Source: Gracilinanus agilis (taxonomy: Eukaryota). Taken from it: a DNA stretch of 64,000 bases. Location of the stretch: NCBI RefSeq assembly GCF_016433145.1, contig NC_058130.1:726185885-726249884 (forward strand), read 5' to 3'. The translations under genes were made by a program, and so were the position numbers. The notes under the pieces were generated by a model. That model saw only the letters and a list, made by a program, of their open reading frames with translations. It was not told where the DNA came from and searched no databases. This document shows, piece by piece, positions 1 through 64,000 of the stretch. Position 1 is the stretch's first letter. Every line of letters begins with the position of its first letter.

Positions 1-29
1 CAAACTTTGTGATGCTATATAGATGTTAG

Positions 30-90
30 CAATAACATCAATGATGATAATGATAATAATGATAATAATAATAATAATGATAATAATGAT
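30..90. repeat. (ATA/ATG)n trinucleotide microsatellite
   Basis: ATGATGATAATGATAATAATGATAATAATAATAATAATGATAATAATGAT. Confidence 0.9.
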
Positions 91-341
91 ACTGAAAAAT
101 GAACGCAAAGACTTAACTGGCTACTTCCAAGTACCTGTAACCTGGAAAGGTTACTCTTTTGAGATCTTTTCAGGCTTAGAAAAATTATTTGACTTTGCAG
201 GCAAGTAGTCCTAGGTTTTCTCCTAACATGAATATAATTTCCCTCTGACTGAGCTAACTAAAAGAAATTAAAAAAAAAAAATGCAGGTTGATTGGTTGGT
301 TGATTCCCTCTTTCCTTCTTTTTTTTTTTCTTTTAAAAACA

Positions 342-528
342 CTTACCTTCTGTCTTGGGGGCAAATACTGTATATTGGCTACAAGGCAGAAGAGTGGTAA
401 GGGTAGGCAATGGGAGTCAAGTGACTTGCCCAGGGTCACACAGCTGGGAAGTGTCTGAGGCCAGATTTGAACCTTGGACCTCCTGTCTCTAGGCCTGGCT
501 CTCAACCTATTGAGCTACCCAGTTGCCC
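342..528 (-). mobile_element. SINE1_Mdo-like marsupial SINE
   Basis: Reverse complement of the ...GGCAGCTGGGTAGCTCAGTGGATTGAGAGCCAGGCCTAGAGA... head and CORE region, with a T-rich tail on the left. Confidence 0.85.
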
Positions 529-1147
529 TCTCTTCTTTCCTTTTTAAAAAAAGAATTTCTTTTAAAAAAGAAATGAAATCCCAATCTTCTACAAGGTACA
601 TCTCAAAGAATTTCCACTATTTCAAGCAGTTCAACAAAAGACTGCCTGTTGACTGAAGAAATTCCCTGTTCTCTGAAATGGCCAAATATTTTGATAAGAG
701 AACAGATGACTTCATTCATTCACACACATGCAAACAAGTTTGCCCATGCTTGTGTCTCTCCTTTTAATCTATGTCTATAGTGTGCTTCTGGGGGATATCA
801 GAAGGGGATGCCATGGGCTGATCTTTAGGGTTCTAATCTATTGACCCTGTGGTGGTACATGTGCCCAGAAATCCAAGTCACTTTGATTCCCTGGAGTATG
901 ACCTTTTTTAAAACGACCTTCACCATCTATCAAGGTTTGCTTGGCTAATCCAAAAATAAACAGGCATGCCAGGACTATGCACACATTGACAAGAGAGGAA
1001 GTGACCCAGAGTGTACTGGCCCCAGCCTTACTTGGCACATGGGAGAAGACAGAGTAGTCTAATGCAAAGAGGGTTAAGTAAGGAATGAAAAGAACTAGTC
1101 CAATTTGTAGCTGGATAATATAATATACTTAACAAACCTGTACTTTT

Positions 1148-1347
1148 TCTTTCTTTCTTTCTTTTTTTTAAAACCCTTAACTTCTGTGTGTATTGGCTCA
1201 TAGGTGGAAGAGTGGTAAGGGTGGGCAATGGGGGTCAAGTGACTTGCCCAGGGTCACACAGCTGGGAAGTGTCTGAGGCCAGATTTGAACCTAGGACCTC
1301 CCGTCTCTAGGCCTGGCTCTCAATCCACTGAGCTACCCAGCTGCCCC
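1148..1347 (-). mobile_element. Young SINE1_Mdo-like SINE with 17-bp TSD
   Basis: TSD AACAAACCTGTACTTTT at 1131-1147 and 1348-1364; near-identical to copies at 13322, 33853 and 62265. Confidence 0.92.
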
Positions 1348-2399
1348 AACAAACCTGTACTTTTAAGAAATCATTCATGAGGCAAGTCACTACAGGAAGG
1401 TATGTGTGGGACAGTGGGGAAAAACCAATAGATTTGATGTCAAAGGCATGAAGTTCAAATCTTGGTTCTGCATTTTACTAAATGATGTATTAATCTTGAG
1501 TGAACCATTTTACTCTTCTGGGGCTCAGTTTTCTCATCTGTAAAATGAGGGTCTGAGGGAGGGGCAGATTTAATAACCAAATTCCCAAGATTCTTTCTAA
1601 TTCTAAATCTATCATCTGATGATCCTATGACTTCCCAAGATAGTCCTTTCCTCTTGGGGATTGGGCTAGTTGCTAGAAAATTTTTTTTCCTATCAAGTCA
1701 AAATCTACCTCTTCCAAATTTCCACCCATTGCTTCTACGTATGTCCTTTGCATCCATTCAGCAGTTCTACATTGTACCTCCACTATCTTAAATGCAATCG
1801 TATATATATCATATACACAAATACAGGAATGGAGAAAGAGCAGTTGTGTGGAGGCCTGCAAACATGCATATATACATGTACAGACCAATCTACCCACCCA
1901 AAGCTATCTATGGGATGTGTCTTTCTAGGAGAGAAGATGATCATTAAGTCTTCCACTGGGTCCAAAGCTAATGAATAATTAGCTCTGATTATGACTACAT
2001 TCAAAGCTCAATCAACACATGCCTCTTAATTCCCCCACATCTTAGGGACCCATGACTTCTGCACTAACTGCAATATGTAAATAACCACATGTGAGTATAC
2101 ATATATATGTTATTAACTCCAGTGTATGTTATGGTATATATGGAGACAATAACACAAACTGACTCTCCTCCCACCAGATTCCTCTTTCGTTGTTCCTAGG
2201 CTAGAGTTGGGCCCTCAGGAATGGATTGGTGTTTATCAATGATAATTCATAAACTTCATAAACCTGCAGGGGGAATTCAAGATTATCTCTTACCCAGAAC
2301 TCACAGGGGATCGCTTCTTAATCACAGCCCCTTGATGCCTATAAAGCAGGCCAGGGCTGGTATTCTAAACATGTATACGTTAAGAGTTGCAGGGATATG

Positions 2400-2583
2400 G
2401 GGCAGCTAGGTGGCTTACTGGAAAGAGAGTCAGACCAGGAGACAGGAGATTCTGGGTTCAAATCTGGCCTTATACACTTCTTAGCTGTGTGATCCTGGGA
2501 AAGTCACTTGACTCCAATTGCCTACCCTTTAAAGCTCTTCTGCCTTAGAATCAATTCTTAGACAGGATTAAAAAAAAAAAAAA
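2400..2583 (+). mobile_element. Older SINE1-like SINE
   Basis: GGCAGCTAGGTGGC head, GGTTCAAATC box B-like motif, A tail. Confidence 0.75.
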
Positions 2584-2834
2584 GAATTGAGGTGGCAGAG
2601 CTGGCAATTATTTGGTCAATTTACCTTGGTCATAAAGGTGATCTGTCCTAGAACTGAGGCCCTCCCCACCTTGGGGAGATGCTGAGAGAAGAGGCCAATG
2701 ATATTTGTTCTTCCTTTTGAACAAATGGAGGAAATGGACCAGAAAGCCAGAGAAGATGTGAGGAAGATAAGAGCTGAAGAAGCTACATTTAAATTTGTAT
2801 TCTCTCTGAAGTCTCTATGTGGGCCCAGCCTCTT

Positions 2835-2848
2835 CCTGCAGGGGGCGC
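2835..2848 (+). promoter_or_regulatory. CTCF-like motif CCTGCAGGGGGCGC
   Basis: 13/14 match to CCASYAGRKGGCRS; followed by GC, giving CGCG in an otherwise CpG-poor region. Confidence 0.55.
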
Positions 2849-2868
2849 GCCTGGTTTGACATTCTTAC

Positions 2869-2959
2869 CTTGTTTAAAGCATGGACTGGAATGTGAGGGG
2901 CATTGATGTCCTTCAGATCTCGCTCTGCATCGTACCTGAGATCATTAGAGACGCTGAAC
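2869..2959 (-). CDS. SBNO2: SBNO2 exon (exon 10 equivalent): (W)[30 protein letters not shown]
   Basis: Acceptor ggcttctgcag|G, donor AAG|gtaaga; 91 nt, phase 2/0; matches human FSVSNDLKYDAERDLRDI...VHALSK. Confidence 0.97.
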
Positions 2960-3214
2960 CTGCAGAAGCCAAAGGAGTAAAGTTACCTTCCCTGGAGAGC
3001 TCTCTCCTTTCTTTGGCCTACTCTCTCCCCTTGACATAAGATGGAAAAGGGAAGGGAGTGGGGAAAAGGAGGGGGAGACACGAATGACAATGCGGCATCA
3101 TCCAAGCCCCACTGCTGGAAAAACAGGCTGGAGCACAGAATGACAGCCAAGGTACAAGTGTAGGGAGAAAGTGAGGAGACCCCATAAATGGACTGAGGAA
3201 GGAGGAATACTAAC

Positions 3215-3348
3215 CACAGGGATTTTTTCCTGCCCTTCAGGAAGTTCTCAAAGATGATCCCAGCCACAGTCCTGCCCTTCCCAACACCGGCACCATCTCC
3301 AATGAGGAACCCGGCTCGCTGTCCATTGGGTAGTAGGACTTCATGTTG
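3215..3348 (-). CDS. SBNO2: SBNO2 exon (exon 9 equivalent): [44 protein letters not shown](W), Walker A-like P-loop
   Basis: Acceptor gattggcag|CAA, donor TG|gttagt; 134 nt, phase 0/2; [11 protein letters not shown] motif typical of SBNO proteins. Confidence 0.98.
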
Positions 3349-3992
3349 CTGCCAATCACAAGAGGAGTTAGCACTTGAAAGCTTCCTAGAGGTTGGAGTG
3401 AGTATTGGCCACCTACCACCACTAGCACAGTGACCTAGGAAGGGCCTTGTAAAATCTAAAGGGCAATGGGGCAAGAGAGAGTAGATTATGATGATGATGA
3501 TAATAACCATGTTCTTCCATTTTTATTGCTACTTCCCAAGAGCTAAGACCAAAACAAAAAACAACAGGAGAAAATTTAAAGAGGGGAGGCCTTTCTGTAA
3601 AATGCTGGCAAAATAGGGAGAGACAAGAGTGAAGAGGACAAATTTGGGGAGTTCCCAACTGATTTCGGTCCAAACTGAGACTTCTAACTTCTGAGCATGA
3701 CACCTGGTCATCTCCAGGTACATATGTGCATGCTGTCTCTTATCTTTCTCCTCCCCCCATCACTGGATATGTTAAAGCAAAGGAGGCTGGACAATGGTCT
3801 TACTGGGAATACTATAAAAAGGAAACATCTGTCATGCAGGTGACTAGTCCTTCCCAACTCAGAAATTCCATAACTCACTCAGTTAAACTGACATCTGATG
3901 TCAAAAATGGGCAAATGAGGAGGAAAATTAGTTCAAGATGTAGCAGAGATGTTTTCCCAGCACCCCAAAGTACTAGGATACACTAATAATAC

Positions 3993-4153
3993 CTGGCAGG
4001 CATAAGTGATGGCTTCTAATTGTAGTGCTGACAACGACCCACTTTCGGCTGCTGAGGTGGGCAAGGAGAGGGTATAAGTGATGTCAGGTGGAGGAACACT
4101 GGAGAGAGTACTTGTTTCAACCACACGGTCTGGGTGATGTTTTCCAATTTTAG
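3993..4153 (-). CDS. SBNO2: SBNO2 exon (exon 8 equivalent): (S)[53 protein letters not shown]
   Basis: Acceptor attccttccag|CT, donor CAG|gtatta; 161 nt, phase 1/0; start of the strawberry-notch NTPase region. Confidence 0.97.
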
Positions 4154-4982
4154 CTGGAAGGAATATATACCATTTTCAAAAGATGAGCCTTCACTGTTGA
4201 AAGAATCATATTGTAACCTGGACTTTCCTTTATCCTCCTTAACCAGGTGCTTCCAATCCCTCATCTACTCAAGGAAAGAAAAAAGGGCTTATGTGGTGCC
4301 TAGGAAAAACCCTAAGAGAGCCAGAAGCAGGGGAGAGTGCTTAGATACCTTCATATTTCTGTGACTGTGGGCAAGTTATATCATACCTCTGGGGACTCAG
4401 TTTACTTATCAGTAACAAAAAGATACTGAACTAGATCATAGCTAAGGCCCTTTTTTAAGTCCATAGGACAAACAGCCAAGGTTGGTGATTGAAAATAAGC
4501 TAATTAGAGAAATGTTCCTGCCATGGTTTTAGGATCTTTCTAGACTCTGAAGCTCCACAAAGTCATTAGACTAGGGCTGGGGTAAGATGTTAGCAGACTA
4601 AGCAGCAGGCAGGCCCACCTTCAAGGCATAGGAAGAGGAAGGAGGAGGACACTTGGAGGCAGAAGAGTACTAAATTGAGTTCAGAGTGGGCCTCAACATC
4701 TATTGGCTTTACCATCAATGAGCTTTTACCAGGATCCTACAGGCTCCCTTGAGTGTGGGATAAAGAGGACTCTGAGGAGGAGTTAAGAGCCCTGGTTTTG
4801 GTTTCAGAGAGTCTGGGATGTGGGCACAAATCCTGATTCTACCACTTTGGAGTCAAACTACTTTTCTAAACTTCAATTTCCTCTACTAGTCAATGGGTCA
4901 GTCTCACAGATATGATGTGAACATTGAGAATGTGATAATGCATATAAAGTACTTTGTGAATTGGAAATCATAATTTGTGAGA

Positions 4983-5170
4983 GGGCAGCTAGATGGACTG
5001 AGATCCAGGCAAGGAGTCAGGGGGTCCTGGGTTCAAATCTGACATCAGATACTTTCTAGCTGTGTGACTCTGGACAAGTCACTTAACCCCAACTGCCAAG
5101 CCCTGACCATCCTTCTGCCTTGGAACTAACATGTAGGATTGATTCTAAGGCCAAACCTAATAGTTGTAAA
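4983..5170 (+). mobile_element. Older SINE1-like SINE
   Basis: GGGCAGCTAG head, GGGTTCAAATCTGAC, CAAGTCACTTAACC core. Confidence 0.75.
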
Positions 5171-5645
5171 AAGTAGGAAATCATATTTATAGGTTGGCCC
5201 AACTTAGTCCCAAGTCTCTAAGAATTTTCTTAAGCTCTCTGCATCAGATTCAAGGGGCTCTTTAGCTTCTTTCTTGGCTCAGCTCAAATGCTACCTCCCA
5301 CAGGAGGCCTCTCTGGCTCTCCTCAGGGGAAGTCCCCAGCCATCCTCTGTGCATGTTCATTGTACTTCCTTACCTATATATGCATTTCTCTCCAAACTCC
5401 CCTCCACTGGCAGAATGCAAGCAGACCGAGGGCAGAGACTGTTTCATGTATATTTTTGTACCCTCACAGCTTAGCAAAATGACTATAAAAAGATGATTCA
5501 TAGATGTTTGCTGAACTGAACTGACTTGAGCTTTTCAAAATAAGAGATCTGTGTGGCTCTGTGGCTCCCAGCAGAGATAATGAAAACCAAAGGAAGTGTG
5601 ATTCAGAGGGCTTATAGCCAAGCCCAGGCAATCAAAGCTGCTCAC

Positions 5646-5742
5646 ATTTGGATGGGACATAATCAGCATAGGTTTCTGCATGGCCCAGCTCTTCTGCCTC
5701 TTCTTCATCACCCTCATCATCATCCTCTGGCTGACTCTGTGA
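5646..5742 (-). CDS. SBNO2: SBNO2 exon (exon 7 equivalent): [32 protein letters not shown](S)
   Basis: Acceptor ttttcctcttccag|TCA, donor AAT|gtgagc; 97 nt, phase 0/1; acidic tract plus conserved [15 protein letters not shown]. Confidence 0.96.
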
Positions 5743-5926
5743 CTGGAAGAGGAAAAGAAAGTCTTGAGGGCATCAAAATGGTATGGCCACAGGACAAGGA
5801 GGCAGGGAGAATAGGGAAGAATACAGACTTTCTAGACTGTGTATGTGGTTCAGGGCAAAGTCACAACCTCTCTGGATTGCATTTTATCACCTGTAAAAAT
5901 TAGCGAATTTTATTAATTTGATTTGT

Positions 5927-6142
5927 AAAGCTCCCCAGCTCTGGCAATCTGTCCTTAGAGCCTACCAATCCTGACCTTCTGTGTCAAAGGTTCTTCCAAG
6001 CTCTGACATTCTGGGTTCTAAGGGCCTCCCAGCTCTGACATTCTCTGTGCTAAGGTCCCTCCTAGTGCTAAGATTCCACATTCTAAGAGTCTTTCCAACT
6101 ATGACCATTTCATGTTCTAAGGGCCCCACCAGCTCTGAGATT
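5927..6142 (+). repeat. Degenerate ~32-bp tandem array (about 7 units, consensus ~AAGGTCCCTTCCAGCTCTGACATTCTGTGTTCT)
   Basis: Units aligned by eye, e.g. aagggcctcccagctctgacattctctgtgct and aaggttcttccaagctctgacattctgggttct; resembles the MIR3/L3(CR1) 3' tail. Confidence 0.75.
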
Positions 6143-6565
6143 TATACCATTAGATTTTTCAACAGAAGGGGGATAAGCAGAAGAAAAATTCACAACAATT
6201 CTGTATGCTACTTGGATGAATTTCTGTTTGAAGAATGGGTAAGGGATAAGGCTGAAATTCTCTGCTTGAATCTTAATGAACCATGCGGCGCTATCTCCCA
6301 GTAAAAGTGATAACTAAAAGTTGTCTGAACCATAAAGCCCCCCAGGATGTTATAATCTTTCAGAACTGGACTTTCCAAAATGAAGTGTCTTCTTAGGAAG
6401 TGGAACTGGTTGGGGAGTGTCTGTGCAGGGAGTTTTCCAGGGTGTGCGTCCACACCCTTCTTTCAAAAAAACTTCTCATTCTGTAAAGCCCTATATGGAT
6501 GTAGTGCCTCGAGGCTTGATGTGAGCAGGCAGGAGGAGCAGTGAGGAAAGGAAGGGGCAGCTCAC

Positions 6566-6649
6566 CTGGTAACTCACAAGCAGTGGGGTATTCGTAATAG
6601 CAGCGACTGAGTCATCCAAACCTAGAAACTGTCCTGCAGATGAGAACAG
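6566..6649 (-). CDS. SBNO2: SBNO2 exon (exon 6 equivalent): LFSSAGQFLGLDDSVAAITNTPLLVSYQ
   Basis: Acceptor ctctctttcag|CTG, donor CAG|gtgagc; 84 nt, phase 0/0; ends in the conserved TPLLVSYQ. Confidence 0.93.
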
Positions 6650-7114
6650 CTGAAAGAGAGCAGAAAACAAAACAATTCAAACAAAAGGTGCTTTGAAATC
6701 AGTGATGTGGCAGACTACCCATGTCTCAATACCCCTTATCTAAGAGCAGTCAAACAGTTAAGGGCTGCTATGGTGTGCCGTGGAATTGGCAGCTGGCTTG
6801 GAAACAAGGTGCCAAGGCCTTTTGGTAATAGTCTAGCCTGGAGGCATCTCCAGAGAGTTCTTCAGGTTAAGGGGGATGGTAGGCTTGACCCTTTCTATGA
6901 GTATCTGATTTACTTAGTGAAAAACAGATGAGGAATTTATATGTTGCTCACACACTCATATTTCAGCAAAATTTTAAGACAATTTATTATTACAAGGTTT
7001 CAGAGATGCTGCTGTGGAAACCTCAGACAAAAGATGCCCATTCAAGATTTACCTTTGTATTAACTACTACTTGTTTGATCTCCTCAGCAAAGAGAGATGG
7101 GCCAGGTCATCAAT

Positions 7115-7220
7115 AGGAGCCTTCCCAGGCCTGACAGTCTGTGTCCTAAGGGTTGTCCCAGCAATGACAATCCTGTTTTCAGGGCCCTTCCAAGCTTTAA
7201 TGTTCTGGTTCCAAGTGTCC
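7115..7220 (+). repeat. Second degenerate ~32-bp tandem array (3-4 units)
   Basis: aggagccttcccaggcctgacagtctgtgtcct / aagggttgtcccagcaatgacaatcctgttttc / agggcccttccaagctttaatgttctggttcc. Confidence 0.6.
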
Positions 7221-8282
7221 CATCTATTTCCCAACTCAACTTATCAACTTGAGTATTCCACATTCTATGCTGAAAGACTCGTTCTAGGAGTTATAAATGG
7301 AAGGGGGGCTGAGAGAGTACCTCCTCATTTACAGAGGAGGGGAATGAGGTACAGAGAAAGAAGTGACTTGTCCAAGATCACAAGGTAAGTCCATAGCAAA
7401 GGCAGTATCTGAAGCCAGTAATGCCCGCCAAAACTAGCACTTCCTGTTCCTTTTATTATGGACTTACAAATCAGCACATATGGATATTTCACTTATATCA
7501 AGAAGAAAAGATTATGGAATATGAGACTGTGAATATCTGTTATGTACAACTCAAAAAAACCCCCATACTTTACATGTAAAATCATACCCTCTTTTAGAAG
7601 GAGCTGTTGAAACTTTCCAAAGCCCCTTGCAGTTTGCTAGGAGATCATTTAGGGTTTTTTCACCAGACCTAGGCCCTCCCCTTGTTGGACTCTGGTCACT
7701 CCAGGTTACTCCTGCTCATTCTAAGGGGACCCTCCTGACAAAAAGGAATAGGCAGATGTATTTGGATAGGAAAACTAGGACCAGAGCACATCTGTGAAAA
7801 CAAAGCTCTAGTTAGGGAAGGAGGGGACAGTCACAGGAGTAAGAGTCATACACAGTGACTGAGAGGCAAAGCCAGAGAATATTTCGTCCAGTGGGTGGGT
7901 TGTTACTCTGGGGCTGCCTGGGCCCCACCCAGTGCTTGGCTTCCAAAAGACTGCCACTTCTGTAAGGCTCAAAGTTTGTGAAAGAATTTTCTTCTCAACC
8001 ACTGTAGAAAGCAGAGGCAGACTAAATCCAAGTGTTGTTACCCTCATTTTACAGGTAAGGAAACTGAGGCTCAAAGCAATGAATCAATCTATAATCATTT
8101 ATTAGATGGCTGTATATATCAGTAATTGGCCTAGATATGAGGGATATAAAGATAAAATAGGAAACAACTGCCACTCTCATGAATCTTCCACTATATCTGA
8201 AGAAACATGAACAATATGTACATGTATCAGAAAGTATAAAATAGATACAGAAACCCCCTCCCCACAAAATAATTTCAAGTGA

Positions 8283-8495
8283 GGGACAGTTAGGTGACAG
8301 AGGATAGAGCCCTGGGACTAGAGTTGGGAAGACTCACACATGGGTAAGTCGTTTATCCTTGTTTGCCTCAGTTTCCTCATCTGTAAAATGAGCTGGAAAA
8401 GGAAATGACAAACCATTGTAGTACCTTTGCAAAGAAGACCTCAAATCGAGTCACACAGAGTTGGACATGACTGAAACAAATGAACAATAACAATA
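8283..8495 (+). mobile_element. MAR1-like CORE-SINE (RTE-derived tail)
   Basis: CTCAGTTTCCTCATCTGTAAAATGAGCTGG core followed by the AAGGAAATG-CAAACCA...GACATGACTGAA tail. Confidence 0.75.
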
Positions 8496-8527
8496 AAATT
8501 CAAGTGAGAGAAATAAGAAGTAGCTTG

Positions 8528-8690
8528 AGAAAGTGGCAGCTGGGTAGACAGAATGCCAAGCCTGGAGTCCAAAGGACTTGACTAAGACATCTCCTTGGTA
8601 AAGTGGGTAAGTCACTTAATCTCAACTGCCTAGGCCTTGCCCTTCTGTTTTACAGTTGTTACTAGAATAGAAAGTAAGGGTTTAAAAAAA
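8528..8690 (+). mobile_element. Older SINE1-like SINE
   Basis: GGCAGCTGGGTAGACAG head, AAGTCACTTAATCTC core, AGGGTTTAAAAAAA end. Confidence 0.65.
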
Positions 8691-10344
8691 TTACTTGAAA
8701 AAAAGAAAAAAGTTTGAGAACAGGGAAGTAGCTGCTAGGGGTTCAGGAAAGGTGCTAGAGCTGAAGAAAGAAGAGGAGTTTTAGGAGGCCAAGGGGTTGA
8801 GGTAAGGCATTCCAGGTCTGGGGTAGATTAGAACAAAGCTGCAGAGATAAGGGAGGGAATATTATATGAGAGGAACTGCAAGAAGGTCAGTCTGGTTAGA
8901 TTGCAGAGTTGGGAGAGAGGAGTGATGTGCAATTAGGCTACAAAGAATGATGAGTTATAAAAAGCTTTAAAGGAATTTTTATTTGATCTCAGAGACAATA
9001 GGGAGTTTACTGAGAAGATTGACACGGTAAGATCTCTGCCTAAAGGGAGAAGAAAAGGCCCTGCCTCATCACTAGAGACCTGAGGAACAGAGAGAGGACT
9101 TAATGTGGCCAAGGGATTTTGAGAGGAAGCAAAGGGAAGGAGGAGGAGCTCAGTGATGTATCTATCAAGTCTATCAGCTGAGGTCCTCAGAAGACTGTAG
9201 GCAGACTTGAGGTTTGAGAAGGGAAGAGAAGGCTTACAAAAGCTTCAATGGAGAGTGAGCTGGGAAATGAGTCAGTTAGCAATAAAAGGCCTGCTTCATT
9301 GCAGTGAGGGTCAGAGAACTCTAATGACAAGCTTCAGGGTGTGACCAGTCATCCCTGTGCCCTTGTGGGGAACAAAGTCATGGGAGTTGAGACAAATAGT
9401 TCAGTGGCTTTCCCAAGGTCCTACAAGTGATATGTAAGGACTCCTGGGGTTCCCAGTTCAAGCTGCTTTTCAATAATGACCTTCCTAGGAAAAGGGACTC
9501 CAATCCTATATTTCTTTATACTCTAACTCAGGACCTGGAAAAGCCAGCATTCCCCAGTGCTGCTAGTTGTCAAGAAAGCCATAAATTCAGAATGAATGGG
9601 AATTCCAACAGAGGGCATTCCTCCTACAGGTTGGACTAGACCATGGAGAGAGGACCCACTAAGTCTCTGACCACAGCAGATTCCAAACCAGGTCATCTAA
9701 CTTCAAATCCAGTGAACTTTCTACTTTACTGAAAGCAAAGAACATCCCTAAGAAACAGAAGGAAGGGGAACAAGGGGGGAGAAAGGGAGGTGGAGATGGG
9801 GCATGTTTTCATTAGCAAGAAAAGCAAAGTACACTTTCTGACATGTCATTAAACTCCTGGAGCAGGGAGGAAGAAATGTCCCATGTCCCATCCTCTCAGC
9901 AGCAGGGAGCCTGGCCTCCTCAGATAAAGGCAAACTGGGAGGATAGGTGCTGGCTTGCCTAGCCATGTTCCACCTCATTGAAGAAAGGTACAGAAGAAAG
10001 CTGAAAAATTTGCCTGCTCTAAGAGATACAGACAGCACACACTGATGATGTCTTTGGGAGAAAGAGTTCCCTATAACCAGGAGGCACCATTCTGATGTGA
10101 CTATGTGCCAAGATTAGCTTCCTCCATTAAAAGAGAACACTGTTAATACTTATACCCATGAAGAAGACTGAATGGATAAGACTCAGTACTTTGATAGAAT
10201 TGGAATTTTCCAGAAAAACACAGAAATAGGCTCATTTGAATCAGGCAAAGGTATCAAGTGAGCAGAATAAACTGATATAGCCATTGAGCTATCATATTTA
10301 TTTACAGGATCTAAAAGTTGGATGGAAACACAGAGACCTAAGAA

Positions 10345-10595
10345 AGCAACTAGGTGGCACAATGGGTAGAGGCATTCAGCCTTGAGTCAAGAAGACCTGA
10401 GTTCAAATTCAGCATCAGACACTACCTGAATGTATGACCCTGGGCAAGTCACTTAACACTATTTGCCCCGGTTTCCTTATCTGTAAAATGAGCTGGAGAA
10501 GGAAATGGCAAATCATTCCAGTATCTCTGCCAAGAAAACTCCAAATGACACAGTCAGACACAACTAAAAACAACTAAAAACAACTAAATAACAAC
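10345..10595 (+). mobile_element. MAR1-like CORE-SINE
   Basis: tRNA-like head, core, GGAGAAGGAAATGGCAAATCATTCCAGTATC tail, (CAACTAAAAA)n end. Confidence 0.8.
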
Positions 10596-10920
10596 AGAGA
10601 TCCATATCTCCCCTAACTTTGCCACAGAGAATCAAGTCAAGGTTTTGGAAGCCTTACTTGAATCTCTGAACATTGTATGACTACAAAAAGCTGACCTTTT
10701 GTAATCACTTATTCACCCCATGTGAGCAGCCCACCTTTTATACTTAAATGCTCTTTGGTAACATTCTCTACTCTGCTCCTTCATAATTTCTTATTTGCAA
10801 AATATTTCTATCCATTCATGCCTGACAGGTACTTCCTGATTATTGCCTTTTGGATAACCCTCAATTTCAATACTTTGGAGATTATATTTATACTACATCA
10901 GAAGAGAATTAGTATTGGGA

Positions 10921-11100
10921 GGCAGGTAGGTGGTTCAGAGGATGGGTCAAAGAGATGGGAGGTCCTAGGTTCAAATCTGACCTTAGATACATCCTAGCTT
11001 TGTGACTCTGGCCAAGTCATTTAACCCCCACTAACTAACTAGCCCTTACTACTCTTTTGCTTTGGAACCAATACACAGTAAGGTTTTAAAAAAAAAAAAC
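10921..11100 (+). mobile_element. SINE1-like SINE
   Basis: GGCAGGTAGGTGG head, GGTCCTAGGTTCAAATCTGACC, A tail. Confidence 0.75.
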
Positions 11101-11232
11101 AAACAGTATTGGTGTTAAAAAAGATTGGATTTTTTTTTTCAGGGGAGAAACTTGAGATTATTAAAAGACCTCTGAAATTAACTGAAGGCAATACTGTTCA
11201 ACTCTAGGCCTAAACCATTATCCATTGCCAGC

Positions 11233-11289
11233 ATCTCTTTGAGCTTAAAAATATATTTTGTATCTCTTTGAGCTTAAAAATATATTTTG
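11233..11289. repeat. Perfect 28-bp tandem duplication (29-bp period)
   Basis: ATCTCTTTGAGCTTAAAAATATATTTTG at 11233-11260 and 11262-11289. Confidence 0.95.
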
Positions 11290-11851
11290 CAGTAGTCTTG
11301 AAATTTTAATTTGTTTAATTTAAACTGAAAAAGGAGGACAAAGAAAATGCCTGACAAATAGTCACTAGGCTAGATGCCAGACAGTAGCAAATATGTGAGA
11401 AGAGTAGAAGTTGACACTTAGAAAGAAGCTTACCCCCCCCCCAAAATCTCCATGGCCTCAGATCCACATCCACAAATGGGCCAAACAAAGGTAATGAACA
11501 AAATCAACTAAAGAGTAAGAACTAAAAATGTTTTGTCCTGGGTCAAAAATATGGCATGGAATGCACAGCAGTCCAATTGCTGTCATGAGAGGAAGGGGCT
11601 GTCTGGCCCTAGGGATTGGAAAGGTGGAGAAGAGACATGTTGGACTAAGGCAAAGGGAACTAAGGGCAACAAGGCACTGGAAGGCAGCAGAGACCCTGGG
11701 AATTAAATGCCTCCTTCCTCAAATTTAAAACCCCTAGAGCAAACTTGTCCTGTCTAGAAAGATTACAAGAATGGAAATTTGCCCCCTTTGGTGTTAGAGA
11801 GAGTTGGAGAGATGAGTCTTATGATGGGAATATAGTACTGGAAAAGTGACC

Positions 11852-13045
11852 TTTTTTTTTAAATTTAGGAGATGTTTCTATGGTTACATGATTCATGATT
11901 CCCCTGCTTTGCCTCCCCCCTCCCACAGCTGACAAGCAGTTCTACTGGGTTATACATGTATCAGTGTTAAAAACCTATTTCCATGTTATTCATATTTGCA
12001 ATAGAGTGATCTCTTAACATTAAAACCCTAATCATAGTCCTACTGAACCACGCAATGGATAATGTGTTTTTCTTTTGCGTTGCTGTTCCCACAGTTCTTT
12101 CTCTGGATACGGATAGCGGTTTTTTTCTCATAAGTTCCTCTGGATTGTCCTGGGTCATTGCATTGCTGCTAGTAGAAAAGTCTATTACATTTGATTGTGC
12201 CATAGTGTATGAGTCTCTGTGTACAATGTTGTCCTAGTTCTGCTTCTTTCACTCTATAATCAATTCCTGGAGGTAGTTCTAGTTCACATGGAATTCCTCT
12301 AGTTCATTATTCCTTTCAGCACAATAATAAATATTCCATCACTATCAGATACCACAATTTGTTCAGACATTCCCCAATCGATGGGACACCCTCCCCATTT
12401 TCCAATTTTTTTGTCACCACAAAGAGTGCGGCTATAAATATTTTTTATACAAGTCTTTCTCCTTATTATCTTTTTGGGGTACAAATCCAGTAGTGGTATG
12501 GCTGGGTCAAAGGGCAGACGGTCTTTTAAAGCCCTTTGTGCATAATTCCAAATAGCCTTCCAGAATGGTTAGATCAATTTACAACATTTATCACTTTCCT
12601 TTGCTGTAATATTGGCCAGCCTGATAGGTGTGAGGTGGTATCTCAGAGTTGTTTTGATTTGCATTTCTTTAATCAGGAAGGATTTAGAGCATTTTTTCAT
12701 GTGCTTATTGATAGTTTTGATTTCATCCTGTGGAAACTGACTATTCATGACCCTTGACCATTTGTTGATTGGGGAATGGCTTGATTTTTTGTAAATTTGA
12801 CTTATATATTAGGGAAATTAAACCTTTGTCAGAGAGTTCTGTTATAAAAATGTTCTCCCAGTCTGTTGCTTTCCTTCTAATTTTAGTTGCATAGTTTTGT
12901 CTGTAGAAAACCTTTTTAATTTGACATAATCAAAGCCATTCATTTTATATTTTGTAATGTTCTCTATCTCTTGGTCTTAAATTCTTTCCTTTCCCACAGA
13001 CCTAACAGGCATACTATTATGTACACCTAATTTATTTATGATTTC
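11852..13045 (-). mobile_element. 5'-truncated L1 (ORF2 C-terminus and 3' UTR), degraded
   Basis: Poly-T at the left end; reverse complement of opossum L1 3' UTR (TGGTTACATGATTCATG) and of ORF2 sequence seen in sense at 41270-42352. Confidence 0.9.
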
Positions 13046-13321
13046 AAGGATTATATCTTCTTAAAAAGGAGGAGAGTTTAAAGAAGGGGGATGAGTGGGA
13101 AGTAAGAGAGGTAATGGCATCATATGATGAAATCCAGGATCCAGAGTGGGAGAGAAAGTAAAGAGTATTTAGTTGATAATCAGAAGCAGAAACAGAAGGG
13201 ATATTCTAATGGAAGTTAACTCCAAAAGTCACTTAGACTGAAGGAGGAAACATACGAGTTTGGGAAGCAGACCAGAAACCTGACATCAAGGTATGACATC
13301 TGCCTTCATGACATCATTTTA

Positions 13322-13525
13322 CTTTTTTTTTTTTTTTTTTTTTAATTTTAAACCCTTAACTTCTGTGTATTGACTTATAGGTGGAAGAGTGGTAAGGGAA
13401 GGCAATGGGGGTCAAGTGACTTGCCCAGGGTCACACAGCTGGGAAGTGTCTGAGGCCGGATTTGAACCTAGGACCTCCTGTCTCTAGGCCTGACTCTCAC
13501 TCCATTGAGCTACCCAGCTGCCCCC
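13322..13525 (-). mobile_element. Young SINE1_Mdo-like SINE
   Basis: Long poly-T, full body, short TSD CATTTTACT on both sides. Confidence 0.9.
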
Positions 13526-13567
13526 CATTTTACTCTTTAAAAGGTATATGAAGTATAAAAGGTATAA

Positions 13568-13715
13568 AAGGCAGCTGGGTGGCTCAGTGGATTGAGAGCC
13601 AGGCCCAGAGAGTTCAAATTTGACCTCAGACCTTCCTAGCCCTTACTACTCTTCTGCCTTGGAACTGATAGTTGGTATGAACTCTAAGACAGAAGGTATG
13701 GGTTTAAAAACAAAA
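13568..13715 (+). mobile_element. SINE1-like SINE with internal deletions
   Basis: GGCAGCTGGGTGGCTCAGTGGATTGAGAGCCAGG head; head-to-head with the 13322-13525 copy. Confidence 0.8.
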
Positions 13716-13734
13716 AAGACATGTAGAGAAGATG

Positions 13735-14330
13735 AGAGAAAGGGTCAATAACAAAAGGTGACTTGCAAAAGCATCATAGGGACTTTAAAAATAGCATAAA
13801 GAACATTTAAGCTCAGAATGGGCTAAAGTTAGTAAAAGTTAAAAGTAACAAAAATTGTTATGTAATGTAATGAATGAGTGAATAAAGCATTTATTTAGTA
13901 CTTATGACATTGTGTTTAGTATTGGAGATATAGATGGAAAAAGTTAGGACCTGGGCTCTAGGAGCTCACATTCCTAAAGCTGAGGAAAAAATGGATTATT
14001 CAGTGTAGAAAGAATGATGAAAAAGAATGATGGAGGGAAGGAAGAATTGCTCAATTTTAATTTTACTTCTGCATTCTGTGTCAAGGAGAATAACTGATTG
14101 ACTGGAAAGGTCAGAATAAAAGTGGCTAATCATGAGTCAATCCCCAAGATCAGTAGGGAGATAACTGCTCTTGAAAAGCTCAAGTCACCAGGTCCAGACA
14201 GACTACATTCCTGGGGACTGAGAGAACTGGCAGATGTGACTGATGAATTAATGATCTGGGAAAGATCCAAGAGAATAGGGGAGATACCACTGGAGTGGAT
14301 AATGGCAAATGCCACAGAAGGGCAGCTGTA
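13735..14330 (+). mobile_element. CR1/L3 LINE ORF2 fragments, interrupted by an L2-like piece (~13860-13975)
   Basis: ORF 14098-14331 gives KSPGPDRLHSWGLRELADV...IWERSKRIGEIPLEWIMAN, matching the CR1 motif KSPGPDGIHPRVLKELADV...GEVPEDW. Confidence 0.75.
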
Positions 14331-16554
14331 GGCTTGATGTAAGAACAATCAGAGCTGGACTAAAGTGGAATGGGCCTTCCATTTAGAGATAGAAGGGTAT
14401 ATAGGACCTTACATGCCCCTTTGGGTTTTGTCATATGAATCCAGGTCCTTGGTTTCAAGTCAAGACCCCTTTGCACTTACGTACTACTAACTTCTCTCAG
14501 GGGCTACAAAAAATGTAATGTTCTCTTAGTCTTTGTATATTTGAAGGTAATAATCAGGTCTCCTTATTTTCATTTTCTTCTTCAGGGAAAACATACTCAG
14601 TTCTTTTAATGGATCTTTGTTCAGTCCTGAGAGAGAACCCTCCTCCCCACTGAGATGGGGTCTTGTTCTAGCTTGATACAGACCCTTCTGAAATGGACGG
14701 CTGGAAACTTAGTACAGCACTCCAAAATGGAATCTGACTAGAGTAGAGGAAAACAGCAAAGGGGCAATCACCTCTGTTGTGAGCATTGGGGTTGATCATT
14801 CATTCCTACAGCTTGGGGCTGGGGAAGGGGGTTGGCTCAGTCTATAGCCATCAACTCTAGTAAAGGTCAAGGAAATAATGGGAAGTATAGCACACATTCA
14901 AAATCTTTCTCTTTAAAAAAAAAAGGAAAAAAAAACCACCTATTACTGGAAGACTGAGTCATAATTACCAGCGCAGCTTTCTGGAGGGGAAAAAAAAACA
15001 CAATTTGTGGGTACTTTTTGTTTGTTTGCTTTAAATGCGAACATATTTGACCATAAGGTTAAAATGAGTGGCCCATAGGGCCTCATCTTAAACTAAGTAG
15101 CTCAGATTACAATGATTTCTATGGGTTAGAAACAAATTGTTCTCTTTGGGAATCTTGGGCTCACTTCAAAGACAGCTAGGACTTTTCTGATTCTTGCTCT
15201 CTCCTTTCTCTAACCCTACACCCTCAGGTTTTAGTGTCCTCCTAGCTACAACCCAGTTTCTTTGCATTTCCACCATACAGATTTTGTATTTATTTATTGG
15301 CATGAATGTTATTTTGCCTGAGGAGAGTCCTTGAGGCCAAGTACTATTTCATGGTTATCTCTGTGCCTGAAACAAAGTAGGTTGTATCTAGTGCCTGACA
15401 CAAACTAGGCCCTCAATAAATGTTTGTTCTCAAGATCAAGGCTGTAGAGCTGGAAAGGACCTCAGAAGCCATCTGGTCCTTATAGATGTGGAAAACATTG
15501 ATGGGGGATGAGGGAAAAGGATCCGCCCAAGGTCACACAGTGAGTGTAAGATTATAATACTCATTTTATAGATGAGGGAAAGACATAGGGAGGGTAAGAG
15601 ATTTGCTTGTGGTCATATAAATTCTATCCAGTCAGAACTTAAGCCTTAGGCCTTCTTATTCCAAACTACAAAGGGAGCAAGTCTCAGATACAGGATTTGA
15701 ACTTAGGGGTCCTCTAAGTGGAAGCCTTTCCTGAATAAAACATGGCTTCTCAGGAATGGCCACAGCTCATCCCTGGCCATGCTTATGAAAGCCAGCCAAT
15801 CTCATCAGGGTTAACAGCAAATCTCTTTGATTTCTAGACTCCTTAGGAAAAGTTTAGTAGATTTGATGCAAACCACACATATATGTACAAAGAGTAAGAC
15901 AGTTCTCAAAATAAGTAATTTAATTCCCTCTGATAAGTCTTAGTGTAGGAAATAAACAGCATGAAGGCACCCATCTGAAAAGAGAAGGTTGGAGATAAGT
16001 GGAGTAAGGCTCTATACAACAGCAAGAGAACAAGTTCAAGCTTTCATGCGACACTAGACAAGTCATGTCCCTTTTCTCTGGGCTACAAGTTCCTCGTTTG
16101 TCAAATAAAGGAGTGAATCAGATGATCTCAAAGGTCTTGTTTAACTCTCATGAGGCAAGAACTTCTAAGTCATTTTATTATTAAAAAAGGCATGACCAAA
16201 ATAACTATGCGCCATACAGAGAAAAAATAGGAAAGGGATTTTAATCAAAAAATATTTTGGAAAGAACATAATTTTTTTTTTCCAATGAGTTCCAAATCTA
16301 CCCAATGCATACAACCATCATCCTACCTTTCTACTCTGTTCATAAAGAAACTGTTGAAGAGCTTGTCAAATGCCTTGTTGAAGTTTTCAGTCAAGCTAGG
16401 GCTTTCATTGTCTCAGGCTCTTAATCTACCAGCCCAGTAACTGTCAAAAAAGAAAATCAGATTTCCTTGTCCTGTCTTACTTTAAGTGAACCCTTGCTAA
16501 CTCTCAGTGCTCATTTCATTGCTTTCTAAACACTGTTCACCATTAATAACTGAC

Positions 16555-16701
16555 CTCTTCTTGGTTTTGTGATGGAGTGTTCACATCCCACAGAGTCTGG
16601 CTGAGGTTTTCAGCTGGCTGAAAATCTGCAGAGTCAGCAATATCTGAGAGGGAGCCAACAGGTGACGAGAAAAGGGAAGTGTCATCGAGGTATGAGGAGT
16701 C
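16555..16701 (-). CDS. SBNO2: SBNO2 exon (human exon 5 equivalent): [49 protein letters not shown]
   Basis: Acceptor ttcttttttcag|GAC, donor GAG|gtcagt; 147 nt, phase 0/0; similar to human [30 protein letters not shown]. Confidence 0.95.
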
Positions 16702-16789
16702 CTGAAAAAAGAAGACAGTCCAGAATAAAAAGAGAGCATTTGATAATTTGCATTCCATGGATATGCACTTACATTGAATACCACCTTTA

Positions 16790-16993
16790 AAAACAACAAC
16801 AACAACAACAACATCCTTGCCTTCTGTCTTAGAATCAATATTATGTATCAGTTTCAGGATAAAAGAGTGGTAGCAGCTAGGTTAAGTGACTTGCCCAGGG
16901 ACACATAGCTAGGAAGTGTTTGAAGTCAAATTTGAAACCAGGACCTGCTGTCTCCAGGCCTAGCTATCTATCTACTGAGTCACATAGCTGTCC
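16790..16993 (-). mobile_element. Older SINE1-like SINE, ~90 nt upstream of the exon 16701 acceptor
   Basis: CCTTCTGTCTTAGAATCAAT tail, AAGTGACTTGCCCAGGG core, preceded by (CAA)n. Confidence 0.75.
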
Positions 16994-18189
16994 CAACATT
17001 TTATAAATTTTATCTCATTTGATCTTTATAACACATTAGGGTTTCTAGTGTGCTAGATATTATACTAGGGAGGTACTGGGGTTACAAAGACAAAAATGAA
17101 ACAAAAGGTCATAGTCTCTAATAGAAGCCACATTTAGATAGATGGCACTTTAAGATTTACTATGTACTTTATAATTTGCTTATTGGCTTCTCACAAACAC
17201 AGTAGGAAGTGGGTGCCATTATTATCCTCATTTTACAGATGAAAGAACTGGGACAAGAAGTAACTTGCTCAGTGTCACACAACTAGTAAGTATCCAGGGC
17301 TAGATTTGAACTCAGGACTTCCTAACTCTGTGTTCAGACCTTCATGCACTATGGTGCCACTCTGATAGAAAAGTTCAGAGGGAAGACAAATATGGCTCGG
17401 GGTGAATATAGGAATTCTGATGGGAGCCATACTTCAATGCTGGATAGGGATGGGCAGAAGGTGAGTGGACCTTGAATGCCAGGCTAAATTGAGATTTGAC
17501 TTGGTGAGGAGCCGCAAAAGGTTTGGGATGAAGGAATAGCAAATACAAAATATAACAGAGAGAGAGAGAGTTCTGGAAGTTGTGGGCAGTCTGGATTGGA
17601 GCCAAGGCAACAATTATGATAACACTTTGAATTTCTATTACACTGTTCTCTCTCTGTGACAGCTCTGTGTGGGAGATGTAGGATATTCCCATTTTACACA
17701 TGAGGGCACAGGCTCAAAAAGGAATCTCAGTGGCTTCTGAAGCACAGCTGTGTGGGCTGGTGTTGATGCAGAGGGTCTGAAGAGTACTGCCCTGAGCCAG
17801 GGAGAACAGGAAGCAGGTAGTCTGAAATCCTGAGGACACCCTTAATCTTGCCCAAGAAAGGGCCTGAGGCATTAAATAGTTGGAAAAATACATATCAAAT
17901 GCCTGCCGTGGGCTAGGCACCAGGGATACCCACTGTGCTGGCTGAAAAGGGGACAGTGTAGCATCCCACACAATCCCTGCCATCACCTCAACTGCTCTGG
18001 CTACCCTGAGAGTCTCCAACACACGGAAGGCTGGGATGGACTATACCAGTGACAATCTCTTCCAAGGCACAGGGGACAAGAAGACTCCCCTAACTACACC
18101 AGGAAGAGTAATAATCTCCATCTTCTCCTAGAGCAGTACTCCTTGGATGAAATTGAACATAGCTTTCCCTCATTCTCTCCCTTCCTTCC

Positions 18190-18555
18190 TTCTTATCTTC
18201 CATCTTAGAATCAATACTGTGTATTGGTTCTAAGGCAGAAGAGTGATAAGAGCTAGATAAATGGGAGTTGTGACTTGTCTATAGTCATATAGTTAAGAAG
18301 TGTCTGAAGGGGCAGATGAGTGGCTTAGTGGACTGAGAGCCAGGCCTAGAGATGGGAGGTCCTAGGTTTAAATCTGACCTCAGAGACTTCCCAGCTGTGT
18401 GGCCCTGGGTAAGTCACTTAACCCCCATTGCCTAGCCCCTTACCACGCTTCTGCCCCAAGGTTAAGGGTTTAAAAAAAAAAGTGTCTGAGGCCAGATTTG
18501 AACCTAGGACCTCACATCTCTAGACCTGGCTCTCTATCCTCTTAGCCGCTAAACC
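18190..18555 (-). mobile_element. Older SINE split by a nested SINE
   Basis: Two halves of a minus-strand SINE flank the plus-strand copy at 18308-18480. Confidence 0.75.
18308..18480 (+). mobile_element. SINE1_Mdo-like SINE nested in a SINE
   Basis: TSD AAGTGTCTGA at 18298-18307 and 18480-18489. Confidence 0.85.
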
Positions 18556-19289
18556 GTTCCCACAGCTTACTTTTCTATAAAGCTTTATACCACAAGGCAG
18601 AGTGAAGACATATCCTCATTTTACAGAAGAACAAGCAGTCTCCGTTGAGAAGTCAACCTGCTTATATAGCTTACTCGGCAAAGACAAGCCTCTGGGCTCC
18701 AATTTCAGCCCTCGTTCCACTCTGCTACTGCTGTCTTAGAGACTACAATGAGGTCAGCCTGACCCTTGGCTATTGCCAAACCCAAGAAGCAACTCTGGGA
18801 GGAATGAACTTAGCTTCCCTTTTGATCTGTCTCACAATAAAAACCCCGTTTCCCAGCAAAATCTTCTAGAGAAGGACCATCAAAGCATTTCCCAGGCATT
18901 TGCCTTGGGCACAAAGTAATCATCACTCAGGAACAGGGAGAGTCTTGGGCTCACAGCAAACCCTGTCACTCAGACCCCTGGATTCCCAGCTGTGCAAACA
19001 TCCAGGAAGTTGAATGTCTGGATCTCTTTAGAAGTAGGAAGTTTTTCCTCAAGCCAATAAATGGGAAACTAGCTGCTTTGGAAAGACCAGGCCAATTTGG
19101 TGTCAGGATTGAATGGTCCAAGGAAGTGTCCTTATTGAAATACGCACAATCTCAAAGTACTTACACAATCCCCCCAAATAGGGAGCCAATTTTGAATAAC
19201 AGAAACACAGATTGAGAGGTGGAACAAACCTCCAATCTTAAAGCTCTGCTTGTCAGTCAACTTTAAAGTTCCTTCCACCTCTAGTTCTG

Positions 19290-19525
19290 TTATGTTGCTC
19301 AGTCATTTTAGGTATGTCTGACTCCCTGTGACTCCATTTGGGGTTTTCCTAGCAAAGATACTTGGAGTGGTTTGCCATTTCCTTTTCCAGCTCATTTTGC
19401 AGATGAGGAAACTAAGGCAAATGAGATTAAGTGACTTGCCAGGGTCACACAGCTAATAAGTTCCTGAGTCTAGATTTGAACTCGGGTCTTCCTGACTCTA
19501 GGCATGTGTCTCCTAGCTGCCCCAC
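19290..19525 (-). mobile_element. MAR1-like CORE-SINE
   Basis: Reverse complement of the MAR1 tail and core (GCCATTTCCTTTTCCAGCTCATTTTGCAGATGAGGAAACT). Confidence 0.75.
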
Positions 19526-20306
19526 TTCCAAATCTATATTCCTGTTATTCCAAACTGATTGTGCAATGGGATGGGGACAAAAGACCAAAATCAAAATAGT
19601 CCTCGAGTTTACATTCTGAGGGGGTAGGGGTGCACAAAAACATACACCTAGAAGAAACACAGCCAAGGATTGGGCAGAAAAGGTCTCATGCAGAAAGTGA
19701 CATTTGACCCAGAGTCTTGAAGAAGTCAAGGAGTTCAAGAGGCTGAGGTAAGGAGAATATTCCTGACAAGGGAAACAAGACACAGAGATGAGCATGAGAG
19801 AACTGAGTGTGAAAAACATTGAGAAAATCAATGAGAAGAGCACAGAGAGAAGAGCAGTTTATACAAATCTAGAAAAATATTTCAGAGCCAAATCACTCAA
19901 ATGGCCCATCAGATTCTGCACATGCTTGTGGTATCCAAAGGGTAACTTCTCAAGAGGAGAAGCGGGATTGGGTACCTTCATGATAGGATGTGAGGAGTTC
20001 TACAGAAGGATACCCTTAACTCCAAATGTCTCTAGCACAAGTCTGTAACCCTCATATTAGAGATCCAATTAATATGTTTAGAGGATTGAGAGCTAGAAGG
20101 GAATTTAGAGATAATCTAGTCCAAGGTCTCACTTTCACAGAGAAGGCAACAGAGACCCAGGGAAGGGGGAAGGAGCTGCCCTGAGATCATAACACTGAGA
20201 AGGAACAAGGCCAGAATTTGAATACTACTTTGCTGACTCCAAATACAGGGTTCCTGTTACTCTTCCATTATGAACTCAAATTAGATTAATTTAAATCAAA
20301 CATTAA

Positions 20307-20480
20307 GGGCAGCTAGGTAATGCAAAGAGCACCAGGTCTGGAGTCAGGAGGACCTGGGTTTAAATCTGATCTCAGAAATGTCCTGTGTGACCCTGGGCAA
20401 GTCACTTAACCTCAACTGCCCAATCCTTGTTGGTTTTCTGTCTTAGAATTGATACTAAGACAGAAAGTAAGAGTCTTTAA
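20307..20480 (+). mobile_element. SINE1-like SINE
   Basis: GGGCAGCTAGG head, GGGCAAGTCACTTAACC core. Confidence 0.7.
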
Positions 20481-21689
20481 CTAACTAAATAAACCAAACC
20501 TTTAATAAACACATACTATGAAGAGCCCCCCTTGAACCCCCCCACCCCCCTTGGAGTAGGGAACAGTCAGGATAATAGGGACTCAGGTTTTTTTCTCAGA
20601 CATCTAGACTATGTGACTCTGGTCAATTTATTTAATCTCTCTGCTTCAGGAAGTTCTCAGACTATAAATTTAAAAATTACCCATCATCTTCATCACTGTA
20701 GGAAGTTCCCATCTAGTTGAAATCTAGGCTCAGAACTATACTTCCCTAGAATACTTTGAAGAGCTTACAATTCAAAAGGGGGTACAGATACTTACCGGGA
20801 TAAAGGGAAGCCCAGGCAAAATGGATCTCATTAATAATGAGAATCAAGAGTCCTTTTTAGAAATAGCTTTTCCCACTGCTTTTTGTTTTTCTATCATAGA
20901 CATTTAGGAATCTACCCTACCTCACCCCTCAGGGAGCATTCCCTTCTTACAAAGGAGGGAGATACATTTCTTCCTATTCAAAGATTTATCACTAATTGAA
21001 ATTTTAAAAAAGGGAAAAAGAGCCCACAGTTGGCAAAGATAACCTACATACTGAAAAATCTGCCATCATGTATAATATCTCTTAATCCTTCATTTGTACA
21101 AAGAAGAGAGAAAAGCACACTTTATCTACTTGAAAAGGAACAGGAACTAGAGTGGGCTGGTTTTCCTGCATGGTAAAAAGATGGATAAGTATAAAGCATG
21201 TGGCCCTAGCAATGGTGGACTCTACATTGGGGTACCCCAGGGATTCAATGAAAAAGGATGAAGCCTTGGGGTATGGAGCTCAGAGAAGTAGGCAAGTGGT
21301 TAGGAGAGCCAACCTTATAAAGTTATGAAAGGCATATTTCCAGGGAATTTCTCTCTACTACTGAGATTAACTTTTAAAAAAGAAGGTGGAGGAGGGGAGG
21401 GGAGAAGCCCAAACCATCCTAGTAGTGAGATTTTGACCAATTTAGTCTCTGACTCTCATCAGTGGCCTTGTGGTAAGTATGGATCTTCCCTCCCCACTCA
21501 GCCCCTATATCCTCTGGCTTTTTCTAACTCTCTTACTAGGTTTGTTTCCCTTCAACCTGCCTCCATACTAGCAGGGACATCTGCTAAGAGGGAGAGCAGC
21601 TGCTACATCTGGGGTTCTAGGTAACCCTGGGAGGCGGTTTCCTCTCCTACTTTTAATTGCAGGGGGCTCCACATTCAGCAAGTCAGTGG

Positions 21690-22020
21690 GACGACTAGAT
21701 TATTTTTTAGAAACAGATTTTTGTTTGTGCATCATATAAATTTACCCCTCCCACAAAGAAATCCCCCATAACAAAGATTTTTTTTAAAAGGGGAGTTAAA
21801 TATAAAAATTCAGCAAAACCGAAATATCTCTTCTATGGGGCCAAGTTTATTCTCTATAATCCTACAACTCTGATTTTAGATTGTTCTATATGGGTTTTGT
21901 TTTTTGCATTTACATTGATCTGGTCATTCTAAACTGTTTTCTTGGCTCTGCTTACTTAACAGTATACCAGAATACATAAGTCTTTCCAAGCTTCTCTAGT
22001 CATTATATTTATCATATTTA
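21690..22020 (-). mobile_element. Ancient L1 3' fragment (tentative)
   Basis: T-rich degraded sequence resembling the old marsupial L1 3' end also seen at ~61900-62250. Confidence 0.4.
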
Positions 22021-22727
22021 GCACAGTCAGGAAGATCTGAGTTTACATCTGGGCTGAGAAACTTCCTAAATATGTGATCTTGGACAAGTCATTTAATGTT
22101 TGCCTCAGTTTCCTCAATGGTAGGATGGGGATGATAATAATAGCACTTATCTCTCAGAATTGTTAGAAGGATCAAGTGCAGTAATATGTATAAAGTGCTT
22201 AGAAGGGGGCTGGCACATGGTAGACTGCTATATCAATGCTCTCTCTGTCTCTGACTCTGTCTGTCTGTCTGTCTCTCTCTCTGTCTATCAATCATTTTAC
22301 AATAGGACTTCATTTTACATGAACTCAACACATGTGAATTGGGGTACTCACAAAAATGGCAGAAAAATATCTAACATAAAAATGTTCTCAAATGGCACAA
22401 AATCTTGGAGCAATTCTTCCAGTCACACTCACCCTGGCTCTGAGAAGTGTTACAATGAGTCACTGCATTGTTTTGCACCAAACATTAGCTCCTCCCTTGT
22501 AACAAGTAGTGTCTGCGTCAGAGCCATGCTTCTCTTTGTTTCATTAATGCTATTTAGTTATTAATAATGGCCCCAAAGTACAAGAGTGGTGACTCTGGGA
22601 GGTCTGATAAGCCTAGGAAAAATCATGGAGTGCCTACGTATGTTCATATAAGAAATACTAAATAATGGGGCTTACTATTAATGTGAGATTTTAAACTTAT
22701 GTGAAGGGTTTTGCAAAGTATTTATTA

Positions 22728-22918
22728 GGAGCATGTAGGTGGCTTGGTGGATAGAGAGCTGGGCCTGGAGACAGCAGGTCCTGGGTTCCAATGTAGACTC
22801 AGACAGTGACCTTGGGCAAGTCATTTAACCCCAACTGCCTAGCCCTTATTGTTCTTTTGCTTTGGAACTGATACTTAATATCAATTCTAAGACAAAAGGT
22901 AAGGGGTTAAAAAAAAAA
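22728..22918 (+). mobile_element. SINE1-like SINE
   Basis: GTAGGTGGCTTGGTGGATAGAGAGC head, A tail at 22909-22919. Confidence 0.75.
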
Positions 22919-23663
22919 AGTGCTGGTTATGTAAAAAGAAGTTCTCCTATACATTCATGCACAGCGATTTGTTTAGCCACTTTCCAATCAATGGGCATTT
23001 ACTTTGTTCCAGGTCTTTGCTCCCACAAAAAGTGCTACTTTAAACATTTTGCACTATGAAGGAGTTTTTTCTTACTGACCTTCCTGGGCATATGTGTGAC
23101 AGTAGAACTTTGGGTCAAAGAATAGGGCCATTTTGGCCACTTGATTTGCAAACTGAAAGGACTACCATAGAGAGGCATGTATGCAGGTGACCCAGGTGTC
23201 CAGGCTAACTCCCAGCTCTGGCATCCTGGGCCTTGATGTCCTTTCTTTCCCCATAGTCTCCACATAAGCTTGTTGATGGGCATGGAACAGGGGTGGCTGG
23301 ACAGCTCTACTCTGATGCAAAGTCCGCTACGTTGAACGACTAGTCCTCCATAATGAGCATCAATGAGCCCTGTTGTTCAACAAAATTGTAACAATCTGAT
23401 AGGGACACACTTCTTCAGTTTCAGAGCTGAAAGTGACACTAGACTAGCTCACAGAATTCAACTTCATTTCATTTTTGGAAAAAGACGCCTACAAGGATGA
23501 GGAACCCACCCAAGGTCATGCCAGTCAGTGGTATAGGCAGGCCAAGATCCCAGTATGCAGCCTGGTGCTCTAGGCAAGAAAGAAAGCTTTCTTTGTGTCA
23601 TGCCTAAGGGCAATACATTTCTTTCTCTTTAGTTTAAAAAAAAAATCAAAAAACCTTACCTTA

Positions 23664-23868
23664 GGGGGCAGCTGGGTAGCTCAGTGGATTGAGAGCCAGA
23701 CCTAGAGATGGGAAGGTCCTAGGTTCAAATCTGGCCTCAGACACTTCCCAGCTGTGTGACCCTGGGAAAGTCACTTGACCCCCATTGCCCACCCTTACCA
23801 CTCTTCTGCCTAGGAATCAATACACAGTATTGACTCCAAGAAGGGTTTAAAAAACCAACAACAACAAA
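23664..23868 (+). mobile_element. Young SINE1_Mdo-like SINE inserted in the tail of an older antisense SINE
   Basis: TSD AAAAAACCTTACCTT 23648-23662 vs AAAAAACTTTACCTT 23869-23883 (1 mismatch). Confidence 0.88.
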
Positions 23869-23883
23869 AAAAAACTTTACCTT

Positions 23884-24030
23884 CTTGGAATCAATACTAT
23901 GTGTTGGTTCTAATGTAGAAGACAATTAAAGGGTAGGCAATGTGGGTTAAGTGACCTGCCCAGTCTCTGAGGCCAGATTTGCTCCTGTCTCTAGGCCTTC
24001 CTCTCAATCCACTGAGCTGCCTAGCTGCTC
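23884..24030 (-). mobile_element. Older SINE1-like SINE
   Basis: Reverse complement of head and core; tail interrupted by the previous element. Confidence 0.75.
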
Positions 24031-24804
24031 CCAATGCACTTCTTTATTAAACTGGATTTGATTGCCTCCATTGGATGTGATGGTTTTTATTCAAATAATT
24101 ATAGAACTGGAAGATTAATAAATTCATTGAAACTCTACTCAAAGCATGAATCTCCTCTAAAATACACAGACCAAGGTTGTCCAGCCTCTATCTGAAGATA
24201 CCCAGTAGTGGGGAATTCATTCCTGGAATCCCCCTTCCTCCCAGAGAAGGAAATGAGAATCATACCAATAATAATAAGAGCTAATTTGCATGTATTGGTT
24301 TTTAATGTTTAATGTTTGTAAAGTGTTTATCTATCATTTGGCTGCATAAGAACCTCTCAGCTTCTGCAAATAACAAATGAGAGATTCAGAAAGAAAGTCA
24401 TATGTCTCTAGTCACATAGGAGTAGGATTAGAACTCACGACTTTACTGATTCCAAGTCCAAGGTTTTTTTCTACTACTATGTTGCTTCTAAACAAGAACC
24501 AAACTACTCAGAGAAAATGAGGATGGCACAACCATTTACAAGACTGCCAGGAGTCTGAAACTAATATAGAAGAAAATCTTCTCTCTCTGGCACCAAACAA
24601 AGCACCCCCCAAGAATGTTCTGCTGTACATGACGGGAGTGATGGCCAGGCATTCTGCCCAGCTCATGGGAAGCAAGGGGAGAGAAGCAGGAAGAGATCAA
24701 GGTCTCAAGAAAACAAAAGGTCAAGGTATACAAATTTGCCTGTTACCACTAGTGGGCTAATAAAATGAGATTTTTCCAAAAAGCATTCAATAAACCTTTA
24801 TTAG

Positions 24805-25060
24805 AGGCAGCTGTGGCTTAGTGGTTTAAGAGCACTGGCTCTGCAGTCAGGAAGATGAATTCAAATCCAACTGTAAACACTTATTGGTGGTGTGATCCTG
24901 AGCAAGTCACTTAATCTCTGATTGAATGACAAAAAGATCCACTGGATCTACTGCAGAAGGAAATGGCAAAGCACTCCAGTATCCTTGCCCAAAACAACAA
25001 CAACTCATAGAGAGCTATTGTCCATGGGGGTCACCAAGAGTCAGACATGAATGAACAACA
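24805..25060 (+). mobile_element. MAR1-like CORE-SINE
   Basis: Head, core and AAGGAAATGGCAAAGCACTCCAGTATC...GGGGTCACCAAGAGTCAGACATGA tail. Confidence 0.75.
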
Positions 25061-27062
25061 AAACATTTATTAAACATCTTCTCTGTGTCAGGCATTGTGC
25101 TAAGGGCATGGAGATATGAATAAAAGAAAGGCCAATCATTATCCTCATGGAGTTTACAATCCAATGGGGGAAGGCAAAAGGAGGAACCTGGCATGAGATT
25201 TCCTGGAGGAGAAACCAATCAGAGCTACTGAGGAAAATGGAAATGTATTTACATGAAGGAATGAAATTATATAATCAGATGATCCTGGTTCTAGAGCTGG
25301 CTCTGCCCCTTCCTGATCTTCCCATAAAATGAAATAATATTGGGACAGTCTCTACTTCCCCAGGCTGCAAGAGTTCCATACAATTGTATGCCATTAACCA
25401 GACATAAAAAGAAGCTCGGGCTTCTACAACACATGAATACTTACAAAGTGTTTACTTGATAGCATTAGGCCTCATAAGAATCTCACAACCCTATGAAGTC
25501 AATACTACATGCAATTCCATTCTGCAAATGACATTTACGAAAAGCTCTCCTCAAAGCAAAACCTGTAAAGAAGGCAGTGCAAGGATTACTCTTGCCATTT
25601 TAAAGAAAGGAAAACTGAGACTGAGAGAGGGGAAGGGGTATGCTCAAGGACAAACAATAAGTGGTGGAACTGAAACTCAAACCCAGATGTCTATAAGAGG
25701 ACTACAGAAAAACTCCAGTGGCCCACTTACATTTGTGGAAGAGGGAGAATACAACAGAAGTCACCCCAAAGGTCAATTCCCCTAATGATGCAGGGTGATT
25801 AGATAAAGCCCCTTACCTTGGAGGAAGAGGGATTATTAGACAGAAACAGTTGGAGTATATGTAAGTACAAACCCCTGATGCCAACAAAATTCTACCAACC
25901 CTTGAGTTTAGCCTTCTATGCCCTATGAATGAGGTACATAGGAGGCTACTTACCCTTTGATGGATACAGTTGAAAGAGACTTGCATACTTTTTGTCTACC
26001 TCTGTGTAAAATCACACAGCCCTTAACATCAATTAGGGGTCTGACCATTGGACTAGTATCCAGATTGAACAAACTATAACTTTCAGGGTGTGGCCATATT
26101 TGTGATTTCATTTCCCAGATCAGTAAATATAAGAAAATTAGAGAGAGGAAAATAAAGTAGAAATGAATATGTTTATTTACTAAACTGGTTCATCCCCAAT
26201 AAATCCTAGAGTCAGATCAACTAAGTATGAATTTTAACTTATATTCCTTACAGTCACAAACACCTAAGCTGCAAACTTATATGAAGTAAATCATAAAAAA
26301 ACACCCCAAGAGCTCACATTTATATAGTGTTTTAATATCTACAAAGATAGGTATGTCATCCTATGATGGCATTTGGAAGAAGTATGTTCAGGCAATTAAG
26401 ATTTCATAGGATGGTTACAGCTTTCAAAGAAAATTCTATCATAAAGAAGAGTAGCACAGGCAGTAATGGGATGCAACTGGAATGCTTGCACAGGAATGTC
26501 CACAATGACAGGATCACAGGACCATTTGAGTATTTTAGTATGATGGGAAATGAATGTTGGACCTGGAAGTCAGAAGACAGGTGGGCCCCACTTTGACCTC
26601 CCTAACTCCCTCTGCCTGGTACTATAGCAACCTGGATTTACTTCTTATTCTCCAGCTCGACTGAGCTCCAAGGAGGCAGAGCCTAATTTTAGCTCACTTT
26701 AAATAGCCTTCAGGAACTCAGACAGAGGTATGAACATAGAATATGCCTTGTAAAGTCCCCTGATCTGTTTCAAAACTGGCTCCAACAAAGACTAGTTATG
26801 CAAGTATGGGCAAGTAACAGCCTCCCTGAATCTGTCTTCTCTTCTGGAAAATAGGGGCAATAATACTTATAGCTACTTGACCTCAAAGAACTACTGAGGG
26901 AAATGCTTTAAAAACCTTAAAATATTATAAAAATTGAAACAGTTGTTATATCCCCCATAGATCCAAGATCCACATTGCAAATGATTAGGAAATGGTTGTC
27001 TAATGAATGAATGGATTGACTATGTTTCCAACCAGTCTAAAATTTTGGCCAAGTATCAGACT

Positions 27063-27066
<4 letters not shown>

Positions 27067-27110
<44 letters not shown>
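27067..27110. repeat. (CA)n microsatellite
   Basis: About 22 perfect CA units. Confidence 0.97.
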
Positions 27111-27112
<2 letters not shown>

Positions 27113-27129
27113 TGGTAGAATTAAAGCAC

Positions 27130-27400
27130 ATTAGAGCAGAAAAAACTGGAAAGAAAGTAGGTGCAACTGACTGGGGAATTACTAAATGAATTGTGATACA
27201 ATAATGTAATGCAGTATTAGAGCACTATCAGAAGCAACAAACATATAAGAATTCTGAGAAGCATGGAAAAACGTGAACTGATGCAAAACAAAGAACCAAA
27301 AAGAAAAAAATACACAATGGCTCAAATGATGTAAATTAGTAGAAAACTAACTTTTCCACCTCCCTTCCACAAAAATTTTCATGAAAATGGTCACTGTGTA
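27130..27400 (+). mobile_element. Ancient L1 ORF2 3'-end fragment
   Basis: GACTGGGGAATTACTAAATGAATTGTGATACAATAATGTAATGCAGTATTA resembles the L1 'IGEWLNKLWY...MEYY' coding segment. Confidence 0.55.
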
Positions 27401-28699
27401 ATTAGAATCAGTTAGTAGTCAATAAACATTATTAAATGCCTACTATGTGTCAGCAGAAGCACTAAGAATGCAAAAAGAGGCAAAATAAATAAAGTCCCTA
27501 CCATCAAGAAGCACAGTTTAATGATCACCATGCTTGACCAACCCTGTTGAAGAGGTAAGAAAACATACCTCCTTTCCCACTTTGCAGAGAGAAGGAGAAA
27601 TATTGCACATACTGTTTGACATAGCTAATTTGTTGGCTGATTTTGCACAACTTTTTCTCTCCTTATTTTTAATCTTTGGCTGGTTTTCTGGGTACAGGAA
27701 GACAAAGGAACATATTCAGAAATGAAGATAACATAAAAACAAAAAACTGGAATAACCCCCCCCCCCCAAATATCTGGTTTGATGGAATCTTGGCCAGCAC
27801 TTTTGTTCTTCTGGCACAGGCTCTAAGATCTGAGAGTCACTTCCACAACACTGTTGTCAAGGGAGAGACTGCAGAGTTCAATTAGTCCTAACCTACCCCT
27901 AATTTTAAACATGGAAAAACTAAGGCCCATAGAGAAGAAGGAACTTGCCCAAGGTCATACAGTTCCATTGTGGTAGTGCTGGGACTTGTAGTCCAGTGGC
28001 CCCATGGTACCATGCTCTGATTTTCTGGATTCTACCTATGGGGGAAGTTGAATAACTTAATTAAGAGCCTGGGCAGACATAGACAATCAAATGCTGTAGC
28101 AACAGTTAGTCTTGGGTTAATCACTCTCCACAGGGTACTGTCTCATGCTCTGTCCAGTCAGGCTAAAGTGTCTCAAGTGACAAGGCTAATTCTATTTAAA
28201 AATCCCAGTGCAATCTCATAAAATGGTGAGAAATGAGACCAAGGTCAAGTTACCAGGCAAAAGGGCCCTCTGGGACAGACCCTGAATGAATAATAAGCCT
28301 AAAAGCTGCCATTCCCTCTTTCCCCCAGCTCACTTATTAACCTGTTCTCAAGACTAATCATTTCTTCTGCTTTAAGTGATGGAGCTAAGTGGAAAGAGCA
28401 ATGAATATGGAAGGGTGGCAGAGGACCAAAGATTCTGATCTGCAACTTGAAGAACCTGAGGTTGAATCCTGACACTATTTATCATCTCAGGCAAGCTACA
28501 TCCCATCTCTAGGCCTTAGTTCATTTTTTCAATGGAAGAGTTTGAATTGCATAACCTCTAAGGTCCCTTTTCTTAGTTACAATCTCAAGAATCTGAGTTT
28601 TCCATTTTAACTAACTAACCATGGGAAAATGACTCTTCAGTTTCTTCATTTGTAAAATAATACTTTCATAGAAAGGTTGGGAGGATTAGCAGACACAGC

Positions 28700-28880
28700 A
28701 AAGTGGGCATGTAGGTAACTCACTGGATTGAGAGCCAGACAGTCCTAGGTTTAAAAAACCTCAGACACCTCCTACCCATGTGACCCTAGGCAAGTCACTT
28801 AACCCCTATTGTCTATCCCTTACTACTCTTCTGCCCTGGAACAAACACAATTGATTCAAAGACAGAAGGTAAAGGTTGGG
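28700..28880 (+). mobile_element. SINE1-like SINE
   Basis: CTCACTGGATTGAGAGCCAGAC head, GGCAAGTCACTTAACCC core. Confidence 0.75.
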
Positions 28881-30071
28881 TTTTTTTTTTCCTTTCCTTT
28901 TTTTTTTTAAAGGAAAGTTATAAGGAAGAAATAGAATTATAGCTATCAAGTACTTTGGAAGACATAATGCTATAGAAATATCAGCTGTTATTATTATTCA
29001 CAACACAGAGATTTCTGCAACTTTCTGCCTATGCTTTCTCACCTGAGAAAAGTCATGAAAAAGACTAAAGGAGCAGCAGAAATGACCAGGATGGAAGAAA
29101 GGTGGCATAGCCACACGAGACTGACATTCCAGCTAATCAATCAGTATATATTTATTAATGATCTACTTTGTGTGAGATACTAGATTAGGCACTGGGGAAA
29201 CATCGACAGAAATGAAATAGTCCCTCCCCTCAAGGAGTTTATAATCTATAATAATAGCTAACATTTAGATAATATTTTAAGGTTTGCAAACTGCTTTCCA
29301 AATATTTCATTTAATTCTCATGACAACCTCAGGAAGAAGGTGATTTTAATTATTCCCATTTTACAGGTGAGGAGGAAGCTAGGGCAGACAGAAGTGAAGT
29401 GACTTGCCCAGGGTCACACAGCTTTGAAGTGTCTAAGGCTGGATTTGAAGGTAGATCTTCCAAGCCCAGAGCTCTATTCACTGTATCATCCAGCTGCCTC
29501 ACAGTCTAGCCAGAAGAACACACACATATATAGCTAGATAAGAGACAGAAGGTAATAGGGGAAAGGGAGACAACTCTAGCAGTATCAGATAAAGTTTCAT
29601 GTAAAAAGTGGCACTTGAGATAAAGTTTAAAGGAGTTGTAGTGGAGGTGAAAGTGTATTGCAAACATTGTCAAGGCACAGAAAGGAGATGGGGAACAGTA
29701 AGAAGACCAGTCTGACTGGACTATAGTGTGTATGGAGTAGAATAAAGTATAAGAAAGGTTAGCAAGGTAGGTTGGAGTCAGGCTAGAGTAGGCTTTAAAT
29801 GATAAGACAAGTTTACCTTTGTACCTAGAAGCCATAGTTAGCCAGGAGAAAACACAAGGCGACACCAGCACTTGAGGACAAACCTTTGTGGCGACAGCAG
29901 CTATGTAGAGGATGGATCAGGGTAAGGAAAACTTGGGGCCCAAACTCCTGATTCCTTCCTATCAGGAAGGTTGGATTCTGAGGATTGCCCTCAGCCTATG
30001 ATGTCAAAATAAGGGGATAGTTTTACATTGGGTTAAAAAAAAAAAAAAAAGACTTATAGGACTGTCCATAT

Positions 30072-30267
30072 CAGTGATTCCCAAACTTTTTTGGCCTACC
30101 ACCCCCTTTCTAGAAAAAATATTACTTAGCCCTCTGGAATTTTTAAAATTTTTAAAAATTTTAATAGCAATTAATAGGAAAGATAAAGGCACCTGTGGCC
30201 ATCACCGCCCCTCTGGATCACTGCAGCACCCACCTGGGGGTGGTGGCGTCCATTTTGGGAATCACTA
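30072..30267. mobile_element. hAT (Charlie-group) MITE, 196 bp
   Basis: TIRs CAGTGATTCCCAAA (30072-30085) and TTTGGGAATCACTA (30254-30267; 1 mismatch); perfect 8-bp TSD GTCCATAT at 30064-30071 and 30268-30275. Confidence 0.92.
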
Positions 30268-30277
30268 GTCCATATCA

Positions 30278-30465
30278 AGGGCAGCTAGGTAGCAAAAAGG
30301 ATAGATTGTCAGGCTTAGAGTCAGGAAAATCTGAGTTCAAAATTGGCTTCAGATACTTTCTAGCTATATTGTGTGGCCCTGGGCAAGTCATTTAGTCCCA
30401 GCTGCTTAGCTTTGCTACTCTGTTTTAGAAGTGAGACAGAAAGTAATGGTTTAAAAAAAATTTTT
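30278..30465 (+). mobile_element. SINE1-like SINE immediately after the MITE
   Basis: GGGCAGCTAGG head, GAGTTCAAAATTGGC, GGGCAAGTCATTTA core. Confidence 0.7.
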
Positions 30466-33400
30466 AAATAAAACAAATACCTGCCAAACTGCTCTGTAGT
30501 TTCACTAGAAGTTCTTGTCAAATAGGGAATTCTTCCCTCAGGAAATGAATGTTCTTCGACTTATCAAACACTGGGGTGAGTCCAATTGTTGCTGGCTATT
30601 CTATAACCTGACAACCTCAGGTTCTTCTTCCTTTATGCCTACTCTTTTTTTTTTTTAATTTCCCTTGAGCCTCTAGACTTTTTGTAACCCAGCTTTTGGC
30701 CTTCCATACTGAAAAGGCTATTTATTTAACCACCTCTTCCTCCAAGTACCATAATGTATGATGCTGTGAGGGAACATAGATTACAATCTTTCCACTGCTA
30801 TTAAAGACCCTTCTTTATAACTACTTTGGTATAGCAGGACCTCATTTTACAGGAACTCAAAACGCTTGAATTTCAGCTTCTGTGGAAGGTCACATAAAAT
30901 AGGACCTAGTGTCTGTCCTTGGTTTTTCTCAGGTTGACAAGGCTCAAAACCACTTTGTAAGGACAGTGGGTCAGTCAGTCAAAAAGCATTTAGTATGTAC
31001 CTACCATTTGTCAGGCATTATATTAAGTGCTTTACAAATGAGGATGATCTTTATTATCCTTAATTAGCAGATGAGGAAATTGAGTCTCAGAAGTCATGTA
31101 TCTTTTGCCCAATGAGTAAGTCTGATACCAGTAAGTGCCTGAGTCAGGATTACAACTCAGATCTCCTGCAAGAGAAAGCAGGATAGGATAGAGCACTGAT
31201 TCTAGAGTCAGAGGACCTAGGTTCAAATGATCCTCTTCCCTTTGTAAGTTGAAGGAACCTAAGCAAGTGACTCCTCTTCTCTGGGTCTCAGATTTCTCAT
31301 TTGTAAAATGAAGTCCTCAAACTAGATAGCCATTAAGATTCTCTCTAGGCTGAGGCCTTGAGCCACTCCTCCTCACAGCCTGAGGCTGCCTCCTGGTAAT
31401 AGGGCACTTTCTGGTTCATCTCATTGGATCCTTCCACTGCCATTGGGAGGCAAGGAATAATAATTCTTCATATTCTCATCTTGCAACAAGATGATGAGGT
31501 TTAGAGAAGGAAGGCACATGCCCAGGCTCACAGACCTTATAAGTGGTGAGCCCAGGCATGGATCTAAGGTCTCTTGGCTCCAAATATAAGCCTCTATTAT
31601 ATTATAGTACTACAAGTCTCTTCTAGCTTTAAGATTTTTTTCTGTTCACTTTTGGAGACAGGGAGGTGGGCATAAAGCAACTAACATGGGTCTATTAAGA
31701 AAACCCCCCTGGGGGTAATAATGCCTTTGCCTAAGAACACCAAAGAAGTATAGTAGAGAGTGCCTTGGCACTTGGAGCTGATGAAGTAGGCCCATGTTTG
31801 GGTTTGTGACAAGCCCTGGGACTCAAAGAGAAACAGCATGGCTTAAGGCAATAAGCCCTGTATTTAGAAACAGGGTTGGGGTTCTAATGCTAACCCTGCT
31901 CTCTATTGCCGGCAGTGTAATCTCAGACAATTCATGAGGCCTCAATTCCTCATCTGAAAGGAGAAGGTTGGCATAGATGAGCACTCCAAGGTACTTTCTA
32001 GATCTAAAGCCTATGATGCCACAATCTACCTGAGTTTGAGTTTTGATAAAGCACATGACAAATCTCATGTGGCCTCCCTGCAACATGGCCTTGGGAGAGA
32101 CATAATTTCTGAAAGAGTTCCAGAAATATGGACAATGATTATTCCCTTTGGAAGAAACAAAACAGAGGGAACAAAAGGTGAAGTTTTGCCTGTTTCTGGT
32201 ACAGAGATTTGACTCCAAGATCTTTTCTTCCAAGTTGCAGCTGTTGAAGCTATTTCAGTTTCTTCAAACTAAGCAACATGCTTTTCAAAAATAGCATGTG
32301 AAAATAAAGAAGTACTAAATTTGGAAAGTTTGCACCCAGAAACATTCTTTGGAAAGATGGGAGAGGTTGTAAAGCAGATTTCTAACCTACAGTGATAACT
32401 GCAGTAGTTAAAATAACCAATGAGCAAATAAGGAATTTCTGAAGCCTACTAGTGCCTCAAACCTAAGTTTGAAGGCCAATGAAGAAGAGCTGCTAATATA
32501 ATCTTAACAGGTTAGTAGGGAATCTAAGTCAGGTTCAGAGATATAACAAGGTCTATAAAATCAGGTGTCAATTTAAAAATGCTGTTCCTTACATTTAAGC
32601 TCTCACGTGGGGCTTTCTGGTCAATAAAGTGTCAAGAGTCTAAACAAACCCTAAAGACAACTGTTAGCAGGAACCTCTCCTTCGCAATTGCACAAGCTTT
32701 TTTTTTTTGGATCCCCAGAGCATAGCACACAATTAACGCTTGTGGACCAGACCTGACCTGACACAAGCTTTTGTTGGAAGACTTCACCATGTACCCAGGG
32801 CTGTGACTACTCTATTTCTTGACAGCTCTCAACAAGGTATTTTTCTTTCTAACATCCCCCCATAAGAGCTCTCAGGCCCAAGTTCTGAATTCTGGAGCCA
32901 AAGAGAACCAAGATGATCCTTCTTCCCCTCTTGAGAGAGAGAAATCATGGCACCGTTTCTGATCCAAGCTCAGCATGTCCATTTCCCTCAAATAATCTTC
33001 ATATACTACAGTTTAAAGTCCCTTTGCCAAGACTTTGAGCAGATCGGAGTTTACCAAAGGATCCTAACTCAATCCTCACTGTAGATGCCACTCAAGCACT
33101 TCGTGCTGCTTTCTCTTGGGTTGAAGATGATTCTGGAGTTCTGCTCAGGGAGTTCATGGGCCCAGGACTAGACAATCTGGCAGATGGGGTGTAGTCTCAT
33201 CAAGTGCAAAAAAAAAAGGAAGGGGGAAAAAAAGGCTCATCACCAGGTAGGGTAGTGCCTGCACAGCAACTCTCAAAGACCTAGGAAGTCATGGAAGCTC
33301 TATAATTGGAATAAGTTAGAGAAGATGGACCATCTGGGGGAATCTGAGGAAGCTCTTCAGACTTTAAAGTGCTTTCAACAAACCCAATTTGGTCCTCTTA

Positions 33401-33852
33401 AAGCTAGGTGCCACAGGAAAGAGCTGGAGGAAGCATGGTCTGGTGGAAAGTGAAAACCAAGTCTAGAGACAAAAGATTTTAATTCCCTTTTAGGTACTCT
33501 GGCAAGTCAATTGCTCTGAACCTGTTTCTTCATCTGTAAAACAAAGGGTTTGGATGAGATGGACTCTATGGTTCCTTCAAGCTTTCTATCTATGATTCTG
33601 TGGACACACAATTATTATCCCCATTTGGTATATCTGAAGTACATACTTAGTGAAAGAAAGTAACTAAGAGAACCTAGGCATCCTGACTCTTGTGTTCTCT
33701 TTCAGGCAGTATCCTTCTTAGTCCAAATCGACTTGATCCAGTGAAAATTCTCAGTTCTTCTAGCTCTATGTGTCTCTATAAGCAACTTCAAACCCCAGAT
33801 AATCCTTTCTGAAAAACTGAGTGGAAGGTAATGTCATAAATTAAAGGATTAG

Positions 33853-34035
33853 GGGGCAGCTGGGTAGCTCAGTGGATTGAGAGCCAGGCCTAGAGATGGG
33901 AGGTCCTGGGTTCAAATCTGGCCTCAGACACTTCCCAGCTTTGTGACCCTGGGCAAGTCACTTGACCCCCATTGCCCACCCTTACCACTCTTCCACCTAT
34001 GCGCCAATATATAGAAGTTAAGGGCTCAAAAAAAA
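33853..34035 (+). mobile_element. Young SINE1_Mdo-like SINE, ~475 nt into the first intron of the short isoform
   Basis: Near-consensus GGGGGCAGCTGGGTAGCTCAGTGGATTGAGAGCCAGGCCTAGAGATGGGAGG... with A tail. Confidence 0.92.
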
Positions 34036-34509
34036 AATAGATAAAGGAGTAAAGGAGAAAGGGGGGAAGGGGGGAGGAAGGGAAGGAAAGAGCCAGGTAG
34101 ACTCAGAGAACACAGGAAGCCAGAACTCCAGAGTACCTTAGAACACAAAGGACCTTTGATGACCCCTTTTTTAGCAAAAAGATGTGAAAAATGAGGCACT
34201 GAAGGGGAAATGATTTGTACAAAGTTGCAAAGAGGCAGAACTAGAATCCAGGTTTCCAGCCTCTAAGTCACCCCCCCATCCAACTCTCCCCTTCTTGAAA
34301 GTGTCAAAGGCTTGCAGAAAACTTTAAAACTTAAGTACAATATAACCCTTTTCCAAGTGTCCCAACCCCTACCCCTTCCATTTTCTAGCTTCACTAAAAT
34401 GCTTTGTTGGCTAGTAGCCAACTCCCAGAAATTGTGAACTCTGACATGGGCTCTCTTTCCCAAGTCCAACAAGAGACAGGCACAGAGACAAGGGCATGCT
34501 TGGCATTAC

Positions 34510-34554
34510 CTGGTTTAGTGCTGAGAACTGTAGCCAAAACTGCATCTGGGCCAT
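34510..34554 (-). CDS. SBNO2: SBNO2 alternative first coding exon (short isoform): MAQMQFWLQFSALNQ
   Basis: ATG in strong Kozak context (tAgcATGG), 15 codons, donor CAG|gtaatg at phase 0, in frame with exon 16701. Closely resembles the recalled human isoform-2 segment MSQLQLWLQFEALNK. Confidence 0.88.
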
Positions 34555-35210
34555 GCTACAAGGACACTGGACTCAGAGCAGCCCACAGGACAGGCTCCCC
34601 TTTCACACCAAAGCAGGGGGAAAGCCACATTCATGACAGCAGCAGCAACATCAGCAGCAACAGCAGGAGTAGCCTTTCAATGCCAAGGGCTCAGGCAAGC
34701 AGCAGAAAGAAAACTGGCAAAGAGGGAGAAGAGCCTGAGGTGGCCCCCCTGGCTGGGAGGGGACAGACAGAGGCAAGGCTGCTCTCAGGCTCAGCACAGG
34801 AGATTTGCATAGGCTGTTTAGTCATGTAGCCTCAGCGCCTACTTCCTCTAAGGCCAGGGCTGACTTTCAGGAAATGATGTCTGCTTGGTAAGTCAGTGAA
34901 ATTACCGGCAGTGTGATGAGAATTACTGTATGTGGTGTAATTGAGCTGCTGAGACACTGTAAACAAAGCTGACCTCTTCAATGGGCTTTGATTTCACGTG
35001 GGACAGAAAGGAAGCCTCCAGCTACCTGGCCCTTGATGAAGAGGCTGCCCATTTCTTCATTTTTCTTTTAGCAGTCAGTCAAAGCCCCCAGCCTTTAGCT
35101 TCCAGCTTTGTGTGTATGTATGGGGGGAGGGAGGGGAGAAGGAGGGAATATGAGAGAGAGCATAGGGTGAGGGTGTGGAGATTTTAAGGACACACTTTTT
35201 TATATGAGAC
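34555..35210 (-). promoter_or_regulatory. Putative 5' leader and internal promoter of the SBNO2 short isoform
   Basis: Repeat-free stretch directly upstream of the alternative ATG. Contains octamer ATTTGCAT 34803-34810, ETS ACTTCCT 34841-34847, STAT-like TTTCAGGAA 34865-34873, FOX GTAAACA 34959-34965 and E-box CACGTG 34995-35000. TSS not determinable from sequence. Confidence 0.6.
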
Positions 35211-36914
35211 TGACATGAAATAAATATTAAAACAAGTATTTTAAGAGGCAGTGCAGAAGACTATGATTTGGAAATCTCAGGATCCAATTCTGACTGATTT
35301 ATTATATGGGCTAGTCCCATTAAATCAGAAAATACCAATGCTTGGAGACTGTCATCTTGTAATTGAGGAAACTGAGGCCCACTAGAGAAAGGAACCTTCT
35401 CAGAGGTGATGCAAGTGTCAGAGCAGGGACTGGCCCCAACCTATACTGCCAAGTCCAAAGGTCCTACTGTGACACACCCTGCCTTCCCCACATTTCCTCT
35501 CATGGCTTAGTTCCTAAGGTGGATGGAAACTGTTAGACCAGATAGCTGCTCTCAGGCCCCTCTGGTTTCAACATTTAAGAATTCAAGGGCTGCCTACAAA
35601 ACCCCACTTCCTAGTTACATGACCCTGGGCAAATTAACCATTGACCTAGCTCTTGCCCTTTTCTCTTAGAGTTGTTACTAGGACAAAAAGTAAGGGTTTA
35701 AAAAACAAAACAAAAAACCAGTTCTAGCATCTCAAAAGTACCACCTCCATCCTCTCCATACCATCCCTTCTCTTATCAAACAGCAAACAAAGAAACAAGT
35801 CTGACAACCAATGACTAGCCAATTAAAGTCTCCCAGAGTCATCCTAACAATTAGATCACCTGACTAATCTTCTCAGGAAGGCAAGCAGCACTCTAAAAGC
35901 ATGAAACTGGGCTCCTTTTGAGGAGAGGCTAATTCTGAAATCACCTTTTTTAAAGACAAACATGATAATGGAAGTCTCAGTCAAGTGTCACCAGGGCCAG
36001 CTCACTAACGCCCTTTGCCAAAAAGGGAAGGCTGAGTGCCAAAAGGGGCACTTATCTATGTGAGGAGCAAAGAGAGATGTGGTAAACAGGAGATTACCCA
36101 TTCATCCCCAAGGTCCTAATCTGAATTTTCTGCCTAGGGCTAAAGGGTTTATCTAATCTATCAGTTTACAGAGAAGGAAACTGAGGCCCTAAAAGGTGAA
36201 GGGACTAGTCCAAAGTCATCAAGGAAATAGGCTGATTTTGCAATTCTCTTCAGGTCTAGGTTAATGTCCCACCTTAGCAAGAAGCCTCTTCCAGGCCTCC
36301 TAAATCTTGGTGCCTTCCCCCTGCAATGATTATCCTGTCCATATGTTCTTTGTACATAGATGTTTGCAAATTGTCTTTCCCCTTAAACCATGATCTCCTA
36401 AAGAGAAGAGTCTGGTTTTTTAACACTCTTTAGTATCCCCATGGTTTAGCACAGGGTCTACACATGGTTATCGTTTACTAAATGCTTCCAGACTGACAGG
36501 GTGAAGTAGTGAAACTAGGTAATTCAAATTCAGCCTTCTTCTCATCTGTAAAATGAATGGGTTGGACTCAACAGTATACCACTCTTCCCCTCATAATCCA
36601 ATGGTTCTCTGAGGTAAGTCAGTCTACTTTCCTGGGGCTGAACCCCACCCTCAGCCATACTGTCTTACTCCAAAGGAAGCTTCAGACTGAATGTGGAGGT
36701 AGGTCCTTAAAAGTTGTAGAATATCAAGAGTTGGAAGGGACCTCTGAAAGCAGAGGGAACAACCCCTATCTGAAGTAGGAACAGCTTTTATCATATCCCC
36801 AACAAGGGGAAATCCAGTCTTTGCACAAATACTTCCATAAACAAGCAATTTATTGGCTATAAAACCAATCTTCCATTTTCAGATGGCTTGAATTGTTAAT
36901 AACTTCTCCCCTAG

Positions 36915-37140
36915 GCAGCTTGGTGACCCAGTGGAAAGAGCACGGGGACTAAAGTCAGGAAGACCTGAGTTTAAATTCCGTTTCAGACACTTAATAACTG
37001 TATGATCTACAGGGCAGCTAATTTAACTTCTGCCTGCCTTGGTTCTTTCTGTAAAATGGGAAAAAATAATAGCCCTTTGCTCCTGGGGTTGTTGTGAGGA
37101 TCAAATGAGATCATGTTTGCAAAGTGCCTGGCAAATAACA
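36915..37140 (+). mobile_element. MIR-like CORE-SINE
   Basis: GGCAGCTTGGTG head, CTGTAAAATGGG...ATAATA core, GTGAGGATCAAATGAGAT MIR tail. Confidence 0.7.
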
Positions 37141-40100
37141 GGAACTTAATGTTTGTTCCTTTCCAACCTCCCCATACTAATCTGAAAATTGATGCCTTTG
37201 GATGAGCTCAAAATTCTCCAGGAAAAACCCTATCCTAAATGACAGAAAAATTGGCTTTGGTAAAAGAAACCAGGGCACAGGGATATTCTGTGCAAAGGGA
37301 ATTTCATCCCTTCCCCCTCGTGGACTGTTGACTTACTTTCTGCATCCCATTTTTCATGCCTGCATTTTGTGACATAGGGGCAGAGGGAATGTTGGTACTG
37401 CCCACACTCTCTCTATTCCCTTGGACAGTGGCAGCTCCGTAAGCTGAGAACCAATGCTGGTGGACCAACCACATGGTTAGGGAATTAGGCTAGAAAATAG
37501 ACTTTAAACCTCTACCTATCTGCTTTATTTCAAATGATTACTAATAAACTATGGAAAATAAGAACCTGGAGTTATTAATTTAAATCTAATTATTCCAAAT
37601 CAAAATTACTAAGGAGGAGTAAGGAGGAACCCTTACTCTGCTTGAATGCTTACAAAGTGATAGCCTTGAGTCAATTAAAAATAGGTATGATGTTCCTACA
37701 ACAACAGTACAGAAACAAGTTCCTGACCTGAAAGAGTTTCCAATCTACTGTGCATTACATTCCCTTCCATAATCTCATGAGCTAGGTAGAATATTATTAT
37801 CATCACTTTACAAATAACTGAAGTAATTACAGAGAGTCCAGAGGAAGGTTTTGTTAGACCTGCAAGGGATGTCAAAGGACTTCTAGTTCAAACCTCTGAT
37901 TTTATAGATGAGGAATCTGTGATCCATGGAAGTGAAGTGATTTGCTTAAATTTACATGGCACCAGGGGTGAGATTTGAACCCAGCACCAATGACTCTAGA
38001 ATTAAGGCTCTATCCAATGGACCATACTAATCCTAGACAGCCAAATACTTCTGTCCTTCTTTGTGGAAATCAGTACTTAGCTGCAGGGCCAGATACTGTA
38101 GACACTGACCCAAAGGGCCCCTCCTCACCTCTGTGGACAGCATCTACCTACCAACCAGTTTATCCTGCAGCCCATGGCCAGATACCTACTCAAAGTCAAG
38201 ACTGGGAGGTTTGGACCTACCAAGTCTTCTGTCTCCAAGTCTAGTACTCATCCTACCTTCTCAGAGCCCCTCTCTAACAAACTGATACATGATGGTAAAT
38301 GCTAAGCAATGAAGCCAAAGAAGAGGCTATTGGGGACCCAAATTGAAGGTGGATGTGTTTCAGAAGAATTTCTATCAGGAAGTTTGTTGGGTCAGCTTTA
38401 CTGGGGCACCCTGGGATTGGCCAGTATGGCCAGTGCTAGTGGAACAAAGACAATCTAATAAAAGTCCCTCAAAGTACTACCTAAGAAACTTTGCAAAACT
38501 TCCTTTTCTTGTGCCAAAAGCTATCCATCCCATTAAAACAAAGCCCCACTGAACATGGTGCAGGTTCTGTGGGCTGTCCTGGGGTGGAATATCCTTCATA
38601 TTCTTCTGAACAACAACAGCATGCCAAGAAATGGGGCTCAGGGAGGCAACCACATTACCTTGGTCCAAGCTGAGAAAGCTGCAAGCAGGCTGTGGGTTAC
38701 CCTCCTCTCCATTCCCATCACTCATAAAGCTCTGGAGATGAGAAGCAGTCAGAAAGCACAAACCATGCAGGTTCAATCTCAGTGCCAGGCCGGGGCCTGA
38801 CCTGCAACTCTATTGCAGCTGCTACTCTTGCTGTAACCAATAAAGGGGCAGCAAAGGGGAAAAAAAAAAAAACTTGCTTTTTCTCTGCCTCTGGCAAGCT
38901 GCCACAAGAGATGTCTGTCTTCCCGTCAGGAGGGCTGGCCATCCGAGAACTCAAGGAGGCCAGCTGTCACAGAGGCTTCTGCCTGGGGGATGGGAGGGAG
39001 TCATCCTCCTTCCCCGGGCCTTTAGGGACAGTGAGGAAACAAGACTTCTTGGACCACAAAGTCTGAGGCTTCTCAGATCCAGTTCTTGGGATGCTTTTCC
39101 TGACAGAATCACAGAATTCTGGAGTTGAAAAGGCCCCCAGAGACCATCTAGATCAATTCAGATATGAAATTGTTCCCCTCTACAGCTCAGCTAGTTTTTG
39201 CCTGAGGACCTCCAAAGAGGCCCAAAGAGGCCAGGAATCCTCAGGTTACTTACTGATAACATCAATGTCAATGATATGGTTCAGAGTACTGTTTCCTAGA
39301 TGAGTACATGACTTTAAGGCAGGAGAAGAAAACCTTTTCATTAATTTCTTATCTGAAATGGAAATAATCTTCCTGAGAATTTGAGGTTGGTGTTTTGAAA
39401 TATGTTTTAGGGGCATCAGGGTGTAGAGGAAGGAGCACTGGCCTGCATTCAGAATTTGGAGATAGTATTTACCATCTGGGAGACCTGGAGCAAGCCAACA
39501 AACATCTAAGATGTTACCTCATTCATAAAACCAAAAAGTAAAATAATACTTAAAGCTACCTAGCTCAAAGAACTATTATAAAGAAAGCATTTTGAAAACA
39601 TGGAAGCCCTGTGGAAATGATATTTTGTGTTTTTATTAGATGGTCCACAGAGGCCTATTATGTTTCCCAAAGTCTATGAAATGTTGAGTGCCAAAACCTA
39701 CAAGTTCTAAAGCAATAAATGACCCAGGGCAGTCAGAGATCTACCTTATTTTTTAAAAAAGATCAAAGAAATGAAACTACAATCACAAAATCAAAATCTT
39801 TTCAAATGAGAGGGTATGAAATCTAGCTTCCCTCACAAAGGTCCAGGGAAGGGAAGTGACTTACACAAAGTCACAGGGTAAGTTAGTGGCAGAAGACGAC
39901 TCATTTCTGAGAAAGTTTTCCTGTATTTAGTAATCGTCCTCAGGACTGGGCAGTTTTTTTCTTAAAACCAACTGAAATCTCTCCTGTAACAACCAACCTC
40001 CTTATCTTCTATCATACTCAGGGGGTTCTAGAAAATAACAGTTATATTAAAAGTTAACCAGAGGAAGTTTCTCACAGGAATAGGACTCCTCTCATTCTAC

Positions 40101-40252
40101 ATCTCAGAAGATACAAAGCTCTAGGGAGAGAAAAGTCAGGATAGTAGTGAGAAAACTTGGAAGACTTAGGGGAAGCTTGATCATTGCCTTTGATTTGTTT
40201 TGAAAGGCTTTCCTGGGTAAGAAATAGTAGCTTTGTGTTGCTTGTTCAAGTA

Positions 40253-40310
40253 GGAGGAGGAGGAGGAAGAGGAGGAGGAGGAGGAGTAGCAGCAGTAGCA
40301 GCAGCAGCAG
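40253..40310. repeat. (GGA)n/(GCA)n trinucleotide repeat
   Basis: GGAGGAGGAGGAAGAGGAGGAGGAGGAGTAGCAGCAGTAGCAGCAGCAGCAG. Confidence 0.9.
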
Positions 40311-40374
40311 TTTGCCAGACACTGTGCTGAGGGATTTACAATTTTTAAAATCATTTGATCCTCATAACAATCCT

Positions 40375-40630
40375 GGGAGGCAGGTGTCATTATTATCTCA
40401 AACTTTTTGTTGAGTGATTTTTAGTCATAACTCACTCTTCATGGCCCAAATTCAGGTCTTGGCAAAGATACTGGAATGGAATGATTTACCATTTCCTCCT
40501 CTATTTTACGTTACAGAGGAGGTATTGAAGCAAACAAGGTTATATGATTTTGCCCAAGGTAACATAGCTGGTAAGAGTCTGAAGCTAGATTTGAACTCAT
40601 GAAGAAAAGTCTTCCTGACACCAAGTCTGT
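40375..40630 (-). mobile_element. MAR1/MIR-like SINE(s)
   Basis: GCAAAGATACTGGAATGG...TTTACCATTTCC and GATTTGAACTC reverse-complement motifs. Confidence 0.6.
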
Positions 40631-40859
40631 AATTCTATCTACTAGCTGTCCCTATTTTACAAAGAGAATACTTCTATAGGCAGAGGTTAAGTGATTTGCC
40701 TGGGGTCACATAGCCAGTGTCCGAGATTAGATTTGAACTCATGACTTCCTAAATCAAGAAAAATTCCTAAATCACTGTACCACCTACCTGCCAAAGGAAG
40801 GAATCAGAACCAATCAATCGATATGTGTGTGTGTGTGTGTGTGTGTGTAAAAATTCTTA

Positions 40860-41015
40860 CAGATACTAAGTAAAAATTCTAAGGCAAAAGATTGGTAAGG
40901 GCTTGGCTAAGTGATTTGCCCAGGGTTACACAGCTAGGAAGTATTTGAGGACACATTTGAACCCAGGGCCTCCCATCACTGGACCTCATGTTCTATCCAC
41001 TGAGCCACCTAGCTG
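40860..41015 (-). mobile_element. SINE1-like SINE
   Basis: AAGTGATTTGCCCAGGGTTACACAGC...ATCCACTGAGCCACCTAGCTGC. Confidence 0.75.
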
Positions 41016-41269
41016 CACCTAGTAAGTATTTATTAAGTGTCTACAATGTGTAAGGCATGATAGAAGAGTTAGAGTCAGAAAGATACAAGTGAAATGGTCC
41101 CTGGGGAAGGCACACTAAACCATAGGTGATGGAGATGGGAGAAGGCCTAGCCATTTTGAAAAGCAATTTGGAATCAGACCCCAAAGTCATTAAAATTTAT
41201 GTACTCTGTGATTCAGAGAAGGCACTCCAAGGGGTGAAAGATTAGTAAGTACAAAAAAAACTATCAACA

Positions 41270-42352
41270 ACAGGGGTCTAATTACTCAAATACACAAGGA
41301 GTTAAAGCAATTACATAAAAAATCAAGCCATTCCCCAATTGATAAATGGGCAAGAGACATGAATAGGCAATTTTCAGGTAAAGAAATCAAAAGAATCAAT
41401 AAGCACATGAGAAAGTGTTCCAAATCTCTAATAATTAGAGAAATGCAAATCAAAACAACTCTGAGGTATCACCTCACACCTAGCAGATTGGCTAAAATGA
41501 AAGAAGGGGAGAGTAATGAATGCTGGAGGGGATGTGGCAAAATTGGGACATTAATGCATTGCTGGTGGAGNNNNNNNNNNNNNNNNNNNNNNNNNNNNNN
41601 NNNNNNNNNNNNNNNNNNNNNNNNNNNNNNNNNNNNNNNNNNNNNNNNNNNNNNNNNNNNNNNNNNNNNTGCCCTTTGATCCAGCCATACCATTGCTGGG
41701 TTTGTACCCCAAAGAGATCATAGATAAACAGACTTGTATGAAAATATTTATAGCTGTGCTTTTTGTGGTGGCAACAAATTGGAAAAGGAGGGTATGTCCT
41801 TCAATTGGGGAATGGCTGAACAAACTGTGGTATATGCGGGTGATGGAATACTATTGTGCTAAAAGGAATAATAAACTGGAGGAGTTCCAGGCAAACTGGA
41901 GAGACCTCCGGGAACTGATGCAGAGCGAAAGGAGCAGAGCCAGAAGAACATTGTACACAGAGACTGATATACTGTGGTAAAATCGAATGTAATGGACCTC
42001 TGTACCAGCAGCAATACAATGACCCAGGACAATTCTGAGGGATTTATGGTAAATATGCTACCCACATTCAGAGGAAGGACTGCAGGAGAGGAAACATATA
42101 AGAAAAACAAAAAGCTTGATCGCATGGGTCGGGGTGGACATGATTGAGGGTGTGGACTCAAAACTACCACACCAATGCAACTACCAAGAATTTGGAAATT
42201 GGTCTTGATCAAGGACACATGACAAAACTAGTGGAAATGCGCATAGGCCATGGGTGGGGGGAGTGGAGGGGGGGGGGTGAAGGGGAAAGGAGGAGCATGA
42301 ATCATGTAACCATGTTAAAAATGTATATTAATAAATGTTAAAAAAAAAAAAA
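41270..42352 (+). mobile_element. Relatively young 5'-truncated L1 (ORF2 C-terminus, 3' UTR, polyA), spanning an assembly gap
   Basis: ORFs MNRQFS...MQIKTTLRYHLTP...CWRGCGKIGTLMHCWW and LLGLYPKE...CPSIGEWLNKLWY...MEYY; AATAAA 42330-42335; A13 42340-42352. Confidence 0.95.
41571..41669. other. Assembly gap (99 N)
   Basis: Run of N inside the L1 ORF2. Confidence 1.
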
Positions 42353-42682
42353 GATTAAGTGATTACTCAGGATCCCAAAGCTAGTCTATATCAGAAGGAG
42401 GACTTGAACTCAAGTCTTCCTGATTCCATGGTTAGCTCTCTGGACATTATGCTAGGATGCCTCTCCAAATGTAAATCTTTAAATACAGTTCAGAGGCTTA
42501 ATTGTATTCAAAGATGTTCTATCTTAGGTATTTTTAAAATATTCCATGAATAAAGAGAAAAAAGTAAAGTTAAAAAAAAAACTATCAACAGAAAGCTATT
42601 TTGTAGTAACAAAGATATAGAAACAAAGGTATCTACTAACTGGAGAATTGCTGAACAAATGTGGGGTAAAGAAAGACAAAGA

Positions 42683-43005
42683 GGCAGCTAGGTGGACACT
42701 TCTAGCTTTGTGACTGTGGGCAAGTTTACAATTTCAACTACTTTAGCCATTACTGCTTTTATCCTAGAACTGATATATAGAATCAATTCTAAAACAGAAG
42801 GGGAGGGGAAAGTCAGCTAAGTAGCTCAGTGGATTGAGATCCAGGCCTACAGATAGGAGATCCTGGGTTCAAATTTAAGCTCAGGTACACTTCCTAGCTA
42901 TATCACTCAATCCCCATTGCCTAGTTCTTACCACTCTTCTGCCTTGGAATCAATATACAGTATTGATTCTAAGACAGAAGGTAAGGGTTTAAAAAAAAAA
43001 AAAAA
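42683..43005 (+). mobile_element. Two tandem SINE1-like SINEs (~42683-42810 and ~42812-43005)
   Basis: Two heads (GGCAGCTAGGTGGA; AGCTAAGTAGCTCAGTGGATTGAGA), each with a GAAGG tail. Confidence 0.7.
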
Positions 43006-43034
43006 AACCACAACATTACACAAGAAATTCAAAT

Positions 43035-45990
43035 TTTAGAACCCAGGTGGTGTCAAGATGATAGCTTGGTAGCCACAAAAGCCAAAACCACCCTGACTAT
43101 CCTTCCATAACAATCTTTAAAAAAGTGCTTCAGAAAGATAGGAATTCAAATCCAACAGCAAGACAGGGTCTTGGGGTTCTCCCACTAAACATAACTTGAA
43201 GGGTAGAAAGAGAGAGTCAATTTTTATGGAATAAGGGGGAACTAGAAACAAAACTATACATGGAGGAGTGCTAGCTGAACAACTCCCTCCCTCACCCACA
43301 TACACACCTACCAATCTAGGTTCTGTGATAGAGTGAAGGCTAATTTCAGGATCCCAGGATGGGGGCTACACTAGCAAAAGAGCACCAAAAACCTACCCAT
43401 TGGAATCCCAGGCCCTGATAAGGATGGAAAGTTAAGGGGGGGAGGGGTGCGCCAGTGTCAAGCCTCAGCAGCTGGTTGCATTGAAGACAACCCTAGGGCA
43501 CATTAGCTCACACTGCTTAATACTGTAAACTAGCAGAGGAGAGATAATCAGCAAGCAGCTTATAGAATTCCCAAAAAACCAAAAGGCTGGAAAAATGAAC
43601 AAATAGCAGAAAAAGCATGTATTGCTTGAAAACTTCTATGAGGAAAATGAACAAATAGTGAAACCAACAGAGGATGATGAGATCCAAACCACCACAAGAA
43701 AATCTTCAAAAAACAACAAAACAAAACAAAAACAGGAATTGGTCTCAGGCTATGGAAGAAAAAAAAAGAAATTAAAAAAATCAAATAAGACAGGTATAAG
43801 AAAAATGGGGAAAAAATAACAGCTTAAAAAGCAAAATTGGTCAACTGGGAAAAGTACAAAAATCCAGTGAAGAAAAAAGTTTTAAAAAAGAGAACTGATC
43901 TACTGGAAAAAGAGGCAAAAAAATCTAAGGAAGAAAAGAGTGCCATGAAAAGAACAATGGACCAAATAGAAAAGGAAGATCAAAAGATCATGAAAGACAT
44001 TCATTTAAAAATTAGAATGATTTCATGAGACATCAAGAAAAAATAAAACAAACAAAAAAAGAATGAAAGAATAGAAGAAAATATGAAATATCTCATTGAA
44101 AATACAACTGACCTAGAAAATAGATCTAGGAGAGACAGAATAAGAACTATTGTACTACCTGAAAGACATGACACACACAAAAAAAATCTAGACATTATAA
44201 AAGGGAATTAGTTACTTAAAGAGCTCCACCCTTTAACTCAGTCCCAAACTTGTGAATCCTATGATCAGAGTTTACACCCTCAAAACTCAATCAGCCAGGA
44301 ATCTGTGAACTCTTTTGATGAGTATTCACCCCTCCAGAAGGCCAGAACTGGTTCCCATAAACATTGCTCCCTGGGCAGCGCTAAACAACTCCTTTCCTAG
44401 TTTCTGGAAAGACTAGCTTCCATCTTGGAGGAGGCCACGTGATTACTCACTACTGGCCTTCCTGGTTGAGAACTAATTAATCTCTGCCTGGAGTAAGATA
44501 GGATATATAACTTTTCTATCCCCTTCATATTTCTCTACTTTATTGTTTCCTCTCTATTTTATAAATAAATTTCTGACTTGAGATACAATAAATATTGGCA
44601 ACCACATAATTTCATAAACTTGTTTTCACCTTTACAACATCATATTACAAGAAATTATAGAAGAACATTGCCCTGATATTCTTGAACAAGAGGGTAAAAT
44701 AGACATTGAAATGGTCCACAGATCACCTCCTGCAATAAATACCCAAATAATAGCTCCCAAAATGTTATAGCCAAGTTCAAGAGCTCCCAGGCCAAGGAGC
44801 AAATTCTGCAAGCAGCCAGAAAGAAACAATTTAGATATCATGGAGCCCCAGTAAGTAATACACAGGATCTGGCAGCTTCCACATTGAAGGACCAGAAGGC
44901 TTGGAATATGATATTCTGGAAGGCAAGGGTACTGGGTTTACAACCAAGAATCACCTATCCATCAAAACAGATGATATTCTTTCAGGGAAAAGTATGGTCA
45001 TTTTATAAAATATAAGATTTCCAAGCATTCCTGAAGAAAAGATCAGACTTAAACAAAAAATATGACATCCAAATATAAAATTCAAGAGAAATATAAAAAC
45101 GTAAATAAGGAGAAAAAAATTTAAGGGCTTCAAAAAGATCAAATTATTTATATTCCTATATGGAAAGATGATATCTGTAATTCTTAAAAATTGTCATCAT
45201 TAACACAGTAATTAGAAGAAGTATACATAGAGAATATGGTAGTAAAATGTTTAGGATGATGTAAAAAACAAACAAACAACAAAAAAACACACCTAGGGGT
45301 GAAAAAGAAGATTGTATTAAGGAAATGGGAAGAGGGAAGTAAAATGGGGTAAACTGTATGTATCACATGAGGGGTGGGGAGATGGGGAAGAATAATACCA
45401 TAACAATGGAGGGGAGGATGAGGGCAGTGATGGGAAATACTTAAACCTTACTCTCACTGGAATTGGCTCAGAGAAGGAAGAACAGCTAGATTCATTTGGG
45501 TAGAGAATCCCATCTTCCCCTATAGAGAAGTAGAAGGGTAATAAGAAAAGGGGAGGAGAGTAATATAATATAAGAGAGAGAAAGAAGTTGAGGGGAGATG
45601 TTTAAAAGATCCTATAAAGAAGTAGGAGGGTTATGAATAAGAAGGGTGGTGGTGAGAAGGTGGGGAGTGATAATACAGGAGTACTGGGAAAGAGTGAAAG
45701 GAGAAAGGTCAGGATTAAAAGAGGAAATTTAAATGGAGGGGAATACCCAGATGGTTATCTTAACTGTGAATGTAAATGGGATAAACTCTCCCATAAAACA
45801 GAAGCTGATAGCAGAATGAATTAAAAAACAGAATCCTGTTTTTTATTATCAGAATATGTTGGTAACAAGAAACACATTTAAGACAGGTAGACACACTCAG
45901 GAGTAAAGGTAAGAGACTGCAGCAGACTCTATTGGACTTCAACTGAGACAAAGAAGGCAGGAAAAGTAATCAATCTCAGACAAAATTTTA
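43035..45990 (+). mobile_element. Older L1, 5' part (5' UTR, decayed ORF1, spacer, start of ORF2 endonuclease), split by a solo LTR
   Basis: 44645-44960 translates as QEIIEEHCPDILEQEGKIDIE...AKFKSSQAKEQILQAARKKQFRYHGA...QDLAASTLK...WNMIF...LGLQPRITYP (L1 ORF1 RRM/CTD, one frameshift); 45770-45985 resembles the ORF2 EN start (NVNG..SPIK...QETHL). Confidence 0.88.
44196..44636 (+). mobile_element. Solo LTR (ERV1-like), 441 bp
   Basis: 4-bp TSD ACAT (44192-44195, 44637-44640); ends TATAAAAGGG (decayed TG) and CACCTTTACA form an imperfect inverted pair; AATAAA near the 3' end; removing it restores L1 ORF1 CTAGACAT|CATATTACAAGAA. Confidence 0.82.
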
Positions 45991-46261
45991 GAACTATCTT
46001 TTTTGAAGTGTTTGTTTCAGTTGATTATTGCTAAGTTCAAAATCTATAAAAAAGAAAGTTAATAAGGAACAGATTTCAGTTACAAAATAGAAGAAAACTT
46101 CCTAATAACTGGAACTCCTAAATATGGGTCAAGACCTCTCAATAGTTTCAAACCATGTGAGTAAAGGTAGGATGTTTTAGTAAAGATTGCTATTCTGGTA
46201 TGTTCTCTGACACAAGGTGCCTTTTAATACCGGAAGGATTTCATGATTTAAGAATGACTGG

Positions 46262-46875
46262 GGCAAAGAACTGGAAAAGGAGGGTATGTTCTTCAATTGG
46301 GGAATGGCTGAACAAATTGTGGTATATGCTGGTGATGGAATGCTATTGCGCTCAAAGGAATAATAAACTGGAAAGACCTCCAGGAACTGATGCAGAGCAA
46401 TAGGAGCAGAGCAATAGGAGCAGAGCCAGAAGAACATTGTACACAGAGACTGATATACTATGGTAAAATTAAAATACAATGGACTTCTGTACCAGTAGAA
46501 AGCAATGACACAGGACAGCTCTGAGGGATTTATGGTAAAGAACGCTACCCACATTCAGAGGAAGAACTACAGGAGAGGAAACATATAAGAAAAACAAATG
46601 CTTGAACGCATGGGCTGAGGAGGACATGATTGGGGATGTGGACTCGAAACTACCACATCAATGCAAATATCAACAATTTGGAAATAGGTCTTGAACAAGG
46701 ACACATGTTAAAACCAGTGGAAATGTGCGTTGGCTATGGGGGGGTGGGGTGGGGCAGCAGGGGGGTGGGGTGTGAAGGGGAAAGTAGGAGCTTGAATCAT
46801 GTAACCATGTTAAAAATGAATATTAATAAATGATTTTAAAAAATAAAGCTTGTAATGTTCTCTTTTAAAAAAAAA
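46262..46875 (+). mobile_element. 5'-truncated L1 3' end (ORF2 C-terminus and 3' UTR)
   Basis: AKNWKRRVCSSIGEWLNKLWYMLVMECY; 3' UTR similar to 41980-42340; AATAAA 46825-46830. Confidence 0.92.
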
Positions 46876-47849
46876 GTGACTGGCATATGTTCTGCCCTCT
46901 TGAGAGTATGTAACTCGGACCACCTTTGGGTTAGTTATGTGTCCACAGCAAGCCATAGCTGAAAATGATTAATGGACATAGGAGTCAGAAGCACTGGGTT
47001 CAAATTCCAGGACTCCAACTTACTAAATGTGTCATTATGTGCAAGTCATTGTACTCTTAAAGCCTTAGCTTCATCAGCTGTAAAATAGGGTTTATTAGGC
47101 TTCCTACCTAACAGAGTTATGAAGAACAACTGAGATAAGCAAAAAAAAGCATTTTGCAAAATTAAGAAGTCAATTGATGTTTGCTGTTGGAAACCTGTGG
47201 AAAAATCATCTTATCTCTCTGAACCTATTTCTTACTCTATTCTAACAAAGATGGCACATTCCTGACATAATTCAACAGACACATCTGGAGGTAAGTACTT
47301 TTTGTAAACCTTAAAGTGCTACAGAAATAGGAATTTATTTTTTATTGTTATTGACATCTTTTTCTCATTCTTCTTAATAGGATGAGGAAAAAATTCCTTA
47401 ATTTTCCTAAAATTTTTAATATCTTAAAATTTTATAATTGAAAATGTTTGATTTTGAAAAATCTTTTTTAAATTTTATTTTAGATTTTGTTCTCTTTAAA
47501 TTTTTTCTTTTTTCTGTCTTTAAAAAATACTTTCAATATTTTTCTCATGCTTTTAACTATTTCAGATAAAAATAGTCTTGGAATCATCTCACTAATTGCT
47601 TACTTCCTTGAAAAACTGCCCCCTTCCTAAAAGCATGTTTTCTGTTCTGTTTCATGAAGTAGTGAAAGACTTCAAAGTAATAAGCAACTATAGTAGTATG
47701 GTGAGATTCTGTCAGGGAGGAAGAAAATAAAAGATGGATTAAATTTAGGCTGTTCCAGAACAGTGGTTTCTATTTGAATACTTTGAGGAATCTATGATCT
47801 CATCAATGTGGGCATTCCCTTTAATGGGTAGAGAATCTCACCCAGTGCT

Positions 47850-48335
47850 ACTGTCTATCCTCTGGTAAATTCTCAAGTGGGTACCTGTCATGGGTATCCT
47901 TTTCTGTATCTGATATAATCACAGAAAAACCAACAGAGAACACTCATACTATTTCTCTGTGATCAGCCCATAGTTTTTTTCCAAGCTGATGCCTTAAAAC
48001 GATCTATTTTATTGCAATTTCTTGGGTATGATTTTTGGCTGTAGGCAATCATGACTAACATGTGTCTCTCTACTGTCCTTTAGGCCAAATGGGGATTTCA
48101 ATTTTTCAGACTGTGGTGTTCTTTGATTACCAGACCCAGAGCATTCCTTGGAAGAATACTGGTGTAAATAGCCCAGAACTTGACTTTCAGAGATCACAGA
48201 AGACATTATACAATCCAGCTCAGTCTCTTCTTCTTATTCAGTTCTGGGCTCAGAATTGTTGTTATCCAACAGCAATGTCTGTTCAGTACATAGATTAACA
48301 TAGATGGAGCAGGTCTGTGGACTATCCAACCAACT
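47850..48335 (-). mobile_element. RTE-clade LINE fragment (RT C-terminus), degraded
   Basis: Reverse complement resembles recalled marsupial RTE (AGCCCAGAACTGAATAAGAAGAAGAGA...ATGGGCTGATCAC). Confidence 0.55.
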
Positions 48336-48566
48336 GTATCCAATCACATTCTGAACACCTGGGAGTTTTCAAAAAAACATGAAAGCAAAGACTATTCTGT
48401 TTCTCTTTTTGAAGCCCCAATACATAATAAATACTGATTGAATGAATGAACTCCCCATCGTCCCTACAACCCTGACAGGACAAGTTAGTGGGGAATCATA
48501 TGAGCCTAAGTGAGCATCTCTCACTATTCCATGAAACAGTTTTAAAAATCAGAAGGCCAGTTTTTT

Positions 48567-48750
48567 TGGCAGCTAAGTGGTCCAGTCAGGCCTAGAGCCG
48601 GGAAGTCCTAGGTCAAATCTGGCCTCAGACACTTCCTAGCTGTATGACCCTGGGCAAGGCACTTAACTTCCACTACCCAGTCCTTACTACTCTTCTGCCT
48701 TATAACCAATACACAATATTGATAGAAGTTATGGGTTTAAAAAAAAAAAT
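48567..48750 (+). mobile_element. SINE1-like SINE
   Basis: GGCAGCTAAGTGG head, CTGGCCTCAGACACTTCCTAGC, A tail. Confidence 0.8.
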
Positions 48751-49525
48751 CAGAAGACCAAGGGGAAGGGTTTCCAGTGTGGTCCATTTTATGGAAAGAT
48801 ATGAGCAAGAATCACATAGATGAGAAAGCATGGATGGGATACCACCATTTTCAGCAGTAACACCCTCAAGAATGAAATCTATAGTTCTTTACAATTTTTT
48901 TTTCAGGGATAGCTATATGCTTGTATTTTCCCTTTCTAGGATCAAAGAGGTCTCATTGCAAGGATGCAGGCTCTGTTTCTTAAGAGGTTTTGCTTTAGGC
49001 AGGCTACTTTGGTTAATCACAATTGCTACAGGCAATTTCTACAGAAGAGTCAATGGGATCTCCTATTCAGTGAAACTTCTTATATTAAAAAAAAATTAAT
49101 TTCTGTGAGAGAAACTTGTTATTTCTTTTTTTTTTTCAGTGTGGTGGATAAAAGAGCTACATTGGTGTATCACCTGATATTTCACTATGGAATGGAGGCG
49201 ACCCTGGCTTCCCAAAGACCATGCCAAGAGAAAGCAAGTTCTGCCAGTTTCTAACAAGCTGGAATGGTATCTAGGAAGACAGGATTTCGGTTACTTTAGG
49301 ATCCACAGGGAAAACTCAAGAGATAAGAATAAGGAAGATGTGTACCCTAAACCTAACAGACAGCCAGGTGAAAGATGTGGAGGCCAGAGATGGGAGCATT
49401 GTGGATGAGAAATAGAATGCCAACTGGGTTAGATCACAGACTCTGTGGGAGAGGGAGTAATGCCTAATGGAAAGGTAGATTGCTGAGGTCAGGTTGTGAA
49501 GGGCTTTTAAAAGATAAATAGAAGG

Positions 49526-49728
49526 GGCAACTAGTGGCTTAGCAGGTAGAGAGCTGGGCCTGGAAATGGGAGGTCCCAGATTCAAATCTAGCCTCAGGCA
49601 CTTCCTAGATGTGTGACCCTGGTCAAGTCATTTAAGTACTATTGCTTAGCTCTCACCACTCTTTTGCCTTAGAACCAATACTCAGTATTGATTCTAAGAC
49701 AAATGGTATGGGCTTAAAAAAAAAAAAG
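49526..49728 (+). mobile_element. SINE1-like SINE
   Basis: GGGGCAACTAGTGGCTTAGC head, A tail at 49717-49727. Confidence 0.8.
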
Positions 49729-51807
49729 GTAAACAGGGGAGTTCACGTTTGATCTTAGGGTTTTTACAAATGGTTCCATCTTTAACTGCCACAATGTCAA
49801 AGCAAAGGACCACAATGATATAAAGAAGGGAAAGAGCTTCTAAGTCATCTATATCATCCTGAAAAGTAAACTACTTTTCAATAACTAAGGCAAGGGCCCA
49901 TTTCATCTGTGCTCAGAGGCATCCAGGAATCAGGACCACATTTCCTTCCCCATTAAACTGTGATCAGCCTCCCTGTAATTTTCCCACATTGCTCCAGAGC
50001 CATACAGAGCAAGTATGTTTCTATTTTATATGAGGGTCCTCCAAACACCTGAAGATCAAACCCACCTTATTGTCTTTACTAAGTTACATGGCCCCAACCC
50101 TGATCTTCCTTCACTGGATCCTTCTCCAGCATGTTTTTCCATTCCTCTCCCCATCCTGGTTGCTCTCTTCTGCAATAAAGTATTAGGGAAATTGGGGGGG
50201 GGGGGGAGAAGCGGGGGGTGGTAAGAGATGGGACTGACAAGAACATAAAACTCAAAAGCATAGCCAGAGAAAGAGAAAATCCTAGTGATCCATGACCCCC
50301 AAATAGCTGCCTCCAATGTTTCTTATCTTCTTATCAATTCACACTCAGCCCCTGCTTTGACATAAACTTAAATCTTTCTGGGAAATTGCTACTTCCAATT
50401 GCTAGGCAACCTTCAGGCCTCAGGGACCCTCTCTCCCTCTGCCCTGATCCTAACCACAGGGTATTAGCTGATTTCCAGCTACTGATCTATTAGCTATCTC
50501 ATCTACTGCCTCTGGTCCTGCTGACAGGATCCAGCTTTTCCTTCCCTGATATGGAGGACAGCCTGGAACAAACCAAAGGTGGGTAGGCGGGATGAATGGG
50601 ACAACTCAACATGTCCCAAAATGAACTCAAAGAATGCTTGAATTTGAGATGGAAGACACGTCAGAAGACATGTAATCTAACCTCCCGCCCCATGCAGGAA
50701 TCCCTGGCACAGCATTCCGGTTTCAATAAAGCAATTTACATCTATTACTCATCTGAATCTCACACCAACTCCATGAGCAGACATTGTAAGTAACAAATCA
50801 ACATCTCCCAACATATACACACATCTGCCCCTGAGACTGGCACTCTGGTCACTAAGCTAAACTGCTTCTCCCTGTTTCCCAAATCTACAGATTCTAAATT
50901 CTTGACCTTACTTCACACCCCTCCCCATAAAAAACAATACTCCTGAGGTAGAGAATAGATTTGTTATCCCTATTTTACATATGAGGAAACTAAGACTCAA
51001 AGTAACTTCCTTAGTATACATCAGAGCTGGGCCTCAAACTTGATCACCTGACACAAAATTCTGGATTTCACAAACAAATGTCTTTCCCTCTTGATGAACC
51101 CTTCATATCACAGGTGCTTCTTTACCTTCCCAATACTACTCCATACAGTGCCCAGAGTTTCCCAGTTCCCTCTCCCCCTGAGCTTTACCCTCCCCTCCCA
51201 AAACAGCATCAATGCCCAAGGTAAGACCTTGCCAGCAATGACTAAACATGTAGACTTCTCTTCCCTCCCACCATTCCCCAAACACCAGTCAAGTTCTGTG
51301 TGGCCTAAACTTAGCAAAGGTCTCCACGCCTGCCACCATGCAGTCACAGAATCTGGCTCCAGTGTTGCTAAAGGAAGGAGAGCCCTGGGCTTCCCAGAAG
51401 AATATCAGAAAGTGGAAGGAGAGTCCAGAGACAGTCTCATCCAATTCTTATTTAAAGAGGAAGAACTAGATTGAATTCTTGGCATGGACTGGATATATTA
51501 AAAGGCAGGCCAATCTCAGTTAGTTTCTTCTTCCATACTATGATGCCTTCTATATAATAGTAGACTACCTACTTTGTTCATGGGGTTATTAAGGATTAAA
51601 CTAGGAAATGTAGGCCAAGCACTTCTATAAACCAGATCATGCTCTATAAATGCTAACCAACAACATTATTATTCCTCAGATCCCTCCAAATTCAATAGAT
51701 TAGTTAGCTGGGGAAGAAGCTTAAAAAAAAAAAAAAAAAAAAAAAAAAGGCTGAGTCCCTTCCTTGACCCCTCATAATCCTACTGCCTTCATTTTTATTT
51801 CCTGAAG

Positions 51808-51975
51808 CAGCTAGATGGCTCAATGGCTAGAGAGTCAGGCTTGAAGTGGGAAGGACCTCAGCTCTATAAACCTAGGCAAATCCATAACCCCAATTACTCA
51901 GCCTTTACCACTTTTTTGCCTTAGGACCAATATTTATCAAATCTAAGACAGAAGGTAAAGGTTGTTTAAAAAAAT
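51808..51975 (+). mobile_element. Older SINE1-like SINE
   Basis: GCAGCTAGATGGCTCAATGG head, CTAAGACAGAAGGTAAAGG tail. Confidence 0.7.
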
Positions 51976-53059
51976 GATTTCCTAAATTATCCTATTTTGA
52001 GTTTGCTTGGACATACCTTCTGCTTGTTGTCTCCTTCATTAGACTGGTAACTCCTTGAGCACAGAGGTTGTCTTTTGCTTCTATTTCTATCCCTAAGATG
52101 TAGTACGGTGCCTGACACATAGGATGTGCTTTTACTGACTTAACATCAGAATTAGAAGGGACCTCTGCAATCATGGAAATCAACTAGTAACTGAACAAAA
52201 ATTCCTTCCATGATATCCCTAACAAGTGGCTATCCAGCCTTGGCTAGAAGGCTTCCAGTAAGGGAGAACCCATTACCTTCCAGGGAAATCCATTTCATAT
52301 TTAAATAGCTCTGCTCATTAGAAAGCTTTCCCTTACAATAAACTAACTGGCCTCTGGCAGACATTGAGTGCCATACACATTCTTATCCCTTTCCTCATTT
52401 CCCCACCACTTCTACACACAATTTCTGCATGTCTGTTTTGCCCTCTGAGGCCAAAAAAGAGAGTCTCTATACTCCCTCTTTGGAGTGATAGCCCCTCAAA
52501 CACTGTCCCCTCTTCCCAACTCTTCTCTAGGATAAATATCTTCCTTCCCTTCTATGGATCCTGAGATTGACTGGCAATGTATTCCAGAAGTCTCCTAGCT
52601 TTGAGTGTTCTACAAATAAGTCATTGATCACAGATAAACTGTTTAAGTGAACAGCAATTTTGGTAAGAAGAGAACAGTAAAAACTGGAGGGAATTGGGAG
52701 GAGCTTCCGCAGAGATGGCACCCCAGATGAATCCTGGAGATAAGCTAAGGATTCCACAAAGCAAAGGAGAGGAGGAAGAACAATCGTGGCATAGAGGATA
52801 GTACCTGCAGAGACAAGGGATGGAATGTAGACCTTATTCACTCTGTTGACTAGCATTTACAATGTGCCAGGCACTATAAATAGCTACAGGTCCAAAGAAT
52901 GGCAAAAGCAGTCCTGTCCTCAAGGAGTTTCTATCATAATGGAGGCCTGAAGAGACAGGAAGGAACCATATACAAACAATTACAGCCAGTATAGATGGGA
53001 GGTAATCTCAGAAGCAAGTTTCCTGTGTTGAGAAGGAATCTGTAAAGGCCCCTATCAAG

Positions 53060-53230
53060 GGGTAGCTAGGTGAATTGAGTAAGGCCTGGGTATGGCTACC
53101 AACCCTTGCAGACTGCATGACTCTAGTCACTTAATCCCAATTGCCCAGCCCTTGCTGCTCTTCTGCCTTGGAATTGCTATCTAGTACATTGATCCTAAGA
53201 CAGAAAATACAGGAAGAAAAAGAAAAAGGA
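53060..53230 (+). mobile_element. Older SINE1-like SINE
   Basis: GGGTAGCTAGGTG head, GTCACTTAATCCCAATTGCCCAGCCC core. Confidence 0.6.
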
Positions 53231-55224
53231 GAAGACAGGAGGGGAGGAGAGGAGATCCTTAGCTACTAGAAGGTGGAATTTTAGTGAAGCCTTCATAGAA
53301 GTGAAGAAGGTCAAGAGGCAGAAATGAGGAGGAAAAGAATTCTAGGCATAGAGTTCAGCCAGCAAAAATGCCCTGAATATCAAGAGATGCGGAGTGCTGG
53401 GGGTGGGGTGGGGTGGTGGAGCACTCAACAGGGAAGTTTCTCTAGACCTTTCTATGCAAGGAGTTTGTGTGCAAGGGATAAAGGTCTTGTAAGAAGGCTG
53501 GAAGAGGTAGGAGGGGGCCTGTTGATGAGGGACATTCAAGTAGAGATTGAATTTGGAGTCAGATGGTCATGGGCTAGGGCTATATAGCCAAGAAGTTTGC
53601 ATCTTATTCTAGATCCACTAATTATTTTTGAGTGAGGGGTGAAATGTGGCCAGCCCTATAGCTGGAGACCCTCTGGATGGGTTTGTGAAGGAGGAAGAAT
53701 TAAATCTAGGGAGGAAACAAAAAGGAGGACAGAAAGGAAAAAGCCCATCTATGCAAGGGATGGTATATAGTCTTTTCAATTAAAGCTGGAAACTCTCTGA
53801 TCTAAGAGCTAGGATCCAGACAAGCATTCCCCCCAGCCCAGCAGAGGCAAGTACATTTGGCCTTGGAACAATAGCCCTTGGCTAAAAAGCAGAGCAAAAA
53901 CAATCTGAAAGCTGAAGGCATTTTCACTGCAATTACATAACCCAGCTGGCTGCATTTCACAAGACTGATCCCTACCCCCCACCCTGACCCCCAACCAGTA
54001 AACAGCACAGGCCTGTTTGCATTCCAGGCTGGACTTTTAAAAAATTATTATTATTCCCATAGGAGGATTCATGGAAATTTCACACATCCCAATGTGACTA
54101 CTATGCTACAATCATCCACACAGACTCCTTTAAAAAAAGGGGGTGGGGTGTCAATTATAATCATCAACATCCAAAAAGGACACAGCAAGGATGGGAAAGA
54201 AATGTAAAAGAGAAGGTGAGATGGCCTAGGAGTCAAGGGGTCTGGATTCTAGATTTGGGTTGTCCACTAATTCCCTGTCACTTTGGTTAAGTTACTTCTG
54301 CTCTCTTGGTTCCAAATTCCTTAACTTCAAAATGAGGGAATTGGAATAGACAGTTTCCATCTCTGCCAGCCTAAAGTTCCCTATATCGCTGACATATCAG
54401 GTTCTAGAAGAATAGTTGACACTTCCACGGTGCAAGAAGGTTTGGAAAGCATTTCACTTTTATAATCTCATTGGTTTAAATTCTCATATTTCTGTGAAAT
54501 AGATGCCATGATTACCCCTTTTTGTATATGAGTAAACTGAGGTTTCAAAGAGTCAAGTGACTTACTCAGGATCACGTGGATAGTAAGAACCTATCCCCCA
54601 CTTTGGCCTTTCTGACTCCAAGACACTCTATCTGCTACAGTCCCTAAAGTCATTTCTCTGTTTTTTATGTTAAAGACCAACACCTCACGCTCTGACATTC
54701 TCAGTTCTCTACAAAAAAATGACTCTACAAAGGCAGCCAGAGCTGTGGGTTGTGGGCCCACATTTCCACAATTAGATTCATAAATCCTGCCCTCTGACCA
54801 GATAGATGTGTTATGGGGCACACATATCCATAGGTAGATGGTCTTAACTGCTAGTATCCCAACACTACAAAGGAGGAAATGAAGTACCAGAATGACATGA
54901 AATGACTTGCTGAGGTTACACAATTAGGGAACCTAGCAGGCAAGAACTGAGTCCAAGCCTATCAACTTCAAAAAGGATAAGAGGAAACATTCCTAGAGTT
55001 CTAGAAAGGCCTTATTTAGATTTAGCCTTATTTAAGCTAAGTGTCAGAAACTTGGAACTCTAAAACCTACATATCCTTTCCATTTGCACCCTCAATTTAG
55101 TCCAAGCTCAAATCCTTAATCTATCAAGGAACCATGCCTAGGTTTTACCAACAATAAATCTAAGAGGGAAATCTCTACCAATTGGAGGTGACTGACCACC
55201 CTAGTAAATCTTCATTTTCCATTC

Positions 55225-55997
55225 TTCTAAGAAGTTCTGAACAACTGAGGTTTCATTTCTTAAAAATTCCCTGCCTTTGAAAAAAGGCCAAGTAAATAAG
55301 ATTGGCCCTGAATGGATGTCGGGTGCCCAGTGGAATGTATTCCTGCTGCCAGTGGGCAAATCTGCTGACCCAGCAACATCTTTATTTGTTTCAAATCATC
55401 GGACCTTCCTGGAAAAAGGTTAGGAAGGAAAAACTGGCCTGACAAAGGGATTGGTGTCTATATTCTACGGCAAAATAAAGACTCAAGCAGTTATCACAGA
55501 CTCATGGAGTGAGTCATTAGTAAAACATATCATTAGGCTAAGAATAGAATATCCTTGATGTGGGGTCATTCAAATTCTTGAACTCACAACTTGTTATCTT
55601 GGTAGCTCCCCTAACTTTGGGCAGCCTCTCCAAGGTGGATTGTAGGATAGTGGGAAAGAATGGGAGAGTCAGAGAAAATGGGTTCAAATCCTGGCCCTGA
55701 TATTTCATGCTATTCACCTCAGCCAAATCACTTGATATCTCTAGGAGGCTCCCTTCTGCTATAAAATGATGGAAATAGACTAGGATCACAGATCTAGAGC
55801 AGAAGAGACCTCAGAAGCCTTCTAGTTCAATTCCTACATTTTACAGAGGAGGAAACAGAAGCTCCATGAATTTAATTGCCCAAGGTCATGCTGGTAAGAG
55901 GTAGCAGAGTTGGGATTTAAACCCAGGTAGAACCTCTGGCTTCAGAAGCAGTATTCCCTTGACTGTAGCAGGCTGTAACTCCCAGAGGTTCTTGGAA
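55225..55997. promoter_or_regulatory. Candidate STAT/AP-1 enhancer cluster
   Basis: TTCTAAGAA 55225-55233, TTCCTGGAA 55406-55414, TGAGTCA 55510-55516, TTCTTGGAA 55989-55997. Confidence 0.3.
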
Positions 55998-57032
55998 ATC
56001 TTTCTACTTTAATTCCTATGATTAAAGAGTCCTCTCATAATGTGCATGGCTTTGACAAGATTCATTGGGTGACCCTTAAGAAAACTGCTCCAAACCCAAC
56101 CCAACAAGAATTTGTTAAGTATTTAGCATATGTCAGGCCCTGCTAAGACAAAAGGAAAGATAGTCCTAGCCTTCAAAGAGACTGTAGGATAGGTTCTGAT
56201 TTCCCCCTCTGTCAACTGAAAGGTTTGGCCCAGATGAGCTCTCAAGGCTTTGCCAGCTCTAATGCTGCATGACCAGACCTAATTGGCTCAGCGTATGCTT
56301 CAGGGTGAACAAGGAAAGAGAGAGGTAAGAAGTCACTTGGGGTCTAACAGAGATGCTGGCCACAGGCTCTATATACATTCGGAAGACCTGAAAACCTACT
56401 TATTTTCTACTTCCTTTCATTTCCAGCTCAACTTCTGCAGACCAAATGATTAAGGCACAGCTCACTATCAAAACAAAGCAATGGGCAACATAATATGTAG
56501 GGCAAAAAGCTGTGGGTTGGAGGTGGAGAATCATTCCCTAGGGAATTTTTGTTGCTCTATTTCCAGCATCTAACAGTGCCTGACATATAGTAGGGTCTCA
56601 ATAATGTTTGTTAAATTGAACTAAATCTTTTAGAATCTCAATAAGACACATTCCCTATTCATTCACTCAACAATATTTATTAAGCTCCATCTCTGAGCAA
56701 GATCTCGGGAGAATCCAGATCAAAGCTTCAGTTTTTGTTTTTACAAAGCTCATGGTCTACGTATAAGCTAACTCCTGCTGTGTGAATCATGGTAAATGAT
56801 GAATTCTTGGTTCCTCTGATGAGGGGTTGAAAGGAATCTCAAATGGTTGCCTGTCATCTGCTCCTACTCTGTCATTTGACAAATGAAAAGTGTGAAACCA
56901 GTCCTTTCTCTGTTATGGTCCAGAATCCATCTTTTATTCCCTCATTCTTAGGCTTCCTCACTTCAGGGAAGATACAGCTACTCTCCATACCTTAAGAGTC
57001 TTAGAGGGTTGCCTAGGAAGAGCACTGAAAAA

Positions 57033-57230
57033 GGGGCAGCTACTTGATTCAGTGGAATGAGAGCCAGGCCTGGAGATGGGAGGTCTTCGGTTCAAATCTG
57101 ACCTCAGACACTTCCTAGCTATGTGACCCTGGACAAGTCACTTACCTCCCATTGCCTAGCCCTTCCTGTCCTTCTGCCTTGGAAGCAATACTCAGCACTG
57201 ATTCTAAGATGGAGGGTGAGGGTTTTAAAA
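57033..57230 (+). mobile_element. SINE1_Mdo-like SINE
   Basis: GGGGCAGCTAC...GAGAGCCAGGCCTGGAGATGGGAGG, full body, GGTTTTAAAAAA end. Confidence 0.85.
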
Positions 57231-58619
57231 AAGAGCCCTGAAAAGATAAAATGACTGGTTGAGAATTACAGTAAGTTCAAGGTGTGATTTGTATCTTCCT
57301 GGCTCCAAGGCCAGCTCGATACCCCCTACACTATACTGGCTTCTCTACCCAAAGTCACACAGCTAGTAAATAGCAAGATTTGATCCCAGGTTTCCTAACC
57401 AGTTAGTATAAGAATCAGTAATAGGGATTGAAGATTTCAATTCTGGAGAAAGGTAGGAAGAGGACCAATCACAGGATGGAAGTTTTCACAGATGAGGAAT
57501 TAAATTCAGCTCAATGGAAGCAAATCAGAATCCTACCCCGAAGGGGAAGGGGCTGCCTCAGAGGTTCAAATAGAGGCTGGAAAACCACCTGTGTGAGGAT
57601 GCTATAGAGAAGACTCCTGTATAGGACCATGCTGGACTGGAAGGTCTCCCCACCTAGAGATTCTGCTCCTCCAAATGCCATTCTCTTTGTTCTACATAAA
57701 GACTGCCCCTTGAAGCCAAGATCTGCTTTCCATGCAGATACCTCCCATGTGGAATGGTTCCTCTCTACCCATTACTTAGGGGCAAGCCTCGGGACCGGAG
57801 GGAAGTCCTGAAGTCCAGAAAAAAGCTGTTTAAGAAGAAATGCCAATCCACTTATCTGGTTACAAATGGATTTTAACCGATATCCATGACTCCACAGACC
57901 CTGGGGCTCAGAACAGCCACAGAAAATGACTGCTTCCAGGAAAGCCTTTGGTTCACAAAATACCAGGGCCAGGAGATTGAGAACAACTCCATTGATTTGC
58001 TTTAACTTGCAGTGACTCCAAAGGGGCATGAGGGGGCGGTTGGGAGGGAGGAATGGAGAGAGGAGTGAAAGGTATGTATTTTTTAGTTCGAATGGTATAT
58101 TACTAAGATGACCAGAATTACTGGAGTTAGAAGATCTGGGTTAAAATTCTGGTTCACTTATTTAATACCTAGTTAAGCTCAAATAAGTTACTTTCCCTTG
58201 TGTAGAACCTGCTTTCCTTGTCCACAAGATGAAGTGGCTGAGGCAGATGATCCCTAAGGAACCTGCTAGGCTCTATGGTACTATGACGCTTTCTCTTTTT
58301 AAAGATAGCAAACTGAAGGGCAATGATTAGGGTACAATATCAGAATCAGTTCGATTTATTAAGAAATACTTTTTAAGCACCAACTACTCACAAAGCCTTA
58401 TACCTGCTGTTGAAGAAACAAAGATGAAAAATGATACTGCCTACCTTCAAGATAACCACAGTCTGGTGGAGTGATAGGACAGGTACAAAAATAACTAAGA
58501 CCTCCCCAGGAAAGAGCATGACTAGGGGCAAAGGAAAGAACCATTTAAAATGCAATGGGACTTTCAAAAGAAGAATTGGAAACATGAAAGAATGCTCCAA
58601 ACACACATTAAAACCACCT

Positions 58620-59090
58620 TAAAATTTTTATCTCAAACCCTGCAAAATGGCAAAGAGAAAAAAGACAGGAATGGCAACTTTTGGAAGGTCTATAGGAAGA
58701 TACTAATGCAATACTGGTGAAGCTATGAATCAATACAATCATTTTGGAAAACAATTTGGAATCATGAACTATGCATATATATCTTTGAAATTCCACTACT
58801 AGGTGTAGGCTCCAAGGAAGTTATTGACAGAAAATCTTAAGGAAAAAAATATTCACCAAAATATTTGTTGCCTATCAACTGGGGAATGGCTAAGTAAACT
58901 GAGATATATGAATGCTCTAGAATATTCCTGTGCTGTAAGAAACAATGACTATAACAGGGAGCAGATAAAAAAGACTACATGAACTGGTGCAGAATAAGAA
59001 AATTATACATGCAATGAATATAATAATTACTGCCCAAAGAGCCATTTAAACCAATCAAAAGTGAAAGTTGTGAAAGAATAAGCATGACTC
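58620..59090 (+). mobile_element. Ancient L1 ORF2 3' fragment
   Basis: CATTTTGGAAAACAATTTGG...CCACTACTAGG...TCAACTGGGGAATGGCTAAGTAAACTG motifs of the L1 3' ORF2. Confidence 0.65.
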
Positions 59091-59506
59091 CATGGTACTA
59101 AGTGAAAGCTAGGCAGCAAAGTGAGTACAGGCCTAAAGGGAGGAAAACCTGAGTTCCAATCTAGCCTCAGGCACTTACTAGATTGGGTGACCTACATAAA
59201 TCACTTCATCTCTGTCCCTCAAGTTTTTTCAACCATAAAAAAGGGATAATAATAATTTGCCACTGAGGATCAAATGCAGTAACATTTGTAAGGCACTTAG
59301 CATGTGCCTGTCACGAAGTAGACACTTTAATAAATGTTTTTTTCCCCTCAACCAACCCCCAAAGAAGAGATATGAGATTAATTTGCAGAGTAGGAGGTCC
59401 AGAAATGTGGGACACCTTGAGCAATTTTCAGTCTTTTTCCATTTATTGGCCATTTTTCTCTTTTTATTGGAAGGAGGTAGGGGTCTTTTAAAAATATCCT
59501 TTGCAA

Positions 59507-59680
59507 GGCAGCTAGGTAGCATAGTAGATAAAGCACTAGGTCTGGAATTAAAAGGACCTGGTTTCAAATCTGCCCACAGATACTTCTTGGCTGTGTGAGT
59601 CTGGACAAATCACCTAATCTCATTTGCCTAATCTTTGCCCTTCTGTCTCTGAGTTGTTACTAAGACAAAAAGTAAAGATT
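59507..59680 (+). mobile_element. SINE1/MIR-like SINE
   Basis: GGCAGCTAGGTAGCATAGTAGATAAAGCACTAGG head and core. Confidence 0.7.
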
Positions 59681-62264
59681 AGAGATAGAGCTATAAATAT
59701 ATAGTTTGCTATATGAGATGACTCTCCAGAAGGAGAGCTGAGAAGGTCTACTGAGGGTAACTTTGATAAAGTAAAAAAAACAAAAGAACAATAAAAATTT
59801 ATATTTTTAAAAAGCACTATGGGAAAATCAGAGAAGGAAGATATTGCTTGGCTTTGAGTAAAGGAATGAAAAAACCTTGACATTGGTTTTCATCCCAGAT
59901 CTCCTCCTTTAAGGGACCTGCTATAGATTACTAGCCCTCTGCCCACTGGTTTCATTTGTAAAACAAGGGGGTTATCTCTCCATGGGGCTAGTTCCATCTC
60001 CAAATCCCATGGGGAGATTAGGAATAATTTTCTGAAGGATTTGCACCTAACCTGGATCCTTGAAGAAAGAATGTTGCTCATGGAAGATGGGCTAAGCTCT
60101 AAACTGGCACATAATGAGTACTTAAATACTTGCAGACTGGCTGAGAACTTCAATAGGGGAGATAAGGAGGAAGAACAGTAGAGCTTTAATTGAATTAATT
60201 AAGTAATTAATGAAGCAATTAATTTGGATTGCATTAATTACCTCTCTAAATCCTACCAATTTATGATTCCATAAATGCTTAATGAATTAAATTACATGAT
60301 CCTGGGCATAACTTCATTATTAGAAAAGTGGGGAGCAAGTCTAGGATCTGTCTCAGGGAACACAGCTAAGAGAGGCGGTCACATAGAACAAGACTCAGAG
60401 GCCCGGGGAGACAGGAATTCTAAAGGCCCAGATCTGGTACTGTCAGAGAGCTCTTTCACTTTATTCCCGCCTGCTAAGTCTCATTTTCTGCAACTGTAAA
60501 ATGACCAAATAGGCACTTCCAGCTCTCTGTTTTATGAGAAGTAGTCTGGTGTAATAGTTGGTGCTGGACCTTTAGGTAGGGAAACCCAAGTTTGAATCCA
60601 GCCTTAATACCTTCTAGTTGTGTCACCCTGGGCAAATCTCTTCACCTCTCTCCGCTTCAGTTTCCCCATCTGTAACATAGGGATAATAATAGCCCTTACC
60701 TCTCACATTCTCCAACAAATCTTCCAAGAAGGACCCCAACCCTACTCATGCCCTCTAATGAAGACCCTCCTCTTATTCACTTGCAACTGCATGGACACCT
60801 TTAGGAGAGCAGGGAAGCTGGCCATGGCATAGCTTCTTGATAGTACAAAAAATGACCACAGAAGCATTATCTATCAGACTGGAAGAGGATATGACAGCTA
60901 CAACTAACATTTCTAATGTACTTGAAGATTTTCCATATGTAATCTCATTTCATGTTTAGAAAAACCATTGGGAGTGGAGGAGGGAGAAACAGAGACAGAG
61001 AGAGAAAGAGATTGATTGATTGCTAGATATCCCTAAGTGTTGGAAAGTTCTTGCCCATTCTGAAATGAAACCCACTTGCCCCTAACTTTCCAGTGGTCCA
61101 GGTCCTGACATCAGCAGCTTGACAAAACAAGTCTACTATGCCAAGGCAGGTAAGCCCTGTGAATCAGGGAATATCACAACCATGGAAATTTCACCTCCTT
61201 CACCTGACTCTTCCATCTTGAAGTTAAATATCCCCAGTATCTCCTATTGGATCACTGTAAGTTTGGTTGTCCTCCTCTTAATATTTTTCTCTAAAATATG
61301 CTCTGCAGGACTTGATTCAATATTGCTAATGCAATCTGATCATGGGCAGCCACCTCTCTTTGAATAAAAAAATACTATGGGAATTTCAAATATCTGAGAA
61401 TACATAGCTCTAGGCTGGCCCTAGAAAACTTGAAGGTTAATTTCTAAATTCTAAAGATAAGAGGATGCTTACATATTCTTATGGGGCAAAGGGTTGATCT
61501 AGTACCCTTCCAGCTCAAAATTTTAGGTCCTCTGAGTAATGAAAAAGATGGGAATTGAACAGAATGCCCTGTGAGGTCCTTTCCTTCTCTGAGACTCTAA
61601 GGTTCTGTCTCCTCTGATCAAACTTTGAGCACCCAAGAATTCAGCTGGTTCCTGGGTGTTTGCTTCCTATGCTCACTCAGTAAGAAGGAAAAATAGAGGT
61701 GCATCCTAGAGATTCTCTCACCCACAAAAAATGATTCCTTAAACTAATCTTGGCCTGAAAAGGAAGGCTTACTGACACTCTGGACTCCAGCCAGCCCCAT
61801 ACCCTTTAACCTCTCTCTTTATTCAATAATGACTTTTGTAACCATCATTCCAAGCTAGAAAACATAAGGGCAAATTGCCCCATCAAGATTCAGTTTTATT
61901 TTAAGTCTTCCTTTATTTCAATTTCCTTCATATTGATCTATAAGTAAATATTACAGTAAGAGAATAATTTTTAAATTAAATTTTATTTTTCAATGATTAA
62001 AAAAAATCAATTTTTTCTTCCTTCCACCAACTAAAAAAGAAAAACTCTAGCAAAATAAAATATACATAAGTGAAGCAAAAACTAAATAAATCTCTTTGAC
62101 TATATCCCAAAACTATATGTCTCAGATTCCTTGAGTCTGTCACCTTTCTATCTGATGTATATAGCATGCTTGATCATAGACAAGCTGGAATCACAGTTGG
62201 TCATTGCATTGATCAGAGTTCTTAAATCTTTCAAAGGAGTTTATCTTTAAAATGTTATTGTAGA

Positions 62265-62455
62265 GGGGGGCAGCTGGGTAGCTCAGTGGATTGATAGTCA
62301 GGCCTAGAGACGGGAGGTCCTAGGTTCAAATCTGGCTTCAGACACTTCCCAGCTGTGTGACCCTGGGCAAGTCAATTGACCCCCATTGCCTACCCTTACC
62401 ACTCTTACACCTATAAGTCAATACACAGAAGTTAAGGGTTTAAAATTTAAAAAAA
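62265..62455 (+). mobile_element. Young SINE1_Mdo-like SINE with 16-bp TSD, inserted in an ancient antisense L1 fragment (~61900-62530)
   Basis: TSD AAAATGTTATTGTAGA at 62249-62264 and 62456-62471. Confidence 0.93.
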
Positions 62456-62844
62456 AAAATGTTATTGTAGAACTTGTATAAAGAGCATGCCACTCTGCAT
62501 AAGTTCATAGATGTCTTCCCAGGTTTAGCTTTCAATATTCAAGTCAAAATGAACAAGAAATATCCCTTCTCTGAGGGATCAATTTCCTTCATTATCAAAT
62601 GGAAGGATTTCAGGCTAACTGATTTCTCTAAGCTATAAAACTCATTGTCCTAATTTTGTTTCTCAGTTATTTAAGTCATGTCCAACTTTTCATAACTTCA
62701 TATGAGATTTTATTGGTAAAGATACTAAAGCGATTTGCCCATGTTCACACAACTAGCAAGTGTTTTAGAGGCCAGATTTGAACTAATATCTTCCTGCTTC
62801 CAGGCCTAGCACTCTATCCACTATGCAACCTAAAATTTCCTCTA

Positions 62845-62990
62845 TATTCTAGAGTCCCTTCTAATTCTGACATTCACTATCCCAAGAATTCTCCCAAGTG
62901 AAAAGTTATGCTCCAAGGTCCCTTCCAGTCTAGCATTTGCTATTCTAGATTCTAAGAACCTTTCGTCTGTGACATTCTGTGAGTCTAGAA
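62845..62990 (+). repeat. Third degenerate ~32-bp tandem array
   Basis: agagtcccttctaattctgacattc..., aaggtcccttccagtctagcatttgc..., aagaacctttcgtctgtgacattctgtg. Confidence 0.6.
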
Positions 62991-63789
62991 ATCAAAATTC
63001 ACTGCCCACCAGGAGGGGGAAAGAACTGAATTGCCTGTGCCCCCCCCCCTCTCTCCCCCACCCCACCTCCCTCCTTGCCATTACCAAGTGTTTGCATTTT
63101 TAAAAGTTTTCCTCTTTTCCTGCGTGCCAGTGCCTAAAAAGGCATGAGTCATCCTGCAAAAATATGCAGACCTCAGAGGCAAGTGGGTCAAGCACTTCCA
63201 TGAAAGAAAGAAGCCTCTGCAGTTCTGTCCCTTGGTAAGTTGCTGTTTTATTTCATTTAAGCAAACGGAACAGAGCAGAGAAGGCTCTAGGGAACCAGAG
63301 GAGTGACAGCAATCCTCTCTTAACTGAGGGAACCTCACAAAAACACTTGTCTTGAGTGCTGTAAAGTCAGGAGACAGAGATTAAATCATTTTCAGCTGAG
63401 GGGTCAGGGAAACTCAGGGAAAACTTTCCAGAAGAGGTCATTTCCTGCCTTGGGGTCTCCCCATCCCCAAAAGGAGCTTAGCCAGTTGGCCTCTAAAGTT
63501 CCTTTGAACTTTAAAATGCTATGCTGAAAGATTCTAAGGGCACAGGGAGAAAAAGGCAAGCCTTTTCAAGATCAAGCTGGCCCCCACACTGAGAAAGCAG
63601 GACAGGATTAAAAAATATGACCAATTTTCCCTGACCCAAAAGAATAAGGATCATAGCCAGATGTGTTGTGGCTCTTCCCTAACCTTCAGACAGTACTATC
63701 ACTCCATCTCTGCTGAGCACATTCCCCCCCCCCCCCCCCCCCCCCCCAGTATTGTTATGTCAACGTCCGTCATATAATGAAATCAAATN

Positions 63790-64000
63790 CTAGGGAACCA
63801 GAGGAGTGACAGCAATCCTCTCTTAACTGAGGGAACCTCACAAAAACACTTGTCTTGAGTGCTGTAAAGTCAGGAGACAGAGATTAAATCATTTTCAGCT
63901 GAGGGGTCAGGGAAACTCAGGGAAAACTTTCCAGAAGAGGTCATTTCCTGCCTTGGGGTCTCCCCATCCCCAAAAGGAGCTTAGCCAGTTGGCCTCTAAA
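63790..64000 (+). repeat. Exact copy of 63287-63497 after a single N; probable assembly false duplication
   Basis: 211/211 identical by eye; preceded by poly-C (~63724-63747), ~40 nt of unrecognised sequence and N at 63789. Confidence 0.85.

Follow-up and report, generated by a model that had tools for sequence, protein, structure and literature searches.

SBNO2 and a candidate alternative first exon

The window, by which we mean the whole stretch of 64,000 nucleotides analysed here, has a very low CpG content and long introns with a mammalian L1. Its minus strand carries the beginning of an orthologue of the immune regulator gene SBNO2, in a mammal that is not placental and is probably a marsupial. 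At 41359-41980, ORFs with L1 ORF2-like sequence lie on both sides of a gap of 99 N (41571-41669). The features of the gene are as follows; exons 3 to 7 were located by tblastn with the SBNO2 protein of the killer whale (Orcinus, P0013) and their limits were set by splice sites.

34573..34575 (minus strand): TGA in frame with the start codon of exon 1b and 21 nt upstream of it, with no in-frame ATG between the two
34510..34554 (minus strand): coding part of the putative alternative first exon 1b, an ATG and 14 further codons encoding MAQMQFWLQFSALNQ, phase 0 at its end
16702..34509 (minus strand): intron 1b, 17,808 nt, GT...AG
16555..16701 (minus strand): exon 2, common to both isoforms, 147 nt or 49 codons, DSSYLDD...QNQEE; acceptor ttttttcag, and GTCAGT after its end
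6566..6649 (minus strand): exon 3, 28 codons
5646..5742 (minus strand): exon 4, 97 nt, with an acidic stretch
3993..4153 (minus strand): exon 5, 161 nt
3215..3348 (minus strand): exon 6 with the P-loop, Pfam AAA_34 (PF13872)
2869..2959 (minus strand): exon 7, 91 nt

The identity of the gene was established from individual exons, each compared singly. Exon 2 is 59-73% identical to vertebrate SBNO2 fragments, and a HMMER search of the full library with this exon alone as the query returned 17 representatives, P0013 among them. The tblastn search with P0013 yielded 6-7 colinear exons on the minus strand of the window, whose phases are consistent after trimming to the splice sites. The minus-strand ORF at 2983-3510, which contains the P-loop, matches Pfam AAA_34 (PF13872) with an E-value of 4.9e-20; its score of 72 bits is well over the cut-off, which is 27. 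Proteins of the strawberry notch family (Drosophila sno, SBNO1 and SBNO2) go with the Pfam domains AAA_34, Helicase_C_4 and SBNO; the P-loop exon of the window matches the first of these and its exons are colinear with those of placental SBNO2, and Helicase_C_4 and SBNO would fall outside the window, which has only the 5' part of the gene.

Neither residues 1-110 of the long isoform nor its three coding exons found a match anywhere in the window, including the region from 35 to 64 kb, by tblastn and blastn. Two weak long-isoform matches at 24.5 and 39.6 kb are full of stops and were discarded as noise. The long-isoform coding exons probably lie beyond position 64000.

A first-pass annotation, made from the letters of the window, had described the exon at 34510-34554 as a 45-nt exon that opens with an ATG at 34554, is followed by a 17.8-kb intron and is joined in phase 0 to the DSSYLDD exon at 16701; all of this is correct on the minus strand, and the in-frame TGA at -21, the A at -3 and the G at +4 that it reported can likewise be read in the letters. 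The junction between exon 1b and exon 2 is phase 0 to phase 0, and the donor, CAG/GTAATG, agrees with MAG/GTRAGT at 7/9 positions. The same bare anatomy (an ATG flanked by a purine at -3 and by G at +4, an open frame of 10-40 codons, a G/GTR donor) is shared by 13-14 ORFs on each strand of the window. A start codon in Kozak context, an open frame and a donor were therefore rejected as sole evidence for an exon; since this anatomy is not beyond chance, it is homology that decides on exon 1b.

Short SBNO2 isoforms are known from mouse and human. In the mouse, 74 residues are missing from the short form and another 15 are different (Grill 2015, PMC4676294); the work of Hutchins 2012, as given in Grill 2015 (PMC4676294), traces this form to an alternative promoter that has a STAT3 site. 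For human isoform 2, the shortening amounts to 57 residues and the difference to 36 (Aschenbrenner 2024, PMC11133462); it is regulated by LPS and IL-10, and Crohn's-associated isoform QTLs are found at its promoter (PMC11133462). In cells of both mouse and human, STAT3 ChIP peaks lie at the promoter of isoform 2 (Brandstoetter 2023, PMC10646773), and the isoform has been linked both with risk variants for Crohn's disease and with blood cancers driven by STAT3 (PMC11133462, PMC10646773).

Exon 1b and its peptide across placental mammals

SBNO2 DNA from six placental mammals was compared with the window: red deer (L001), African grass rat (L002), narwhal (L003), sengi (L004), slow loris (L005) and armadillo (L006). 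These loci cover all four superorders, with one species each for the sengi and the armadillo lineages. Exon 1b is present at the orthologous place in 6/6 of them, always as an ATG with exactly 15 codons followed by AG/GTAA. The distance from exon 1b to exon 2 is 2.4-4.6 kb in the placental loci and 17.8 kb in the window, where it is 4-7 times longer; with an intron stretched to this degree, one would look for the long-isoform exons past position 64000, in agreement with the lack of any match to them in the window. In the four placental loci that include the long-isoform exons, three long-isoform coding exons are followed, after 6-14 kb, by exon 1b. At the other end of the gene, a gene for glutathione peroxidase (GSHPx) is arranged tail to tail with SBNO2, some 2-3 kb downstream, in the deer (L001, 23086-23132) and in the narwhal (L003, 23038-24006). 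Human SBNO2 has the same neighbour (GPX4).

The peptide was also compared at the protein level. A word search with residues 112-330 of P0013 listed 120 placental SBNO2 proteins, and in about 20 of the listed isoforms the last 15 residues of a unique N-terminus, immediately ahead of the DSSY exon, have the consensus MSQLRFWLQFAALNK. The window 15-mer is identical to most placental 15-mers at 9-10 of 15 positions. Every stop-free 15-mer in the six-frame translation of the window was then scored against ten distinct placental peptides; exon 1b ranked 1/54,968 against these short-isoform N-termini, with a score of 53.7 (z 9.1) compared to 20.1 (z 4.6) for the runner-up. Together with the presence of the same exon at six placental loci, this bears out the proposal of the first-pass annotation that the window contains a conserved first exon of a short SBNO2 isoform. 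The peptides of the sengi, MSGLRLWLRLAALGQ, and of the armadillo, MSRLRCWLQLAALRQ, count against an orthologous reading in that just 6-7 of their 15 residues are identical to the window peptide.

The window agrees with the mouse short isoform (XP_006513560.1) in having a unique N-terminus of exactly 15 residues followed by shared exons, and in the place of its promoter, which would be internal to the gene and downstream of the long-isoform coding exons. Two rodent relatives of the mouse, Arvicanthis and Phodopus, read MSQLRFWLQFAALNK, which is 10/15 identical to the window and differs in five residues. The rodent intron 1b measures 3.0 kb against the 17.8 kb of the window. The corresponding human transcript is that of isoform 2 (ENST00000438103), which has the same alternative first exon as the window and whose promoter is STAT3-bound and regulated by IL-10 and LPS. 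The analysis of these likenesses indicates that exon 1b and its promoter in the window are the orthologues of the published mouse and human exon and promoter and no new kind of element; the exon and about 140 nt of promoter would thus have been kept since the split of marsupials and placentals.

Although the length of the coding part is fixed at 45 nt in all seven sequences, the adjacent leader has indels whose lengths are not divisible by three. The exon differs between the window and the placentals with a pS of 0.52-0.75 and a pN of 0.16-0.37, giving pN/pS ratios of 0.22-0.71 and, pooled over all pairs, of 0.40 on 14 codons; this argues mildly for constraint at the level of the peptide. Across 11 distinct 15-mers, positions 4, 6, 10 and 13 are hydrophobic throughout. 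The pattern Q-x-Q-x-W-L-Q-F-x-A-L-N, put forward in the first-pass annotation as conserved across therian mammals, holds as a consensus and not as a strictly conserved motif, as only M1 and L8 are invariant in that set. The amphipathic helix that had been suggested along with it finds no support: the helical hydrophobic moment (Eisenberg) is not above that of shuffled sequences in any of the seven peptides, and the value for the window, 0.08, is below the shuffle mean. An AlphaFold2 model of the grass-rat isoform X4 (P0113; alignment A1, 25 close sequences) has a helix at residues 3-12, which we set aside as untrustworthy at a mean pLDDT of 33.6. As a guess, the 15 residues may serve as a hydrophobic contact or as a stability element.

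A buffalo gene model (P0041, Bubalus isoform X7) has PVFQ inserted between the 15-mer and DSSY, which would result from splicing to another acceptor, 12 nt before the start of exon 2; at this place the window has FFFQ.

The conserved block upstream of exon 1b

When the whole placental loci were compared with the window by blastn, a single non-coding segment matched at E<1e-4, and its conservation equals that of the coding exons. Its features, all in the orientation of the gene, are given below.

34803..34941 (minus strand): conserved non-coding block of 139 nt, between -387 and -249 relative to the ATG; presumed core promoter of the short isoform
34928-34920 (minus strand): motif CAGTAATTC
34896-34887 (minus strand): motif CTGACTTACC
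34879-34860 (minus strand): stretch of 20 nt that includes the GAS-like site and is identical in the window, loris, deer and narwhal
34865..34873 (minus strand): GAS-like site TTCCTGAAA, 8/9 positions in agreement with the STAT3 consensus TTCCNGGAA
34841..34848 (minus strand): GAGGAAGT, presumed ETS/PU.1-type core, with GGAAG in all seven sequences
34824-34816 (minus strand): motif TGACTAAAC
34803..34810 (minus strand): octamer ATGCAAAT, present in the window, loris, grass rat, deer and narwhal

Identity to the loris, grass rat, deer and narwhal is 77-87% over 93-139 nt, with E-values of 1e-20 to 1e-27; for the armadillo it is 72% over 89 nt (E about 1e-6) and for the sengi about 75% over 48 nt (E 0.004). 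The SBNO2 exons of the window differ from every placental copy, yet its promoter is placental-like; this, the very low CpG and the long introns with a mammalian L1 fit a marsupial. On sequence comparison, the block appears to be the orthologue of the placental promoter of this isoform. The distance from the octamer to the ATG, about 250 nt in the window, is about 140 nt on the rodent side of the comparison.

The factor names attached to these motifs are putative, that of GAGGAAGT as an ETS/PU.1 site included. By analogy with the mouse and human promoters, the GAS-like site may have a STAT3 role in the window; inducibility and STAT3 binding have been shown for the mouse isoform. The strict GAS motif, TTCNNNGAA, does not occur within 33.5-36.5 kb, that is, 1.5 kb to either side of exon 1b. 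There is no CpG island at the promoter and leader of exon 1b, and Rfam gave no match at 34000-35600. The results of a scan for bacterial promoters and terminators were disregarded as irrelevant to a vertebrate gene. Perfect palindromes of the STAT3 type (TTCCNGGAA) are found only three times in the window, at 24220, 55406 and 57934; one lies in intron 1b and two lie 21-23 kb upstream of exon 1b, and none is in a block that can be aligned with the placental loci. For functional work, the conserved block narrows the promoter motifs worth mutating to a few.

Leader, start codon and the short isoform

The segment between the block and the ATG would form the 5' leader of the short transcript. It contains three upstream ATGs, of which one has a purine at -3.

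34555..34802 (minus strand): presumed 5' leader, with a CTG/CAG repeat and upstream ATGs at -97, -80 and -76
34515..34634 (minus strand): uORF of 39 codons that opens with the ATG at -80 (GTCATGA, G at -3), is out of frame and ends inside exon 1b

The imperfect CTG/CAG repeat, of about 10 units at 34636-34666, is directly upstream of the GTCATGA ATG and is absent from the placental loci. A leader ATG is present in the window and in five of the six placental loci, with the following positions relative to the start codon of exon 1b.

Red deer: -45, in frame, GTCATGA
Narwhal: -45, in frame, GTCATGA
Slow loris: -63, in frame, GCCATGA
African grass rat: -73, out of frame, GTCATGA; in-frame TGA at -72
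Sengi: -37, out of frame, GTCATGC
Window: -80, out of frame, GTCATGA; in-frame TGA at -21
Armadillo: none within 300 nt

The annotated proteins differ accordingly in their N-termini. Among the listed isoforms, the 15-mer alone is the start in the grass rat, dwarf hamster, squirrel, star-nosed mole and cattle hybrids, while in the sifaka, mole, elephant seal, buffalo, deer and peccary it follows on 15-21 extra residues encoded in frame, and in whales on 35. The 36 unique residues of human isoform 2 fit 21 + 15, and the loris and the sifaka have a 21-residue extension before the 15-mer. Such an extension cannot be encoded by the window, given the TGA at -21, to which the first-pass annotation had pointed, and a leader ATG that is out of frame; the grass rat is like the window in both respects, with its leader ATG out of frame and an in-frame stop before the start. 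The 15-residue N-terminus is the only version that all sampled lineages can encode. Because the marsupial outgroup, Afrotheria, Xenarthra and the rodent all lack an in-frame extension, it is reasonable to regard the 15-residue start as ancestral and the extension as having arisen within Boreoeutheria, which is the simplest history the sequences allow. This supports the earlier proposal that the second methionine of the human protein is the ancestral start, with the extension in frame in the DNA of the loris, deer and narwhal only. The in-frame extensions of 15, 16, 18 and 21 codons differ from one another by whole codons, and they could be translated and somewhat constrained in those lineages. 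Of two further word searches, one with residues 1-40 of the sifaka protein (P0097) returned 7 proteins, with no further primates and no human entry, and the other, with the exon 1b ORF read into the intron, found no match, a result that is uninformative on longer proteins.

We consider it probable, at roughly 0.85, that 34554-34510 is the coding part of an internal alternative first exon of SBNO2 which gives rise to a short isoform behind a deeply conserved promoter, that the 15-codon start is common to the marsupial and the four placental superorders, and that longer N-termini stem from a leader ATG that is in frame by chance. Transcription would start downstream of the promoter block at 34941-34803, with its GAS-like site, ETS/PU.1 core and octamer, so that the leader of the short isoform would carry upstream ATGs; translation would begin at the ATG at 34554, and a phase-0 splice would join exon 1b to the shared exon at 16701. 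In the resulting protein, 15 residues would replace roughly 90-110 N-terminal residues of the long isoform, which are encoded by three coding exons outside the window. In primates, carnivores, moles and cetartiodactyls, the longer N-terminus would go back to a leader ATG whose frame agrees by accident.

The exon and its promoter could be real and the protein nevertheless start elsewhere than at 34554, either because transcription begins far upstream and the ATGs at -97, -80 and -76 capture the ribosomes, or because the exon is internal and is entered through the AG at 34556-34555. The ATG at -80 with its G at -3 and its uORF overlapping the main ATG speaks for such capture, and the three upstream ATGs would hamper initiation at 34554 if transcription starts upstream of them; a possible acceptor, ccttgtag/c, just before the ATG speaks for an internal exon. 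Against both stand the main ATG itself, which has a purine at -3 in 7/7 sequences and CC at -2/-1 in the six placentals, the conserved promoter block just 249 nt upstream of it, and the placental gene models, which begin their coding sequence in exon 1b, while an AG acceptor before the ATG is found at 0/6 placental loci. A different start is therefore improbable in our judgement.

We regard it as more improbable still that the conserved DNA serves solely as promoter or enhancer, that the likeness of the 45 nt comes from constraint on the DNA, and that no short isoform is produced in the lineage of the window. A 15-mer is short, a pN/pS of 0.2-0.7 on 14 codons is weak and the invariant positions are M1 and L8 alone, all of which such an account would accommodate; but the ATG, the exact length, the open frame and the GTAA donor have been kept in seven lineages next to a leader whose length is free, and synonymous differences are near saturation where amino-acid differences are not. 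The least credible account is that exon 1b is a chance mini-ORF with a GT after it. Its one advantage is the 13-14 ORFs per strand with the same bare anatomy, and it is refuted, as far as sequence can show, by the z of 9.1 in the six-frame scan with nothing else near and by the orthologous position of the exon relative to exon 2 and to the conserved block.

Within the preferred reading of exon 1b as the first exon of a short isoform, a more tentative and on balance unlikely idea is that the leader ATG, shared by the window and 5/6 placental loci, is ancient and serves to switch translation. An out-of-frame ATG, as in the marsupial, rodent and sengi, would begin a uORF that runs across the main start codon and lowers the output of the STAT3-induced isoform; an in-frame one, as in primates, carnivores, moles and cetartiodactyls, would give a poorly conserved extension and thus two proteoforms. 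If this were true, the disease-linked human isoform 2 would mainly, or also, be 21 residues shorter than annotated. That the 15 residues are the one N-terminus which the sampled lineages have in common is a reason to ask which start human cells use, and which protein isoform-specific experiments should express.

The whale SBNO2 models (P0027, P0030-P0033) start with MQMRPGG... at an ATG inside the octamer ATGCAAAT, at about 3001-3010 of the narwhal locus (L003); this start is probably an artefact of annotating the longest ORF.
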